Virus record (IMG/VR): IMGVR_UViG_3300003322_000515
Span: 1 to 61,028 of that record
DNA from: a virus
Direction: 5' to 3' (one strand)
DNA length: 61,028 nucleotides
Part shown: piece by piece, positions 1-61,028 of the stretch
Position numbering within the stretch: the stretch's first letter is position 1
How the letters are laid out: each line of letters starts with the position of its first letter
Notes under the pieces: generated by a model
What the model was told of the DNA's origin: nothing
What the model saw: only the letters and a program-made list of their open reading frames with translations
Database searches by the model: none
Made by a program: the position numbers and the translations under genes

Positions 1-25
1 AACTGGTGCTGCTAGAGAGATTTGA
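1..25. repeat. attL core direct repeat (aactggtgctgctagagagatttga)
   Basis: Exact 25/25 match to 61004-61028. The repeat may be longer, because the right copy is cut by the window edge. Confidence 0.85.
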
Positions 26-31
26 ACTCTC
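4..31 (-). tRNA. 3' fragment of a tRNA gene (T-arm, acceptor 3' strand, discriminator A, CCA); not a complete tRNA
   Basis: The minus strand reads GAGAG-TTCAAAT-CTCTC-TAGCAGC-A-CCA. No matching 5' acceptor strand (GCTGCTA) or D-arm is found in the next 100 nt. Confidence 0.6.
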
Positions 32-113
32 GGCCTCTCCCTTACCAAGGGTATTCTTGAAGGTACTAAAGTCATTGTGCTGTATAGCGTAGAGCGTTGT
101 TGAAACTCAGACC

Positions 114-129
114 GTACAGATTTTGTACA
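114..129 (+). promoter_or_regulatory. Candidate integrase arm-type / accessory-factor site (GTACAGATTTTGTACA)
   Basis: A similar element (CTGTACAAGATTTGTACG) occurs at 60887-60904 in the other att-proximal arm. Confidence 0.3.
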
Positions 130-142
130 TTTTGTGGTCTAG

Positions 143-172
143 CCAAAAGAAAAGCCCGCGATTGCGGGCTTC
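143..172 (-). terminator. Rho-independent terminator of the leftward int-methylase operon
   Basis: The minus strand reads AAGCCCGC-AATC-GCGGGCTT followed by TTCTTTT. Confidence 0.7.
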
Positions 173-178
173 TTGTCG

Positions 179-1081
179 TTAGGCGGCGCCGAATAGGTCA
201 GGCGTAGGTGGCGCGTTGTCGTTCGCTGGTGGCTTCTTGGCGCGGGGCTTTAGGGAGCGATCGTCGGTGGCGGAAAGTCTAATAGACGCTGTCGCGGCGT
301 ATTCCGGATTCAGTTCGCAAAGGATTGCGTTCCTGCCCAACCTTGACGCAACGGCGCCAGTCGTGCCGCTACCTCCGAATGGGTCCAGAACCGTGTCGCC
401 CTCGATGGTAGTCGCCAAGACACATGGCTCCACCAGCCGCTCGGAGAATGACGCGCCATGGTCACTACGACCAGTCGGTGCGATTTGCCAGACAGAGCCG
501 TTCGCATAGGGAGGCAGCTTCGACTTGTCGAAACGGTAGCTCTTGCTCTTCGTGAGCAGGAAGATTTGTTCGTGGCGATTCGGAAGGCGATCAACGGACG
601 GCTCCGGCTTGCCGAAGTTCTTGGCCCATATTATTTCCTGCCTGAGAAACCAGCCATCGGCACGCAATGCGAAAGCGACCATCCACGGGATGCCGAACAT
701 ATCCTTCTCCTTGAGGTCTCCGTCGTTGATGGACAGGCGGGTCAGCCCGAGCTTTGTTGTCTCTGCCCACGAAAGCTCCTTGAACCCATTCAACGATGGC
801 TGATGGCTGCTTGATCGAATTCGCCTCCTGTTATTCGCGGTGTCGCCAAGATTCAGCCAGAGGGCGCCGTCGTCCGTCAACACCCGCCGCACTTCTCTAA
901 AGACGGAGACAAGCTGTGCCACGAAGTCGGAAGGCGTCATCTCCATGCCTATTTGGTCCGCGTGGCCGTAGTCGCGAAGCGCAAAATATGGAGGACTTGT
1001 CACGCAACAGTTCACGCTGCGCTCCGGCAGGGTGCGCAGGATGTCGCGGCAATCACCAAGTCTCAGATCAACCCGCATCAC
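179..1081 (-). CDS. DNA methyltransferase (beta-class N4-C/N6-A type, TSPPY motif)
   Basis: CCVTSPPYFALRDYG catalytic motif and DPFGGSGTT SAM motif. GTG 1081 / ATG 1078 overlaps the int stop. The C-terminus is PANDNAPPTPDLFGAA. Confidence 0.9.
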   Translation of the reverse strand: MMRVDLRLGDCRDILRTLPERSVNCCVTSPPYFALRDYGHADQIGMEMTPSDFVAQLVSVFREVRRVLTDDGALWLNLGDTANNRRRIRSSSHQPSLNGFKELSWAETTKLGLTRLSINDGDLKEKDMFGIPWMVAFALRADGWFLRQEIIWAKNFGKPEPSVDRLPNRHEQIFLLTKSKSYRFDKSKLPPYANGSVWQIAPTGRSDHGASFSERLVEPCVLATTIEGDTVLDPFGGSGTTGAVASRLGRNAILCELNPEYAATASIRLSATDDRSLKPRAKKPPANDNAPPTPDLFGAA

Positions 1082-2250
1082 CCTTCCCTCCTCTTCTTGT
1101 CCAAATCAGTCCGCTTGCCCATGCCCTCCGCAAACTTGCCAGACCACGCCAGGGGATCATCCAGCCACGGCAACCGAGCCCACAACTCGGGCACCGGCAA
1201 CTTGTTGATCGCTTCAATGAGTGGCGCCTGCGGCACGTTAGTGTAGTGACGGCTCATGTCATCCGCTGCGTGGCCAAGTATCTGGTCCTTGATGTGCGGA
1301 TGGACACCCGCGACAACCAACCCTGTCGAGCAACTGTGGCGGCCGGTATACGGGGCAATATCTTTAATGTCGCTCCGGCGGCGAGCGCCGTTGATCGCTG
1401 ACTTGAGGCCACCACCACCTCGCCCCTCTTCATCTGTCGCTATCTCCTCGTACGGTTCGCCGCGTGGCGTTCGAAATAGCCGCGGCTCGTCTTCCAATCC
1501 AGGCCGCTTCAGCAGGGACTCGAATATCGGTACCAAGAACTCATGGATCGGAACTCCTCGAGGCTCGCCTGTCTTTGTGTGTGTTAGCGTGATCCAGCGA
1601 CCGGAGACATTGACCTCGCCAACCTCAAGCGCGAATAGCTCGATCGGCCGCATGCCGGCGTAAAATAGCGTAGTCATCAGCATGGCCGGGCCTGGCGACA
1701 TGGCCGCAATGAACTTTGCGGCATGTTCGTATTCAACTGGAAATGTGCCGGCGCGGCGCTTCGCTAGGCGCACGACGTTCGTGCCCTTTGGCTTCTTCGG
1801 ACGCGACCACTGGCGAACATCTGCCCATCCGTTCTTAACGGCATGGTTCCAGACTGCGATGAATGGCGTGTAGCATTGACGATTGCGCGTTTCTGGTTGA
1901 GCATTTGGATAGAGTTTGCGCGCCGCCTCGTCCAAATCGTTTTGTTGTATGTCTTTCAGCTTGGTATCATAAAAGTAGTCTAGCAGGCCGTCGCGCGATC
2001 CGTCCTCATAAACGGAGCCGGTAAAGCGCTTATCTCCACCTGCCTTCCAATAGGAATCGACCGCTTGCGCAAATGTACGTGTGGCCTTCGGGCCGAACAC
2101 GGCGTCGCTGACGAGTTCAGCTTCTCGCTTTATGCGGAGCGCTTCCGCGACTTCTTTCTGCTCTGTGCGAGCAGACTCGCGGACAGCTTGTCCATGGACG
2201 GTGCCTGAGATCCACCAGACTTTGCCACGCTTGTAGAGTTTGAGGGGCAT
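1078..2250 (-). CDS. int: Tyrosine recombinase / phage integrase
   Basis: N-terminus MPLKLYKRGKVWWISGTV; C-terminal catalytic region GRHSCSTG...LGHAADDMSRHYT; adjacent to att. Confidence 0.92.
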   Translation of the reverse strand: MPLKLYKRGKVWWISGTVHGQAVRESARTEQKEVAEALRIKREAELVSDAVFGPKATRTFAQAVDSYWKAGGDKRFTGSVYEDGSRDGLLDYFYDTKLKDIQQNDLDEAARKLYPNAQPETRNRQCYTPFIAVWNHAVKNGWADVRQWSRPKKPKGTNVVRLAKRRAGTFPVEYEHAAKFIAAMSPGPAMLMTTLFYAGMRPIELFALEVGEVNVSGRWITLTHTKTGEPRGVPIHEFLVPIFESLLKRPGLEDEPRLFRTPRGEPYEEIATDEEGRGGGGLKSAINGARRRSDIKDIAPYTGRHSCSTGLVVAGVHPHIKDQILGHAADDMSRHYTNVPQAPLIEAINKLPVPELWARLPWLDDPLAWSGKFAEGMGKRTDLDKKRREG

Positions 2251-2441
2251 CGTAGAACATCCTTTATGGCTTCGATGTCTTTGTCTGTAAAAAGGATATC
2301 ACGGCCTCGCACCATGCATAGGCCGTGCTGTTTGGCGATCTTTGCAACGCCTCTGTTGGTAAGGCGAAGATATTCAGCCGCCTCGGCAAGAGTGTAAATC
2401 CTGCCGAGCGGCCCGTTGTTATCGTTGTCGTGGTGCCTCAT
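2130..2441 (-). CDS. xis: Excisionase-type helix-turn-helix DNA-binding protein
   Basis: YTLAEAAEYLRLTNRGVAKIAKQHGL HTH. Lies immediately upstream of int; the 3' end overlaps the int start in another frame. Confidence 0.7.
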   Translation of the reverse strand: MRHHDNDNNGPLGRIYTLAEAAEYLRLTNRGVAKIAKQHGLCMVRGRDILFTDKDIEAIKDVLRCPSNSTSVAKSGGSQAPSMDKLSASLLAQSRKKSRKRSA

Positions 2442-2644
2442 CCTCTGCCCTCCTCGTTAAGAGCGGCACGGCCAAGCTGAGTGATCCGATATCCATTGCT
2501 GACCCAAATCACCAATTTCTCATGGATGAAATAGGAAAGGTCGTTGTCGGCTTTTTCAGGTGGAACGCCACCCCAAAGAGGAACATGGCTGTTTGCGAGG
2601 TCCGTCAATTGGCTTTTCTGTGGGCCAAAAAGGTAAACCATCAT
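2438..2644 (-). CDS. Hypothetical protein (68 aa)
   Basis: ORF track; ATGA-type 4-nt overlaps with both neighbours. Confidence 0.6.
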   Translation of the reverse strand: MMVYLFGPQKSQLTDLANSHVPLWGGVPPEKADNDLSYFIHEKLVIWVSNGYRITQLGRAALNEEGRG

Positions 2645-2988
2645 AGCTCCTCCAGCCGAGACAGGAGAGCGCGGATCGCCTCAAATTGATCAGCGAGGCA
2701 AGCCAAAGTGCCGCCATTGTCGAAGAACCATCGACGGGATTCCGCGACGGTTTCCTCCTTGCATTGGTCTGGAGCAACGTGAACGTGCATCATGCGCTTC
2801 AGCAGGGCATCTGACGAGGTCAGCACCTTCCTCACCTCTTCCATCACCTCTGCATGGCGCTGGCGTTCATCGCAGAGATATCCGGCAATTGCCTCGATCT
2901 TGGCTGATGACGGCTCGCCCTGCATTTCGCGAATCTCGATAAAGAGCGCCGTGGCGGCCCGCATGATATCGTCGGGGATCTTGCTCAT
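2641..2988 (-). CDS. Hypothetical protein (about 115 aa)
   Basis: ORF 2641-3021. The preferred start is ATG 2988, with a GGAGG RBS and an ATGA overlap with the upstream stop. Confidence 0.6.
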   Translation of the reverse strand: MSKIPDDIMRAATALFIEIREMQGEPSSAKIEAIAGYLCDERQRHAEVMEEVRKVLTSSDALLKRMMHVHVAPDQCKEETVAESRRWFFDNGGTLACLADQFEAIRALLSRLEEL

Positions 2989-3296
2989 TCGCGCACCTCC
3001 ACAGCAACGAAGCCGGGGCACTGCTTGTTTGGCTGATCCTCATTTTTGATGAATCCGCACATCATGCAGCATTTGATCTGCATCGAAGAGAAAACGCGCT
3101 CGTGCCAAAGATGGCCGTTGTCTTCCTTCGGCGGATGGCAGCAGGCGACGATATGGATTTTCCCGCTGTCACGGTGGCAATCGCAGGTGCAGTTATCGTA
3201 AGCCGGCGGCACGAACCTACGGCCGGCACCGATCTCCAGATCACCTTCCTGCGCGGCCCGCTTCTCGAACCATTCTTTGTCGATCGGGAGTTTCAC
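2985..3296 (-). CDS. Cys-rich hypothetical protein (103 aa)
   Basis: ORF track; CTCDCH, VACCH and CCMMC cysteine clusters; coupled to neighbours. Confidence 0.6.
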   Translation of the reverse strand: MKLPIDKEWFEKRAAQEGDLEIGAGRRFVPPAYDNCTCDCHRDSGKIHIVACCHPPKEDNGHLWHERVFSSMQIKCCMMCGFIKNEDQPNKQCPGFVAVEVRE

Positions 3297-3784
3297 GGCT
3301 TATCTCTCCCTTCGTTAGAGGGGAGCGAGGGCGGAGCAGGGAGAGGACGCCAAGCCGACGGCCCGTGATAGTTTATCTCGCTGATCGGGCCACCATGATA
3401 ATCGTCGTAGCTGTTCCCGGCCCACCACCAGTCGCCGTCGCCGTAATGTTCTGGATCGAAATAGGCTTCACCGACGATGTACGCGTCATTGTCCTTATGA
3501 AGCACGGCAATTATGACTGGCGTCTTGTCCTTCGGCGCGGCGGCCATGTCATGGTTCCAGCCATCTCCGCCGGTTCCGGCTTCTATAGGGGCGTGGAGGG
3601 CGGCAATGATCGCGTCGGTATTGTCGAGAATCCATTTCAGGCAGTTGGCGGTCTCACCGTAGACGTTCAGTTCCTCGCTGCCGTTCCAATTGCGTAGCTG
3701 CCAGGATATGCCTCGATCAGCTTTCGGCAGTTTTGCGAGCCGCTCTTTCAGTTCGGACAGAGCCTTATCGTGCGGGGTGGTCAT
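3293..3784 (-). CDS. Hypothetical protein (163 aa, Trp-rich C-terminal half)
   Basis: ORF track; coupled overlaps. Confidence 0.6.
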   Translation of the reverse strand: MTTPHDKALSELKERLAKLPKADRGISWQLRNWNGSEELNVYGETANCLKWILDNTDAIIAALHAPIEAGTGGDGWNHDMAAAPKDKTPVIIAVLHKDNDAYIVGEAYFDPEHYGDGDWWWAGNSYDDYHGGPISEINYHGPSAWRPLPAPPSLPSNEGRDKP

Positions 3785-3990
3785 TGGGAGGAGTCCTTGT
3801 CGACAAAGCCAGATTTTGTGATGAAAAAAGAACCTCCATCACAAGTTTCTCTTTCCATTGTCATGGCGGCAACAGCTGCGATCGAACTGTCTTGCGACAT
3901 GCGCAAGACTTCCTTTGGGGTAAGTCTGACGGTTCCGCCTCTATCAGCCGCGCGCATGATTCGGATGTATGGATTCAGCTTCGCCATCAT
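3781..3990 (-). CDS. Hypothetical protein (69 aa)
   Basis: ORF track; 4-nt overlaps. Confidence 0.55.
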   Translation of the reverse strand: MMAKLNPYIRIMRAADRGGTVRLTPKEVLRMSQDSSIAAVAAMTMERETCDGGSFFITKSGFVDKDSSQ

Positions 3991-4184
3991 TCCCCTCCTT
4001 TATTGAGAGGGGCGGAGGAACGCTGAACGAGACTAACGATGGCTTCAACGCCGCGCCAATATGCAAGCGGATCCTCTTCAGCGCGCCAGACTTTATGTCG
4101 ACGCTGGGGATTTCCGGCCATTTCGCTCCCCATGGCAATATGGATGATGCGACCAGCTTCAGCGTAGATTTGAGCCTCCGTCAT
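3987..4184 (-). CDS. Hypothetical protein (about 65 aa)
   Basis: ORF 3987-4262. The internal start MTEAQIY at 4184 forms an ATGA overlap with the stop of 4181-4504. Confidence 0.5.
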   Translation of the reverse strand: MTEAQIYAEAGRIIHIAMGSEMAGNPQRRHKVWRAEEDPLAYWRGVEAIVSLVQRSSAPLNKGGE

Positions 4185-4504
4185 CGTTCGGTCTCCTCTT
4201 GCTGAGAAAGGGCGGTACGGGCGGCTATGGTTTGCTGATCGGGGACATTCTGACATGGGCAATAATCGTCCGATCCGAGGCAGGCGCAGCGTTTGGCTTG
4301 CTGGCGCATCTCTTCAATAGACAAGCCGCGCTCCTGCCTAGGATCAGCAGGTAGGTTGTCAATGATTTCCTGTACGATTGCGAAGGCATCGCCTTGCGCG
4401 CCGATGTAGCCAGCGTCATATTCGACATTGGTTGCGGGGTGGAGCTTCAGCGACAATATTTCAGACGCAATGTGCGAGAGTATTGAACGGATATCAGTGC
4501 TCAT
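4181..4504 (-). CDS. Hypothetical protein (107 aa)
   Basis: ORF track; coupled. Confidence 0.6.
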   Translation of the reverse strand: MSTDIRSILSHIASEILSLKLHPATNVEYDAGYIGAQGDAFAIVQEIIDNLPADPRQERGLSIEEMRQQAKRCACLGSDDYCPCQNVPDQQTIAARTALSQQEETER

Positions 4505-5559
4505 CCCCGCTCTCCCTTCGCTACATGCTGGAGGGCGGAACGACGGGATATTTCGGCAGACAGCCGCTCCTTAGCCAACTCTTCAGTTGGCTCATCGACT
4601 TCAAAATTGTCATCGCTGTCGGAGTCTGGTGCCGGCTCAAGATAGGCAAAATAGCGTACTTCTATGACGCCGCCTCTGACGTATGGAAGCACTTCGCCGG
4701 GTTCCAGATCGCAGTTTTCGGCAATTTGCCAAGGGCCGTCAGAGCAAGCATCGGAGGAAGTGTCATCTTCCGGCCAATACCAATCGGCGCTAGCGAAGCG
4801 CTTCTCCAGATCGACGTTGCGGACTTTAAGGGCTTCGTTCTCTTCCATCAGTTCGGAGTAGACCTGAGAAGAGAGATTTGAGCGGATGCCAGCAAGCACT
4901 TCCGTCGAAATTTGATGGCTCTGATCACCGCCGCGATAGCCCTTCGCACTGTCGCGTTTCGTATTGTAAGCGTTCCTCGCGTCGTTATAGCCAGCATCGT
5001 AGGCCGAACGGATCGCGTCAGTGATGATCGTTTCCCTCAGCGCGGCGATATCGGAGGCGGCCGGAGAGGAGAGAGCGGAGCGGATGATTTCCCGAACGGT
5101 TTCCTCATACTTATCCTGAGCGTAAGCTTTTGCCGCTTCGACCGTTGAGAACTTTCTCTTGACCATTGTGCCGTTGATACGGAGTGGAAACTTTCCGAAA
5201 CAAATAGGCTCGTGGGTATCTATCAGAGCCCTGAAGCCAACAGTCAGATTGTGTGCTTGCCATTCTGGATAATTCGCGGTCGGGCGAGGCTCTTCCCACT
5301 TCAGTTGCTTGATCTTCACCGCCACAGGCAGCGGCGCAGGAGCGGCGTAGAGTGGCGTGGCGTTGTCGACAGGTTTACGGTTGCCGAAAGTGAACTGTTC
5401 AAAGCCATCATTGAACCACAGCCACGCCACCGGCTCTTCAGGCAGAAGAGCAAGGGCGGCTTCGATTGCGGCCTCCATCCCTGATTTGTATGGAAGACTA
5501 TGAATGTCTCCATTGGCGTATGCTCGGCATGCGGCTTCGATCATCTCGGGAGTTATCAC
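4501..5559 (-). CDS. Hypothetical protein (352 aa)
   Basis: Long ORF in the leftward operon; no recognisable motif. Confidence 0.7.
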   Translation of the reverse strand: MITPEMIEAACRAYANGDIHSLPYKSGMEAAIEAALALLPEEPVAWLWFNDGFEQFTFGNRKPVDNATPLYAAPAPLPVAVKIKQLKWEEPRPTANYPEWQAHNLTVGFRALIDTHEPICFGKFPLRINGTMVKRKFSTVEAAKAYAQDKYEETVREIIRSALSSPAASDIAALRETIITDAIRSAYDAGYNDARNAYNTKRDSAKGYRGGDQSHQISTEVLAGIRSNLSSQVYSELMEENEALKVRNVDLEKRFASADWYWPEDDTSSDACSDGPWQIAENCDLEPGEVLPYVRGGVIEVRYFAYLEPAPDSDSDDNFEVDEPTEELAKERLSAEISRRSALQHVAKGERG

Positions 5560-5789
5560 GCCGCCCTCCCATAGCCAAGCAGCTCAAGGCGCTCTGCGAT
5601 CTTGATAAGATTGTTGCCTTGGCGCTCGCGTCGATATCCTCCTGCGGCCAAGTTGACCTGCGCAACCTGCCATAGACTGGCTGGAGAAAGACCGTCGGCA
5701 ATGGCCCGGTCGAGGGTGAGGAGCGGTGCCGACGGTCGGTTGTTGTTGGCTGCCCTCTGTGCCGGTGGGCGTCTTCTGTTGTCGTTCAT
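5556..5789 (-). CDS. Hypothetical protein (77 aa); contains AANNN and ends in RAA
   Basis: Preceded on the minus strand by CCCCACCACCACAAGGAGATACCAATG, the conserved leader. Confidence 0.65.
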   Translation of the reverse strand: MNDNRRRPPAQRAANNNRPSAPLLTLDRAIADGLSPASLWQVAQVNLAAGGYRRERQGNNLIKIAERLELLGYGRAA

Positions 5790-5820
5790 TGGTATCTCCT
5801 TGTGGTGGTGGGGTTGTTAG

Positions 5821-6261
5821 TTAATTGGCCTTGACGGACCAAGGCCGCTTTGAATCGCTGTCGGCCAATCGAGGCTTGAAGACGTCAGGATGATAGCGGT
5901 TGGCTTCTTCGCTGGTGCGCAAAAACTCCATTGCCTCGTCACGGTCGGAAAATTCTGTGCCTATACGAATGTTTCGAAGCCACACTTCCGTCTTGTTCCT
6001 CTCGGCAGCATTTGAGGCGCGCTGACGCTGCGCCTCAATGCGAGCGGATCGGTCGGCAATCTCTTCATCTGTGATCGGTCGCTCGTATGTGACGCCAGAT
6101 CCTTCCCAGTCGTAGGCCCAAACCTCGATTGTCGCCGAGGCTCGAAACTCTTCCGGTATCTTTTCGAGAGCAGCCTGAAGATCGTTGATGAGATCGACTA
6201 TGCAATTTGTGGTGCCTATTATATCAGAATCGGCAACCATCTCGGTTATCATTTCCGTCAT
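5821..6261 (-). CDS. Hypothetical protein (about 146 aa)
   Basis: ORF 5821-6339. The preferred start is 6261, preceded by CAACCACCGCTGAGGAGATCGAGATG (conserved leader). Confidence 0.6.
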   Translation of the reverse strand: MTEMITEMVADSDIIGTTNCIVDLINDLQAALEKIPEEFRASATIEVWAYDWEGSGVTYERPITDEEIADRSARIEAQRQRASNAAERNKTEVWLRNIRIGTEFSDRDEAMEFLRTSEEANRYHPDVFKPRLADSDSKRPWSVKAN

Positions 6262-6345
6262 CTCGATCTCCTCAGCGGTGGTTGAGGTCGCCGGCCACAA
6301 AGCCAGCGACAAAAGCAAGCGCGATAATAAGGACGGCAATCGGCG

Positions 6346-6504
6346 TCATATCATCTGCGCCATTTGGTAGCCGAGCCAAAAGACAACGGCGCAGGCGAGT
6401 GCGAACTCGACGATGCGTGCGCGGATAGCGGCGCTGGCGCTGAAGTGCTCAATGTGAGCCTCTACGCAGGTCATCTGTCGGCGCGGGACGGAGATGGTGG
6501 TCAT
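6346..6504 (-). CDS. Small membrane protein (about 52 aa)
   Basis: ORF 6346-6561. Start 6504 forms an ATGA overlap with the upstream stop; hydrophobic C-terminus. Confidence 0.45.
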   Translation of the reverse strand: MTTISVPRRQMTCVEAHIEHFSASAAIRARIVEFALACAVVFWLGYQMAQMI

Positions 6505-6788
6505 GACCGACCCTCCGCTTTGGCTATGGCGGCGCGATATTTCAGCGCGGCATCGGTCCAAAGGTCGGTATTAGTGTCAACGCCAGCGTCTACGGCCTTC
6601 CAGAGTGTTTTTAGGGCATCAAGAAGATCAGGCGCGGCGGCGATCAGGTAGGCGTTACCCTCTCGGTTTTGCCCACCAACCATTGCTACATTCTTACGAA
6701 CCTTGGGTTCATTTGGTGCGATAACGGCTTTGCCCGTAGTTGTGCCGTCAACTACGATCCACGGGCCGGATGTGTGCTCTGTCGCCAT
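6501..6788 (-). CDS. Hypothetical protein (about 95 aa)
   Basis: ORF 6501-6845. Start MATEHTSGPW at 6788 has a GGAGGG RBS and a TGATG overlap. Confidence 0.55.
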   Translation of the reverse strand: MATEHTSGPWIVVDGTTTGKAVIAPNEPKVRKNVAMVGGQNREGNAYLIAAAPDLLDALKTLWKAVDAGVDTNTDLWTDAALKYRAAIAKAEGRS

Positions 6789-7036
6789 CACTCGCCCTCC
6801 ACCTTCGCACCGCGAACCCAGCGCAACGCAAAACGGCCGCGGCAATAGCGCGGCTTGGGATGGCGTTTAGCACGGTGGTCGGGCCGCATGAACGGCTCGG
6901 CGCTTCCTGCGGCCGTGGCGGCTGGTCTGTAGTCTTCGTCTTCCTGGTAGGATCTTCTCACGATAGTCTCCTCAATGGTGGCCGCCGTTTGTGAAGCGGT
7001 GAGGAGGGTTATAGGATTATAAGTTTGTGTCGTCAA
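6788..7036 (-). CDS. Hypothetical protein (82 aa)
   Basis: ORF track; first gene downstream of repressor 1. Confidence 0.5.
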   Translation of the reverse strand: MTTQTYNPITLLTASQTAATIEETIVRRSYQEDEDYRPAATAAGSAEPFMRPDHRAKRHPKPRYCRGRFALRWVRGAKVEGE

Positions 7037-7054
7037 CTATAAAGTTATAGGCAA

Positions 7055-7780
7055 TCAATATTTTCCAGAAAGGACTATAGGATGAACGCTCACGACATCG
7101 GCGCGGTCGAATTTGATTTGTGATTCGGGATTGTATTGCCGAAGCGTTAGGCTGCTGCCGGCCCAGCCGACAAATTCCTTTATGAAGCCATATGGCGCAA
7201 CGCCTTCCTCGTCAGGATGGATCTGCACAATGACGTCATCACCTCGACGAGCAGGCTTGTGCGGGTGTACCCACACGACTTCGCCTGGCCTATAGCGCGG
7301 AGACATCGATTCGCCGCTGACATAAACGGCGTAGGCGCCTGTCACGTTTTCCAGCGACGGCGGGCAGGCTACATAATCCAATACTGTGCCATTAAATAGG
7401 TATCGCCCATCTACGCCGCCAACCGCTTCCCCAAGCACCGGCAAGAGCTTACCCGGCCTGGACGACGATGGTATTGGCGACGGATCGACGTGAGCGTTTG
7501 GCATTACGATCAGATCAGTAACGTCTGCAGCCTTGAAGATGCGCGGCAGCCGAGTCGTCTTGCCACTCTCGCGGCCAGCCTCAATCATAAGCGCTCGCAT
7601 TTCATCTTCAGGAATCTGCAACTCCTTGGCGATCTCTCGCCATTTCCTTGGAGACGCTACATTTCCAGCGAATAGTTCGCTGATGCTTGGCTGCGCGATT
7701 CCGACCTTATTGGCGAGATCGGTTTGCGATACTCCCAGCTCGGCCGCTCGCTCTGTGAGTTTTTCAGATAGTTTGCTCAT
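7055..7780 (-). CDS. LexA/CI-like repressor: XRE-type HTH plus intact S24 peptidase domain
   Basis: N-terminal LGVSQTDLANKVGIAQPSISELF HTH. C-terminal VSGESMSPRYRPGEVVWV contains the Ser nucleophile and FIKEF the Lys. Confidence 0.85.
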   Translation of the reverse strand: MSKLSEKLTERAAELGVSQTDLANKVGIAQPSISELFAGNVASPRKWREIAKELQIPEDEMRALMIEAGRESGKTTRLPRIFKAADVTDLIVMPNAHVDPSPIPSSSRPGKLLPVLGEAVGGVDGRYLFNGTVLDYVACPPSLENVTGAYAVYVSGESMSPRYRPGEVVWVHPHKPARRGDDVIVQIHPDEEGVAPYGFIKEFVGWAGSSLTLRQYNPESQIKFDRADVVSVHPIVLSGKY

Positions 7781-7870
7781 AAATTTATCCCTTGATTTAT
7801 CAATTAGTTATCAAAAAGCATCTATAGCTTCAACCAAAAACAGTTGACCTATAAATTGATAAGCTATAGA
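7781..7870. promoter_or_regulatory. Divergent promoter/operator region
   Basis: Near-palindrome TTGATTTATCAA at 7792-7803. 9-bp inverted repeat CTATAGCTT (7822-7830) / AAGCTATAG (7861-7869) flanks TTGACC (7844-7849). AT-rich. Confidence 0.4.
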
Positions 7871-8007
7871 AAGGTTGGCGTAGACGAAGTGCACCGATGT
7901 CACACAACATGGCGAAGGTGTAGATTTTAGGACTAACTTTTTATCGGTTAAATTTTCAAGACACTTTTTGGCGGCGATTTTTCAATCAACATTTCAGGAG
8001 TGAAAGC

Positions 8008-8136
8008 ATGCGGCAAAACGGAAAGAAGAAAACTCCCAGAAGAGCTTTGGCCCCCAAGGGGGCTGGTCCTCCCAGAAGAGAAAGAAGAGAAGCCGCCATG
8101 TGGGCGGCTTTTCCTATTTATAGGGGCACCATTTAA
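8008..8136 (+). CDS. Small, very basic ORF (42 aa, MRQNGKKKTPRR...)
   Basis: AGGAG RBS 7 nt upstream of the ATG. The ORF ends inside a terminator hairpin. Not in the track (<60 aa). Confidence 0.3.
   Translation: MRQNGKKKTPRRALAPKGAGPPRRERREAAMWAAFPIYRGTI
8090..8120 (+). terminator. Rho-independent terminator
   Basis: AAGCCGCC-ATGTG-GGCGGCTT followed by a T-rich tract. Confidence 0.6.
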
Positions 8137-8187
8137 AGAGAGGGGGCAGCAATGAGAAAAATTAGCGACAACAACGGAGATAAAAAT

Positions 8188-8228
8188 AGCGCCGCTGGCA
8201 TAAAGCCCGCAGGCGCTTTTTGTTGTTT
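8188..8228. terminator. Bidirectional terminator (also serves repressor 2 on the minus strand)
   Basis: AGCGCC...GGCGCT stem followed by TTTTTGTTG on the plus strand and ATTTTTA on the minus strand. Confidence 0.55.
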
Positions 8229-8414
8229 CCTTGAACTGAATCACAACCACATTCGCAAGCCGACCCTAGGGCCGACACCACTCGCTTAGCGGCTTGCGGA
8301 ATGCAGTTCGTACTATTCGGGAGAGGAGACTTGGCGACGCCAGCCGTTAATCCCGAATTTCCATATCGCCACCACAGCGACGGCGAGGTGTTTACCACCA
8401 TCTTGCCAATTTTG

Positions 8415-9026
8415 TCAAGCGGAACTGCCAACAAACCCACCAGGAATGCGCTCAGAAAGGACGATGACATGAACGGCTTCAACATCTCGAATCGTCACCG
8501 GCCCGATGTTGCGCTCGATAGTCGCGGTGCTATCTTCCAGCGAAATAAGCCTGCCAATCCATGCCGCTCCCTTGGAATGAACCAGAACCTCATGTCCAAC
8601 GCGCGGCCACGTAGCTGGGTCGCACCAAGCTTTTGTGCCTACCAGCAGCGCCGGCTCCATCACCTTCGTATCAATGCGGATGGCGTAACGACCGAGAGGA
8701 AAGCGGCGACCACCACCGACGGTGTCCACGAGGGGGAAAGAGTACCGTCCATCTTTGCGATCGCTCACCTTGCCGTAGATTTGGTCTGCTTTTGGAAGGC
8801 GCGTATTGCCAGTGCTTTCGCGCGCCTCATCGAGCAGCATAAGCAGGTCTTCCTGGCCAATGTTCAGAAACTCGCCAAGGCGAAAATAAAACTGCGGTCG
8901 CGGAATGCCGCCTTTCAGCCAGGTGTTAAACGCCTGCTGCGACCAGCCAAACTCGCGCGCGAGCTCACGCTCGGACTTGCCGCGCCGCTTTTGTTCATTG
9001 TCGAGCATTTGGGAGAAGCGAGACAC
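8415..9026 (-). CDS. CI-like repressor: HTH plus S24-fold domain lacking the catalytic Ser/Lys
   Basis: SERELAREFGWSQQAFNTWLKG HTH. C-terminal IDTKVMEP aligns with GDSMEP (Ser to Val) and IGRLI with the Lys position (Lys to Arg). Divergent from early promoter P1. Confidence 0.8.
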   Translation of the reverse strand: MSRFSQMLDNEQKRRGKSERELAREFGWSQQAFNTWLKGGIPRPQFYFRLGEFLNIGQEDLLMLLDEARESTGNTRLPKADQIYGKVSDRKDGRYSFPLVDTVGGGRRFPLGRYAIRIDTKVMEPALLVGTKAWCDPATWPRVGHEVLVHSKGAAWIGRLISLEDSTATIERNIGPVTIRDVEAVHVIVLSERIPGGFVGSSA

Positions 9027-9052
9027 AGATACACCTTTTATCGCTGACTATC

Positions 9053-9081
9053 TTGACAAAACGAGATTTTTGTCATATTAT
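9053..9081 (+). promoter_or_regulatory. Early rightward promoter P1 with embedded operator
   Basis: TTGACA-17 nt-TATTAT. The spacer carries the inverted repeat TGACAAAA/TTTTGTCA. Confidence 0.75.
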
Positions 9082-9090
9082 CGACCATAA

Positions 9091-9114
9091 TGACAAATTT
9101 GTTGATATTTGTCA
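9091..9114. promoter_or_regulatory. Second operator-like inverted repeat downstream of P1
   Basis: TGACAAAT-N8-ATTTGTCA. Confidence 0.55.
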
Positions 9115-9170
9115 AATGCTGCCGGTAAAGACCACGACCGGCATATTCACCACCACATAGAGGAGACTGC

Positions 9171-9389
9171 ATGACTCAGCACGAGAGACCGTCGCGCGTT
9201 CTTATCGCGGCGAATGACAACCACCCAGACCGCCTAACAATGATGATTCCCCACAACGGTGGCTGCTCGACGACGAGTGGCCTGGTGCCGGTATCAACAA
9301 AGCGCGTCGGCACCAATGAGGCCGCTGACGACGCCGACATTCAGGCCGGTCTTGCGGTCACTGAATATTGCTTGCAGGTGGCGGCATGA
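9171..9389 (+). CDS. Hypothetical protein (72 aa) with AANDN motif
   Basis: Conserved leader CACCACCACATAGAGGAGACTGCATG; ANDN at 9210-9221. Confidence 0.6.
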   Translation: MTQHERPSRVLIAANDNHPDRLTMMIPHNGGCSTTSGLVPVSTKRVGTNEAADDADIQAGLAVTEYCLQVAA

Positions 9390-9703
9390 CCACCACCAAT
9401 GACGGCAACCACTGCGATTGCACCTTCTTCGAAGAGGGCGATTGGGTAGAATCCCGCCTTAACACCGATGTGTTTGGTATCGTCGTAGGCGAGTCCGACT
9501 TCGGCCGCTACTACCAAGTGCAGATGGCCTCAACCCTGGAAATCAAGATCTTCCATGGCGTTACTCTGCGCCACATGGATGTGCAGGACGATGAACCGCC
9601 TCTGCGGGCGGCTGATCAGATCGATGAAAGCAATGTCATCAAAGTTGATTTCACAAAGCACGGCGCGCTGCGCCCTGGCACAAAGACGGAAGGAGCTGCG
9701 TGA
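9386..9703 (+). CDS. Hypothetical protein (about 105 aa), ends GAA
   Basis: ORF 9368-9703. ATG 9386 forms an ATGA overlap with the upstream stop. Confidence 0.6.
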   Translation: MTTTNDGNHCDCTFFEEGDWVESRLNTDVFGIVVGESDFGRYYQVQMASTLEIKIFHGVTLRHMDVQDDEPPLRAADQIDESNVIKVDFTKHGALRPGTKTEGAA

Positions 9704-10881
9704 TGGGGAAGTTTAAGATTGGAGATCGCGTTCGCGTTATTGGAGCTAGCGATAGCAGTCAAGAAAAATACAAGGGAACCACATTCACCATCGACAGCGA
9801 TGAGGGGAATTTAGACGGTGAGCAATCTTGGGCCGGCAAGGACCATGGATCACCATATCGCTGGAAGGAAAGCCAGATGGAACTTGCATCAGCATGGCGC
9901 CCGAAGGTGGGTGATCGGGTACGGTTTACCAAAGACAATCCGAATGGCGGTGCTGTCTATGGCGCGAAGGGTGAAGACTTCATTGTCGCAAGAGGAATCT
10001 GCGATTCGTTTATTTATGGCAAACAGGTTTCTATCAATCATCCAAGACATTTCTTCAAGCCGGACGCACCTATTTCTGCGCTTGAACATCTGCCTGCAGC
10101 AGCAGAATTGAAGCCGGTGCCGCTCAAGATCGAGGCCGGCAAGTTCTACAAGCGCCGAGATGGCGTGAAGATGGGTCCGGCAGTGCCATGCGATGACCCG
10201 ATTGCCTCCTTTAATTTGAAAGGTCCAGTTAATCACGAGAATCGTTATTACGATGCTTACGGAAAGCACGGTGCAGAGTATATCAATAATGAGCCGTCTT
10301 TTGACCTCATCGCCGAATGGGTCGAAGAGCCTGCTGTTGCCAACGACAACGCGGCCAAGCCTAAGTTCAAGGTGGGTGATCGGGTGCGCATCGTGAGGGC
10401 ACGACTGTCACACAAAAAGCCGTACATCGGCGACGAATTCGTCATCCAGCGCGAAACGTATAAGGTAGATGGCGAGAAAACGTGGGGTGGAAAAGGCGCG
10501 CACGGCTGTGTGTGGCTGGAAAGCGAACTGGAAATCGTCACGCCCACCCCCGCCGCCATCGTCGCCCTGATCGAAAACGGCCAGCCGAAGCCGTCGGCTT
10601 TCCCGTATGTCCACGCCACCGAAGCTGCTGCGAGCAAAGAAGCGTCACGTCTGGCCGGCGTCTACAAAGGCAAGCAGTTCGGCGTCTACGTCCTCACGCA
10701 GACCGTCAGCGAGCCGGCGCCGGCGTACAAGCACGAATGGCAACGGCTTGCTGCCAAGGGCGAGAAGATTGCCGCAATCAAGGAGCTGCGCGGTATCACT
10801 GGTCTTGGCCTAAAGGCGACGAAGGATGCTGTCGAGCATTGGCTTGCGCACGACGAGCCTGTGTCGCGTATCGCCGCCTAA
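9703..10881 (+). CDS. Repeat-containing protein with a ribosomal bL12 (L7/L12) C-terminal-domain-like tail
   Basis: Three KxGDRVR modules. C-terminal EKIAAIKELRGITGLGLKATKDAVEH resembles the bL12 CTD ([24 protein letters not shown]). ANDN at 10339-10350. Ends IAA. Confidence 0.75.
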   Translation: MGKFKIGDRVRVIGASDSSQEKYKGTTFTIDSDEGNLDGEQSWAGKDHGSPYRWKESQMELASAWRPKVGDRVRFTKDNPNGGAVYGAKGEDFIVARGICDSFIYGKQVSINHPRHFFKPDAPISALEHLPAAAELKPVPLKIEAGKFYKRRDGVKMGPAVPCDDPIASFNLKGPVNHENRYYDAYGKHGAEYINNEPSFDLIAEWVEEPAVANDNAAKPKFKVGDRVRIVRARLSHKKPYIGDEFVIQRETYKVDGEKTWGGKGAHGCVWLESELEIVTPTPAAIVALIENGQPKPSAFPYVHATEAAASKEASRLAGVYKGKQFGVYVLTQTVSEPAPAYKHEWQRLAAKGEKIAAIKELRGITGLGLKATKDAVEHWLAHDEPVSRIAA

Positions 10882-10964
10882 CGGTCTTCTGGCCGTTATC
10901 TCACCAATCCAGCCACCACAGCAACGCCGTGCGCCTACCAAGCGCACGGCTTAGAGGAGACACC

Positions 10965-11246
10965 ATGTCTTATTCACCGTTGAAAGACCCACCCCTAACA
11001 GGCACGCCACTCGACTACGTGCCGATCGATGCTCCCATCCGCAAAAAGAAGCGGCCAGTCAACTTCACGGCACCGACCGTGCGCCGCGCAACTATCGCCG
11101 GTCTCGTAGCTGGCGCCATCGTCGCATGCTTTGTCTTTCCGACCGTAGCGCTCACTTGCTTGGCGCTTGGTGTCCTAGCCGCATCCGTGTGGGGCGGCGG
11201 CAAGCTTGCAGACCGTGTCGATGCCCACAAGGCGGCCAAGCAATGA
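10965..11246 (+). CDS. Membrane protein (93 aa)
   Basis: AGAGGAGACACCATG start inside track ORF 10482-11246; two hydrophobic segments; upstream hairpin at 10926-10950. Confidence 0.6.
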   Translation: MSYSPLKDPPLTGTPLDYVPIDAPIRKKKRPVNFTAPTVRRATIAGLVAGAIVACFVFPTVALTCLALGVLAASVWGGGKLADRVDAHKAAKQ

Positions 11247-11347
11247 CGGTATTTGTTCCTGACACGAATGCATGGCCACCGCCGTTCAGTTGGTGGCCAT
11301 CAATTATCGCGGCAGCTGTCATCGCGACGATCGTTTATTTTCATTGA
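11243..11347 (+). CDS. Small membrane peptide (34 aa)
   Basis: ATGA overlap with the upstream stop; WWPSIIAAAVIATIVYF transmembrane segment. Confidence 0.4.
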   Translation: MTVFVPDTNAWPPPFSWWPSIIAAAVIATIVYFH

Positions 11348-11359
11348 GAGGAGAGAGAG

Positions 11360-12151
11360 TTGGCTATTTCATTGAAAAGCCTCAGAAGCACGACGCGACA
11401 GACGCCGCCGATAACGCTGCTATATGGCGTTGATGGCGTTGGCAAGTCATCTCTTGCGGCTGAATTCCCTGACGCCATCTATATCAGCACGGCAGGCGAG
11501 CGCCCGCCAAGTGATGTTGATCTGGCGACGCCTGGCGACGTCGAGACGTGGGATGACTTGAAGGATGTGGTCGGCGAGCTGATCACTGAAGACCACGAAT
11601 TCAAAACCGTTATCTTCGATGGCCTTGACGGTCTCGAGCCAATTATCAACGCCGCTACTTGCGCTCGCATCGGTGCCGACAGCATTGGTAGCAACGACAA
11701 GGGCTCGCCAGCCGCATTCGGGCAGGGTGATGTGCAGGGTGATGTCGAGTGGGGCGAGTTCATGGATGCATGCGCCGCACTGACTGAGCGCGGCATTGCT
11801 GTGGTGCTGCTAGCCCACCCAGAGATAAAAAGATTCGATAGCCCTGTTACCGATCCGTACGACCGCTACCAACTCAAGCTTCGCAAGCGTGCCGCCGCGC
11901 TCGTGCGCGAGCGCTCTGACATCGTCGCCTTCCTCAACTACCGGGTATCGCTGAAGAGCAAGGAAGTCGGCATCAAGAAGGAAGTCACGCACGCCGAGGG
12001 CGGCAAGGAGCGCCAGATCCATCTTACCGAGGGTGCTGGTTTCGTAGCCAAGAACCGCTATTCCATGCCGGACGCCATCACCTACAAGAAGGGCAAGGGC
12101 TACGAGGAGCTGTCGAAATACTTCCCGGCGCCGACCGGTGTTGCAGCATGA
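11360..12151 (+). CDS. AAA_24-type (Sak4-like) RecA-fold ATPase
   Basis: Walker A YGVDGVGKSS; Walker B VIFDGLD; typical partner of the DUF669 gene downstream. Ends VAA. Confidence 0.8.
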   Translation: MAISLKSLRSTTRQTPPITLLYGVDGVGKSSLAAEFPDAIYISTAGERPPSDVDLATPGDVETWDDLKDVVGELITEDHEFKTVIFDGLDGLEPIINAATCARIGADSIGSNDKGSPAAFGQGDVQGDVEWGEFMDACAALTERGIAVVLLAHPEIKRFDSPVTDPYDRYQLKLRKRAAALVRERSDIVAFLNYRVSLKSKEVGIKKEVTHAEGGKERQIHLTEGAGFVAKNRYSMPDAITYKKGKGYEELSKYFPAPTGVAA

Positions 12152-12381
12152 CGGCCGATTGCACCTACCTGTATTTCAAGCCAAGCGGCAAATGGAAGTA
12201 TGAAGGCCGCGGCCTGTTTCCAGACGGCGACGTCAACCGCGCGTCAATCCGTCGAGCCAACGGTAGCATGCCGGGAATCACCAGCGATGCGTCAGACATG
12301 ATTGTTGTTGTGCTGCCCGACGATGGCTGCACAACAGGCTTTGCCTACCCGCGCATGCTCCATCCGGAGGACGAAGCATGA
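12148..12381 (+). CDS. Hypothetical protein (77 aa)
   Basis: ORF track; ATGA overlaps. Confidence 0.6.
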   Translation: MTADCTYLYFKPSGKWKYEGRGLFPDGDVNRASIRRANGSMPGITSDASDMIVVVLPDDGCTTGFAYPRMLHPEDEA

Positions 12382-12599
12382 AGATCGCGTTCTGCAAAGC
12401 AATTTCCGGCCGGAAGCATCGCATCCACCAATGGTTTGATGCCAACACCATGACCGTGAAATTCGGCATCCAGGCCAACGTTGAGCGTGGACTTTGGGCA
12501 CATGTGGTTGAGGGGAATTCACCGCTCCTCTTTGACGATGAACGGCTCGCGAAGATCCGCATGCGTGAGCTTTCGCGTCCAGTCAAGGATGCAGCATGA
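12378..12599 (+). CDS. Hypothetical protein (73 aa), ends DAA
   Basis: ORF track; ATGA overlaps. Confidence 0.6.
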   Translation: MKIAFCKAISGRKHRIHQWFDANTMTVKFGIQANVERGLWAHVVEGNSPLLFDDERLAKIRMRELSRPVKDAA

Positions 12600-12751
12600 T
12601 GTTCCACCAAGAGCAATGGTTTGCATGGTATCCAGTCATCGCCAGAACGCGCAACGGCAAGCGTTGGGTCTGGCTCGAAATGGTGCTGCGCGAGTGCGCG
12701 CACACGGCATATGGTAGCAGCGCATGGCGCTACTACGCTTTCACCAACTGA
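12596..12751 (+). CDS. Small hypothetical protein (51 aa, MMFHQEQWFAWYPV...)
   Basis: ATGA overlap with the upstream stop. Not in the track (<60 aa). Confidence 0.45.
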   Translation: MMFHQEQWFAWYPVIARTRNGKRWVWLEMVLRECAHTAYGSSAWRYYAFTN

Positions 12752-12774
12752 CCACCACCACAAGGAGACTATGA

Positions 12775-13347
12775 ATGGCAAGACTTTCTACCAATTTTGC
12801 ACCAACCGAACACAGCACCGACCAAAATGATTTTGGAACGATTCCAGAGGGGATTTACTCTCTCGAGGTGATCGCAAGCGATGTCAGCATCGACGGACGA
12901 AATGAAGCCGTCAAGGTAACATACGCCGTTATTGCGCCAGCAGAATACAGCGGTCGCTATGTGTTCGACTGGTTCGATATCAACAACGACGATGCGGAAA
13001 AACAGCGCAGAGGTAACCAGAATTTCTCTAGGCTTTGCCGCGCCATCGGCTATGACGAGCAGGAAGAAGGGGTTCTCGATGATTCCGAAAAGCTTCATTT
13101 CCGCGCATTCACCGCCAAGGTGAAAGACAATCCGGCCGGCGTTAGCAAAGCCGGCAAGCCGTACAAGGCCAAGAACCAAATCGGGCTTTACTACTATCCA
13201 GACGAGGGCAACGTTCCGGAACCTGCCGTTACCGTCGCCGCGCCCGCAAACGACAACCGCAGGCCGGCTGCCGCTGCCAATTACAACCGTGCAGCGACTC
13301 CGGCGGCAAAGCCTGCCGGTTCAAAGCCGTGGGGAGCGCGAAAGTAA
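12775..13347 (+). CDS. DUF669-like putative ssDNA-binding protein
   Basis: N-terminus FGTIPEGIYSLEVI...; position after the AAA_24 ATPase; Pro/Ala-rich tail with ANDN at 13246-13257; conserved leader upstream. Confidence 0.65.
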   Translation: MARLSTNFAPTEHSTDQNDFGTIPEGIYSLEVIASDVSIDGRNEAVKVTYAVIAPAEYSGRYVFDWFDINNDDAEKQRRGNQNFSRLCRAIGYDEQEEGVLDDSEKLHFRAFTAKVKDNPAGVSKAGKPYKAKNQIGLYYYPDEGNVPEPAVTVAAPANDNRRPAAAANYNRAATPAAKPAGSKPWGARK

Positions 13348-13407
13348 CCAGCAATACAGCGGCGGGTCGTCAACCAGCGGCCCGCCATCACCACTGAGGA
13401 GATGAGA

Positions 13408-14256
13408 ATGGCTTATGAAGCCGAGCGCAGACATATTATGGAAGCATTGCCGCTGAGGTTCGACAACGCATTCGTTGCGGGTGGAGCTGTGACGAGCGTG
13501 TTCACGAATGCAAAAATCAACGATGTCGATGTCTATTTCAAGTCGCGGCGCGCCTTTGAGACTGGTGTTTATCAGGCATACGAAGACGGATTGTGGTGCG
13601 TTGCGGCCAGCAAACGCGCTGTGACGTTCTCCGACCGCAGCAACATTGCCCAGCTAATGTACTTCGATTTCTTCGCAACCGCCGACGAAATCTTCAAGGC
13701 TTTCGACTACACGGTCTGCATGGGCGCGCTAGACTTGGACGCCGGCACGAAGACCGTTTGGAATCCTGCTAACATCAGCTTCGACGAAGTGGGTGATGCG
13801 CACCCGGACTCGGGCTTTATCTTCCATCCTGACTTCTTGAAGCACAACAGCCAACGATTCCTAAAGTTCAACGCCGGTACGAGATATCCGCTGGCATCTG
13901 CTACCCGTGTACTGAAGTACCAGCAACGCGGCTACACGATCGGCAAAGGCGATATGATGAAGATAGCGCTAGCCGTACGCGGCGTTCGCATCGAATCATG
14001 GGAAGATCTGAAAGATCAGATCGGCGGCGCATATGGTGACAAGGTTGTCTTTGAAAAAGAGAACACGCCGTTCTCGCTGGAAGCCGCAATCGAGGCTCTA
14101 ACAGTCGAAGACGCCGAAAGAGAGCCTTGGGCGCAGCCCGCAAATGACAATATGCCTGGCACTCCGGAAGGACTTCTGCGGCACATCGCTGCCCTGAACG
14201 GCGTTGCGTACGTCGCGCCCGAACTAAACGAAGACGGCTGGCCGCTAGCCGCATAA
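13408..14256 (+). CDS. Hypothetical protein with a Pol-beta-type nucleotidyltransferase-like signature
   Basis: VAGGAVTSVFTNAKINDVDVYF (hGG-x-DhDh pattern). Start 13408 fits GAGGAGA-N5-ATG; the track start is 13402. ANDN at 14140-14151. Ends LAA. Confidence 0.6.
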   Translation: MAYEAERRHIMEALPLRFDNAFVAGGAVTSVFTNAKINDVDVYFKSRRAFETGVYQAYEDGLWCVAASKRAVTFSDRSNIAQLMYFDFFATADEIFKAFDYTVCMGALDLDAGTKTVWNPANISFDEVGDAHPDSGFIFHPDFLKHNSQRFLKFNAGTRYPLASATRVLKYQQRGYTIGKGDMMKIALAVRGVRIESWEDLKDQIGGAYGDKVVFEKENTPFSLEAAIEALTVEDAEREPWAQPANDNMPGTPEGLLRHIAALNGVAYVAPELNEDGWPLAA

Positions 14257-14314
14257 CCATACCACGCTGCACGGCCACCAATCGTGCAGCCCCACCACCA
14301 CTGAGGAGACAACT

Positions 14315-15379
14315 ATGCAATTATCCATAGCGAGAACCGACCTCGCGCGCGTTTTGACAGCCACCAGTAAGGTGGTTGAAAGCCGCAATACCATCCCCAT
14401 TCTCAGCCATCTTCTCTTGGAAGCTGACAAGGACGGACTAAAAGTCACCGGCTCTGATCTCGACATCACAGCAACGGCTCGCTGCGATGCTGACGTTACC
14501 AAGGCCGGCAGCGTGTGTGTTGACGCCAAGCTGATCGGCGACATTGCACGAAAGGCTGGAGACTCCCTCATCAGTCTGTCACTTGACGGTGACAAGTTAA
14601 CTGTCAAAAGCGGCCGCAGCAAGTTCAGCCTTGCTACCCTCTCGCCGGCAGACTTCCCAGTCATGAATGCCGGAGCATTCGACGCAGAATTCGATATCGA
14701 CCTTGCGGCGCTTTTCGCGCCGGTATCTTTCGCCATCTCGCAAGACAAGACTCGCCCGTATCTCGAAGGCATCTATCTGCACGTCGTAGACAACAGGGCT
14801 GTTGCGGTGGCTACCAATGGCCACAGGCTCGCGCGGCATGTTGGGCAGGATGTTCCTGCCTTTCCGTCTGTTATTATAGGACAGAAGGCAGTTTCGCTTA
14901 TCTCTGCTACCAAGGGTGTCGTTCATCTGTCAGTTAGCGAGAGCCTGATACGTGTAACGTCACAGGATTTCGTGCTCACAAGCAATCTCGTAGACGGCAT
15001 GTACCCTGACTATCCGCGCGTCATTCCGGTCGCCAATGAACTGGTGGTTAGTGCCGACAAGGGCGACATCCTGAAGGCTGCCGATCGCGTTGCCACCGTC
15101 TCATCTGAGCGGGGGAGTGCGGTCAAGCTTTCCGTTGCGCCTGGAGCTATCGCGCTTTCAGTTCACTCCATGGTTGGCGATGCCAATGACGAGGTGCAAG
15201 CGGAGTACAGCGGCAAGCCTGTCTATATCGGCTTTAACTCGGTCTACCTCCGCGATGCACTGCAGGTATTTCCTGACGGGCCGGTTGTTCTGGCGCTGCG
15301 CGATTCCGGCTCTCCGGCTCGCATCACATCGCCTGTATATGAGGCGCTGGACGTCACACTTATGCCAATGAGGGTTTAG
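14315..15379 (+). CDS. dnaN: DNA polymerase III beta sliding clamp homologue
   Basis: 354 aa. N-terminus MQLSIARTDLARVLTATSKVVESRNTIPILSHLLLEA, with typical DnaN length and pattern throughout. Confidence 0.85.
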   Translation: MQLSIARTDLARVLTATSKVVESRNTIPILSHLLLEADKDGLKVTGSDLDITATARCDADVTKAGSVCVDAKLIGDIARKAGDSLISLSLDGDKLTVKSGRSKFSLATLSPADFPVMNAGAFDAEFDIDLAALFAPVSFAISQDKTRPYLEGIYLHVVDNRAVAVATNGHRLARHVGQDVPAFPSVIIGQKAVSLISATKGVVHLSVSESLIRVTSQDFVLTSNLVDGMYPDYPRVIPVANELVVSADKGDILKAADRVATVSSERGSAVKLSVAPGAIALSVHSMVGDANDEVQAEYSGKPVYIGFNSVYLRDALQVFPDGPVVLALRDSGSPARITSPVYEALDVTLMPMRV

Positions 15380-15381
15380 GG

Positions 15382-15651
15382 ATGACTTATGTCAGTGTTG
15401 AAGTAGACGTCGATGACGTTATCGACCAGATCGATGACAAGCGGTTGCTGCGTGAGGTGTCCTCGCGCCAACTCGACGGCGTTCCGGATGTTCGTGCGCT
15501 TGTGCAGCGCGCACTCGTTGCCATAAAGTCTGGCCGCGTCAACGATGGCGTGACCATGTTGGAGCGAGAGTTCTTTCCGACTTGGAAGAGCAAGGCCGAT
15601 TGCGAAGCTGCCTATAGGACGGCAATGGCATTGAAGGGGATGGCGGCGTGA
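15382..15651 (+). CDS. Hypothetical protein (89 aa), ends MAA
   Basis: ORF track. Confidence 0.6.
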   Translation: MTYVSVEVDVDDVIDQIDDKRLLREVSSRQLDGVPDVRALVQRALVAIKSGRVNDGVTMLEREFFPTWKSKADCEAAYRTAMALKGMAA

Positions 15652-16577
15652 GCGCCATCCCAAAGCCAATCTCCAGCACGGTAAAGGCCATATACGCCGC
15701 ATACGAGGCTACCAACGAGCATTACGACTCGTTGGGGATCTCGGTAGGCCTTGCTGCTACCGAATGCGACCGCTCACTATGGTATATCTTTAGATGGTGT
15801 TCAGATCCAGAACGACCAGATGGCCAAAAGGTAAGCATCTTTCGTACCGGCGACATGTGGGAAGAACGTCTGGTTGCCGACTTGGAAGCCATTGGCTGCG
15901 AAGTAACCGGACAACAAGATCGCATTCGGCTGGTTTCTGGACACGTCCGCGGCAAGCGTGATGGCGCATGTATCGGCCTGCCGGAGGCTCCGCGTACCGT
16001 CCATCTTTGCGAGTTCAAGAGCTCGAACGACAAGAACTTCAAGGATGTGGTGAAGAATGGCTGCAAGAAAAGCAAGCCGCTTCATTACGCGCAGGTACAG
16101 CTTGGATGCCACTTTTTCGGTCTGACGCGTGGTTTATACCTAGTTGTGAACAAGAATACTGACGAGCGATATGCAGAGCGCATCGAATACGACGCAGAAT
16201 ACTGTATCCGGTTGTTAGCGCGACTTGAGCGCATCATTTCATCTGACGAGCCGCCTAGCCGACTGTGCAGCAAGCGAGACGATTTCAGAGGAATATTCTG
16301 CCATCAGGCTGCCGTCTGTTGGGGCGAGGAATTCCCCCGCGCCACCTGCCGCGTCTGCATCCACGCAACGCCAGAAATGGGAGGCGATGGCCACTGGTCT
16401 TGCGCTCGCTTCTCAAAGCCATTGAGCTTCGACGAGCAGAAAGTCGGCTGTCCCGCGATGCTCTATATCCCTGCAACTGTGCCGTATGAGCAGGTTGATG
16501 TGGATGAGGACGCAGAGCAGATCATTTATCGCAAACCTGACGGAAGCCTATGGATTGACGGCGCCACCACCGCCTGA
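15648..16577 (+). CDS. PD-(D/E)XK nuclease (RecB/Cas4-like) with a C-terminal Cys cluster
   Basis: RDGACIG...HLCEFKSS motif (D...ExK); C-terminal CHQAAVC...CRVC...C cysteines. Confidence 0.65.
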   Translation: MSAIPKPISSTVKAIYAAYEATNEHYDSLGISVGLAATECDRSLWYIFRWCSDPERPDGQKVSIFRTGDMWEERLVADLEAIGCEVTGQQDRIRLVSGHVRGKRDGACIGLPEAPRTVHLCEFKSSNDKNFKDVVKNGCKKSKPLHYAQVQLGCHFFGLTRGLYLVVNKNTDERYAERIEYDAEYCIRLLARLERIISSDEPPSRLCSKRDDFRGIFCHQAAVCWGEEFPRATCRVCIHATPEMGGDGHWSCARFSKPLSFDEQKVGCPAMLYIPATVPYEQVDVDEDAEQIIYRKPDGSLWIDGATTA

Positions 16578-16600
16578 CCGCACCACAAAGAGGAGACGAC

Positions 16601-17080
16601 ATGCCGCCCACCAACAATACCCGCCCCACCACATTCGACGCAGCCCTCACCAGCTACCTACCGTCGTTGCGCAAGCAAGCAGCGTTCATTGCTGGCGATA
16701 ACGGCGATGACCTGTTGCAAGACGCTGTCGTTTCAATGCTCCATCTCGCACCAAAATGCAGAATGGAGACATTCAAGACATGGGCGCAAATCATCCTGCG
16801 TCGCACCGCGGGCAATAACAAGCGCCTAGCGCGAGCCGCTAAACGTCAACAAGATCCCATGTTCGCTCAGGCGTCGGCACCAGCCAGTCAGGAGGTTCAT
16901 GCTGAACTTTCCGAGGCCTTGGCGGCTCTATCCACCATCAAGCATGGAGAAATCGTTCTGCGGCGCGCCATGGGCGATTTGCTGAAGGACATCGGCACCG
17001 ACCGCGGCACGAATCGTGAGGCGGTTCGCCAACTCGAGGTCAAGGCGCGACGTGCGCTTATCAAGAGGATGGCGGCATGA
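16601..17080 (+). CDS. ECF-like sigma-70 family protein (paralogue 1)
   Basis: Region-2-like DLLQDAVVSML and region-4-like HTH LLKDIGTDRGTNREAVRQLEVKARRAL. Ends MAA. Confidence 0.6.
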   Translation: MPPTNNTRPTTFDAALTSYLPSLRKQAAFIAGDNGDDLLQDAVVSMLHLAPKCRMETFKTWAQIILRRTAGNNKRLARAAKRQQDPMFAQASAPASQEVHAELSEALAALSTIKHGEIVLRRAMGDLLKDIGTDRGTNREAVRQLEVKARRALIKRMAA

Positions 17081-17583
17081 GTGTGGCTGCGAACGATAAC
17101 GACAACAACGCCAACGACAACAACGCAAACGATAATCGACCAGCTGCCTTCGACGACGCTGTTATTTCCTACCTACCGCGCCTACTGAAAGTCGCCGCTC
17201 GACTGCAGCCGTCAGAAAGAGAAGACCTCGTGCAGGCGACTGTCGAGACAGCGCTGAAATGCTGGAAATCCTACAATACAACCAAGAATCTAGGTGGCTG
17301 GCTGGTATTCCAGATGCGGAACATCAATTTTAAATGGCTGTCGTCTAAGCGACCGCGCGGCACGGACACAGCGCTTGAGTTTCTGGCCATCGAGCCGACC
17401 CAGCAAGACTATATGGACGCAGATGACATCCTGCGCACTGTCGAAGCTAGCCCACATGCCGCCATGCTGAATCGCCTTGCCATGGGCGATACCATGGGAG
17501 AGGTTGCCGCCAGGTTTGGCGTTTCCAAGCAGCGCGTGCATCAGAAGGTTGTTGAGTTTCGGCGTTCGGCGAGGGTGGTGTAG
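17077..17583 (+). CDS. ECF-like sigma-70 family protein (paralogue 2) with a triple ANDN N-terminus
   Basis: N-terminus MSVAANDNDNNANDNNANDNRP. EDLVQATVETAL...W and region-4 HTH MGEVAARFGVSKQRVHQKV. Shares FDxAxxSYLPxL with the upstream paralogue. Confidence 0.65.
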   Translation: MSVAANDNDNNANDNNANDNRPAAFDDAVISYLPRLLKVAARLQPSEREDLVQATVETALKCWKSYNTTKNLGGWLVFQMRNINFKWLSSKRPRGTDTALEFLAIEPTQQDYMDADDILRTVEASPHAAMLNRLAMGDTMGEVAARFGVSKQRVHQKVVEFRRSARVV

Positions 17584-17927
17584 TGCGGTTGGTTGTGACG
17601 GGTGGCCGTGATTATACCGACACGGCGCGCATCTTCGCTGCACTCGACGAGCTGCACGGCAGGCGGCCTATATCAGTCCTTATCGAAGGTGAGGCGCGCG
17701 GGCTTGATGCCCGCGCGAAGGCATGGGCGAAGCGCCGCGGCATTGCCGTCGACCCGTATCATGCGGATTGGGACAAATACGACAAGGCCGCAGGCGGAAT
17801 CCGCAATCAACAGATGATTGATGAGGGCAGGCCGCAGTATGGGCTGGTATTTCAAGGCGGCTTTGGCACAGCTGACATGAGGCGCAGGCTGTTTGCTGCT
17901 GGCGTTCCATTTGAGGATGTACGCTGA
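17583..17927 (+). CDS. DUF2493 / SLOG-family protein
   Basis: MRLVVTGGRDYTD...LIEGEARGLD pattern. Confidence 0.6.
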   Translation: MRLVVTGGRDYTDTARIFAALDELHGRRPISVLIEGEARGLDARAKAWAKRRGIAVDPYHADWDKYDKAAGGIRNQQMIDEGRPQYGLVFQGGFGTADMRRRLFAAGVPFEDVR

Positions 17928-19741
17928 TGCTTGAGCTCCGCTATTATCAACGAGATTCGTTAGATGCACTATATAAATACTGGGAGGAGGGCGGCGGCAA
18001 CGGCCTAATAGTGCTCCCGACTGGCGCAGGCAAAGCGCTCGTCATCGCCAAGCTCATCGAAGAACTATTAAGCCAGTATCCAGATCTGCGCATCCTCAAT
18101 GTCACGCACAGCGCAAGCCTCGTCGAACAGAACTTCAAAGAGTTCATTGGACTCATGCCGTTCGCACCAGCTGGCATCTACTCGGCCGGCCTCAAGCGTC
18201 GTGACGCACGAGCGCAGATCCTTTTCTGCGGCATTCAGTCTGTTTGGAATAAGGTAGAGCAACTTGGCGAAATCGACCTCGTCATTGTTGATGAGGCGCA
18301 CGCCATCAGCAGGAACTCAAACACCCAATATGGCAAGTTCTTCAAAGAGGTTCGACGCCTCAACCCAGATAGCCGCACCTGCGGCACCACCGCGACCGAC
18401 TATCGTATGGATTCAGGTCGACTGACTGATGATATTGACGACGACAATCCATCATTGGTTGTCAATAACAATGGCGAGGTTGTTGTCGCCAACGACAATG
18501 GCGAAGCCGTCGCGCCTGTCAAATTCAAGCTTTTCGACGATGTCGTCTATGAAGTCGGCATCGGCGAACTGATTGATAAAGGGTACCTAACGCGCCTTAC
18601 CAGCCAGAGGACAACATCGAAAATCGACCTTAAGGGCATCGGCAGCCGTGGAGGAGAGTACATACCTGGCCAGGTCTCTGAGGCTGCGGAGCGCATCATT
18701 GAAGAGGCGATCGCCGAGGACATGGTATTGTCTGAAGGCAGGCGCGCCGGTTTGTTCTTCAGCACCAGCAAGGAAAATGCCAATCACATTGCGCAGGCTA
18801 TCCGTCGGCATGGTAGACCATGTGCTGTCCTGACCAGCGACAATGCGCACCAGACGAAAGAGATTTTCGAGGGTTTTCGCTCTGGGAAATATTGGGCAAT
18901 CTCGTCCGTCTCGATGATCACGACCGGCACCAATTTCCCATTTGTTGATTTCATCTCGCTGATCCTGTCAACAAAGTCCCCGGGCAAACTAGTGCAGATT
19001 TTGGGAAGGGGAACGCGCAACTCCCCGGGCAAGACGGAATGCCTTGTTGCCGATCATGGCAGAAACCTTGCTTACCACGGCCCGATTGATCAGATCCGCC
19101 CGCGTGAGCCGGGCAAAGGTTTAGGCGAGCAGCCTAAAAAGCAATGTCCGCAAGAGGATACGCCGAATGCGGTTCGCGACGTGAACGGCAACTATGGATG
19201 CGGCGAGCTTATCCCTATTTCGATCATGACGTGCCAGTGCTGTGGCTATGTCTTTCCGCCGAACGAGGAAGAGAAGATCACTGCGCAGGCATCGGATGTG
19301 CCGGTACTGTCCACGGAGAAACCTTGGTATGAAGTCTCATCGAGGACATTCCGCCACCATCCGGGCAAGATTGATGCCAGCGGAAAACAGAAGCCAGATT
19401 CGGTGAAATGCACATATATGATTGGAATGAAGGCCGTAAATGAGTGGCACTGCTGCGAGCATGACGGCTTCCCAAAATCCAAGGCTCAAAGGTGGTGGGT
19501 TCAGCACGGTGGCAAACGACCCATGCCCAAGACAGTGATTGAGTGGCTTGAGCGGCAACACGAGCTTGCGCCGACAGTTGAGGTGCAACTCGACTACAGC
19601 CGCAACCCAAAATACCCCGATGTCATGGCGCACCGCGTCGGTCTTCTGGTTGCGAACGACAACCATCCGCAGGCCGCAAACGATAACGGCAAAGGAATGC
19701 CCGATTGGGAGCGCGATATGATGGACGAGGTTCCTTTTTAG
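17927..19741 (+). CDS. SF2 DEAD/DEAH-box DNA helicase with a C-terminal zinc-ribbon region
   Basis: Walker A LPTGAGKA; DEAH box VIVDEAHA; CQCCG zinc motif. Three ANDN copies. C-terminus MMDEVPF. Confidence 0.85.
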   Translation: MLELRYYQRDSLDALYKYWEEGGGNGLIVLPTGAGKALVIAKLIEELLSQYPDLRILNVTHSASLVEQNFKEFIGLMPFAPAGIYSAGLKRRDARAQILFCGIQSVWNKVEQLGEIDLVIVDEAHAISRNSNTQYGKFFKEVRRLNPDSRTCGTTATDYRMDSGRLTDDIDDDNPSLVVNNNGEVVVANDNGEAVAPVKFKLFDDVVYEVGIGELIDKGYLTRLTSQRTTSKIDLKGIGSRGGEYIPGQVSEAAERIIEEAIAEDMVLSEGRRAGLFFSTSKENANHIAQAIRRHGRPCAVLTSDNAHQTKEIFEGFRSGKYWAISSVSMITTGTNFPFVDFISLILSTKSPGKLVQILGRGTRNSPGKTECLVADHGRNLAYHGPIDQIRPREPGKGLGEQPKKQCPQEDTPNAVRDVNGNYGCGELIPISIMTCQCCGYVFPPNEEEKITAQASDVPVLSTEKPWYEVSSRTFRHHPGKIDASGKQKPDSVKCTYMIGMKAVNEWHCCEHDGFPKSKAQRWWVQHGGKRPMPKTVIEWLERQHELAPTVEVQLDYSRNPKYPDVMAHRVGLLVANDNHPQAANDNGKGMPDWERDMMDEVPF

Positions 19742-19774
19742 CGTTTGCCATTGTCGCTTTCCGCACTGACCACC

Positions 19775-19803
19775 TTGACAATTTTGTTAATTTGACATAT
19801 TGT
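19775..19803 (+). promoter_or_regulatory. Promoter P2 (diverged copy of the P1/P3/P4 module)
   Basis: TTGACA-17 nt-TATTGT. The right half-site is altered (TTTGACA instead of TTTGTCA). Confidence 0.6.
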
Positions 19804-19840
19804 CGTTGAACCAACTGCACCACCACTGAGGAGACTTAGG

Positions 19841-20302
19841 ATGTTTAGAAGAGAGACGTTCACGCAGTGCGTAAAACTTGCCGAACACTATTTGGCTATC
19901 GGTCAAACGAACATTTATCTTGATGAATGTGCCGCGGACACGCCTTGGCATCTGGCCACAAAAGTTGAGGCTGGCGGATCTTATCGCCTAAATGGGCCGG
20001 CATCGGCGCGTGTTACCGCCTCACATGAAAGCGGCCTGACGTTTTCGTGGTCGTTTGATTTCGAGGGCCGAGATGCAAATGGGACCGGCGTAAACCAATT
20101 TGACGCACAGAAGCTGCTCGCCATTGCTGCTCGCATGCCTGCGACGGTGCGCGACCAATTCGCAGACTTTCTCAATGCGGAAGTATGGCCAGCAGTTAAA
20201 AAGAACACTGAAGAGGTCCGTGGCGCGCTGCGCAAGCAGGAAGACAGTCTCTCCGTTCTGCAGTCGATCATCATTTCCGTTGGCAAGCAGGTCGCCGCAT
20301 GA
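19841..20302 (+). CDS. Hypothetical protein (153 aa), ends VAA
   Basis: Conserved leader GCACCACCACTGAGGAGACTTAGGATG. Confidence 0.65.
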   Translation: MFRRETFTQCVKLAEHYLAIGQTNIYLDECAADTPWHLATKVEAGGSYRLNGPASARVTASHESGLTFSWSFDFEGRDANGTGVNQFDAQKLLAIAARMPATVRDQFADFLNAEVWPAVKKNTEEVRGALRKQEDSLSVLQSIIISVGKQVAA

Positions 20303-20607
20303 CCCAGCGCAGCACGGAAGAACTGCAGCGTCAGCGCGACGACGCGTATTCTCGCCACAACCAGACGCGTATTGATCTCGCGATGGCCGAAAAGCGTCTT
20401 CATGACGCCAAGTGCCGCGACAGCGGCTTGATGGGCAAGAAGGTCACCAACAAAAAAGGTGTGCAAATCCTTGTCCATGACGTCGAGTTCATCGGCAGGA
20501 ATCCGTGTTCGATAAAGGGATTCGCTTACAAAGCTGACGGCACGCTCGGCTATTCCGAGCGCCGCTTCTATCTGGGCGAATGCACGATCGAGGGAGGCGC
20601 AGCATGA
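20299..20607 (+). CDS. Hypothetical protein (102 aa), ends GAA
   Basis: ORF track; ATGA overlaps. Confidence 0.6.
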   Translation: MTQRSTEELQRQRDDAYSRHNQTRIDLAMAEKRLHDAKCRDSGLMGKKVTNKKGVQILVHDVEFIGRNPCSIKGFAYKADGTLGYSERRFYLGECTIEGGAA

Positions 20608-21362
20608 AACCAGCACCAGTTATTGCTTCCGTTCCTGACGATTTCGACCCCAGCGCAATCGCCGGACTTGGTCACAACCAACCACCAGCAACACCATTCG
20701 ACGCCATCAGACAGGAAATCGAAGACCTCTTCGATGAGGCGAAGAACTGGGCAGACGGCGAGGCCATCGCCAGCCAAGAGATGCACGACGAGATCGAGCG
20801 CCTGCGCGCCGCTATTCACGAGGCTGGGAAGCGCGCCGATGCGTTGCGCGTCGAGGAAAAGAAGCCGCTCGACGAGCAGGTGAAGGCGATTCAGGACCGC
20901 TATAACGTCTACATCCAGCCAAAGCGCGGCAAGGTCGACATGGCCAAGGCAGCGCTCGACGATCTGCTGACGCCGTGGCGAACAAAGGTCGCAAAGGAAA
21001 AGGCTGCAGAGGCGGCGCGTATCACGAAGGAGGCAGAAGCCGCTAGGGTAGCCGCGCAGGAGGCCATTCGCGCGTCCAGCGGCAACCTCGCGGCACGCGA
21101 AGAAGCGGAGTCGTTATTACAAGATGCCAAGGCTCTGGAGAAGACGGCGCGCAGGGCCGATAAGGCAGCGACTACGGGAACGGGGTTGAGGACCACCTAT
21201 AGGGCTGAGCTCGTGAGCATCGACGAGGCGCTGGATCACTACTGGAAAACACATCAGTCCTCTTTCGAGGAATTGGTGCTGGGGCTTGCCGCAAACGATG
21301 TTCGGTTCGGCGTCCGTACAATTCCGGGGTTCAAGGTGATTGAAGAGAAAAGGGCGGCGTGA
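20604..21362 (+). CDS. Coiled-coil hypothetical protein (about 252 aa), ends RAA
   Basis: ORF 20580-21362. ATG 20604 has a GGAGG RBS and an ATGA overlap. Confidence 0.65.
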   Translation: MKPAPVIASVPDDFDPSAIAGLGHNQPPATPFDAIRQEIEDLFDEAKNWADGEAIASQEMHDEIERLRAAIHEAGKRADALRVEEKKPLDEQVKAIQDRYNVYIQPKRGKVDMAKAALDDLLTPWRTKVAKEKAAEAARITKEAEAARVAAQEAIRASSGNLAAREEAESLLQDAKALEKTARRADKAATTGTGLRTTYRAELVSIDEALDHYWKTHQSSFEELVLGLAANDVRFGVRTIPGFKVIEEKRAA

Positions 21363-21808
21363 TGGGTACTGATAGTCATGTGACTGCGCAAAGGCGTGTG
21401 AACGGAGAATGGGTGGAAGTCGAAACGGACTTCCTCGACGACAGGAATTATGCGGCATTTGGATGGCTTGCAGATGTTCGTAACTATGCAGATGTGCCGA
21501 CACTTCATCCCGATCGCGGCGTTCCGGATGACGCAGGAAAGGACGTCCACGAATGGCACGAACATTACCATGGTCACACATGGTATCTGGTCTCTGAGTT
21601 GACATCGTTTGACTACGATCAGCCTGTAGAAAATAGGCGCGTCACTCGACAATTGGCATCCAATGTATGGAGCGGCGGCTGCACTGCTGCGCCAGGTGAA
21701 GGCGAAATGACGACGTATCGCGAACTTCTTGGCGAGTACTTCATGGATGGCTTGCGAAGACTAGAAGAGTCTGGGGCGGAACGCGTCATTATCTCGTTTG
21801 ATAGTTGA
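21359..21808 (+). CDS. Hypothetical protein (149 aa)
   Basis: ORF track. Confidence 0.6.
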   Translation: MMGTDSHVTAQRRVNGEWVEVETDFLDDRNYAAFGWLADVRNYADVPTLHPDRGVPDDAGKDVHEWHEHYHGHTWYLVSELTSFDYDQPVENRRVTRQLASNVWSGGCTAAPGEGEMTTYRELLGEYFMDGLRRLEESGAERVIISFDS

Positions 21809-21818
21809 GGGCAGCGTG

Positions 21819-22169
21819 ATGTTCGAAAAAGAAATGCAAGCCGCCCTCATCTCCGACGGCGAGAAGCTTGCCGCGCTCACGGGCGAGGACCATGGGCCTT
21901 GGGATTTGGCCGACTTCGTGCTGGCACCAGAGCACCGCGACGAACTGGAAAGCCTTGCTGCTGGGTTTGAGGCGTCTGACTATGCAGAGCGAACGCTTCA
22001 CGTCGCCCTCAGCCATCATGTTGATGATTTCCATTCCGGGATGCGCGATGACTTTACGATGCGCCAGCTTCGAATATCAAACGAAGCGCGTGCGGCGGCG
22101 GAGCGCAGTCGAAAGTCAGCGGCCGCGATCCGTGCGGTGTTGCGGCTGGTTACGGCACCCACGCCATGA
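21819..22169 (+). CDS. Hypothetical protein (about 116 aa)
   Basis: ORF 21798-22169; the ATG at 21819 follows a GAGGG RBS. Confidence 0.55.
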   Translation: MFEKEMQAALISDGEKLAALTGEDHGPWDLADFVLAPEHRDELESLAAGFEASDYAERTLHVALSHHVDDFHSGMRDDFTMRQLRISNEARAAAERSRKSAAAIRAVLRLVTAPTP

Positions 22170-22381
22170 GCCGTTCTGGGAAGGACGTTGCGCAAGCCTA
22201 CTACCTAGCCGCCGAATGGCACGACAAGCAAGCCGCCGACTGCGAACAAATGGCTAAGGACGAGCCGCGCCTCGGCGCTGATATACGCGCTCGTGCAGCG
22301 GAGAACGCCAAGCATCATCGCGGCAGCGCTGCTGGACTTCGACTTGCCGCCACGCAGTTGTTGCGGGCCGCCATCGCTTAA
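22166..22381 (+). CDS. Hypothetical protein (71 aa)
   Basis: ORF track; ATGA overlap. Confidence 0.55.
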   Translation: MSRSGKDVAQAYYLAAEWHDKQAADCEQMAKDEPRLGADIRARAAENAKHHRGSAAGLRLAATQLLRAAIA

Positions 22382-22441
22382 CACCCACCACCACCCGCGC
22401 GCCACCAACGTGCGGGACTGCACCACTTGAGGAGATAGAAT

Positions 22442-23251
22442 ATGCGAGTTGAGCGCATCGGCGACGCCGTGCTCTACAATGGCGATTGCCTGGAGGTGAT
22501 GGCTGAGATCGGTCGCGCTGACCATATGATTTTTGATCCGCCATACGAGGCTACCCTTCACGCTGCAAAAAACAGTCTGAAGGGCCGCAAGCATCGCAAC
22601 GACGGCGTTGCTGAACTAAAGGGCCTCGACTTCGCGCCGATCGATGCAATCCGTGATGATGTCGTTAGACTTGGCGAAGCTCATTGCAATGGATGGTTCA
22701 TTGCGTTCTGCACTGTCGAGGGCGCAGCAAAGTGGGCAGACGCTATCAATGCTTCATCTTTGAAATACAAGCGCGCTTGCGTATGGGTTAAGCCTGACTC
22801 CACGCCGCAATTAAACGGTCAGGGTCCTGCGCAGGGTGCAGAAATCTTCGTTACCGCATGGGACGGAAGTGGCTTCGCGAAGTGGAATAGCGGCGGCAAG
22901 CGCGGCGTCTATACGCATTGCGTGAATGTGGGCAGGGACGGCCGACACCCAACCGAAAAGCCGATTCCGCTTATGCGCGAGCTTCTGCAGGACTTCACTA
23001 ATCCAGGTCAGACCATCCTTGACCCATTCATGGGCAGTGGCACGACTGGCGTTGCGTGCGCCAAGATGGGCCGGAAGTTCATCGGCGTCGAACTGGACAC
23101 AAAGTACTTCGAGATCGCATGCGAGCGCATCGAGAAGGCGTATGCGCAAGGCGACATGTTTGTCGAGGCGCCGCGTCGCAAAGACAAGCCCGCAGACATG
23201 TTCGCCGCAAACGACAATACACCGGTCGCCACCCTCAAAGGTGCAGCATGA
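22442..23251 (+). CDS. DNA methyltransferase (beta-class, DPPY motif)
   Basis: MIFDPPYEA catalytic motif and DPFMGSGTTGVA SAM motif. C-terminus AANDNTPVATLKGAA. Conserved leader upstream. Confidence 0.9.
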   Translation: MRVERIGDAVLYNGDCLEVMAEIGRADHMIFDPPYEATLHAAKNSLKGRKHRNDGVAELKGLDFAPIDAIRDDVVRLGEAHCNGWFIAFCTVEGAAKWADAINASSLKYKRACVWVKPDSTPQLNGQGPAQGAEIFVTAWDGSGFAKWNSGGKRGVYTHCVNVGRDGRHPTEKPIPLMRELLQDFTNPGQTILDPFMGSGTTGVACAKMGRKFIGVELDTKYFEIACERIEKAYAQGDMFVEAPRRKDKPADMFAANDNTPVATLKGAA

Positions 23252-23643
23252 CCCCCATCAAACTCCCCGGCAAGCCCATCATTCCGTTTACACCGACCCA
23301 AGACGAGCACCACAACCCCACGGTTTGCAAGGCCTGCGGATGTCTCGCGATCGGACTTGGCAGGAGCGCGCCCGCTGACAAGTCACGGCCACCAGACCCG
23401 GGCTATCTCTGCAAATCTTGCATCGTCGCACTAGGAGACCTCACGAAATTGGACAGAATTAGCTTGTATGAAGTTAAAGCCTTGGAAAAAGGCGTCGAGG
23501 CTGTCGGCGAGTGGATCGCCGAGAACGGCGGGCTGACCGAGCTAGCCCATTATGACGAGCTCATGCAGCTAATGCTTGTGCGAGCTGCGTGGGATGGATG
23601 TGCGCAGGGTGTGCGGGAGGCTTTGCGCGATGCACCTTTCTGA
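23248..23643 (+). CDS. Cys-containing hypothetical protein (131 aa)
   Basis: ATGA overlap with the methylase stop. CKACGC...CKSC suggests a zinc ribbon. Confidence 0.55.
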   Translation: MTPIKLPGKPIIPFTPTQDEHHNPTVCKACGCLAIGLGRSAPADKSRPPDPGYLCKSCIVALGDLTKLDRISLYEVKALEKGVEAVGEWIAENGGLTELAHYDELMQLMLVRAAWDGCAQGVREALRDAPF

Positions 23644-24394
23644 TGTTGCGAATGATAACAACCTTGTTACAAATCATGGGTCAAAAAGCGATTTACACCC
23701 AGAATATGTAACACCCATCGCTGCACTCTATGTCGAGACGGATGGCGCATATTACGGGCTGCATGGCGTCGACCCGTGGGATGAGGCGCGAGACGCGCGC
23801 CTTTACGATGGGCCGCATCCGGTTGTTGCCCATCCTCCATGCCAGAGATGGGGCAAGCTGTGGGCTGGTCAGCCGCTATTTATCAAGCAGACTGGCATCC
23901 GCAAGATCAAGGGTGATGACGCAGGTTGCTTCGCCGCAGCTCTGGCGGCAGCGCGCAGATGGGGTGGCGTCATCGAGCATCCATGGCAAAGCCATGCGTG
24001 GCCGCACTTCGGACTAAACACGCCGCCGCGCGACGGCGGGTGGATCGTTGCTGATTTTCATGGCGGGTGGACCTGTTGCGTGGAGCAGGGTAGGTACGGA
24101 CACTATGCCCGCAAGCCTACGATGCTGTTAGCCTATGGCGTTGACCTGCCTGAACTAGAGTGGGGACATAGTGAGATGCGGTTGGACCCTGCGGTCGTAG
24201 AGCGCATGGGGCTGAAGCGCGCCAAACGATTGGGCGAGGTTGGTGCCCGCGGCGGTGGTCAGAACAGCACGCCACGCATCCACACGCCAGCGCCCTTCAG
24301 GGATCTGCTTATTGGTATGGCTCGCTCTGTGCGCGTCGCAGCCAACGATAATCACCAATCAGCACCAACAGCCCGCAACGTCTCCCATGCGTGA
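23630..24394 (+). CDS. Hypothetical protein with C5-methyltransferase-like HPPCQ and IEHP motifs
   Basis: ORF 23576-24394; the ATG at 23630 gives MHLSDVANDNN. AHPPCQRWG and GVIEHP resemble Dcm motifs IV and VI, but no FxGxG motif I is seen. Two ANDN copies. Confidence 0.55.
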   Translation: MHLSDVANDNNLVTNHGSKSDLHPEYVTPIAALYVETDGAYYGLHGVDPWDEARDARLYDGPHPVVAHPPCQRWGKLWAGQPLFIKQTGIRKIKGDDAGCFAAALAAARRWGGVIEHPWQSHAWPHFGLNTPPRDGGWIVADFHGGWTCCVEQGRYGHYARKPTMLLAYGVDLPELEWGHSEMRLDPAVVERMGLKRAKRLGEVGARGGGQNSTPRIHTPAPFRDLLIGMARSVRVAANDNHQSAPTARNVSHA

Positions 24395-24546
24395 AGCAAT
24401 GCATTCACCCATGGCGGGATTGGCCTATCGCCAGCCTTCCACCGACGAACGGTTCGCGCGTCCGCACCACTGTGGCGCGCGAAAGCCGTTTGCCAGTTGG
24501 CGCCGAACAGTGCCGAAGAGCGGGATTCGAATTCTGATGGCGTCAC
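24352..24546 (-). CDS. Small HTH-like protein (64 aa)
   Basis: GADARTVRRWKAGDRPIP motif; ATGA overlap with the upstream minus-strand ORF. Confidence 0.5.
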   Translation of the reverse strand: MTPSEFESRSSALFGANWQTAFARHSGADARTVRRWKAGDRPIPPWVNALLHAWETLRAVGADW

Positions 24547-24791
24547 AGTTCAATAATCTCAACGGAGACCACTCTTACGATTTCACCAGCAACATGGCCA
24601 ATGTTGTCGCCGTGGCTGATCAGATCCTTGCCGATTTTACGCTTTTCGCCGTGGGCGTGGTTGTTGGCGGCACCAAGACTACGGACCTCCCACCTACGCT
24701 CCTTGCCGCTTGCAAACTTAGTGATGACAACATGCGTCATCGGGCGGGCGAACTGGGCTGCGAGAAAGGCTTCTGTGTCAAAGGCGGTCAT
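24543..24791 (-). CDS. Hypothetical protein (82 aa), first gene of a reverse-strand two-gene cassette
   Basis: Preceded on the minus strand by CACACCAACACCACAGAGGAGACTGAAATG (conserved leader). Confidence 0.55.
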   Translation of the reverse strand: MTAFDTEAFLAAQFARPMTHVVITKFASGKERRWEVRSLGAANNHAHGEKRKIGKDLISHGDNIGHVAGEIVRVVSVEIIEL

Positions 24792-24877
24792 TTCAGTCTC
24801 CTCTGTGGTGTTGGTGTGTTCTTTGTAGGGCCAGTGGCCCTATATGTCAATGATTATTTTCGGAGGAAGGCAGCTTA

Positions 24878-27196
24878 ATGGCAAAACTAAACCTCAAAAA
24901 TTCAACCATCCCAACGCCCAAAGACCTAGCGCACGAGTACGCATCCAAGGGCTGGCCAGTATTCCCCTGCCGACCTCGATACGAAACAGTCATAAACAGC
25001 CAAGGTAAACCTGAGCCCAAAAAGCCCAAAAGCCCGCTTACGAGATTTGGATTTAGGGAGGCGACAAAAACCACCAAGCAAATTGACTATTGGTGGTCAC
25101 AGAATCCTGATGCACTCGTGGGCGTGCCAACTGGCGCGCCTTCTGGCATTTGGGTGCTCGATATCGACGTGCCCAGCGAAGAGCACACAGAAGACGGTCG
25201 CGGCTGGCTTGCCGAGATGGAGGAACTGCACGGTCAGTTGCCGGCCACCCGTATGGTCACCACGGCAAGTGGCGGGACACATTACTATTGGCGGCATGTT
25301 GACGGCGTGCGCAATAAGGCGGCGCTCGCTCCTGGCGTTGATACGCGCGGCGACGGAGGCTTTGTCTGTGTTCCAGGCAGCGTTCTGGAAGATGGCACTT
25401 TCTATGAATGGGCCAACGACGAACCAATAGCCGATGCGCCAGAATGGTTGCTGGATATGGTCATCGCGCCACCATCACCAGCCGTGTCGACGCAGCCAAT
25501 GACCTATAAGTCTGGCACAAACGATCGATATGTGGATGCTGCAGTTGATTCTGAGTTGTCAGACCTTGCTGGTACGACGCAAGGCAGCCGCGGATTCCGG
25601 CTTAATCGCAGCGCGTTCTCCCTTGGCCAGATTGTCGCAAGCGGTGCCCTGTCAAGGTCTGATGCGGAGGCCGGCCTATACAATGCCGCACTGGCCAATG
25701 GTCTTGTTGCAGTCGATGGCGAACGGGAAGTGCTTGCCAAGATTCGCCGCGGTCTTGACGCGGGTATGAAGCAACCGCGCGAGATTCCGGAACCGGATAT
25801 TCAGCAGGATAATACGCGCCTCATGGATATCACCCGCATGATTAGAAACGGTCTGGCCAAGGCCAAGCGAAACAAAGAAACAACCATCGAGTTGCCTGGC
25901 GTCGACCCGGAACGCGAAGAGTTGATCGCTGATTATATCGTCAATCATCCCGAAGAATATCCTCTTGAAGAAGACACGCCGCTAGAAGAGGCCGCTGATG
26001 AGTTGCCGACCGAGCAAGAGCCAGCAAACGACAACTCGCCAAACGGGCCGATCACTGCGACAGCATTTAAGTGGATCGATCCCAAAACATTACCTAGGCG
26101 CGAGTTTGCTTTCGGCACGCATTACATCCGCAAGTACGTGTCCGTGACCGTCTCGCCTGGAGGTCTTGGCAAGACGTCAAACAGCATTGTCGAGGCGCTT
26201 GCGATGGCATCTGGAAAGGATCTGACTGGGACGAAACCGCCGCAGAGAATGAAAGTTTGGCTTTTCAATGCTGAGGACCCGCGCGATGAGCTTGAGCGAC
26301 GAATCATGGCTGCATGCATCCATTTTAAGCTGAAGCCAGAAGACATCGAGGGCTATCTTTTCCTTGATACCGGTCGTGAGCAAGAGCTTGTGGTCGCACT
26401 AGAGGACAAAAAGGCTGGCGTACGCATTCAGCAACCGGTCGTCGAGGCTGTGGTAGAGCAGATGAAGACAAACGGGATCGACGTGATGGTTGTCGATCCT
26501 TTCGTGTCAACTCACGGCGTCAATGAGAATGATAATGGTGCGATCGACAAGGTTGCCAAGCTTTGGTCGCAAATCGCCGACCTGACAAACTCCTCTATCG
26601 ATATTGTGCACCACCTTCGCAAGGTGGCTGACCGTGAGGCTACGGTAGAGGACGCTCGAGGCGCCGTGTCCCTGATCGGTGCGGCACGATCAGTACGTGT
26701 TCTCAATCGCATGTCGGAAGAGCAGGCCACGACAGCTGGCATAGAGCCAGCGGCAAGGTTCGGCTATTTTTCCATCACGTACGGCAAGTCAAACCTCACT
26801 GCCATGTCGCACAAGCTTGATTGGCGGCGGCTGGAGAGCGTGCCGCTTGGGAATGGGCGAGGGCTAACGAAGCCGCAGGACCACGCTCCAGTAGTCACTG
26901 AATGGCGATGGCCTAGCGCTGAGGAAGCCGTCGGCGACGTATCGGCCGAACAGTTGGCGCAGATCATAACTCGCGTGCGCAACACAGATTGCAAGCTTCA
27001 TCATCAAGCGGAGAACTGGATAGGGCGCGAGGTTGCGTATGTACTCGGACTGGACATCGCGATTAAGGCAGATTCTGCTCGTATAAAACGCCTCGTGAAG
27101 GCGTGGATTGATGACGGAACATTCGTCGTTGTGAACCGCAGGTGCCCCATAAAACGGGAAAACAAGGACTTCGTAGAAGTTGCAAATTCTGATTAG
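24878..27196 (+). CDS. Bifunctional primase-polymerase (prim-pol) / AAA (RepA-like) replication protein
   Basis: N-terminus KGWPVFPCRP...GIWVLDIDV (prim-pol); C-terminal P-loop SPGGLGKTS. 772 aa. ANDN at 26024-26035 in the interdomain linker. Confidence 0.85.
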   Translation: MAKLNLKNSTIPTPKDLAHEYASKGWPVFPCRPRYETVINSQGKPEPKKPKSPLTRFGFREATKTTKQIDYWWSQNPDALVGVPTGAPSGIWVLDIDVPSEEHTEDGRGWLAEMEELHGQLPATRMVTTASGGTHYYWRHVDGVRNKAALAPGVDTRGDGGFVCVPGSVLEDGTFYEWANDEPIADAPEWLLDMVIAPPSPAVSTQPMTYKSGTNDRYVDAAVDSELSDLAGTTQGSRGFRLNRSAFSLGQIVASGALSRSDAEAGLYNAALANGLVAVDGEREVLAKIRRGLDAGMKQPREIPEPDIQQDNTRLMDITRMIRNGLAKAKRNKETTIELPGVDPEREELIADYIVNHPEEYPLEEDTPLEEAADELPTEQEPANDNSPNGPITATAFKWIDPKTLPRREFAFGTHYIRKYVSVTVSPGGLGKTSNSIVEALAMASGKDLTGTKPPQRMKVWLFNAEDPRDELERRIMAACIHFKLKPEDIEGYLFLDTGREQELVVALEDKKAGVRIQQPVVEAVVEQMKTNGIDVMVVDPFVSTHGVNENDNGAIDKVAKLWSQIADLTNSSIDIVHHLRKVADREATVEDARGAVSLIGAARSVRVLNRMSEEQATTAGIEPAARFGYFSITYGKSNLTAMSHKLDWRRLESVPLGNGRGLTKPQDHAPVVTEWRWPSAEEAVGDVSAEQLAQIITRVRNTDCKLHHQAENWIGREVAYVLGLDIAIKADSARIKRLVKAWIDDGTFVVVNRRCPIKRENKDFVEVANSD

Positions 27197-27217
27197 AAAT
27201 CTGCAATCATAGATAAC

Positions 27218-27358
27218 GCCCCACCACTAGTGCCCCAGTGACTTTTTCATACCCATGCACCGGGGCACACTACTGCCCCGCCCCACCCTTTATAGAGGGG
27301 GTGCGGGGGTAGGTGTGCGGCGCCCCAGTAGGACAAATTTAGTGGGGCGGGGCGGGGC
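27218..27358. repeat. GCCCC-iteron / inverted-repeat cluster (candidate replication origin or regulator binding array)
   Basis: GTGCCCCAG at 27230, its complement at 27260, GCGCCCCAG at 27320. 12-bp perfect inverted repeat GCCCCGCCCCAC (27275-27286) / GTGGGGCGGGGC (27342-27353). An AT-rich tract follows. Confidence 0.5.
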
Positions 27359-27429
27359 ATAAAAATCGAAAATAGAAACGCTTCCGAAACAATCAAAAAA
27401 CCACCACACCACCACCGCAGGAGACACCA

Positions 27430-27918
27430 ATGGCTCGCACCAAGACCACCACCCAAACAACTCGCGTCAACGGCGTACGTGTTCGCCTCGTCACGACGAC
27501 TTCCGCCAGCGGCACGAAGGTCACCGTCAAAGCGGCCCCAACCGAAGAATGGCTGCTACAGGCTGCCGCGGTACGCGCGTTGCGCGCCATGCCGGAATAC
27601 GGCAAGCTGTTCACGTTGGCGGGAGACTTCAACGCGGCTCGTCGTTCTATGCTCGAGCAGGTCAAGGCCAAGGCTACAGGGCTTACGCCTGGGGAGCACG
27701 ATAAGCGCGTGTACATGATTGGCGGTCGGCTAGGTTTGATCGAATACAAGAATGCGGATGGCCGTTTGTCAAAAGAGCAAATCAGCCGGCACGCTGAGCT
27801 TCATGCATTGGGATTCACACTGCAGGCTGTAATCAAGGCCACCACCGAGGAAGAGGCGGCTAGGAAGGCGGTTGCCGTCGTTAAAGGTTGGCTTGGCGAA
27901 CTGGCTATTGCTGCGTGA
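27430..27918 (+). CDS. VRR-NUC domain nuclease
   Basis: GEHDKRVYMIGGRLGLIEYKNADGRLSKEQ...LHALGF (PD-ExK of VRR-NUC type); conserved leader. Ends IAA. Confidence 0.7.
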   Translation: MARTKTTTQTTRVNGVRVRLVTTTSASGTKVTVKAAPTEEWLLQAAAVRALRAMPEYGKLFTLAGDFNAARRSMLEQVKAKATGLTPGEHDKRVYMIGGRLGLIEYKNADGRLSKEQISRHAELHALGFTLQAVIKATTEEEAARKAVAVVKGWLGELAIAA

Positions 27919-27923
27919 CCATC

Positions 27924-27952
27924 TTGACAAAATAGCATTTTTGTCATATGGT
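27924..27952 (+). promoter_or_regulatory. Promoter P3 with embedded operator
   Basis: TTGACA-17 nt-TATGGT with inverted repeat TGACAAAA/TTTTGTCA. The flanks are nearly identical to P4. Confidence 0.7.
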
Positions 27953-28026
27953 AACAATCCAAAATCACCTACCTCCGCTCACCCACCACAACCACCAACA
28001 TCATCACCACCACACGAGGGGACAGC

Positions 28027-28788
28027 ATGGCCAAAGCTACCACCACAAGAATAACCAAAGCCCTCATCGGTGAGGGTGATGACCTACCGGCTCGCATGAA
28101 TTACGCCGAACACGAGCGCGAAGGCGTTCACGCTCAAAAGAGTCGCCTTGCGATAATGGCCAAGAAAGGCGCCAATTGGGACGGAGAGGCAGCAAACGAC
28201 AATATCGCGTGGCCGCTGGCCACCTCCCTTATTCGTGAGGGAAATACAGAACTGCTGAAGGCCGCCATGCTTTACCGCAAGACGCACGACATGGCTCATA
28301 GCGGAGCTCTTCTTGGTGGTAGAACGGCCAGCATTGGCGACGGAATGGCGTTGGATAGATATTCGTATGTGAGGCCGAACGGAACCGTTACATATGCTCG
28401 TCCGCGACAGAAGAAATCTGCAGACGTTGATATTCCAGCAAAGCAGTACACCGCGCCACCTTCTTACGACAATATTGTCGTTACCTCGGAAGAGGTGAAG
28501 GTTAGTAATTGGTCAAATATCCCCAAGCCATACAAGGGCGATGAGCCAGTAAATAACAAGATCGATGCGCAAGCGCGTCTTTCCATTCTTCGCCAGCGAT
28601 TGGGTGTCCTAGCTGAACCTCTAGAGATGGCTGTTGTTGACGGAGCGACATACCAAGCGGTCGGCAACGCGTCAGGTGTTGCCGATCGAAGCGGCTCTAT
28701 AGCGGCAGGTCGAGCAATCGTGCATATGGCGCTTATCGCCCTACGTGACGCAATGGGCGAAATACGGCGAGAAGACTTAGCCGCATAA
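28027..28788 (+). CDS. Hypothetical protein (253 aa); the only gene between P3 and the late-leader terminators, so a candidate late regulator
   Basis: Conserved leader; ANDN at 28192-28203. Ends DLAA. Function is inferred only from position. Confidence 0.65.
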   Translation: MAKATTTRITKALIGEGDDLPARMNYAEHEREGVHAQKSRLAIMAKKGANWDGEAANDNIAWPLATSLIREGNTELLKAAMLYRKTHDMAHSGALLGGRTASIGDGMALDRYSYVRPNGTVTYARPRQKKSADVDIPAKQYTAPPSYDNIVVTSEEVKVSNWSNIPKPYKGDEPVNNKIDAQARLSILRQRLGVLAEPLEMAVVDGATYQAVGNASGVADRSGSIAAGRAIVHMALIALRDAMGEIRREDLAA

Positions 28789-28804
28789 CAGTACGGACTC
28801 AATC

Positions 28805-29170
28805 GCGCGGAACTTTCTAATGAGGGGAAGATACCCCAAAGAATTTCAAAGTTCCGTGCGCACAGGCTGAGGCCAGCGACGGACGCTCGGCGAGAGATCA
28901 GCCGGGCGTTACTACAGCCTGCCGAGACGCGCCATATTGTGGACCTCGGCGGCACACATGAGCATCCTGATTCTCTGTTGCTGGCTTCGCACCGGGTTTA
29001 GTACCGTGGCGCTGTTGGTAGCATGCTCAGCGTCCTGAAGCAACAGGAGGGCGCCACTGACGAGTGGTGGCTGGATGCACCTATAGCAGCTCGCTACGGC
29101 CTACCGTGCGCGGAAGCCAATACAGGGCTGCACTACTATTACCTGGCGCGCCTCCTCCGCGAAAGGTAAT
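28805..29170 (+). ncRNA. Structured non-coding leader upstream of the late genes
   Basis: No credible ORF. Stems: 28805-28862 (GCGCGGAACTTT...AAAGTTCCGTGCGC), CAGGCTG/CAGCCTG (28862-28921), GCCGAG/CTCGGC, CTGTTG/CAACAG. Segment 29146-29160 can pair with the terminator 5' arm. Confidence 0.45.
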
Positions 29171-29173
29171 CGT

Positions 29174-29230
29174 GCGGCGAGTTGAGGTCCGGAAGATAAA
29201 CCGGGTGCCTCCTCGCCGCTTTTGGTTTTG
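29174..29230 (+). terminator. Strong rho-independent terminator T1
   Basis: GCGGCGAGTTGAGGTCCGG...CCGGGTGCCTCCTCGCCGC followed by TTTTGGTTTTG. Confidence 0.75.
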
Positions 29231-29250
29231 CCGCCATGGCGTAACGGTAG

Positions 29251-29288
29251 CGTCCAGCTTTTGCGATGGACGTCTTCTGGTTTTTGTT
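29251..29288 (+). terminator. Second tandem terminator T2
   Basis: CGTCCA-N10-TGGACG followed by TCTTCTGGTTTTTGTT. Confidence 0.55.
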
Positions 29289-29299
29289 AGGAATCAAAT

Positions 29300-29899
29300 T
29301 TGGAACTGCAAAAAACCAGAACCACTTCAGGTAAATTCACTCCAGAGTGGAGCAGATCAGTATCGGAAGCCGCAATAGAGAAGTATAAGTCTTCTCCAAA
29401 ACTTTGCCTTAGGTGCAAAGAGCCGCTTTCATATGAAAAGAGAAAGAACAAGTACTGCAGCCATTCATGCGCGGCCTCTACATCTAACTCAGAGCGACCC
29501 AAAAAGGAAGATAGGCGCTTTACGTGTATAGTATGTGGTGCTGATGGTGTAGATTATAAATTTGGCGATACTAGGAAATTCTGCTCTTACGAGTGCAACA
29601 ATAAATACAAAGCTGATAAGACTTATTTTGAATGGATGAGCGGCATTTCTGCTCCCGTTACAACATTGGCACTTCGCTCGCTTCTGGTTCGCAGGGACGG
29701 GTATGCATGCGCTGAATGCGGAGTGTCTGACTGGAACGGCAAGCAACTCACTCTTGAAGTAGAGCACAAAGACGGCAACTGGCGAGATAATGGGCCAGGC
29801 AACATCTGTCTACTTTGCCCAAACTGCCATAGTCAAACACCGACATTTAGAGCCAAGAACGCTGGCAACGGAAGACCGCGTGGACGTATACTGAACTGA
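29300..29899 (+). CDS. HNH endonuclease (199 aa) in an AT-rich segment
   Basis: CAECG...EVEHKDGNWRDN...CPNCH HNH/zinc motifs plus N-terminal CxxC pairs. Confidence 0.8.
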   Translation: MELQKTRTTSGKFTPEWSRSVSEAAIEKYKSSPKLCLRCKEPLSYEKRKNKYCSHSCAASTSNSERPKKEDRRFTCIVCGADGVDYKFGDTRKFCSYECNNKYKADKTYFEWMSGISAPVTTLALRSLLVRRDGYACAECGVSDWNGKQLTLEVEHKDGNWRDNGPGNICLLCPNCHSQTPTFRAKNAGNGRPRGRILN

Positions 29900-29909
29900 A
29901 CGGTGACGC

Positions 29910-30221
29910 ATGGCCGACTACCGCAGTGCTGAGGCCAAGCTATACCACCGGCTCTATAAGACGGCGAGGTGGCGACGCCTTCGCGAGCATCAACTCAGCA
30001 TCCAGCCATTGTGCGAGTTCTGCCTTATCACTGAGGATGTCACGGCGGCCACGGTCGTCGACCATCGGCGCGCCCACAGAGGCGACCTTGAGCTATTCCA
30101 CGATCCATCCAATCTGCAATCATTATGCAAGCACCACCACGATAGTGCCAAGCAGATGATCGATAATGGCAAAAAGGTCGTGACCTACGGCGTCGATGGA
30201 TACCCTATTGAGTTGATGTGA
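29910..30221 (+). CDS. Phage HNH endonuclease (terminase-associated type)
   Basis: CEFC...VDHRRAH...LCKHHH motifs; immediately upstream of the terminase genes, as in HK97-like cos phages. Confidence 0.85.
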   Translation: MADYRSAEAKLYHRLYKTARWRRLREHQLSIQPLCEFCLITEDVTAATVVDHRRAHRGDLELFHDPSNLQSLCKHHHDSAKQMIDNGKKVVTYGVDGYPIELM

Positions 30222-30268
30222 TACGCGAAAATAAATCGATAAATCGGTGTTTTTATTGCATTTTGTTC

Positions 30269-30297
30269 TTGACGACTTGCGAAATGCGTGGTATAGT
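30269..30297 (+). promoter_or_regulatory. Sigma70-like promoter upstream of terminase; the surrounding 30222-30404 is a candidate cos/packaging region
   Basis: TTGACG-17 nt-TATAGT. Tandem AAATCG repeats at about 30232-30247 and G-rich tracts at 30318-30380. Confidence 0.45.
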
Positions 30298-30410
30298 AGA
30301 AGGTTTGCACCATCGGTAGGGGGTGGTCAGATCTTGCCGACCGCAGCCTTGGGTATCGGCGTCGGGGTCGAGCTTTAGTGCTAATACAGATTTTTCTATG
30401 AGGTTTGGCC

Positions 30411-30875
30411 ATGGTAAAGCGAAAGGCGCGCATTGACAGCGCCGCAGAAGCTGTGCGCATCATGGCCAAGGCAACCACTGATATCACGCCGCCGGCAAAT
30501 GTGCCGCTTGATGACGAAGACCTTCCGTTCTTCCGGAATGTGATAGCAGAATACGCGCGGTCTGAATGGTCTTCGCATCAACTCGAGCTTGCGGCTATGC
30601 TGGCTCGCACCATGGCAGACTTGACGCGAGAGCAAAAGCTTCTGCGCGATGAGGGTGGCGTTGCTTACTCTGAAAAAGGGACTCCGGTAGCCAATCCGCG
30701 GAAAAGCATAGTGCAAATGCATGCGTCATCCATCCTGTCGTTTCGAAGATCATTGTCGCTCCACGCGCGCGCGCAAGCGGGCGAGGCTAGAGACGTTGCA
30801 AAGCGGCGCGGCGCAGCCAAGGAAATTGAGGGAGACAATCCCCTAGAGGACGACCTGCTGGCGCGACCTGACTAG
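30411..30875 (+). CDS. Terminase small subunit (P27-family-like)
   Basis: Position and pattern (PLDDEDLPFF...ANPRKSI...). The ATG at 30411 follows GAGG; the track start is 30405 (TTG). Confidence 0.8.
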   Translation: MVKRKARIDSAAEAVRIMAKATTDITPPANVPLDDEDLPFFRNVIAEYARSEWSSHQLELAAMLARTMADLTREQKLLRDEGGVAYSEKGTPVANPRKSIVQMHASSILSFRRSLSLHARAQAGEARDVAKRRGAAKEIEGDNPLEDDLLARPD

Positions 30876-30887
30876 CATCGAGAGATC

Positions 30888-32471
30888 ATGGCCAAGAAGC
30901 CTAAGCCGCTTAGCCGCGGCGAGCGCGTCATTGCGTTTATCGAACGCTATTGTCTAGTCCCAGAGGGGACACTTCTCGGCAAGCCGGTGAAGTTGTTGCC
31001 GTTTCAGCGTAAATTCATTCTGGCCGTTTACGACAACCCTGCCGGCACATCTCGCGCCTACCTGTCGATAGCTCGTAAGAACGGCAAGACCGGTCTCATT
31101 GCTTGCCTTCTGCTTGCCCACATCGTTGGGCCAGAGGCTTACAAGAATGGCCGCATAGTTTCCGGCGCCCGCTCGCGTAAGCAGGCCGCCGAAGTCTTCA
31201 ATTACGCCTCAAAAATGATCATGATGTCGACGGAGCTTTCTAAGCTTGCGCGCATCGTGCCGTCCAGCAAAATGATTGTTGGCCTGGCGAAAAACGTGGA
31301 ATATCAGGCTAGTTCGGCTGAAGCAAAGAGCGCGCACGGAGGCTCGCCAATCCTCGCCATCCTAGACGAGGTTGGCCAGATCAAGGGTCCGACAGACGAT
31401 TTCGTTGAGGCTATCGAGACATCGCAGGGTGCCTACGAAGGCAAGGCGATGCTCTTCGCGATCTCGACGCAGGCCGCGACTGATAACGATCTTTTCAGCA
31501 GGTGGATTGATGACGCAGAGACGTCGAAGGATCCGCGCATTGTTAGCCATGTCTATACGGCTCCAAAAGAATGCGAGCTTAACGATAGGTCTGGCTGGGC
31601 TGCTGCCAATCCTGCGCTGGGCGTCTTCCGTTCGATAAAGGATGTTGAAGACTTTTCTAAACTGGCAAGTCGCATGCCAAGCAAGGAGGCCAGCTTTCGC
31701 TGGCTGTTCCTGAATCAGCGCATCGACGCAAGCGCGCCATTCGTGGCGCCAGCCATCTGGCGCGCTTGTGATGGCGCCGTGGACGATTTCGCTGGCCTGC
31801 CAGTCTTCGGTGGGCTCGATCTTTCGGAAGTGTCCGACTTGACCTCCTTGGTGCTTATGGCACCGAAGGCTACGGATGCTGGCACAGTCTGGCACGTGAA
31901 GCCAACATTCTGGCTGCCAGGCGATAGCCTGCGCGACAAGGCCAAGGCAGACCGCGTACCGTACGATATCTGGCACGCCGACGGCAAACTAGAAACGACG
32001 CCAGGGCCGACGGTAGATTACGAATTCGTTGCGCACCATCTACGCGGCTTGTTCGATGAGCTTGACATCCGCAAGATTGCTTTTGACCGATGGAACTGGC
32101 GGCATTTGAAGCCGTGGTTGCAGGCGGTGGGATTCACCGAGGAGCAACTTGACGGCGATAACGCGGTCTTTGAGCAATTCGGCCAGGGATATGCGTCTAT
32201 GTCGCCGGCTCTGCGCGACCTAGAAAGCATCCTGCTAAACAAACGGCTAGCTCACGGCGGCCATCCTGTCCTGACGATGTGCATGATGAATGCCACGGTG
32301 CGACCAGATCCATCTGGAAACCGCAAACTGGACAAGCTGAAGTCGCGGGGCCGCATCGATGGTGCGGTCGCTTTGACGATGGCCACCGCGATGGCTGGCA
32401 CCTATGAGGGTGCGGCTGACACGACATCACCCTGGGACGACCCTGAATTTTCACTTAATAAGGCGGCATAA
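30888..32471 (+). CDS. Terminase large subunit
   Basis: 527 aa; ATPase motif IARKNGKTGL; AILDEVG Walker B; nuclease half. Ends KAA. Confidence 0.9.
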   Translation: MAKKPKPLSRGERVIAFIERYCLVPEGTLLGKPVKLLPFQRKFILAVYDNPAGTSRAYLSIARKNGKTGLIACLLLAHIVGPEAYKNGRIVSGARSRKQAAEVFNYASKMIMMSTELSKLARIVPSSKMIVGLAKNVEYQASSAEAKSAHGGSPILAILDEVGQIKGPTDDFVEAIETSQGAYEGKAMLFAISTQAATDNDLFSRWIDDAETSKDPRIVSHVYTAPKECELNDRSGWAAANPALGVFRSIKDVEDFSKLASRMPSKEASFRWLFLNQRIDASAPFVAPAIWRACDGAVDDFAGLPVFGGLDLSEVSDLTSLVLMAPKATDAGTVWHVKPTFWLPGDSLRDKAKADRVPYDIWHADGKLETTPGPTVDYEFVAHHLRGLFDELDIRKIAFDRWNWRHLKPWLQAVGFTEEQLDGDNAVFEQFGQGYASMSPALRDLESILLNKRLAHGGHPVLTMCMMNATVRPDPSGNRKLDKLKSRGRIDGAVALTMATAMAGTYEGAADTTSPWDDPEFSLNKAA

Positions 32472-33736
32472 TGGCTTTAAAAGACTGGTTTAGCCGCCGA
32501 AATGCGGAAAATGCGCCAGAAACGCGCGCAAACATCGAAAATCCAACGATCCCAGCAAGCGCCGACAATTTTCTGGCGTTCTTCGGGGTGCAGAGTGCGA
32601 ACCTGCCTCACGTGACGATCGACAACGCGCTGAATGTCCCGGCCGTCATGGCGGCCGTGGCGTTTCTGTCTAGAACCCTGGCTGCGGTGCCTCGGCACGC
32701 CTACCGGACTCGAAAAGGCAGCGGCGAGCGTATCGGCGGCAGGCTCGAGACGGTTGTGAACACGGCGCCGAACGACACGATTGGCGCTTTCAAGTTCTGG
32801 CAGTGGTTTTGGCAGCAGGTTTTTACCGGCGGTCGCGGCCTTGCCTATATCGAGCGCACGCCACAGGGGATTGATTCTCTTTGGCCGATGGATCCGACGA
32901 AGACCACGATCAAGCGCGTGGGGATACGGGTCGTTTATCAGTTCGAGAGCAAGGAATACGACGCGGCAGACGTCATCGACGTGCCGTTCATGCTGAAGCC
33001 TTGCGGGCTGCGGCACTACGGCCCGATCTACAAGGCGTCGAAAGCCATTCAGCTTGCGATTGCCATGAACGACTACGGCTCGAACTTCTTTGCTGGTGGC
33101 GGCGTGCCGCCTTTGGCGCTTGAAGGTCCGTTGCCTGCCGGCGCCGAAGCGATGAAGCGGGCGCAGGCTGATATCAAGCGGTCTGTCGACGCGGCGAAGA
33201 ATGCAGATGAGCCGATCTTTCCGATTCCCGCCGGCTACAAGCTTGCGCCGGTCGGCATTGATCCGGCCAAGGGGCAGATGGTTGAGGCACGGAAGTTTCA
33301 GGTCGAAGAAATAGCTCGCGCCTTTCAATTGCCGCCGGTGTTCTTGCAGGATCTGTCCCGCGCGACGTTCAGCAATGCAGAGCAACAGGATCTCCATCTG
33401 GTCAAGCACCTGATCGGTCAGTGGGCTAAGGCGCTTGAGGATGAGCTCAACCTTAAATTCTTCGGCCGCAACGGCGGCCGGTATATTGAGCACAACCTCG
33501 ATGGCCTGCTACGCGGCGACTTCAAGAGCCGCATGGATGGTTACGGCCTTGCGATCCAGAATGGCATTCGGACTCCTGACGAGGTGCGAGCGCTCGAGAA
33601 CCTGCCGGCAAAAAGTGGCCCGGCTGACAAACTCTACATCCAAGGGGCCACCGTGCCGCTTGGGTCGCAGCCAAAAGCAGGCGCAGACCAGCCAGCCAAT
33701 GACAATAATCCCGATGATGAGGCGCAGGCCGCATGA
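32471..33736 (+). CDS. Portal protein (HK97 family)
   Basis: 421 aa, in the position after terL, with a typical portal pattern. C-terminus QPANDNNPDDEAQAA. Confidence 0.9.
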   Translation: MALKDWFSRRNAENAPETRANIENPTIPASADNFLAFFGVQSANLPHVTIDNALNVPAVMAAVAFLSRTLAAVPRHAYRTRKGSGERIGGRLETVVNTAPNDTIGAFKFWQWFWQQVFTGGRGLAYIERTPQGIDSLWPMDPTKTTIKRVGIRVVYQFESKEYDAADVIDVPFMLKPCGLRHYGPIYKASKAIQLAIAMNDYGSNFFAGGGVPPLALEGPLPAGAEAMKRAQADIKRSVDAAKNADEPIFPIPAGYKLAPVGIDPAKGQMVEARKFQVEEIARAFQLPPVFLQDLSRATFSNAEQQDLHLVKHLIGQWAKALEDELNLKFFGRNGGRYIEHNLDGLLRGDFKSRMDGYGLAIQNGIRTPDEVRALENLPAKSGPADKLYIQGATVPLGSQPKAGADQPANDNNPDDEAQAA

Positions 33737-34365
33737 CGACAGAAATTGAAAAGCGCAGCCTCATCGCTGACGTCGAGCATCGCGCGGCGGACGACAAGCG
33801 CACACTGGTGGGTTACGCCGCTGTTTTTGAGCGGCTGGCCGACATTGGGGGCTACTTCCAAGAGAAGATTGCGCCAGGAGCATTCACCGACGCAATCAAT
33901 GGTGACATCCGCGCCCTTGTTGACCATGACATGGGGCGCGTTATCGGCCGCACAAAAAGCGGCACCCTGCGTCTACAGGAAGATGGCAAGGGCCTGCGCG
34001 TCGAAATCGATGTGCCAGACACCACCGACGGCAATGACCTATGGGTTCTTGTCGAGCGTGGGGACATCAGCGGCATGAGTTTCGGCTTCCGCGTCACCAA
34101 GGAAACTTGGGATGAAACCGGTGATGTGCCGGTGAGAACGATCGAGAAACTCAATCTGCTAGAGGTCTCTGCTGTAGCGTGGCCGGCATACGATGACACC
34201 ACCATTGGCCTGAGATCGCTTGAGGCCGCAAGGGCAGAAGGCGGCGAGCGCGAAGACGCCGAACGACGCAGGGCAGAGAATGCTGCTGCGGCCCGGCGGC
34301 GCATTGCCGAGCGTGAGGCGCGACAAGAGCAACAGATTCGTGGCATCCGGCAGGACGCTGCGTAA
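33733..34365 (+). CDS. Prohead protease (HK97 family) with a charged C-terminal extension
   Basis: GYAAVF...LVDHDMGRVIGRT...GDISGMSFGF motifs. Ends DAA. Confidence 0.9.
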   Translation: MTTEIEKRSLIADVEHRAADDKRTLVGYAAVFERLADIGGYFQEKIAPGAFTDAINGDIRALVDHDMGRVIGRTKSGTLRLQEDGKGLRVEIDVPDTTDGNDLWVLVERGDISGMSFGFRVTKETWDETGDVPVRTIEKLNLLEVSAVAWPAYDDTTIGLRSLEAARAEGGEREDAERRRAENAAAARRRIAEREARQEQQIRGIRQDAA

Positions 34366-34459
34366 CCGGCCGCAAGGCTGAAGTCACCCGGCCAAAAGCC
34401 GGAGGGCCGGACACGAAGTCCTGCCATTCATCACAACCACACCACATTTGGAGACTTGC

Positions 34460-35734
34460 ATGACTCTCACTGAGTTGCAGGAAAAGCGCGGCCGTCTCGT
34501 CACGGAAGCACGCGCTGCCCTGGAAGAAATCAAAAAGAACACCGACGATGCCCGTGCGGCTGAGCTTGAGGCTCGCCACGATACTATCATGGCTGAGTTC
34601 GACCGTGTTGAACGCAACATCAAGCGCGAAGAAGATCAGGCCGCCATCGAAGCCCGATTTGCTGCCCGCCAGGAAGAGGAGCGCGCCAAGAAGCGCCCCG
34701 TTTCTGGCTCCGAAGAGCGCGCGTCCGGCTCCGAGGCTGGCGAACAGGTTGAATATCGTGAGGTATTCTTCAAGTTCCTCGCCAATGGTGCATCGCTTGA
34801 TGCCCTCGATTCCGAAGAGCGTAAGGTTCTGCGCGCTGGTGCAGAAAACATCGAAAAGCGTATTCAGACCGGCGGCACCAACACCGCAGGTGGCTATACG
34901 GTTCCGGTCGAGCTGCAGAACATGCTCGTTCGCTCCATGAAGGCATGGGGTCCGATGTACGATGGCAACATCGTCAGCGAACTCAACACCACTTCGGGCA
35001 ACGCGCTCCCGATTCCGACGACTGATGACACAGGCAAGACTGGCGTTCAAGGCACGGAAGGCACGGCGCTCACCGATGACGGCTCTGCCGATGCAGTATT
35101 CGGTCAGAAGCAGCTTGAAGCATACGACTTCAACACGAAGTTTGTGAAGTTCTCCTGGCAGCTCGCGCAGGACTCCATCTTCAACATGGAAGCACTGCTC
35201 GCTGACCTGCTCGGCGAACGCCTCGGTCGCCTCGCCAATAGCCAGCTGACGACCGGCACGGGTACTAGCGCCCCGAACGGTATCGTAACAGCCGCCAGCG
35301 CCGGCAAGACCGCCGCTTCGGCAACTGCGATCGCCTCCGATGAAATCATCGACCTGACGCATTCTGTTGACCCGGCATACCGTACTTCGCCGAAGGTTCG
35401 CTTCATGTTCAACGACCTGACGCTGGCGGCAATCCGCAAGCTGAAGGACGGCCAGGGCAACTATCTCTGGCAGATGGGCAATGTCAAGGAAGGTGCGCCA
35501 GGCACGCTGCTTGGCTACAACTATAGCATCAACCAGGCGATGGCCAACATTGCCACCGGCAACAAGACCATCATCTTCGGTGACCTTGGCAAGTACTGGG
35601 TTCGCAAGGTTGGTTCTCCGGTTATCGGCGTTCTGCGCGAGCGCTTCTGGCCCGATCTCGGCATCGCTGGCCTGATCCGCTTCGACGGTGAGCTGCTTGA
35701 TACCGCGGCCGTCAAGTACCTGATTCAGGCTTAA
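34460..35734 (+). CDS. Major capsid protein (HK97 family)
   Basis: N-terminal coiled-coil delta domain plus HK97-like core. ATG 34460 follows the conserved leader; the track start is TTG 34448. Confidence 0.9.
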   Translation: MTLTELQEKRGRLVTEARAALEEIKKNTDDARAAELEARHDTIMAEFDRVERNIKREEDQAAIEARFAARQEEERAKKRPVSGSEERASGSEAGEQVEYREVFFKFLANGASLDALDSEERKVLRAGAENIEKRIQTGGTNTAGGYTVPVELQNMLVRSMKAWGPMYDGNIVSELNTTSGNALPIPTTDDTGKTGVQGTEGTALTDDGSADAVFGQKQLEAYDFNTKFVKFSWQLAQDSIFNMEALLADLLGERLGRLANSQLTTGTGTSAPNGIVTAASAGKTAASATAIASDEIIDLTHSVDPAYRTSPKVRFMFNDLTLAAIRKLKDGQGNYLWQMGNVKEGAPGTLLGYNYSINQAMANIATGNKTIIFGDLGKYWVRKVGSPVIGVLRERFWPDLGIAGLIRFDGELLDTAAVKYLIQA

Positions 35735-35785
35735 TTGATTGGCGGGCCGGCTTAGGCTGGTCCGCCTTTCTTTTCAGGAGGCGAC

Positions 35786-35995
35786 ATGCTTTTGAAAATG
35801 ACCGCCGGTCTTTCCGGCCCTGAATTCAACTTGGCGCCTGGCGACGAGTACGAATTCAACGACGATGAGGCGGCGCGCTTGATCGATGCAGGCTTCGCCG
35901 AGAGGGTGGCCGTGGACGAGACACCGGTAGCACCGGTTCGCAAGAAGGACAAGGCGAATGTGGTACCCACCTCTGGTGACGCAGCCGCCGAGTGA
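35786..35995 (+). CDS. Small acidic hypothetical protein (69 aa)
   Basis: AGGAGG RBS; follows the capsid gene. Confidence 0.55.
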   Translation: MLLKMTAGLSGPEFNLAPGDEYEFNDDEAARLIDAGFAERVAVDETPVAPVRKKDKANVVPTSGDAAAE

Positions 35996-36497
35996 GCCTG
36001 TCTCAGTTGAAGAAGCGAAGCGCCAATGCAATGTGTTTCACAGTGATGATGACGCCCTTTTTGGTGCACTTATCGCTGCCGCTCGCGATTATGTAGAGCG
36101 ATACTGCAATACGCCTCTGGCAACGCAGACCATCGAAGTTAAATGCGATGGCTTCTGCGATTTCGATTGGTTGCCCGTGGCGCCGTCACAGTCTGTGACG
36201 TCTATAGCATATGTGGCGACCGATGGCACGGATGCCACTGTGTCGCTTACTGACGTAGAGCAGCGCTTCGACGGCCTCAATGCATCTATTGTGCCGGCAT
36301 ACGGCAAGCAGTGGCCGGCAATACAACATGGTTCGCGGATCACATTGACTGCTGTCGTTGGTTACGATTCGCTGCCGCCATCCATCAAGCACGCGATGCT
36401 GTTGTGGATCGCTGATGCCTACGAGCAACGCGAAAACAAGGATATGCCGGGCTGGACTGCGTTCGACGCGCTGCTTTGCAACCATAGACGCGGCTAG
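35958..36497 (+). CDS. Head-tail connector (gp6-like)
   Basis: EEAKRQCNV..DDDALFGALIAAARDYVERYCNTPL pattern. The exact start is uncertain. Confidence 0.75.
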   Translation: MWYPPLVTQPPSEPVSVEEAKRQCNVFHSDDDALFGALIAAARDYVERYCNTPLATQTIEVKCDGFCDFDWLPVAPSQSVTSIAYVATDGTDATVSLTDVEQRFDGLNASIVPAYGKQWPAIQHGSRITLTAVVGYDSLPPSIKHAMLLWIADAYEQRENKDMPGWTAFDALLCNHRRG

Positions 36498-36514
36498 GCC
36501 GCAGGAGAATTTCC

Positions 36515-36919
36515 ATGGCAGATCTCACAATCACACCAGCCAACGTCGTCGCCGGCTCCAATGCCACGCGCGATATCGGTACTGCAGGCGAAACCATCGT
36601 CGCAGGCAAGGCCGTGTTCCTGAACGCAGCCACCAACAAGTGGATGCTCTCTGACAACAACGGCACAGGCACACGGCAGGTGAAGGGCATTGCGCTAAAC
36701 GGCGCCAGCCTCAACCAGCCGCTTTCTGTTCTGAAGGATGGCGACGTCACGATCGGCGCTACGCTCGTTGCTGGCCAGGATTATTGGCTTAGCGCTACTG
36801 CCGGCGGCATTTGTCCGCGCGCTGATCTGGCAACAGGCATGGACACGATCCTGATTGGTATCGCCAAGAGCACGACTGTTCTTGCTGTCGATATTCAGGA
36901 TTCAGGCGTCACGCTCTGA
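36515..36919 (+). CDS. DUF2190-like head decoration/cement protein candidate
   Basis: 134 aa, Gly/Ala-rich beta pattern (GKAVFL...GIALNGA...VLKDGDV). Confidence 0.55.
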   Translation: MADLTITPANVVAGSNATRDIGTAGETIVAGKAVFLNAATNKWMLSDNNGTGTRQVKGIALNGASLNQPLSVLKDGDVTIGATLVAGQDYWLSATAGGICPRADLATGMDTILIGIAKSTTVLAVDIQDSGVTL

Positions 36920-37152
36920 TGGCCGAAAGCGAGATGATTATTGGCGAGCTTTCCAGTTATTGCGCTGGCGGGCTTCGTCTACGGGACGGCGATATTCTGG
37001 TTGTCAAATCTGATCGCAGAAACACTTCCATTGAGGTGTTGGGCAGGATGCGCAAGTATTACGAGGGTGAACTTGTTCGCTTAGGCGTTGCCGACCCGAA
37101 AGTACTCACAATACCAAGCGAAGTTTCCATAGCCACTATCGAGCGTTCCTGA
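36919..37152 (+). CDS. Hypothetical protein (77 aa)
   Basis: ORF track; ATGA overlap. Confidence 0.55.
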   Translation: MAESEMIIGELSSYCAGGLRLRDGDILVVKSDRRNTSIEVLGRMRKYYEGELVRLGVADPKVLTIPSEVSIATIERS

Positions 37153-37346
37153 TGTGGCTTCGGTTCACAGAACGCTTCTGCTGGACCGCTACACCTGCCG
37201 TGAACATCGTTTTTAAGCCAGACGGCGGCCCGCTAAAAGATGGCCGCTATCTAGTGACGCGACGTTGCGCCGAAGCGGCTGGCAGCAAGGCTGTGCCGTG
37301 TGAACGACCGTCTGGATTGGCGCGCAAGCCTATTGGGAGGCGGTAA
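37152..37346 (+). CDS. Hypothetical protein (64 aa)
   Basis: ORF track; coupled. Confidence 0.5.
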   Translation: MWLRFTERFCWTATPAVNIVFKPDGGPLKDGRYLVTRRCAEAAGSKAVPCERPSGLARKPIGRR

Positions 37347-37702
37347 TGGCGACGAAAGCTGGCGCTGGTCTGATGCGCGACAAGCTGCATTTTCAGCGAC
37401 GAGAAATCGTGGATGATGGCTATGGCAATGAGGTCTCTGGAGATTTCGCCACAGTTTTCACAGCACCGGCCGAACTCATCCCCCTGAAAGGCAGTGAGCC
37501 AGTTATTGCTGCCCGCCTAACGGGGGTGCAGCCATATATCCTCCGCATCCGGTCCAGCATTGCCTCGCGGGCAATGGATACCTCTTGGCGCGCTATTGAT
37601 GCTCGCAATCCAGCACGGATTTTCAACATCACCGCCATTGTCGATCCGAGCAACAAGAATGCTTGGCTTGAGATCATGGCGACGCAAGGGGTTGCGACCT
37701 AA
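37346..37702 (+). CDS. Head-tail adaptor / head closure protein
   Basis: LMRDKLHFQRRE..DDGYGNEV...W pattern and position. Confidence 0.75.
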   Translation: MATKAGAGLMRDKLHFQRREIVDDGYGNEVSGDFATVFTAPAELIPLKGSEPVIAARLTGVQPYILRIRSSIASRAMDTSWRAIDARNPARIFNITAIVDPSNKNAWLEIMATQGVAT

Positions 37703-38193
37703 TGGCGTTGAAGGCGACTGTTCTTGGGCGCTCGGCGCTCATGGCGAAGCTGGATAAGGTTGCGCCAGGAGCCACAAAATATGCAAACGACGCAAAACTG
37801 CAGATCGCTGAAGAGGCGGCTGAGAAGATGCGTGATGCAGCACCGCGAGGTGCGACGCTGGAATATGCGGAAAGCATCAGCGGCGACCTTCTGAAAAACC
37901 ATCCGAATGCGAAGCAGGTCGGCATAACCCAAACAAAAGACCCAGATGCTGCCGGCATATTCGCTGATTGGATTTGGCATTTCTTGGAGTTTGGGACCGC
38001 ACCGCACAATGTTGCGGCCGGAGGCGGTACGGCGCTAGGAAAGGCGTCCTTGGCGGGCGGAGGCGGGATTCAACACCCCGGCACGAGAGCGCAGCCTCAT
38101 ATCTTTCCAGTCTGGCGCTCATTCAGGAAGACGGCAAAACAACGAATTCAGACGGCTCTCCGCAAGGGTATTCGTGAAGCCATGGGGAAATGA
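37702..38193 (+). CDS. HK97 gp10-family neck protein
   Basis: WIWHFLEFGTAPH motif and position. Confidence 0.75.
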   Translation: MALKATVLGRSALMAKLDKVAPGATKYANDAKLQIAEEAAEKMRDAAPRGATLEYAESISGDLLKNHPNAKQVGITQTKDPDAAGIFADWIWHFLEFGTAPHNVAAGGGTALGKASLAGGGGIQHPGTRAQPHIFPVWRSFRKTAKQRIQTALRKGIREAMGK

Positions 38194-38196
38194 TGC

Positions 38197-38607
38197 ATGG
38201 CCAGTGTCGATCTAGAATTGCAGGGCGCGATGCTCGCGCGCATGAAGGCTAACTCTACCCTAACGACACTCATTGCAGGCAGGATTTACGACCAGCCGCC
38301 ATCGCCAGTGACGTATCCATACGTGACGATCGGCGAGGCGCAGAAGATTAGAGATGATGCCACCTGCATAAGTGGTGGGATCGTCTATCTGACGATGCAT
38401 GCATGGTCGCAAAAGCCAGGATTCCCAGAGGTAAAGCAGGTAGCCGACGCCGTTGAAGAAAGTCTTCATTTGGCGCCGCTAGCATTGCCAACCAACAGAC
38501 TGATTTCCATAAATCACCATCAGACGCGTGTTTTTCGCGATCAGGATGGGCTCACATCGCACGCAGTCATCGAATTCGTTGCCTACGTCGAAAAGCCGAT
38601 TGCATAG
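38197..38607 (+). CDS. DUF3168-like tail completion protein
   Basis: Size, position, and RIYDQPP...YVTIGE pattern. Confidence 0.65.
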   Translation: MASVDLELQGAMLARMKANSTLTTLIAGRIYDQPPSPVTYPYVTIGEAQKIRDDATCISGGIVYLTMHAWSQKPGFPEVKQVADAVEESLHLAPLALPTNRLISINHHQTRVFRDQDGLTSHAVIEFVAYVEKPIA

Positions 38608-38658
38608 CGCGAGCGGCACATAAAGCGCTACCGCGCTAACCACGCCACCACACTACAA

Positions 38659-38680
38659 CCGGCCATGTGCCGGCTTTTTC
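38659..38680 (+). terminator. Intra-operon hairpin/terminator before the major tail gene
   Basis: CCGGC-CATGT-GCCGG followed by CTTTTT. Confidence 0.5.
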
Positions 38681-38698
38681 ATACGAAGGAACCACCAC

Positions 38699-39136
38699 AT
38701 GGTAACCACACCGGGCCAACAGCTTGGCCGCCTGCTTCTTATCCAGATTGGCGACGGCGCAGATCCCGAGGTTTTCTCTAACCTATGCGGTCTGAAGACT
38801 CGAAGCTTCAATCTCAGCACAGCATCCGTCGATACGACCATCCCATCGTGCACGAATCCGGGCGATGTCGTCCAGAAGACGAGCCGTCCCGGTCAGGCTT
38901 CGCGCACATTCACCGGTTCTGGTGCTTTTGTGGCCGGCGCGAATATGTCCGCATTCATGACGCACGTCATCAATGCCACCGTCTTCAATGCGCGCGTGAT
39001 TGTTCCTGGTCTCGGAACGTTTGAAGGCCCTTACTTCGTATCTGACTCCACCCTGAGCGGTGATGTCGACCCAAACATGGAATTCAGCGCCACCTTTGAG
39101 GCTGCTGACATCCTGACGTTCACACCTGAAGCCTAA
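38699..39136 (+). CDS. Major tail protein
   Basis: 145 aa; GTA/TP901-1-like pattern (LLIQIGDGADPEVF...); position. Confidence 0.75.
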   Translation: MVTTPGQQLGRLLLIQIGDGADPEVFSNLCGLKTRSFNLSTASVDTTIPSCTNPGDVVQKTSRPGQASRTFTGSGAFVAGANMSAFMTHVINATVFNARVIVPGLGTFEGPYFVSDSTLSGDVDPNMEFSATFEAADILTFTPEA

Positions 39137-39519
39137 TGCCGAAAAAAGAGGAGAAAACAGTGGCTGCAACTACAAAGGCACCTGCGTTTAAGCATGCAAT
39201 CAATGAGGCGCGCGGAGAAGTGCGCCTCGTCATCGATGATGTCGAGCTAGTCATTGCAGCGACGATAGGCGGACTGTCAGCGGTTTCTAGCAGGCTGCAG
39301 TGCAAGTCTCTCGACGATCTTATCCAGCGCCTTTCCGGAGCCGAGGTCTCTGCTACTGAGGCTGCAATTGCGCTGCTCACCGTAAAAGGTGACGTGGTTG
39401 GCGCCTTGGAAAAGTTGAATTTGAGGCACTTCCGTGCTTGCGCCGCCGCCTTTACTGCGGCGCTTTCGCACCACATCGGCGGTGACGAGGGAAACGAGCC
39501 AGCCGCTCAGGCGGCATAG
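39136..39519 (+). CDS. Tail assembly chaperone (GTA g10-like)
   Basis: Position between the major tail and tape measure genes. Ends AQAA. Confidence 0.65.
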   Translation: MPKKEEKTVAATTKAPAFKHAINEARGEVRLVIDDVELVIAATIGGLSAVSSRLQCKSLDDLIQRLSGAEVSATEAAIALLTVKGDVVGALEKLNLRHFRACAAAFTAALSHHIGGDEGNEPAAQAA

Positions 39520-39551
39520 CCAAAGAAGAGCCGTTCCCATGGCGCGGGTGG

Positions 39552-39737
39552 ATGAAAACAGGCATCGGCGGCCTCGGCTGGAGGCCGGCTGACTTTTGGG
39601 ATTCCACCCTTACAGAGTTCTTCCTGGCGATAAAAGGCAATAACGAAGTAAACGGTGCAGATGACGAAGTGTCTGCCGGTCCCACAAAGGATGAACTGGC
39701 AACGCTAGTTGCAAGATATGGCAATAAAGCCCGATAG
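39552..39737 (+). CDS. Tail assembly chaperone-like small protein (GTA rcc01693-like)
   Basis: GLGWRPADFWDSTLTEF motif. Confidence 0.6.
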   Translation: MKTGIGGLGWRPADFWDSTLTEFFLAIKGNNEVNGADDEVSAGPTKDELATLVARYGNKAR

Positions 39738-39752
39738 ACGTGGGCTTTATTG
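39722..39752. terminator. Bidirectional hairpin terminator
   Basis: CAATAAAGCCC-N9-GGGCTTTATTG spans both convergent gene ends. Confidence 0.6.
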
Positions 39753-40070
39753 CTGACAGTCTGACAAGTTCTGATCCATCAGCAGGTTGTTGTATTGCGA
39801 GTTGAATCCGAATGGCTGAAAGCCAGTATAGGCACCTAACGAATTCTTGAGATTTATCATTCCACAGACCAATTCGGGGCGTCCTTTGGCGATTTTCAGA
39901 TCTACGATTTGCGCTGAGAATGGGTCCCTTGTCTCCGATATCAGTGCGGCGAAGATGGCTTTTGTCAGTTTCGCATCAAGCGCTTTCGCGGAGTCATCCA
40001 TCACCTGCTGAGCAGTTGCCGCATTGGCGGCCAGTGACGCCAAAACCATAAAAAATACGGAAGTTTTCAT
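39747..40070 (-). CDS. Secreted small protein (107 aa); a reverse-strand moron inside the tail module
   Basis: Signal peptide MKTSVFFMVLASLAANAATAQQ; own RBS (AAGGGGA); AT-richer than its flanks. Confidence 0.7.
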   Translation of the reverse strand: MKTSVFFMVLASLAANAATAQQVMDDSAKALDAKLTKAIFAALISETRDPFSAQIVDLKIAKGRPELVCGMINLKNSLGAYTGFQPFGFNSQYNNLLMDQNLSDCQQ

Positions 40071-40097
40071 CGTTTCCCCTTGCTAGGATGAGCATTA

Positions 40098-43000
40098 ATG
40101 GCTGATCAAGATGACCTGATTATTTCGATCAGCACCGACCTTACTACCGTAAAACGCGCGCTTACGAAACTGGTCGGTGACGTCGGAACGGCGTCTGACC
40201 AGATATCGAAGAAGTTCGACGCAGCTGGCAAGAACATTGACAGGTCGATGACGACTGCAATGCAGTCGCGCATTGATCAGATGGTAGGAATTGGCACAAA
40301 AGGTGCCAACGAATGGAACGGTGCGCTGGCCGCCCAAGGCAAGCAACTTGAGGCGTTGCGCGCCAAGTACAACCCGCTTTTCGCGACGATCAGCCAGTAC
40401 AAGTCCAACCTTGCGGACCTTAAGCGTGCCTATGCGATTGGAGCTATTAGCTCCGCCGAATTTACGGCTGCGCAATCTCGAGAGCGCCAGGCGACGCTTG
40501 CAAATATTGCTGCTATCAAAGGTCGTAATTCTGCTATCGAGGCAGTGCCGCGCGGCGGGGTGCGGACAAGGGGTGCTGGTAACAATGGTTTCCAGACTGC
40601 GAACATTGCGGCGCAGTTTCAGGATATCGCTGTAACATCTGCAATGGGTATGAACCCATTGCAGATCGCCTTGCAGCAGGGCACTCAGCTTTCCATGGCT
40701 CTGGGCGAGAACGGCGCAGCCGGGGCTGCGAAAGCGCTTGGCGCGGGCTTCCTTTCTCTTATCAGCCCCATATCGCTGGTGACTGTCGGTCTCGTCGCCG
40801 GCACCGCAGCCCTTATTGAGTACTTCAGTAAGTCGCACACTGAGCTGAAGACAATGGACGATGCGCTGAAGGCTCACACCGACAGCGTTAATATCCTGAA
40901 GGATAGCTACCACCAGCTAGCCGATGCCATCAAGGTGTCGGCGAATCTAGGGGGTAACAGCGGTTCTGCCGCATTCCTTCGTGCGAACGAAGTCGTTCAG
41001 CGTGCGGTAAACCGTCAGGAAACAAAGAAGTTTGCAGGAACTCTCCTGCCTGACTCTGGCATTGTAAACTCCATCCCATTTTTCGGGAATGGTGGCACAC
41101 CCATAAGCACGCTGAAAAATCTCAGTGGTTCACTAAAGCAATTTCAGCCTGCCGTTGATGCTCTTTTGCAGAGCGTCAGAAACGGCGCTCCCGACTTCGA
41201 CAAGTTCAATGCCAGCGTCGAGGCAACATTTCAAACGCTTGTCGGGTCGTCGGATAGCCCTGAAGCTCTTCGCGCTGCAGCAGATGCCGTTAAGTCTCTT
41301 GGCGAAAGTGCGCTATCAGTCAGCACCAAGATCAAGGTATTGGGCGACGATGGCAAGGAAACAAGTCAATCCCTAGCTCCGTTCCAATCGGCCATTGATA
41401 GGTTGAAAGTTGCCATCTCTGATGGCAATCCTGATATTGCTAAATTCAATGACGATATCGAGGCAATCGGCAAATCGCAAGGATTGCAGTCCGTAGCAGA
41501 CCAAGTGATTGTTCTCGGCCGCGAACTGTTGAATCTTAATATCCAGCTGAAGGAGCTAGACGCTCGCAAGGCGGCTCTTTTCAACAATGTCGGCCCTAAC
41601 GGTATGTTGCTCTCGCAGGGCAAGACCAATACCGATGACATGAGCGACTATGAGGCGTTCAAGACGCAGCAGCGCATTGCCGCGTCTAGATCAAATCAGG
41701 CTTTTTCGGCGCAGGTGGCTGGAATCAATGCCAGATCGCCATATGAGCGCGCCAACGCCGCTCGCCAGGCTGCCGCTGCACAATACAACAATGACGAGAC
41801 GCCGGACGCACGCAAACAGCGCATTCAGCAAGCCGGTAGGCTAGTAGAAATTCAAATTCAGCATGACCTTACTGAGGCACAGCGCGATCGCAATGTTGCT
41901 CTCAACAAGACTGTTGAAGATCAAAAGCTTGAAATATCGCTCATCGGTAAAACCGCTGGCGAGACTGCCGCGCTTCGTAAGGAATACGAGCTCACATCTC
42001 AGCTTCGCATTGATGCCGCCAAGAACGGCACTCAGGTTGATCAAAAAGAAATCGACCTCATCAAGCAAAAGTCGCAGGAGTTGGGGCAACTTACTGACGC
42101 CTACAATAAGGCGAATCTGAAAAAAGATTTGTCTTTTGAGCGCGATCAGTTGTTTCGCACTCCGCAGGAGCAGCAAGTAGCGTCTCGCCTTCAGGGCGCA
42201 GGACAGGCGGTTGATCTGAATTCGCCAGAGGCGAAACAGATCAGGCAAAATCTGCAGATTGCAGAGATGCAAGATACGGTCGGATCGTTCTTCACAAGCA
42301 TCCGAGATGGCGTCGTCAGCAATGGCGGGAATATCGGCAAGGCCCTTGGCGACGCCATCAAGAATAGCTTGTTGAACGCGCTGACAAAGGCCAGTGACGC
42401 GGCTATTCAGCGGCTCACGAATGCCGTTGTGAATGCCTTTTTGCCATCGGGTAACGCCGGTAGCGCGGCGACTAGTGGGCTTGCCAATGCCGGCGCTTCC
42501 GTTGTCGCCAAGGCGTTCGGCGGCACGTCCAGCGCCACCACAAACCCAGTCATGGCTGGCAATATGTCTGCCTACGCATCGGCGATTAAATCGATCGAGA
42601 GCGGCGGAAATTACGGCGCGCTTGGCCCACTGATGAAGTCGGGCGACAGAGCCTATGGTGCCTATCAGGTCATGGGTGCCAACATCCCATCTTGGACAAA
42701 GTCAGCAACGGGCACGGCCATGTCGCCGAGTGCGTTTCTGAATAATCCAGCCGCACAAGATGCGGTATTTAACAAATACTTCGGCGCTTCTGTTTCGAAG
42801 TTTGGCAACCCACAGGATGCGGCTAGCGTCTGGTTCTCGGGCCGACCTCTGGCGAAGGCTGGCCTTGCCAGCGACGGATTCAACACGACTCCTGAATACG
42901 TCAACAAGTTCAATAATGCGCTTGGCGACGCATCCAAGAACGTCGGAACCTTTGGCAACGGCCTAGGCCAACTCGGCCAAACATTGGGCGCCGCCGGTAG

Positions 43001-43538
43001 CGGCGGTCTGTTCCCGGCCGCTCCATCAGCATCTGGTGGTGGCGGGTTGTTCGGATGGATAGGTAGCCTGTTCAGTTCGCCATTCAAAGCCGCTGGCCCG
43101 CAAGGCGCTGCCGCATTGGCGGGAACTCTTAAGCCCGGTCTCTTCGCCGACGGTGGCTACACAGGCCCCGGCAGCAAGAACACGCCGGCCGGTATCGTGC
43201 ATGCAGGCGAATTCGTCGTGCCTAAGCACATCGTCGATAAGATCGGCGTTCCTGCTCTGAGCACCATGATAAAGGGCTACGCCAACGGCGGCCTTGTGAC
43301 GCCTGCATTGGTTTCCGCTCCTACGGCTCCAACGCTGCAGCCTCGCATGGCGCCAACCGGCGCGAACAATAATCAGCCTGGCGTCCTGAACGTCCACATC
43401 CACGGCGCAAGCGGTGACGACCATATCCGCACGCTTGTCAAGCAGGGCGTCGGCGAAGGCCTGAACGGTTACAACGACAATCAAGTCCGCGGTGGTTTTG
43501 GAAACAACCAGAATAAGTGGAACGCCCGCAAGGGTTGA
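40098..43538 (+). CDS. Tape measure protein with an embedded lytic-transglycosylase-like domain
   Basis: 1146 aa with long coiled-coil regions. IESGGNYGALG...AYGAYQVMG motif near residue 840. Confidence 0.9.
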   Translation: MADQDDLIISISTDLTTVKRALTKLVGDVGTASDQISKKFDAAGKNIDRSMTTAMQSRIDQMVGIGTKGANEWNGALAAQGKQLEALRAKYNPLFATISQYKSNLADLKRAYAIGAISSAEFTAAQSRERQATLANIAAIKGRNSAIEAVPRGGVRTRGAGNNGFQTANIAAQFQDIAVTSAMGMNPLQIALQQGTQLSMALGENGAAGAAKALGAGFLSLISPISLVTVGLVAGTAALIEYFSKSHTELKTMDDALKAHTDSVNILKDSYHQLADAIKVSANLGGNSGSAAFLRANEVVQRAVNRQETKKFAGTLLPDSGIVNSIPFFGNGGTPISTLKNLSGSLKQFQPAVDALLQSVRNGAPDFDKFNASVEATFQTLVGSSDSPEALRAAADAVKSLGESALSVSTKIKVLGDDGKETSQSLAPFQSAIDRLKVAISDGNPDIAKFNDDIEAIGKSQGLQSVADQVIVLGRELLNLNIQLKELDARKAALFNNVGPNGMLLSQGKTNTDDMSDYEAFKTQQRIAASRSNQAFSAQVAGINARSPYERANAARQAAAAQYNNDETPDARKQRIQQAGRLVEIQIQHDLTEAQRDRNVALNKTVEDQKLEISLIGKTAGETAALRKEYELTSQLRIDAAKNGTQVDQKEIDLIKQKSQELGQLTDAYNKANLKKDLSFERDQLFRTPQEQQVASRLQGAGQAVDLNSPEAKQIRQNLQIAEMQDTVGSFFTSIRDGVVSNGGNIGKALGDAIKNSLLNALTKASDAAIQRLTNAVVNAFLPSGNAGSAATSGLANAGASVVAKAFGGTSSATTNPVMAGNMSAYASAIKSIESGGNYGALGPLMKSGDRAYGAYQVMGANIPSWTKSATGTAMSPSAFLNNPAAQDAVFNKYFGASVSKFGNPQDAASVWFSGRPLAKAGLASDGFNTTPEYVNKFNNALGDASKNVGTFGNGLGQLGQTLGAAGSGGLFPAAPSASGGGGLFGWIGSLFSSPFKAAGPQGAAALAGTLKPGLFADGGYTGPGSKNTPAGIVHAGEFVVPKHIVDKIGVPALSTMIKGYANGGLVTPALVSAPTAPTLQPRMAPTGANNNQPGVLNVHIHGASGDDHIRTLVKQGVGEGLNGYNDNQVRGGFGNNQNKWNARKG

Positions 43539-43556
43539 CCGACGAAAAGGCAGAAA

Positions 43557-44288
43557 ATGGCCAACTACCTGAACCTGCCGACGCTGGAAGCTAACTTCCT
43601 GGCGCCTCTACGCACGACTTTTGACGTGTCTGGGTCGTCGATAGACGGTGGCCGCAATGGCAACGGCGAGAGCCAGACGATTGAGCTTAGCGGCGGCGGA
43701 TTGGTGACTGCCACGTATGAGGACTGCAAAATCCGAGATCCGGAGCAGTACGAATATGTCAACTATCTCGGAGCCCGCTTTAATGGCGGGTTCCGCTTTA
43801 TTAATGTTCCAATCATCACCGATTGGTTTGGCCCGTTCCCGAAGGGTGGCAACATTCCCATGCCATTCATTCGGCCGATACCACACTCTGACGGCGCTTA
43901 TTTCTCCGATGGAGCCGGCTATAGCCAGGCAAGTGTGTGGGGTGAGATCACTGCCGCGGCAAGCCTGAATTCAGGCGTGATTAGCATGCGCGTCTACGGT
44001 CTCTCTAGGGCGCTTCGCTGGTCTGACTGGTTTTCAATTTACCACCAGACAAAAGGCTGGCGCGCTTACAGATATTGGGACGTGCTCTCGCGCGACGATG
44101 GCGACGGTTTCGCCGACTATACGCTGGCGTTGGCACCTCCGCTACGCGAGGCGGTAGCAGTAGGGACGCGGGTTGAATTCGCGCGTCCGCGGTTTGTTGC
44201 CAAGTTCAAAGCTGATTTCACCCTGCCGTCTGTCGTTGAGGCATTTTTCGTGACGACGCAGACTATCCAGTTTTCTGAGGCTTTTTAG
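43557..44288 (+). CDS. Distal tail protein candidate
   Basis: Position directly after the tape measure gene. Confidence 0.6.
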   Translation: MANYLNLPTLEANFLAPLRTTFDVSGSSIDGGRNGNGESQTIELSGGGLVTATYEDCKIRDPEQYEYVNYLGARFNGGFRFINVPIITDWFGPFPKGGNIPMPFIRPIPHSDGAYFSDGAGYSQASVWGEITAAASLNSGVISMRVYGLSRALRWSDWFSIYHQTKGWRAYRYWDVLSRDDGDGFADYTLALAPPLREAVAVGTRVEFARPRFVAKFKADFTLPSVVEAFFVTTQTIQFSEAF

Positions 44289-44337
44289 CCAGCCGCTGGC
44301 GCTATTTTGCGCGCCTCCTTTAGCTACCGGAGGCTCA

Positions 44338-44937
44338 ATGGCCTTTATCCCAGACAATGTCGTCGCAGAGATGCGCGGCAGCCATCAGCTTGGCATTTTT
44401 CTGCGTATCGACACGGACCCAGGACTTCATCTCTGGTTTGGCATCAACGATATTCCGGCACGCTTCGATAGCATCGATCCTGATGGCACGGTCTATCTTG
44501 GCGGCGGCCGTCTTATAGGCGTGCCTGACCTAGAGGTGCTTGTCAACGGCACGGCAGATAGCGTCGACTTTACCGTTTCCGGTGTTGATCCGTCTACCGG
44601 CGCCAAGATGCTCGACAGCATTCCGGCCGTGCGTGGCGCGCTCGTGCAGATGGGGTTGACGACGCTGGATCAATATTTCCAGCCGATGAGCAACATTATT
44701 CCGATCTGGAGCGGTATTGCGTCACATGTTGGCGAAACCGGTCAGGTGGCATCCGGCGAGAATTCGCCAACGCTAACGCTCTCCCTCTCTGTTGTTACTG
44801 GCGAGTCCACGAGGTCGCGACCGGCTCGCGTGCTGTGGTCCGACGCGCAGCAGAAGGCAATTTCGCCAACCGACGACTTTTGCAAGCAGGTCCAGCGCTT
44901 GGCGCGCGGCGTGCAGCCTGTGTGGCCGAACTACTGA
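44338..44937 (+). CDS. Tail hub/baseplate protein candidate
   Basis: Position only. Confidence 0.55.
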   Translation: MAFIPDNVVAEMRGSHQLGIFLRIDTDPGLHLWFGINDIPARFDSIDPDGTVYLGGGRLIGVPDLEVLVNGTADSVDFTVSGVDPSTGAKMLDSIPAVRGALVQMGLTTLDQYFQPMSNIIPIWSGIASHVGETGQVASGENSPTLTLSLSVVTGESTRSRPARVLWSDAQQKAISPTDDFCKQVQRLARGVQPVWPNY

Positions 44938-44965
44938 GTCTGCGGCGACTAGCCAAGGAAATCTA

Positions 44966-45367
44966 ATGACATTGCACGAATTCTTGGCGCTCCCGCACCG
45001 CTTTAGGTGGGGCGGGGTAGGCGGAGACGATTGCACGACATTCTGCGCCACATGGATTGCGGAAAGCATTGGCATCGATCCGGCCGAAGACTTGCGCGGC
45101 ACCTACCGCACACAGGAGGGCGCACAAGCGATTCTCGATGGGGCTGGCGGAATTGTCGCCCTTATAGAAGGGCGCTTGCCAGCGGGCTACGTACGCACCG
45201 AAGCGCCAGTAGATGGCGACATTGGCGTTGTTCGCTTGCCGGTCGCAGAAGGCGACATCAAGGAAATCGGCGCCATTCGTTTCGGACCGCTTTGGCTTGT
45301 TCTGGCACCGGCCGGCGTTGCCGCAAAGAAGGCTGACTTCGTAGCAGCGTGGAGGTTTGCTGAATGA
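44966..45367 (+). CDS. NlpC/P60-like tail-associated peptidase candidate
   Basis: The ATG at 44966 lies inside ORF 44792-45367. GGDDCTTFCATW resembles the DCSGF catalytic Cys motif. Confidence 0.5.
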   Translation: MTLHEFLALPHRFRWGGVGGDDCTTFCATWIAESIGIDPAEDLRGTYRTQEGAQAILDGAGGIVALIEGRLPAGYVRTEAPVDGDIGVVRLPVAEGDIKEIGAIRFGPLWLVLAPAGVAAKKADFVAAWRFAE

Positions 45368-47547
45368 GCATGCATCACCAGCGCATGCTCGCGCGCTATG
45401 GGCTTTCATATACGACTTCGCTTTACAGCCAAGTTGTCTTCGACCCCATCTTCACACCGCTATTTACCTCGTTTTTCGCGTCTATCGGCTTAGGCGCCAC
45501 GGCGGCTGGCATCGCGGGCAGCATCACCACGGCTATCGTCACAACGGCGATTACCGTTGGCATTCAAATGCTGATGGCGCCAAAGCCACCAAAGCCGGAA
45601 GACGGCAAGGTGCCGAAGTCGCAAGGCGTGCCTTACCGCATCTGGGGCGTCGGCCGCACGCGGCTAGCCGGCTCGTACATGCTTTGGGAGGCCGCGGGCA
45701 AATATCTCTATGCCGTTCAGGCAATGGCTGGCCATCGCATCAAATCTGTAAATCGCTATTGGCTTCACGATGATGAAGTCATGATCGACGCCGATGGCTT
45801 CACCACTAACGATGACGGCGGTCGCTACGGCAACAACGTCAGGATCATGTCGCGCCTTGGTGCTGCGACTGAAACTGCATTTGCTCCCATCGTTGCCAAA
45901 CTTGGTGCATCCGGCATCTGGACTAACAATCATCGCGGCGACGGCCAGGCTAGCCTTGGCATGATCGCGGAGTCGACCGAAGCTAAAAACCAGCAGAAGC
46001 GCTTCCCGTTCGGGCCGCCATCGCTGTCGGCCGAATGCGATCTTACCTATTGCTGGGACTTCCGAGATCCTGCGCAAGATCCGGAAAATCCGGCGACTTG
46101 GACTTGGACGCAAAACAGCGCCGTAATCCTGGCTTGGCATCTCTGCTTTAATGAGTTTGGTAGCAGGAAGGATTATCGCAAGGCCATTCTTCCCGTTCTC
46201 GATATGTGGATTGAAGAAGCTGATATCTGCGATGAGGACGTACCTCTTGCGGGCGGCGGCACTGAGAAACGCTACGAATGTAATGGCTGGGACACGACAG
46301 AGAATAGCCCAAAGGTAGGCATAAACGCAATTCTGGCAACGTGTGACGGCTGGATGTGCGAACGCGGTGATGGCGCCATTTTGCTCACCGTTGGCAAGTT
46401 TCGTGAGACTCGCGTCGCAACGCTGAGCGATGCAGACATTATCGGCCATCAGATTCAATACGACGTTCTTTTCGAGGATGAGTGCAACCGCCTCATTCCG
46501 AAATTCACGTATCCAGCAACAGACTATTCGACCTGCGATACTGATTATTTCGAAGACAGCGCAGCCCAGATTTCCGCCGGCCGCGTACTCGCACAAGATG
46601 GCGATTACGGCTGGTGTCATCAGTGGCGGCAAGCCAGAAGGCTTGGAAAGCGCGACTGGCTGCGAATTCAGCAGAAGGTCAAAGGCTCGATCGACGTCCG
46701 GCTGTCGGGCATCAATGCGATCTATAGCCGATGGGTGCGCCTTTCTACACCAGTTCGCCTGCCCCGCCTTGACGGCAAGCTGATTGAAAACCGCCGTGCG
46801 CTGCTGTCCCTGACAAAGGGCGGCTTTAGCATGGAGATCAACCAGCACCCTGAAAACATCGACGACTGGAATCCAGCCGTTGACGAGGGAATGCAGCCAC
46901 CAGTGCCGCAGTCGCCAGACCCTGACGCCATTCCGACACCAGTCATCAATCTGGTGCAGGCTCTTACAAGCAATGGCTCTGTCTATCTGCGCGTCATTAT
47001 CATTGATCCAGCTGACGACAGTCTGACGCCAGTCGTGCGCTATCGCGTGCAAGACATCGGTTCTGGCGTTGCCGGCGCTTGGGTTGAACAACAGTTTCCT
47101 GATGCGCCGCCATCTGGTGGTTTCATCAACATGAACACCAACAACGTGCCGGCGGATACCACGCTGGACGTTGAAGCGGCGTTCATTGGCTCGAACGACT
47201 CCTATGGCGAATGGTCTCCGATAGAAAGCGTCGTCTCAACGTCAGATCCAACGCCGCCAGGCCCGGTAACGGGCGCCAGCGCAACGGGTGGCGTAGGGCA
47301 GGCGACGTACAACTGGACGGCGCCGAACAGCAGCAACTACGGCAGCTCGAGGCTCTACTGGAACACGGTCAACAACTTTAGCACGGCGACAGCGGTTAGC
47401 CCGACCGAAGGCGGCGCTCCTGGCTTGCCGGATAGCCATGTCGTTACCGGCCTCACAGCAGGCGTGAAATACGGCTGGGTTGTTGCGCTCAATCGCTCCG
47501 GCATCGCGGCTGCTGAAGTCGCGACAGGCACTTTTACTGTTACTTAA
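45364..47547 (+). CDS. Tail tip / host-specificity protein (gpJ-like)
   Basis: 727 aa; YRIWGVGRTRLAGSYMLWE central-fibre pattern; FN3-like C-terminal region. Confidence 0.8.
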   Translation: MSMHHQRMLARYGLSYTTSLYSQVVFDPIFTPLFTSFFASIGLGATAAGIAGSITTAIVTTAITVGIQMLMAPKPPKPEDGKVPKSQGVPYRIWGVGRTRLAGSYMLWEAAGKYLYAVQAMAGHRIKSVNRYWLHDDEVMIDADGFTTNDDGGRYGNNVRIMSRLGAATETAFAPIVAKLGASGIWTNNHRGDGQASLGMIAESTEAKNQQKRFPFGPPSLSAECDLTYCWDFRDPAQDPENPATWTWTQNSAVILAWHLCFNEFGSRKDYRKAILPVLDMWIEEADICDEDVPLAGGGTEKRYECNGWDTTENSPKVGINAILATCDGWMCERGDGAILLTVGKFRETRVATLSDADIIGHQIQYDVLFEDECNRLIPKFTYPATDYSTCDTDYFEDSAAQISAGRVLAQDGDYGWCHQWRQARRLGKRDWLRIQQKVKGSIDVRLSGINAIYSRWVRLSTPVRLPRLDGKLIENRRALLSLTKGGFSMEINQHPENIDDWNPAVDEGMQPPVPQSPDPDAIPTPVINLVQALTSNGSVYLRVIIIDPADDSLTPVVRYRVQDIGSGVAGAWVEQQFPDAPPSGGFINMNTNNVPADTTLDVEAAFIGSNDSYGEWSPIESVVSTSDPTPPGPVTGASATGGVGQATYNWTAPNSSNYGSSRLYWNTVNNFSTATAVSPTEGGAPGLPDSHVVTGLTAGVKYGWVVALNRSGIAAAEVATGTFTVT

Positions 47548-47564
47548 AAAAGGAGGCCGGACGA

Positions 47565-49163
47565 ATGGCCGAAACTGCGGAACTTATTTGGGAAGACGGC
47601 CCTATTAGCAACCCCTCGCAACCTTCAAAGTCGCGCATTCGAGCTTGGGGCAAGTGGATTGAGACGATGATCTCAGCATTCACTTCGAATGGTGGTCTTG
47701 TTTACACCACACGAGCTCTCCTTTTCGATGACCTAAACCACGATCCGTGGACTATGGCTTGGGTTGTACAAGACCCGGTTGCCGCAAATAATGGCATCTA
47801 TTTAAAGTCCTTTGGTCCCGGCGCCGGGTTTTGGACGCGTGTCGCGGATCTTCCGTATAGCGTCATTCGCGCTGTCGATACAGGAGCGGGGCCAGGCTAT
47901 GCAATTCAGGCGACGAGCAGTCTACCGGTCACTGAATCCTCTCTGGTCATCGTGGAGCTCCAAGAAACAAATCCTTCGTCCCCTGTCACCATTTCATTTA
48001 ATTCATCGGCCCCGCTGACAATCAAGACAAATTCGGGCCAGGACCCAATTCCAGGAGGGTTGCCTGCAATCCTGCTCGGATACGCCAAGGGAACCATCTT
48101 TCGTCTCGTCAGCGATCAGACGAGCGCGACGTTCCAAGCAGCCTTGGAGGCATTGGTTGCTCAAGCAGAAGCTGCCGTTGACGCAGCGAGCGATTATGCC
48201 GATTTCGCGCGGAACAACTGGGCAAATCTTGGGCCATACACGGGCACAGGTGTCCAGACCGATTATCTGCTTTCGATCGACCCAGGCACGGCAAATAATA
48301 TGTTTGTGGTTGCTGGCGGCGTCATGCAGCTACTTTCTGACGGAGCATATTCTCTGGTCTATAGTGGTGGCAGCCCCTACATCCGCATCAAGGTTCCGCT
48401 CGGGATAAAGTTCGAGGTTCGCGTATCAAACGCGATTAATGTCAACACGCCGTCAGATCTTAGCGTCAGCACGAGCAAGCTCGTTGATGGCGCCGTAACC
48501 TTGGCGAAAATGGCGTCGAATAGTGTCGACAGCAGTAAGATCGTCGATGGCAGCATCTCAACCAGTGAACTTGCGGATAATGCTATCACATACGCAAAAA
48601 TGCAGGATGTTAGTGCGACGAAGCGGCTTCTTGGGCGCAAGACTTCAGGATCTGGCGATCCGGAAGAGATCAGCGACACAGATCTTCGCGATACCTTCTT
48701 GCCTGTCGGCAGCGTAATCGACAGCGTTGCAGCGACTCCTTATGCGACGAATGCGGACCTATCGACGGTTATACCGATTGACGACACTATTCCGCAGATT
48801 ACCGAGGGGACGCAGATCCTCACGGCTTCGATCACGCCGAAGTCAACCACAAATAAACTTCGAATTCGGTTTCGTGCCGAGGCTGTTGTTGACGGCACCG
48901 CACCGCAGAACATCGTCTGGGCGATTTTCAATGGTGGTGCGAACGCAATTCGCGCCGGAGTGGCGACTATCGGGGCAACTGGTGCCGTCCTCACGCTTTC
49001 CGGAGAGGTTGAGTATGTCCCCGGCGTCACTACTGCTCAGACCATTACTGTTCGAATAGGTGGCGCATCAGGCCGGCTGGTGAGGCTAAACGGCTCATCT
49101 GCTGGTCGACTCCTTGGCGGCGCTAGCGCGGCAACTCTTATCGTTGAAGAAATAAAGGCTTAA
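47565..49163 (+). CDS. Tail fibre protein
   Basis: Repeats SKLVDGAVTLAKMA / SKIVDGSISTSELA / NAITYAKMQ, typical of fibre shaft repeats. Confidence 0.7.
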   Translation: MAETAELIWEDGPISNPSQPSKSRIRAWGKWIETMISAFTSNGGLVYTTRALLFDDLNHDPWTMAWVVQDPVAANNGIYLKSFGPGAGFWTRVADLPYSVIRAVDTGAGPGYAIQATSSLPVTESSLVIVELQETNPSSPVTISFNSSAPLTIKTNSGQDPIPGGLPAILLGYAKGTIFRLVSDQTSATFQAALEALVAQAEAAVDAASDYADFARNNWANLGPYTGTGVQTDYLLSIDPGTANNMFVVAGGVMQLLSDGAYSLVYSGGSPYIRIKVPLGIKFEVRVSNAINVNTPSDLSVSTSKLVDGAVTLAKMASNSVDSSKIVDGSISTSELADNAITYAKMQDVSATKRLLGRKTSGSGDPEEISDTDLRDTFLPVGSVIDSVAATPYATNADLSTVIPIDDTIPQITEGTQILTASITPKSTTNKLRIRFRAEAVVDGTAPQNIVWAIFNGGANAIRAGVATIGATGAVLTLSGEVEYVPGVTTAQTITVRIGGASGRLVRLNGSSAGRLLGGASAATLIVEEIKA

Positions 49164-49166
49164 ACT

Positions 49167-50375
49167 ATGGACCCAACGCGCGTTAACTCTGCCATGCTCG
49201 ATGGTAGCTCGCCGATCCTGCTGATCGCATCTGGTCAGTCAAACATGGCTAATCATTTGCCATATGCGTGGACACCGCCGAGTAATCTATTGCTATGGAA
49301 TTGGGACGGTTTTGCCAATGCTGATACCGATATCGGCACGGCCTTTTCTCCGATCTCAGGAGAAATGGGAACTGCCTTCTCGCTTGGTGCCGAGATTGCC
49401 AAGGCTAACGCCGATCGGATGGTCTATATAGTGAACATCTCGAAGGGTTCACAGCAGATCGAAAAGTGGCTAACCGGCGGCGGCTCCCCGGACATGTTTT
49501 TGGCTCTCGATAACAATGTGCGCGCCGCGCTTGCGGTCATTGGGAAGCCGGTGGACGTTGTATTTGCTTGGTGGCAGGGCGAAGGGAATGTCACTTACAT
49601 CCAGAACAATTCGCTTTATTTGGCGAAATTCGCGCAACTTCGGGACCGGCTAAAGGCGACCTCATGGTTCCCGCGCCAGACCGCCATGCTTGTTTACGGT
49701 GTGTCCCCATACGTGCCCGCTACGCTCGGTCTGGCATCCCATTTCAACGGTATTTTGGCCAAGGCTGCTTCGCAAGAGCCTGAGACAATCAGCTACGTCA
49801 ACACACCCTCCATACCTCAATCGTTTTGGGCGACGGAGACCGATCCAAGTGTAAATTACACGCATATGACGGCTGAGGGATATCACATGGCCGGCGTGTT
49901 AGGGTTCGACACGCTGTGCGGCCGCGCCAGGCATGCGCTCGGACAAGGGAATAGCTTCACCCCTCAATTTGGCTATCATCAGGGACCAAACCCCGCGTTT
50001 TTTGCGACACATAGTGGCGGCGTTGGTCCGGTGATTGTGGGAAATTATTCGGGCGTATCCCTGAATTCAAATAATCACTTCGACTCCGTTAACGGCGTAT
50101 TCACGGCGCCAATCGATGGGATTTACAAGATTGGCTATAAGCTCGGCAACCAGAACTCCGATACGCTGCTGCAGGCGATCCTTGAATTCACGAGCAACTT
50201 CGGCACGGGCGATATAGTAGGCTCCCAAATCACTGTCACCAAGGCAAACCAGACAGCCGCCGCCGAAATATTGCTGGCGATGCATGCCAACTCTTTCATC
50301 CGCCTGAAGGTCACAACCGGGACGTTTGCGGGTGGCGGTAACCAGAATTGCTTCTGGGGCCATTTGATTAGCTAA
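49167..50375 (+). CDS. SASA/SGNH-type carbohydrate O-acetylesterase-like tail protein
   Basis: LLIASGQSNMANH motif (sialate O-acetylesterase family); C-terminal beta-rich domain. Confidence 0.65.
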   Translation: MDPTRVNSAMLDGSSPILLIASGQSNMANHLPYAWTPPSNLLLWNWDGFANADTDIGTAFSPISGEMGTAFSLGAEIAKANADRMVYIVNISKGSQQIEKWLTGGGSPDMFLALDNNVRAALAVIGKPVDVVFAWWQGEGNVTYIQNNSLYLAKFAQLRDRLKATSWFPRQTAMLVYGVSPYVPATLGLASHFNGILAKAASQEPETISYVNTPSIPQSFWATETDPSVNYTHMTAEGYHMAGVLGFDTLCGRARHALGQGNSFTPQFGYHQGPNPAFFATHSGGVGPVIVGNYSGVSLNSNNHFDSVNGVFTAPIDGIYKIGYKLGNQNSDTLLQAILEFTSNFGTGDIVGSQITVTKANQTAAAEILLAMHANSFIRLKVTTGTFAGGGNQNCFWGHLIS

Positions 50376-51603
50376 GGTGCGGAGCCATGAGGGCTGCGGC
50401 GGTAACTGCCGCAGCCACAATCAAGGCAGCCCAGCGGATTCTAATGTCCGAAATCGACGGTCTGGCGTGCTTCTTCGTAATCCAGGCGCGAGCAGGAGTT
50501 TCTACAAACTCAAATGCCAGATAGGACATAGCCAGCACGCCGATCCAATACAATGCAAGCCACGCGCTGGGATGTTTAACAATGAGGCCAGGAAAGGACT
50601 CGTAATACCTCAGCAAGATGGAATGGAGGAGATAAACAGAGAAGGAAACCTCTCCAAGGATGACGATCGGCTTACAGCCCAGTATTCGCGCGAGTAGTCC
50701 AGTCGATGACGCCATAACGAAGATGAAGGCGACAAAAACGGGGGTGAAGCCATTCTGTTCAATCCAGAAAGCGCCGGCCGGTCCAAAAAACTGGATAACC
50801 CTCGGATCGTGGGCAAAATTGTAAGCGTAGCCCACGGCTAGCAGGAGGGCGGCGCCCGCCAAAAATTCCGCCGCACTCGAAATAGAAAAACCCCACTCGA
50901 AGCGACGCTTTGTCCACAGATCTCCGACGACGACGCCAAATACGAACTCCGGAAGTCGGGCTAGTGGCGAGAAATGCAGCAGTCCTTGTAATGTGATTCC
51001 AGGAGCTTTTGGTTCGGCCGAAAGGGCCCCTCCGTTGGCATATTGGATCATGATGATCAAAGGGGCACACGCCAGCGGCAGCTTAAGCCAGTTCAGCTTG
51101 CCCCAATTCGCAATCCAAAGAGGGAAGGTAAGATAGAAGGCGGCTTCGACAGAAATGCTCCATGCCACTCCGTTGAAGGCTAGGAAGTTCTGCCACGTCG
51201 GATACCAGGCATGTGTAAGCGTGATGTAGTGCAGGATCGTGAAAAACTCTCCCGGTTGCCAGAGCTCGCCAAGCGCCGACGGCACAAGCAAAAACAACAC
51301 TAGAGTTGAAAATAGATGCATAGGCCAGACGCGCGCGAAGCGGGCCAACACAAAGTGTCTCGCCCGCACATCGCCCAGCGTTGGGTAGCTGTACGCCAGG
51401 ATGAAACCTGACAGAACGAAGAACATCGAGACGCCATGCTGAAGCGACATTCCGAGCAGGAACGCCCCATCGGTGCCCCAATATTCCCACGAATGACCTT
51501 CGACGATCGCCGCCGCAGCAATGATTCTTATTCCGGTAAGTGGATTGAGATGCCGAGCCAGCGGCGCGGATCGTGGCGCGTCCAGAACGCTTTCAACAGA
51601 CAT
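50368..51603 (-). CDS. Acyltransferase family 3 membrane protein (O-antigen/polysaccharide O-acetyltransferase type)
   Basis: 411 aa, about 10 transmembrane segments, N-terminus LTGIRIIAAAAIVEGHS. Convergent with the esterase gene. Confidence 0.85.
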   Translation of the reverse strand: MSVESVLDAPRSAPLARHLNPLTGIRIIAAAAIVEGHSWEYWGTDGAFLLGMSLQHGVSMFFVLSGFILAYSYPTLGDVRARHFVLARFARVWPMHLFSTLVLFLLVPSALGELWQPGEFFTILHYITLTHAWYPTWQNFLAFNGVAWSISVEAAFYLTFPLWIANWGKLNWLKLPLACAPLIIMIQYANGGALSAEPKAPGITLQGLLHFSPLARLPEFVFGVVVGDLWTKRRFEWGFSISSAAEFLAGAALLLAVGYAYNFAHDPRVIQFFGPAGAFWIEQNGFTPVFVAFIFVMASSTGLLARILGCKPIVILGEVSFSVYLLHSILLRYYESFPGLIVKHPSAWLALYWIGVLAMSYLAFEFVETPARAWITKKHARPSISDIRIRWAALIVAAAVTAAALMAPHLS

Positions 51604-51609
51604 ATAATA

Positions 51610-51924
51610 TTATCGAAATTTGAGGGAGGAAAAACAGAAATTGAGGAACTTAGTCAGGGCGCTGAGGGGAGGCGCTATGCCAAGCCGCTCATATCCGGCG
51701 TTAGTCAATGACATCCTGAGGCCCGCCTCTGGCATATGATTGATGCGAATGAAGCCGCGCTTTTGAGCCTCGACAGAGATGGGGTGAACCTCAAAGGCTG
51801 TATCGCTATCCGAGAAGTAAATCTCCCCGCCGCGAGCAAGCACAAACGTCAAAAGTTCCTCAACTTTCGCATGCTTGAAGCGGAAAACATCTTGCGAGTT
51901 GGCGAAACCTGGAGGTCCTGACAT
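51610..51924 (-). CDS. Hypothetical protein upstream of the acyltransferase
   Basis: ORF 51610-51984. Start MSGPPGF at 51924 has a GAGAGG RBS. Confidence 0.5.
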   Translation of the reverse strand: MSGPPGFANSQDVFRFKHAKVEELLTFVLARGGEIYFSDSDTAFEVHPISVEAQKRGFIRINHMPEAGLRMSLTNAGYERLGIAPPLSALTKFLNFCFSSLKFR

Positions 51925-52112
51925 TTCGATAGCCTCTCTTCGTCTGGTATGCGCCGTTATATTTATCACAGTTGCTCTGCGCAATACGGATAATCCGCTC
52001 CTACACCGTTCGTAAGCGGACCATTCTTAAGGACATCCCATGAAACCGAAACTCGTACCGCACAAGCGGCGCGTGCTTTTGCGCGCCTAACGGGCAGCGA
52101 AAAGGAAAATCC

Positions 52113-52673
52113 ATGAACAACGCGAAATTCTTTGCGGCTGTCAGCTCATCGCTGTTCGGCGGCAGGCTGACGCAGCCGCAGGTCGACGGAATCAACGCGC
52201 TTCTTGCTGCATCGGGAAACTTGCCGGCCGCGCAGGTCGCTTACGTGCTTGCCACTGCCTATCACGAGACCGCCAGGACGATGCAGCCTATTGCTGAATA
52301 TGGCCGCGGCAAGGGTAGGGCATACGGTAAGCCTGGTCGCAATGGCGGCCAGATTCCCTACGGGCGAGGCTTCGTGCAGACGACTTGGGATGCAAACTAC
52401 GAGCGCACCGACAAGGAACTCCATCTTGGCGGCAAGTTGATTGCCAACTACAACCTCTTACTCACAGATACCAGCGTGGCGGCGCAGGCTGCAGTTCGTG
52501 GAATGGTCGAAGGCTGGTATACAGGCCGAAAACTTTCCGCTTACTTCGGCGCGCGTAATGATGCCGTCAACGCACGCCGTATCATCAATGGCACCGACAA
52601 GGCACAGACGATCGCCGGCTATTGGTCATCGTTCTATGGTGCCATGCTCTCTTCTGCGGATGTGCCGGCATGA
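52113..52673 (+). CDS. Endolysin, glycoside hydrolase family 19 (chitinase-like)
   Basis: LATAYHETARTMQPIAEYG and YGRGFVQTTW motifs. Confidence 0.85.
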   Translation: MNNAKFFAAVSSSLFGGRLTQPQVDGINALLAASGNLPAAQVAYVLATAYHETARTMQPIAEYGRGKGRAYGKPGRNGGQIPYGRGFVQTTWDANYERTDKELHLGGKLIANYNLLLTDTSVAAQAAVRGMVEGWYTGRKLSAYFGARNDAVNARRIINGTDKAQTIAGYWSSFYGAMLSSADVPA

Positions 52674-60737: not shown

Positions 60738-60745
60738 AAGGGCAA

Positions 60746-60773
60746 TTAATACGATAATTTTTTACGCCCGCAA
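60746..60773 (-). promoter_or_regulatory. Candidate minus-strand promoter reading into the structured element
   Basis: The minus strand reads TTGCGG-16 nt-TATTAA, ending about 8 nt before the closing helix. Confidence 0.35.
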
Positions 60774-60886
60774 GTGGTATGATGATCTAAATATGGCAAG
60801 TTGCTTATATGTTACAAAAGTGTGCGGTTGGCATAAAAACGCACAACGAGAGCCAAGCGGCATGAAGAACGAAGCTGGAATGACAC

Positions 60887-60904
60887 TGTACAAGATTTGT
60901 ACGA
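60887..60904 (+). promoter_or_regulatory. Candidate integrase arm-type site (CTGTACAAGATTTGTACG)
   Basis: Resembles the element at 114-129. Confidence 0.3.
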
Positions 60905-61003
60905 AACCGAGCGTTTTCACGTACATTTTCGCGCTTTGTTCCGCACAGCAAAGCCGCCTCATGTAAAGCGCACTTTTGCTAATCAGTTGTTTTTATTGGA
61001 AAA

Positions 61004-61028
61004 AACTGGTGCTGCTAGAGAGATTTGA
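61004..61028. repeat. attR core direct repeat
   Basis: Exact copy of 1-25. This is the 3' end of the presumably intact minus-strand tRNA, whose body lies beyond the window. Confidence 0.85.

Follow-up and report, generated by a model that had tools for sequence, protein, structure and literature searches.

Among the phages of nitrogen-fixing rhizobia, the temperate phage 16-3 has served as a model since the 1960s, and genetic work of the 1980s reportedly traced its immunity and virulence to several loci (immC, avirC and avirT). The immC region encodes the C repressor, whose gene is flanked on both sides by operators (OL1/OL2 and OR1/OR2). These are annotated as ACAA-N4-TTGT and ACAA-N6-TTGT, and the recognition helix of the protein carries the residues QSQQ. 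The operators of the 434 repressor and Cro read ACAA-N6-TTGT, with Gln28-Gln29 reading the ACA of the half-site ACAA. Elsewhere, operators are dispersed: the C1 repressor of phage P1 has many dispersed operators, well over a dozen, and the repressor of Streptomyces phage phiC31 recognizes conserved inverted repeats at reiterated early promoters, also at well over a dozen sites. The switch of coliphage 186 combines the face-to-face promoters pR and pL with a non-cleavable CI repressor and an SOS-controlled antirepressor, Tum. The immunity repressor of the Cluster A mycobacteriophages (L5-type) has numerous sites across the genome, known as stoperators (PMC9283540). The PR promoter of 16-3 has itself been used in expression vectors (PMC3694467).

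The DNA analysed here, referred to below as the window, spans all 61,028 bp of a complete virus record and has direct repeats at its termini. Its gene order is collinear with that of Rhizobium phage 16-3 (NC_011103), and by this comparison it is a temperate, Rhizobium-type phage of the 16-3 group, one of the 16-3-like temperate rhizobiophages. Protein identity with 16-3 amounts to 89.5% for the large terminase, 79% for the Mre11-like exonuclease, 74% for the helicase, 70% for the exonuclease, 54% for the C repressor, 53% for p107 and 47.5% for p070. All genes from 9171 to ~53,900 are read rightward, as is the P4 operon (54685-60260); the features discussed below are collected in Table 1. With moderate confidence, we propose that P1-P4 are early sigma-70 promoters whose -35 and spacer double as the operator of a second repressor, rep2, which would silence four lytic gene blocks in the lysogen.

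Table 1. Coordinates of the genes, promoters and sites discussed in the text
Feature	Position	Strand	Description
Left arm	179-9026	-	Methyltransferase, integrase, unknown genes, C-type repressor (7055-7780), second HTH protein (8415-9026)
16-3 C repressor orthologue	7055..7780	-	54% identical; HTH_3 and Peptidase_S24, with GESMSP and IKEF intact
Arg-rich ORF, 42 aa	8008-8136		After PR; conserved; 3' end contains a bidirectional terminator hairpin
Sixth unit	8397..8418	+	ACCATCTTGCCAATTTTGTCAA, at the 3' end of rep2; compact-type palindrome, 14/16
rep2, second repressor (putative)	8415..9026	-	203 aa; orthologue of 16-3 p070
P1 module	9047..9081	+	ACTATC followed by TTGACA-17-TATTAT, 11/12; TGACAAA-N8-TTTGTCA (9054-9075) fills the -35 and spacer
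O2, second operator (candidate)	9084..9114	+	ACCATAATGACAAATTTGTTGATATTTGTCA; about +1 to +27 relative to P1
Leftward promoter for the repressor gene (inferred role)	9087..9115	-	TTGACA-17-CATTAT, 10/12, with TG before the -10
First gene of the P1 unit	9171..9389	+	72 aa, unknown; homologue of 16-3 p072
P2 module	19769..19803	+	ACCACC followed by TTGACA-17-TATTGT; compact operator TTGACAATTTTGTTAA (14/16) and distal half-site TTTGACA
First gene of the P2 block	19841..20302	+	153 aa, unknown; then exonuclease, methyltransferase and primase-polymerase (24878-27196)
P3 module	27918..27952	+	ACCATC followed by TTGACA-17-TATGGT; perfect split dyad; extended palindrome ACCATCTTGACAAAA/TTTTGTCATATGGT
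Gene directly behind P3	28027..28788	+	253 aa, no family match; 53% identical to 16-3 p107
P4 module	54536..54570	+	ACCATC followed by TTGACA-17-TATGGT; perfect split dyad and 13/16 compact site
First gene of the P4 operon	54685..55344	+	Membrane-anchored trypsin-like protease
ACCATCTTGACAA copies	8397, 9047, 9084, 19769, 27918, 54536	+	Up to 2 mismatches

A first, sequence-only reading of the window had picked out four near-identical modules at 9053, 19775, 27924 and 54542, and all of the sequences that it quoted are present there. The pattern TTGACAAA-N8-TTTGTCATAT is exact at 9053, 27924 and 54542 and has two mismatches at 19775. With up to three mismatches allowed it occurs at these four sites only, all on the plus strand, against 0.01 expected from shuffled sequences. 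The same reading described each module as a rightward promoter with a consensus -35 hexamer, a 17-nt spacer and a -10 hexamer, and this holds throughout (TTGACA-17-TATNNT; 11/12 for P1 and 10/12 for P2-P4). The -10 hexamers have A at position 2 and T at position 6, and the spacing lies within 16-18 nt, as in sigma-70-type (RpoD) promoters. Nine sites in the genome, both strands included, score at least 10/12 as promoters of this type; four of the five on the plus strand are P1-P4, which are the best predicted sigma-70-type promoters on that strand. Recognition by a phage sigma factor was rejected as an explanation: P1, which would be needed first, has the same hexamers as the other modules, fitting sigma-70, and the sigma factors of the phage are ECF-type. 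ECF-type sigma factors use different promoter motifs.

The inverted repeat that had been noted in P1, P3 and P4 is also confirmed, with TGACAAA-N8-TTTGTCA exact at 9054, 27925 and 54543; no match was expected in the scan used, which covered exact TGACAAA-N(4-14)-TTTGTCA. Its half-sites are invariant and the central 8 nt vary (ACGAGATT, ATAGCATT and TTGGTAAT). The repeated unit is longer than first noted, namely ACCATC+TTGACAAA, with upstream conservation reaching ACCATC. As a 13-mer with up to two mismatches, ACCATCTTGACAA has six copies, all on the plus strand, against 1.15 expected, and the six related sites span 46 kb. Four matches to a compact consensus compare with 0.23 expected. The palindromes at P3 and P4 are extended (ACCATCTTGACAAA...TTTGTCATATGGT), and a common leader, CACCAC...GAGGAGAC, lies between each module and the ATG.

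Two arrangements of half-sites can be told apart. P1 and P3 hold only the distal right half-site, giving a 'split' dyad, P2 holds the proximal one, and P4 has a 13/16 proximal site together with a perfect distal half-site. The 7-8-bp half-sites are spaced by 0, 8 or 10 bp; measured from ACAA to TTGT, compact sites have a distance of 2 bp and split sites one of 10 or 12 bp. The right half-site of P2 had been read as disrupted. Its distal half-site, TTTGACA, does differ from TTTGTCA by one change, but P2 keeps the proximal half-site and with it a compact operator that matches the family consensus TTGACAAATTTGTCAA at 14/16, and it is therefore not simply a damaged copy.

An additional copy of the repeat had been placed at 9091-9114, just beyond P1. 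It is present, although its half-sites are 10 nt and not 8 nt apart. Within the surrounding O2, positions 9090-9105 form a compact-type site that matches the family consensus at 13/16, and there is one more TTTGTCA half-site; the position of O2 is occupied by TGACAAATTTGTCA in the relatives L023 and L026. The leftward promoter, running from 9115 to 9087, faces P1, overlaps O2 and takes the right half-site of O2 as its -35. If real, this promoter would drive the repressor gene, overlap that gene's own operator and collide with P1. The site at 8397-8418 likewise yields a TTGACA -35 on the minus strand, pointing left, and a site of this type is kept at the same place in five related proviruses (G001-G005) and in 16-3.

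These five proviruses were compared in full, along with the genome of 16-3. In each of the six genomes, a -35 hexamer joined to a palindrome, TTGACAAATTTGT(A/C)A, is found 3-9 times, with the variant TTGACAAAATTGTCAA in G001 and G002. Copies of TTGACAAATTTGT lie beside the repressor gene, at its 3' end and directly after the helicase gene, which is the equivalent of P2. Further copies lie around the g27430/p103-p107 genes (the P3 equivalent) and before the protease/Mre11 operon (the P4 equivalent). The modules are near-identical inside one genome and different between genomes. When 12 promoters from the three closest genomes are aligned, the consensus is ACCATC TTGACA AAATtGTcAatTTGTcA TAtggT, with nearly the whole spacer conserved; sigma-70 recognition does not require a conserved spacer. 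In this consensus spacer, a single left half-site is accompanied by two right half-sites in tandem, set 8 bp from each other; the third promoter of G002 has both of these right half-sites.

The signal was also sought in host DNA. In five Rhizobium, Sinorhizobium and Agrobacterium genomes (~31 Mb), 27 of the 29 copies of TTGACAAATTTGT fall inside a prophage of roughly 50-60 kb that encodes a repressor homologue. The element is therefore a phage signal, and a box for a host transcription factor is ruled out. Synteny marks the distributed layout as a trait that 16-3-like phages have conserved. Neither the modules nor p070 has a regulatory annotation in the 16-3 record, and the literature searched gave no description of either; its coverage of key 16-3 papers is incomplete, and a prior description is possible. 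A text search of the literature for the module motif and for 'avirT' found nothing relevant.

On one of the two strands, every half-site can also be read as TTGACA, the -35 hexamer, and promoter function could therefore explain part of the conservation. One alternative is that the modules are only reiterated copies of one strong promoter, arisen by duplication or gene conversion, with no dedicated repressor and with the dyad as a by-product of TTGACA-like hexamers on both strands. The half-sites do all coincide with a -35 hexamer, and the leftward promoters at 9115 and 8418 use right half-sites. A weak mirror-image promoter (ATGACA-18-GATAGT) overlaps P1, and P4 has an overlapping leftward TTGCCA-17-CAAAAT in a place with leftward genes (P4 diverges from small minus-strand genes starting at 54487). 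The same pattern is found in promoters of unrelated phages as well: a scan of viral contigs for exact TTGACAAA-N8-TTTGTCATAT returned mostly unrelated AT-rich phages, where the matches are ordinary TTGACA-17-TATAAT promoters, and L008 was the only relative; these matches are a caution, not support. We nevertheless regard promoter copying alone as unlikely. The dyad is kept at P3 and at the P2 equivalents of G001 and G002 despite the lack of a leftward gene there, and AAATTTGT, the sequence adjoining the -35, does not vary across repressor homologues that are 45-68% identical. The ACCATC extension occurs also at O2 and 8397, which are not rightward promoters. Finally, a prophage has to silence four promoters of consensus strength, and none of them has a C-type operator. 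As a separate matter, an extended -10 does not explain TTTGTCA, with TG at -17/-16 and not at -15/-14; a shifted -10 hexamer would make the spacer 15 nt and lose T-7.

The modules had also been taken to head four separate transcription units, and this part of the reading has to be given up. P2 and P3 have no preceding terminator and start 33 nt (counted from the helicase stop codon) and 5 nt past the preceding stop codons, and they are best seen, from this arrangement, as probable internal, re-initiating promoters. Only the P4 unit is bounded by terminators. A strong one (53888-53917) closes the late block, and the P4 operon, then independent, ends at a second (60288-60310). The assignment of early, replication and nucleotide-metabolism genes to the modules fits P1, P2 and P4 but not P3. 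The P1 unit continues with genes for a Sak4-like protein, a sliding clamp, a Cas4-like exonuclease, two ECF sigma factors (16601-17583) and the helicase (17927-19741); the two ECF-type sigma factors probably drive later promoters. In the P4 operon, the protease is followed by the Mre11-like exonuclease, a pyrophosphatase, a dNMP phosphatase and a dNMP kinase. P3 fronts the p107 homologue, and beyond this single gene come HNH, terminase and structural genes, that is, packaging and late functions. Neither the genes behind PL nor the P3 cargo has a match in Pfam, PHROG, NCBIfam or PDB.

With P2 and P3 directly behind upstream genes and no terminator between, both are probably transcribed through, and the inverted repeats might then act as RNA hairpins in read-through transcripts (processing, stabilizing, or pausing at gene-block boundaries) and not as DNA operators. 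P3 and P4 can indeed form bulged hairpins of 13 bp, with folding energies of -13.6 and -13.1 kcal/mol (z-scores -4.7 and -4.6). The folds of P1, P2 and O2, however, are weak (-6.8 to -7.9 kcal/mol; z-scores -1.8 to -2.3), and a U-tract follows none of the repeats. In distant relatives the conserved core is a palindrome of 10-16 bp only, and conservation tracks the half-site sequence, not pairing. We consider a role in RNA to be very unlikely, and return to the reading of the repeats as DNA operators.

A repressor-type protein had been proposed to be encoded beside P1, and the product of 8415-9026 is indeed a helix-turn-helix protein with a lambda CI/LexA-like fold. In the AlphaFold2 model of rep2 (pLDDT 82.5), residues 2-69 form five helices, residues 72-80 are a disordered linker and residues 85-192 fold into a beta domain. 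The best folds retrieved by Foldseek are LexA, lambda CI and 186 CI (E=7e-6 to 5e-4), and chains consisting of the C-terminal domain only give TM scores of 0.5-0.69. As modelled, rep2 is a repressor of the lambda CI/LexA type, with HTH, linker and C-terminal beta domain. BLASTP aligns the whole of rep2 with the C orthologue of the window (E=8e-12), and the HTH of rep2 matches PDB 2kpj (E=1e-5). The Pfam HTH match lies below the gathering score (19.8 vs 27), and the alignment with the 434 repressor, which places Gln30-Gln31 opposite 434 residues 28-29, is weak (E=0.32, ungapped).

Homologues of rep2 were found in 43 viral contigs, many of them proviruses of 55-66 kb. Prophages of Rhizobium, Sinorhizobium and Agrobacterium encode them as well, as do isolated rhizobiophages, 16-3 among them. 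The 16-3 phage group is common as prophages in these three host genera. None of the 43 homologues departs from the Gln-Gln pair, and at each of the 43 loci ACAA(A/T)(A/T)TTG occurs within 200 nt upstream of the gene. Pfam Peptidase_S24 does not match 8415-9026, although it matches 7055-7780. The catalytic Ser of S24 is replaced by Val in an invariant DTKVMEP, the Lys is replaced by Gly in WIGR, and the linker has no Ala-Gly or Cys-Gly cleavage site. With both catalytic residues replaced and the cleavage motif lost, rep2 should not self-cleave.

In 16-3, p070 (37067-37678 in NC_011103) is annotated only as a 'helix-turn-helix domain-containing protein'. A long overlapping antisense ORF at 8301-9047 (p071 in 16-3) raised the idea that rep2/p070 is the repressor of 16-3 immX, a locus described as two overlapping cistrons; this was rejected, as immXl/immXu are annotated at 18306-18740.

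The recognition helix (SQQAFNTWLKG) is identical in G000 and G001 and differs in G002 by Lys to Arg only. All three genomes mix compact and split sites, so that no covariation of the helix with operator geometry was seen in this closest clade, and the difference between compact and split sites does not track the helix.

The flanks of the C orthologue gene look different from the modules. They contain the palindromes CTATAA-CT-TTATAG and TTATA-N4-TATAA at ~7010-7052 and CTATAG-type repeats at ~7820-7875, which, by analogy with the OL/OR layout of 16-3, are the inferred operators of the C orthologue. Its recognition helix carries AQPS, and there are no ACAA sites around its gene. This combination of helix and palindromes associates the modules with the second repressor and not with C. 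Direct binding of the modules by the C orthologue is accordingly hardly credible to us. It could appeal to the ACAA-N4/N6-TTGT operators of C in 16-3 and to the ACAA-N2-TTGT in the 16-3 modules, the more so as the 16-3 C repressor is said to accept two operator geometries, a result attributed to Papp et al. in 2002. However, the recognition helix here is IAQPSISE and that of 16-3 is QSQQAINN, the modules keep TGACAAA although the C gene is flanked by CTATAA/TTATAG palindromes, and the module core is constant across phages whose C helices differ.

No Cro-like HTH gene lies beside the C repressor gene; PR is followed only by the 42-aa Arg-rich ORF. This leaves room for another phage protein, for example a Cro-like small early protein (9171-9389 or 9368-9703), that would use the dyads to tune early lytic transcription and not to maintain lysogeny. 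The first P1 genes are conserved in all relatives, and the odd half-site spacings could reflect two proteins sharing sites. We give this possibility little credence, since the small proteins have no detectable DNA-binding domain, the sole HTH protein adjoining the sites is that of 8415-9026, and the invariant Gln-Gln helix pairs with an invariant ACAA core at 43 loci. The most plausible binder of the modules, on present sequence evidence, is the 8415-9026 protein.

With rep2 as the binder, the control of P1-P4 might work as follows. Host RNA polymerase with a sigma-70-type factor would read the four promoters, whose -35 hexamer and 17-nt spacer would double as operator. The rep2 half-site would be (T)TGACAAA, and the family-wide operator would be the 16-bp palindrome TTGACAAATTTGTCAA, with the -35 as its left half. 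The window and the two relatives closest to it would offer another right half-site, TTTGTCA, 8 bp further on and abutting the -10, and this distal copy appears to have replaced the proximal half-site in P1 and P3. Bound rep2 would block RNA polymerase at P1-P4; a site centred near -25 in promoters of consensus strength with a 17-nt spacer is typical of repression by promoter occlusion. At O2, rep2 would also cover its own leftward promoter, and it may have a sixth site at the end of its own gene. The geometry is odd, as the half-sites of compact and split operators differ by 8 bp (10 bp at O2) and one rigid HTH dimer could not span both.

Having neither the S24 Ser and Lys nor a cleavage-site motif, rep2 would not be inducible by self-cleavage. 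The cleavable C repressor, with S24 intact, is probably the DNA-damage sensor and would supply the link to induction. A product of the C-controlled PL or PR, or transcription from PR running antisense through 8415-9026, might then remove rep2; this is the least supported step. No antirepressor candidate, including a Tum-like gene, was found in the window. A more complete scheme of two-tier immunity in the 16-3 family is speculative and, as a whole, rather doubtful. In it, C senses damage, and a catalytically dead, p070-type rep2, with two operator geometries 8 bp apart, silences 4-8 promoters until it is removed by a C-controlled product, or by antisense PR transcription after the Arg-rich peptide has suppressed the terminator. 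Such a circuit, if true, might account for the multi-locus genetics of immunity and virulence in 16-3 (immC, avirC, avirT).

If control by rep2 is borne out, the early genes of the 16-3 group would be under an unstudied second repressor acting at reiterated promoters, and not under C alone. It would also provide a set of strong, probably repressible alphaproteobacterial promoters and a natural case of one lambda CI-like protein coping with differently spaced half-sites.

The closest comparison is with 16-3 itself, whose immC region belongs to the same family and has the same gene order. 16-3 has TTGACAAATTTGT modules at matching positions and a rep2 homologue in p070. The C operators differ, being ACAA-N4/N6-TTGT in 16-3 and CTATAA-type here, and the modules form a separate class of site. 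The immX locus (18306-18740) lies apart from the rep2 homologue, and rep2 is not its counterpart. With 434, rep2 shares an XRE/434-type HTH, the alignment of Gln30-Gln31 and ACAA in the half-site; it differs in the weakness of the match (E=0.32), in spacings of 2, 10 or 12 bp in place of 6, and in its S24-like C-terminal domain. The resemblance to the 186/P2 type of switch lies in P1 and the repressor promoter, which appear to be face-to-face and overlapping, the facing promoter being a consensus match only, and in a repressor that lacks the residues for self-cleavage and has 186 CI among its best folds. Unlike 186, the window has no Tum-like gene that we could find, and the presumed damage sensor is an S24 repressor of the phage and not host LexA.

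The layout had been called more distributed than the classic lambdoid design. The spread is real, but 16-3-like phages share it as a family, and other phage groups are already known to have dispersed operators; with P1, L5 and phiC31 as precedents, the principle is not new. Stoperators are bound by a monomer, stop elongation and mostly do not lie in promoters. The ACCATCTTGACAAA unit is asymmetric, 13-14 bp long and present in six copies in one orientation, and this uniform orientation is its sole stoperator-like trait. Four of the six units are the -35 of consensus promoters and have an inverted partner half-site, which sets them apart from stoperators, and rep2 is predicted to have a dimer-forming C-terminal domain of the lambda CI/LexA type. 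There is a likeness to P1 C1 and phiC31: as predicted here, one repressor would act at operators across tens of kb, many of them in near-identical promoters, and would silence gene blocks in parallel. Neither the proteins nor the sequences of the sites are related, the sites here number only six, and, unlike in P1 and phiC31, a second, classical cleavable repressor coexists with the putative dispersed-site repressor.

Directly before at least eight start codons in the window, we find a conserved leader, CACCAC(N1-6)GAGGAGAC, with 12 pattern matches against 0 expected. The P1 transcription unit holds two adjacent genes for ECF-type sigma factors, both matching TIGR02937 at the model's cut-off.

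Coordinates of the features described.
Feature	Position	Strand	Remarks
Leader copies	9148-9167, 14293-14310, 16581-16597, 19818-19835, 24796-24810(-), 28005-28023, 54662-54679, 57098-57114		
Arg-rich ORF	8008-8136	+	42 aa, MRQNGKKKTPRRALAPKGAGPPRRERREAAMWAAFPIYRGTI; good Shine-Dalgarno sequence
Antisense ORF	8301-9047	+	248 aa; antisense to entire second-repressor gene
ECF-type sigma factor gene 1	16601-17080	+	TIGR02937
ECF-type sigma factor gene 2	17077-17583	+	TIGR02937
Candidate promoter	30269-30297	+	TTGACG-17-TATAGT, TG ahead of -10; consensus score 10/12
Two small genes	53934-54176 and 54182-54487	-	Coding-like GC pattern

The two small minus-strand genes lie between the late-operon terminator (53888-53917) and the P4 promoter module, and a family search with their proteins returned zero matches. 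They may be under the same control as P4, since the P4 dyad is overlapped by a promoter-like TTGCCA-17-CAAAAT that reads leftward from 54584 to 54556. Immediately upstream of the small terminase gene stands a candidate promoter for the packaging genes, which is not of the module type. Reiterated TTGACAAAT(A/G)AT...TTTGTCATATAAT promoters also occur in unrelated AT-rich viral contigs (L007/L022, IMGVR_UViG_3300036715_001196; L012, L014, L018, L019 and L021); one unrelated contig of 77.7 kb carries three copies, and others precede tRNA genes.

Downstream of the promoter diverging from the C repressor gene, the Arg-rich ORF takes the slot of the likewise Arg-rich p069 of phage 16-3, and its 3' part forms a bidirectional terminator hairpin (8087-8113). 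Its first 25 or so residues are kept in four related proviruses, but in two of these (G001 and G002, as opposed to G003 and G004) the stop comes earlier. The RRERR stretch is reminiscent of arginine-rich N-type antiterminator motifs. The ORF antisense to the second-repressor gene probably reflects nothing more than the reading frame of the coding strand, an artefact. A counterpart nevertheless recurs in the annotated 16-3 record, in which p071 overlies p070 in the same way.

Palindromes at ~7010-7052 (CTATAA-CT-TTATAG and TTATA-N4-TATAA), which surround a PL-like TTGACG-17-TATAAC, seem to be operators of the C repressor orthologue, as do the CTATAG-type repeats upstream of its gene (~7820-7875). 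Whereas the 16-3 C operators are of the ACAA-N4/6-TTGT type, the putative operators here are of the CTATAA/CTATAG type, a difference in specificity that matches the changed recognition helix, AQPS here and QSQQ in 16-3.

Follow-up and report, generated by a model that had tools for sequence, protein, structure and literature searches.

The proteome of a 16-3-like temperate rhizobiophage was found to contain, far more often than expected, the two ends of its host's tmRNA (ssrA) tag. In the window, that is, the whole 61,028-nucleotide stretch of the IMG/VR virus record IMGVR_UViG_3300003322_000515, the tetrapeptide ANDN, an exact match to residues 1 to 4 of the encoded host tag ANDNYAEARLAA, occurred 22 times in 16 proteins against 0.19 copies expected, a 115-fold enrichment (Poisson p~1e-37; this and all p-values below are optimistic, since the samples include orthologues and syntenic host loci, which are not independent). 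It was the commonest tetrapeptide of the window proteome, and permuted controls gave approximately none. Furthermore, 17 of the 89 window ORFs ended in Ala-Ala, a terminus expected from composition in about 1.3%. ANDN and the Ala-Ala end are two separable peptide elements under selection, and with both tag halves on about a third of the nonstructural proteins, the stability of these proteins is probably placed under host SspB-ClpXP. In the reading that we favor, with moderate confidence and from sequence, the portal protein tail exemplifies an imitation of the host tag that is encoded by the phage genome, is spread over the nonstructural proteome, and would route proteins to SspB-alpha-ClpXP.

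Five proteins carried ANDN in a C-terminal tail, as follows:

32471-33736, plus strand: portal gene (PF04860 Phage_portal, E 5e-81), translation ending in QPANDNNPDDEAQAA
33695-33733, plus strand: C-terminal tail of the portal protein, ANDNNPDDEAQAA, 13 aa, followed by the stop codon at 33734-33736
23189-23248, plus strand: tail of a CcrM-like N6/N4 methyltransferase (gene 22442-23251, translation ending in AANDNTPVATLKGAA), PADMF-A-ANDNTPVATLKGAA, including a 14-aa tag look-alike
182-226, minus strand: tail of a second N6/N4 methyltransferase (gene 179-1081, translation ending in PANDNAPPTPDLFGAA), ANDNAPPTPDLFGAA, 15 aa
56787-56825, plus strand: tail of an SbcD-like DNA repair exonuclease (ORF 55506-56828, translation ending in AANDNVPAEQARAA), ANDNVPAEQARAA, 13 aa
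24341-24391, plus strand: fifth tail (ORF 23576-24394), ANDNHQSAPTARNVSHA, 17 aa, with a His-Ala end

The first-pass annotation had listed four tagged proteins, namely, the portal, the two methyltransferases, and ORF 55506-56828. All four are real, with sequences and coordinates exactly as it gave them, but the count was too low, given the fifth tail and 17 further ANDN sites. Its name for ORF 55506-56828, metallophosphoesterase, is plausible; the ORF matched PHROG 704, "DNA repair exonuclease" (E 5e-126), and had no Pfam match at a cutoff of E≤0.01. Both methyltransferases matched N6_N4_Mtase in Pfam (E 8e-42 and 2e-25). In the first, the pentapeptide PADMF, which resembles a beta-clamp-binding motif, immediately preceded the tag look-alike, and its orthologues read PASLF-ANDN...GAAA in phage AP-16-3 and PASLF-AANDN...EAA in RHph_TM3_3_14B (TM3), each at the C-terminus. 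In the second, the domain spanned residues 23 to 265 and ANDN began at residue 286. The ORF with the fifth tail had another ANDN close to its N-terminus (23648-23659).

The portal tail likewise lay beyond its domain: the Pfam match covered residues 57 to 377, and ANDN began at residue 409. Had the tails been peculiar to this virus, portal homologues would lack them; instead, about 98 of the 120 cluster representatives kept ANDN 12 to 18 residues from the C-terminus, and 112 of the 120 ended in Ala-Ala. The most frequent tail length among them was 12 residues (43 representatives), followed by 13 (35 representatives), and ANDN and the terminal Ala-Ala formed fixed islands within hypervariable surrounding sequence. 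An AF2 model of the portal, built from a 34-sequence alignment, had a mean pLDDT of 49, too low to be informative.

The distance between ANDN and the C-terminus followed a strict rule that agreed with the length of the host tag, which has 12 encoded residues (confirmed with ARAGORN and Rfam RF01849 for R. phaseoli, R. leguminosarum, R. tropici, and Ensifer). In the window and three related phages, 21 of 65 sites lay 11 to 17 residues from the end (1.8 expected), none lay nearer than 11, and 19 of these 21 proteins were Ala terminated. Across 80 independent viral loci, 55 of 124 contexts lay 11 to 14 residues from the end (3.0 expected), again with none closer than 11, and all 55 were Ala terminated. 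The relatives of the exonuclease 55506-56828 on 80 viral contigs had tails of 11 to 14 aa, every one Ala terminated. Complete phage tails, counted from the Ala of ANDN to the C-terminus, measured 11 to 17 residues with a mode of 12 to 13, and together with the host tag sequence and the Ala ends these values bear out the proposal that the tails reproduce the layout of the tmRNA tags of alphaproteobacteria. As had also been proposed, the tag is encoded in the gene itself: the tails are in frame within phage ORFs and closed by ordinary stop codons, so that they are not genuine trans-translation tags. No tmRNA or tRNA gene was found in the window. Six viral-contig tails that resembled real tmRNA tags were checked, and a single one (L092) proved to be a tmRNA gene.

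The phenomenon had been framed as four C-terminal tags; the results describe it better as two separable motifs distributed over the proteome, with most ANDN sites internal or N-terminal. The 17 ANDN sites besides the C-terminal tails were located in N-terminal tails and linkers and included the following:

9210-9221, plus strand: residue 14 of a 72-aa protein (9171-9389) ending in QVAA; site conserved in 16-3, AP-16-3, and TM3
10339-10350, plus strand: residue 214, in an interdomain linker, of the protein 9700-10881, ending in RIAA
13246-13257, plus strand: residue 158, in the C-terminal tail, of the DUF669 protein 12775-13347 (domain, residues 14 to 119); conserved in AP-16-3, TM3, and 16-3
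14140-14151, plus strand: residue 247 of the protein 13402-14256, ending in PLAA
17089-17136, plus strand: three tandem copies at residues 5, 12, and 17, in the N-terminal tail of the sigma-70-like factor 17077-17583, in which Sigma70_r2 begins at residue 31
18488-18499, plus strand: residue 188 of the helicase 17927-19741, between ResIII and Helicase_C
19652-19687, plus strand: two copies at residues 576 and 584, in the C-terminal tail of the same helicase, followed by the SSB-tip-like end MMDEVPF
26024-26035, plus strand: residue 383 of the Prim-Pol/AAA_25 primase-helicase 24878-27196, in the linker directly before AAA_25 (residues 395 to 584)
28192-28203, plus strand: residue 56 of the protein 28027-28788, ending in DLAA
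57347-57358, plus strand: residue 77 of the MazG-like pyrophosphatase 57119-57751, in a linker ahead of the catalytic domain
57847-57858, plus strand: residue 33, in the N-terminal tail, of the HD-type dNMP phosphatase 57751-58479
59586-59732, plus strand: two copies at residues 38 and 83, in the N-terminal extension of the dNMP kinase 59475-60260

All ANDN sites that were checked lay outside the Pfam domains of their proteins, in flanks that were Pro rich and depleted in order-promoting residues, and the consensus around the motif was [A/P]-A-N-D-N-x-P. The preceding residue was Ala in 30 of 61 contexts, resembling the Ala carried by tmRNA. The helicase tail, with its two ANDN copies and SSB-tip-like end, had the same layout in 16-3, AP-16-3, and TM3, and homologues of the primase-helicase on two viral contigs (L115 and L122) had ANDN at the matching position. 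ANDN thus has the properties of a short linear motif: it comprises few residues, occupies disordered regions, stays the same while its flanks diverge, recurs on unrelated proteins, and matches a host sequence.

The Ala-Ala terminus was enriched in its own right, 12- to 17-fold. It was present in 22% of window ORFs of at least 100 aa and in 1.6% of 825 host-type ORFs (Fisher p=6e-11), and host-type ORFs contained 1 genuine ANDN per approximately 250,000 aa; a general trait of the host proteome is ruled out by these two values. Nine ANDN-free proteins of the window ended in Ala-Ala:

30888-32471, plus strand: large terminase, ending in FSLNKAA
33733-34365, plus strand: prohead protease (Peptidase_S78), ending in RQDAA
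20580-21362, plus strand: exonuclease (phrog_10477), ending in KRAA (KVAA in orthologues)
11360-12151, plus strand: Sak4-like annealing protein, ending in GVAA (GLAA and DDAA in orthologues)
9368-9703, plus strand: protein ending in EGAA
5556-5789 (minus strand), 16601-17080 (sigma-like), 27430-27918, and 39136-39519: four further proteins

The terminase (TerL) kept its Ala-Ala terminus in homologues down to 24% identity, and Ala-Ala ends and ANDN sites were conserved protein by protein in orthologues. In contrast to the rest of the genome, the structural, tail, and lysis block (34448-54517) had ANDN in 0 of 26 ORFs (Fisher p=0.004) and an Ala-Ala end in 1 of 26 (p=0.019). The repressor (7055-7780, minus strand; ending in SGKY) and the integrase (1078-2250, minus strand; ending in RREG) had neither ANDN nor an Ala-Ala end. 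The two elements also covaried: proteins with internal ANDN only ended in Ala-Ala in 10 of 31 cases, compared with 36 of 282 ANDN-free proteins (p=0.007), and among the other ORFs of ANDN-rich viral contigs 12% had Ala-Ala ends, compared with 2.7% in ANDN-poor contigs (p=4e-4). The trait was common to phages 16-3, AP-16-3, and RHph_TM3_3_14B and to many viral contigs, and the Labrenzia and Variovorax relatives were without it. A literature search turned up no account of the ANDN motif in a phage, and the AP-16-3 genome paper is silent on it.

Under the favored reading, the phage tails would be read as the tag is. ANDN corresponds to the part of the tag read by the SspB adaptor in proteobacteria. 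Host SspB-alpha would bind ANDN and tether the protein to ClpX, which would then engage the Ala-Ala (sometimes Val-Ala) end as a degron of the ClpX "C-motif-1" type. An alphaproteobacterial adaptor for tmRNA-tagged proteins was reportedly described by Lessner and colleagues in 2007, and in a PDB sequence search the Caulobacter orthologue was not recovered with E. coli SspB as the query. Early and middle enzymes and regulators would thereby acquire short half-lives set by host protease capacity, unassembled portal, terminase, and prohead protease would be likewise short-lived, and virion proteins would be exempt. Plausible benefits for a temperate phage are that leaky lytic-gene products would be removed from lysogens, that early functions would be shut off on time, and that all tagged proteins would be linked through one saturable protease. 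SspB-alpha binding, ClpXP degradation, and these physiological purposes are what we infer from the protein sequences. Going further, and only tentatively, the whole lineage (16-3 and many Rhizobium, Ensifer, and Mesorhizobium prophages) may have wired roughly a third of its nonstructural proteome into host ribosome-rescue proteolysis as a threshold or timer for the lysis-lysogeny decision. At low expression, from leaky prophage genes or upon entry into lysogeny, all tagged proteins would be degraded, and at the high expression that follows induction they would saturate the shared protease queue, allowing the lytic program to accumulate jointly.

Several observations weigh against proteolysis as the function. 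The residue that follows ANDN in the tags is aromatic (Tyr in rhizobia and Phe in Caulobacter) and is followed by Ala, and the phage motif has a variable residue there, followed usually by Pro and in other cases by Ala. SspB-alpha binding could be weak or absent if the aromatic residue is required. Approximately two-thirds of the ANDN sites do not lie close to a C-terminus, and there is no Ala-Ala end on 34 of 54 ANDN proteins, implying that ANDN must also have an effect where no canonical ClpX degron is present. Leu is seldom found ahead of the terminal Ala-Ala, so any degron may be weak. In addition, instability of the replication enzymes and portal of the phage itself looks costly.

Among the alternatives, the one that survives best, though we consider it unlikely, is that ANDN is a docking motif for a reader unrelated to proteolysis, such as the phage DnaN, an uncharacterized early protein, or another host protein, and that its likeness to the tag is coincidental. 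Such a reader would bring enzymes of DNA metabolism, methyltransferases, and sigma factors together at a center of replication, transcription, or packaging. The carriers of ANDN are indeed overwhelmingly DNA-metabolism and regulatory proteins, the majority of the sites are internal or N-terminal, and a DnaN is encoded by 4 of 4 ANDN-rich phages and by none of the ANDN-poor relatives. The tails also bear other host-type linear motifs, including the clamp-binding-like PADMF and QLSLF and the SSB-tip-like DEVPF, but these canonical clamp-type pentapeptides adjoin ANDN, so that ANDN is not itself a clamp-binding motif. Scans of about 40 window proteins against Pfam and PHROG found no adaptor-like domain and no phage-encoded SspB- or Clp-like adaptor, and ANDN tails occurred on viral contigs whose ANDN-bearing ORFs had no homologue in the 16-3 group. 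Docking would leave unexplained the exact identity with the start of the host tag, the preference for Ala before ANDN, the minimum of 11 and mode of 12 to 13 residues to the C-terminal Ala, and the excess of Ala-Ala ends together with their covariation with ANDN.

Somewhat less probable is a collective decoy, in which the motifs would serve chiefly to occupy SspB and ClpXP, and not to mark their carriers for destruction, so that tmRNA-tagged or other ClpXP clients escape degradation; the beneficiaries could be phage proteins, cell cycle regulators, or antitoxins. The 34 ANDN proteins without an Ala-Ala end could bind the adaptor without being degraded, and both the tandem copies (a triplet in the sigma factor and a pair in the helicase tail) and the large number of carriers (about 18 to 25% of the proteins) fit this idea. 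However, one abundant inhibitor would block the adaptor far more cheaply, the sites are kept at orthologous positions in each protein, and the spacing rule, the near-universal terminal Ala, and the exclusion of virion proteins suit a signal for the fate of the individual protein better.

It is very improbable that ANDN is a processing site at which a phage protease, with the trypsin-like protease (Trypsin_2, 54529-55344) and the S78 prohead protease as candidates, trims tails and splits domains. The trypsin-like protease was present in 4 of 4 ANDN-rich phages and missing from Y3_1, Labrenzia, and VarioGold, and ANDN sites fall at domain boundaries. This enzyme, however, begins with a membrane anchor or signal sequence, and a typically periplasmic location is annotated for its 16-3 homologue, whereas the ANDN carriers are cytoplasmic; as a reader of the motif it was therefore rejected as probably periplasmic. 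The prohead protease works inside proheads, the capsid protein has no ANDN, and cleavage would leave unexplained both the fixed distance to the terminal Ala and the Ala-Ala ends of ANDN-free proteins.

There is almost no likelihood that the two elements are a nonfunctional by-product of a diverged DNA repeat or recombination linker, of codon effects or effects of the queuosine tRNAs that decode Asn and Asp, of coupled translation where stop and start codons overlap, or of composition, even though ANDN codons were mildly skewed (GCT was never used for Ala, and GAC was overrepresented for Asp) and several Ala-Ala ends overlapped the start of the next gene (GCATGA). ANDN was encoded by 14 different codon combinations, and its codon usage was essentially ordinary against a context-matched background, with the skew accounted for by TpA avoidance; a DNA-level repeat or recombination linker is ruled out by these two results, and the variation of codons indicates that selection acts on the peptide. 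Of the 64 Q-decoded triplets ([NDHY]3), NDN alone was strongly enriched, and 22 of 26 NDN were preceded by Ala, which rules out a queuosine-tRNA codon cluster. Translational coupling was rejected as the source of the Ala-Ala ends, in which every Ala codon and each of the three stop codons occurred, whether or not the genes overlapped. Finally, host-type ORFs of the same composition lacked both features.

If the motifs work as the favored reading predicts, this would be the first bacterial virus with dense short-linear-motif mimicry of the tmRNA tag. A large share of its proteome would be placed under the control of a host adaptor and protease, adding a posttranslational layer to phage gene regulation, current knowledge of which is almost wholly transcriptional. 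Phage 16-3 together with Sinorhizobium meliloti is well suited to genetic work, and dozens of natural sequence variants for SspB and ClpX recognition in alphaproteobacteria can be found in the tails; these variants could also serve as graded degradation tags for rhizobia. Enrichment of the host tag prefix together with Ala-Ala ends provides a detection rule for the phages of other hosts.

The closest known counterpart is the tmRNA tag/SspB/ClpXP system itself (ANDNYAEARLAA in the host and AANDNFAEEFAVAA in Caulobacter). Both have the same ANDN start, often with a preceding Ala, and the same Ala-Ala-COOH end; the lengths are alike, as the phage tails peak at 12 to 13 residues and the tag has 12 encoded residues plus 1; and the bipartite layout, which in the tag consists of an adaptor-binding part and a ClpX-binding part, is common to both. 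Unlike the tag, the phage sequence is encoded in the ORF and not added by trans-translation, its two halves are frequently remote from each other or one of them is missing, no aromatic residue follows ANDN, Pro stands for the next Ala, and Leu is rare before Ala-Ala. Split recognition by ClpXP is known from the N-terminal fragment of RseA, which has a VAA C-terminus and a distant SspB site, and from lambda O and MuA. In these substrates the site that tethers the adaptor can be remote from the ClpX degron, an arrangement like that of the phage proteins with an internal ANDN and an Ala-Ala end, but they are isolated cases with idiosyncratic sequences, whereas the phage uses one stereotyped, proteome-wide motif that copies the tag. 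Eukaryotic viruses mimic short linear motifs of their hosts as conserved islands in disordered, hypervariable flanks, gained repeatedly on unrelated proteins, and the phage motifs are alike in their shortness, their disordered setting, their conservation as islands, and their occurrence on unrelated proteins. Such mimicry is rarely documented in phages, and we know of no case at 115-fold density or aimed at ribosome-rescue proteolysis.

Phage-encoded degradation tags as such have a precedent, contrary to the initial suggestion that the strategy was undescribed. In the mycobacteriophages BPs and Brujita, C-terminal ssrA-like tags encoded by the phage on Rep and Int are read by host proteases such as ClpXP; in this immunity system two proteins are tagged, and integration removes the tag of Rep since attP lies inside rep (PMC3694055). 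In both cases the tags are encoded by a temperate phage; they tie protein levels to the state of a host protease in the mycobacteriophages and would do so here. The present phage differs in that its repressor and integrase have no tag, one or both elements are found on about 25 other proteins, and the adaptor-binding half of the tag is copied as well; built-in tagging at this scale has not previously been described for a phage.

The window is a complete 61,028-bp JGI contig from a temperate siphovirus that belongs to the group of Rhizobium phage 16-3. Its head genes showed 78-83% DNA identity to those of RHph_TM3_3_14B, Sinorhizobium phage AP-16-3, and RHph_Y3_1, and its portal protein was 75-81% identical to the portals of 16-3, AP-16-3, TM3_3_14B, and Y3_1. 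The encoded proteins included proteases of the S78 (prohead) and Trypsin_2 types, and no tRNA or tmRNA genes were found in the window. The relevant features were as follows:

179-1081, minus strand, DNA methyltransferase
1078-2250, minus strand, integrase
7055-7780, minus strand, HTH/S24 repressor
9700-10881, early protein of unassigned function
14315-15379, the phage's own DnaN clamp
16601-17080, second sigma-like gene
17077-17583, sigma-70-like factor
17583-17927, SLOG-domain protein related to YspA/cpYpsA (PF10686, E 2.7e-22), separating the sigma factor gene from the helicase gene
17927-19741, helicase
22442-23251, DNA methyltransferase
32471-33736, portal
34448-54517, structural/tail/lysis block
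54529-55344, Trypsin_2 serine protease
55506-56828, exonuclease ORF

Residues 352-380 of the early protein (window 10753-10839) matched the ribosomal protein L7/L12 C-terminal domain (PF00542, E 4.9e-6), barely over the gathering score.

Four proteins had been singled out in the first-pass annotation for C-termini resembling complete ssrA tags, with an ANDN start and an Ala-Ala end, and the translated ORFs carried exactly these tails. The carriers were the portal (PF04860, E 5e-81), the two N6/N4 DNA methyltransferases (PF01555), and a protein matching PHROG 704, "DNA repair exonuclease"; because this fourth protein had no Pfam match, its earlier label, metallophosphoesterase, can be called only plausible. 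The observation holds and proves to be much wider: the six-frame translation of the window contained 22 ANDN sequences, in 16 proteins and each in the frame of a long ORF, versus 0.19 expected from the proteome's own composition (Poisson p ~1e-37). ANDN was the commonest tetrapeptide of the window proteome, in which permutations of A, N, D, and N and near variants occurred zero to two times each, and the surrounding consensus was [A/P]-A-N-D-N-x-P. The 22 sites used 14 different codon combinations, and a residual skew (Ala never GCT, Asp GAC in excess) vanished upon comparison with codons preceding AA-starting codons, being ordinary TpA avoidance; selection therefore acts on the peptide. No site checked fell within a Pfam domain of its protein; all were in N- or C-terminal tails or in interdomain linkers, and their flanks were depleted of order-promoting residues (0.24 versus 0.31, p=4e-4) and twofold richer in Pro. 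The sigma-70-like factor starts MSVAANDNDNNANDNNANDNRP, with three ANDN in tandem (17089-17136), and the second sigma-like gene just upstream of it has an Ala-Ala end.

A search of one genome per species for exact matches to the sequence coding for ANDNYAEARLAA and a following TAA found at least 120 loci; the matches listed included Rhizobium phaseoli, R. leguminosarum, R. tropici, Ensifer, Mesorhizobium, Shinella, and Bartonella. ARAGORN identified these loci as tmRNA genes of the permuted type that encode the tag ANDNYAEARLAA, and their matches to Rfam RF01849 (alpha_tmRNA) scored 305-314 bits. Therefore, the phage ANDN equals the first four encoded residues of the hosts' tag. Ala directly preceded ANDN in 30 of 61 contexts, mirroring the Ala donated by tmRNA itself. 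In a host background of 120 of these loci (922 kb; 825 ORFs of at least 100 aa; 249,848 aa), ANDN occurred twice, once as the tmRNA tag read within a spurious ORF; window ORFs in that size range contained 21 ANDN in 17,497 aa. Ala-Ala ends were carried by 1.6% of the background ORFs versus 22% of the window ORFs of this size (Fisher p=6e-11; the host loci are syntenic and their genes not independent). On L092, a viral contig (IMG/VR, GC 0.64), positions 520-880 (minus strand) hold a bona fide tmRNA gene whose tag is ANDNAIADVGIAA; either it marks the edge of a prophage, or the tmRNA is carried by the phage itself.

For the 65 ANDN sites that the window, 16-3, AP-16-3, and TM3_3_14B had together, the distance to the C-terminus was always at least 11 residues; 21 sites fell at 11-17 (1.8 expected), and 19 of these 21 proteins had a terminal Ala. 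This spacing was confirmed in a second sample seeded independently of tail length, consisting of 80 viral contigs with exonuclease relatives and 10-kb flanks: of 124 unique ANDN contexts, 55 lay 11-14 residues from the end (3.0 expected), again with none nearer than 11, and all 55 short-tail proteins ended in Ala (33 AA, 20 VA, 1 MA, 1 CA). Among 120 portal cluster representatives (69-100% identity) from Rhizobium, Ensifer, Mesorhizobium, and Shinella prophages, 98 had ANDN 12-18 residues from the end (at 12 in 43 and at 13 in 35) and 112 ended in Ala-Ala, the two elements forming fixed islands amid variation of ~3 bits/position upstream and 2-3 bits in the spacer. The modal phage tail length was that of the host tag, namely, 12 encoded residues, or 13 counting the tmRNA-borne Ala. 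The two elements were coupled: Ala-Ala ends were found on 10 of 31 proteins with only internal or N-terminal ANDN versus 36 of 282 ANDN-free proteins (odds ratio 3.3, p=0.007). When high-GC viral contigs retrieved by tail pattern were split by ANDN count, 12.0% of the other ORFs ended in Ala-Ala in contigs with at least two ANDN versus 2.7% in those with at most one (p=4e-4).

Overall, 17 of 89 window ORFs had an Ala-Ala end (~1.3-1.6% expected). All Ala codons and all three stop codons were used, whether or not the next gene overlapped, so the excess is no coupling artefact. These ends were kept among orthologues despite differing preceding residues: TerL proteins as little as 24% identical end NKAA, TKAA, or LMAA, the prohead protease ends QDAA, and an exonuclease ends KRAA or KVAA. 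The TerL C-terminus PWDDPEFSxxKAA (window 32430-32468) was conserved in the window, AP-16-3, TM3_3_14B, and Y3_1, even between terminases ~24% identical overall, which suggests that this peptide may be functional beyond its Ala-Ala end.

Three relatives were similarly rich in the motif: 16-3 (14 ANDN in the ORF set, the top tetrapeptide, p 9e-25; Ala-Ala ends on 12/87 ORFs), AP-16-3 (17 in the ORF set and 23 in six frames; 13/87), and TM3_3_14B (12 and 18, respectively; 14/73). Y3_1, which has the same head module but different early genes, had two ANDN and the portal tail TNDN...AQAA, and the motif was absent from a Labrenzia phage (portal 58% identical) and a betaproteobacterial Variovorax phage. 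In viral contigs, even portals 21-27% identical to that of 16-3 bore ANDN-x7-AA tails, as did ORFs without a 16-3-group homologue; the trait therefore reaches past a single phage lineage, among contigs whose GC content is alphaproteobacterial. Two prophage-derived viral contigs, L076 (IMGVR_UViG_2854890933_000008) and L121, each had three or four ANDN-tailed ORFs, several without a 16-3-group homologue, and are good material for delimiting the trait. Within the window, the structural/tail/lysis block had ANDN in 0 of 26 ORFs and an Ala-Ala end in 1 of 26, versus 16 of 63 for each elsewhere (p=0.004 and 0.019, respectively). TerL, portal, and prohead protease, encoded where the late operon begins, were the exceptions; they are needed in few copies or are self-destroying. 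Because the portal C-terminal crown faces the capsid interior, the assembled portal would hide its tail.

No bacterial protein is known to read an AAND-type peptide other than the ssrA-pathway adaptors, SspB, and, in a secondary role, ClpA. For ClpX, the core determinant is a free Ala-Ala C-terminus, and an adaptor site distant from the degron can work, as for SspB with RseA, which fits the proteins combining an internal ANDN with an Ala-Ala end. Mimicry of the tag's two recognition parts would jointly explain why ANDN equals the tag start, often follows an Ala, and keeps its distance from a terminal Ala, and why the two elements are coupled, sit in tails and linkers, and are excluded from virion proteins. 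On these grounds we favor, with belief and doubt about evenly balanced, per-protein delivery of the carriers to ClpXP and to SspB-alpha, the alphaproteobacterial adaptor reportedly described by Lessner et al. in 2007. The tag architecture read from the four tails in the first-pass annotation is supported at the sequence level by the host tag start, the spacing, and the Ala ends. Such delivery might clear leaky lytic proteins in lysogens, provide temporal shut-off, or create a shared saturable queue. The weak points are that the real host tag has an aromatic residue after ANDN, which the phage motif lacks; that two residues past ANDN the phages usually have Pro, whereas real tags have Ala; and that many ANDN proteins have no Ala-Ala end.

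Recognition of ANDN by some other reader, for example a hub or clamp made by the phage, would account for the bias to DNA metabolism enzymes but leaves the tag identity, the spacing, and the Ala-Ala ends unexplained, and we consider it unlikely. Beta-clamp-binding-like pentapeptides adjoin ANDN in methyltransferase tails (window 23189-23203 and 182-205, minus strand; 36794-36838 in the compared locus L002), for example, PADMF in the window, PASLF in AP-16-3 and TM3_3_14B, and PDLFG in the window protein 179-1081; a second TM3_3_14B methyltransferase has the canonical QLSLF, and the window encodes its own DnaN. With regard to a clamp as the reader, the canonical clamp-type motifs (PADMF, PASLF, QLSLF) adjoin ANDN and do not replace it. 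Another linear motif was seen in the helicase, which ends ...PDWERDMMDEVPF* (window 19688-19738), resembling the acidic C-terminal tip of bacterial SSB (DDDIPF); 16-3, AP-16-3, and TM3_3_14B share the ending WEW(EL)DDEVPF*, and the L076 helicase ends ...MLDDDIPF*. This may be SSB-tail mimicry that recruits SSB-interacting proteins.

A decoy or saturation role, which agrees less well with the per-protein conservation and the spacing rule, appears quite improbable. That ANDN is a cleavage site is very improbable, because the conserved trypsin-like protease has a membrane anchor. This Trypsin_2 protease is probably periplasmic, judging from its hydrophobic N-terminal anchor (…RYAAIIVLALGALLGGGIGYA…); it is kept in 16-3 (p036), AP-16-3, and TM3_3_14B and is missing from Y3_1, Labrenzia, and VarioGold. 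Artefactual explanations were rejected in light of the varied ANDN codons, TpA avoidance, the varied Ala-Ala codons and stops, and the host background rates.

The first-pass annotation knew of no such phage strategy, and this holds in part: no description of the ANDN motif or of adaptor-site mimicry in phages was found in the searchable literature, and the AP-16-3 genome paper does not mention the motif, but Rep and Int of mycobacteriophage BPs are established cases of phage proteins whose degradation tags are encoded in the genome (PMC3694055). A tagged repressor and integrase define the BPs system, whereas the window repressor and integrase are untagged. The ingredients, ssrA-like degrons, adaptor tethering, and viral motif mimicry, are already known; what is new is how widely they are used here, that the adaptor-binding half is copied as well, and which pathway would be targeted.
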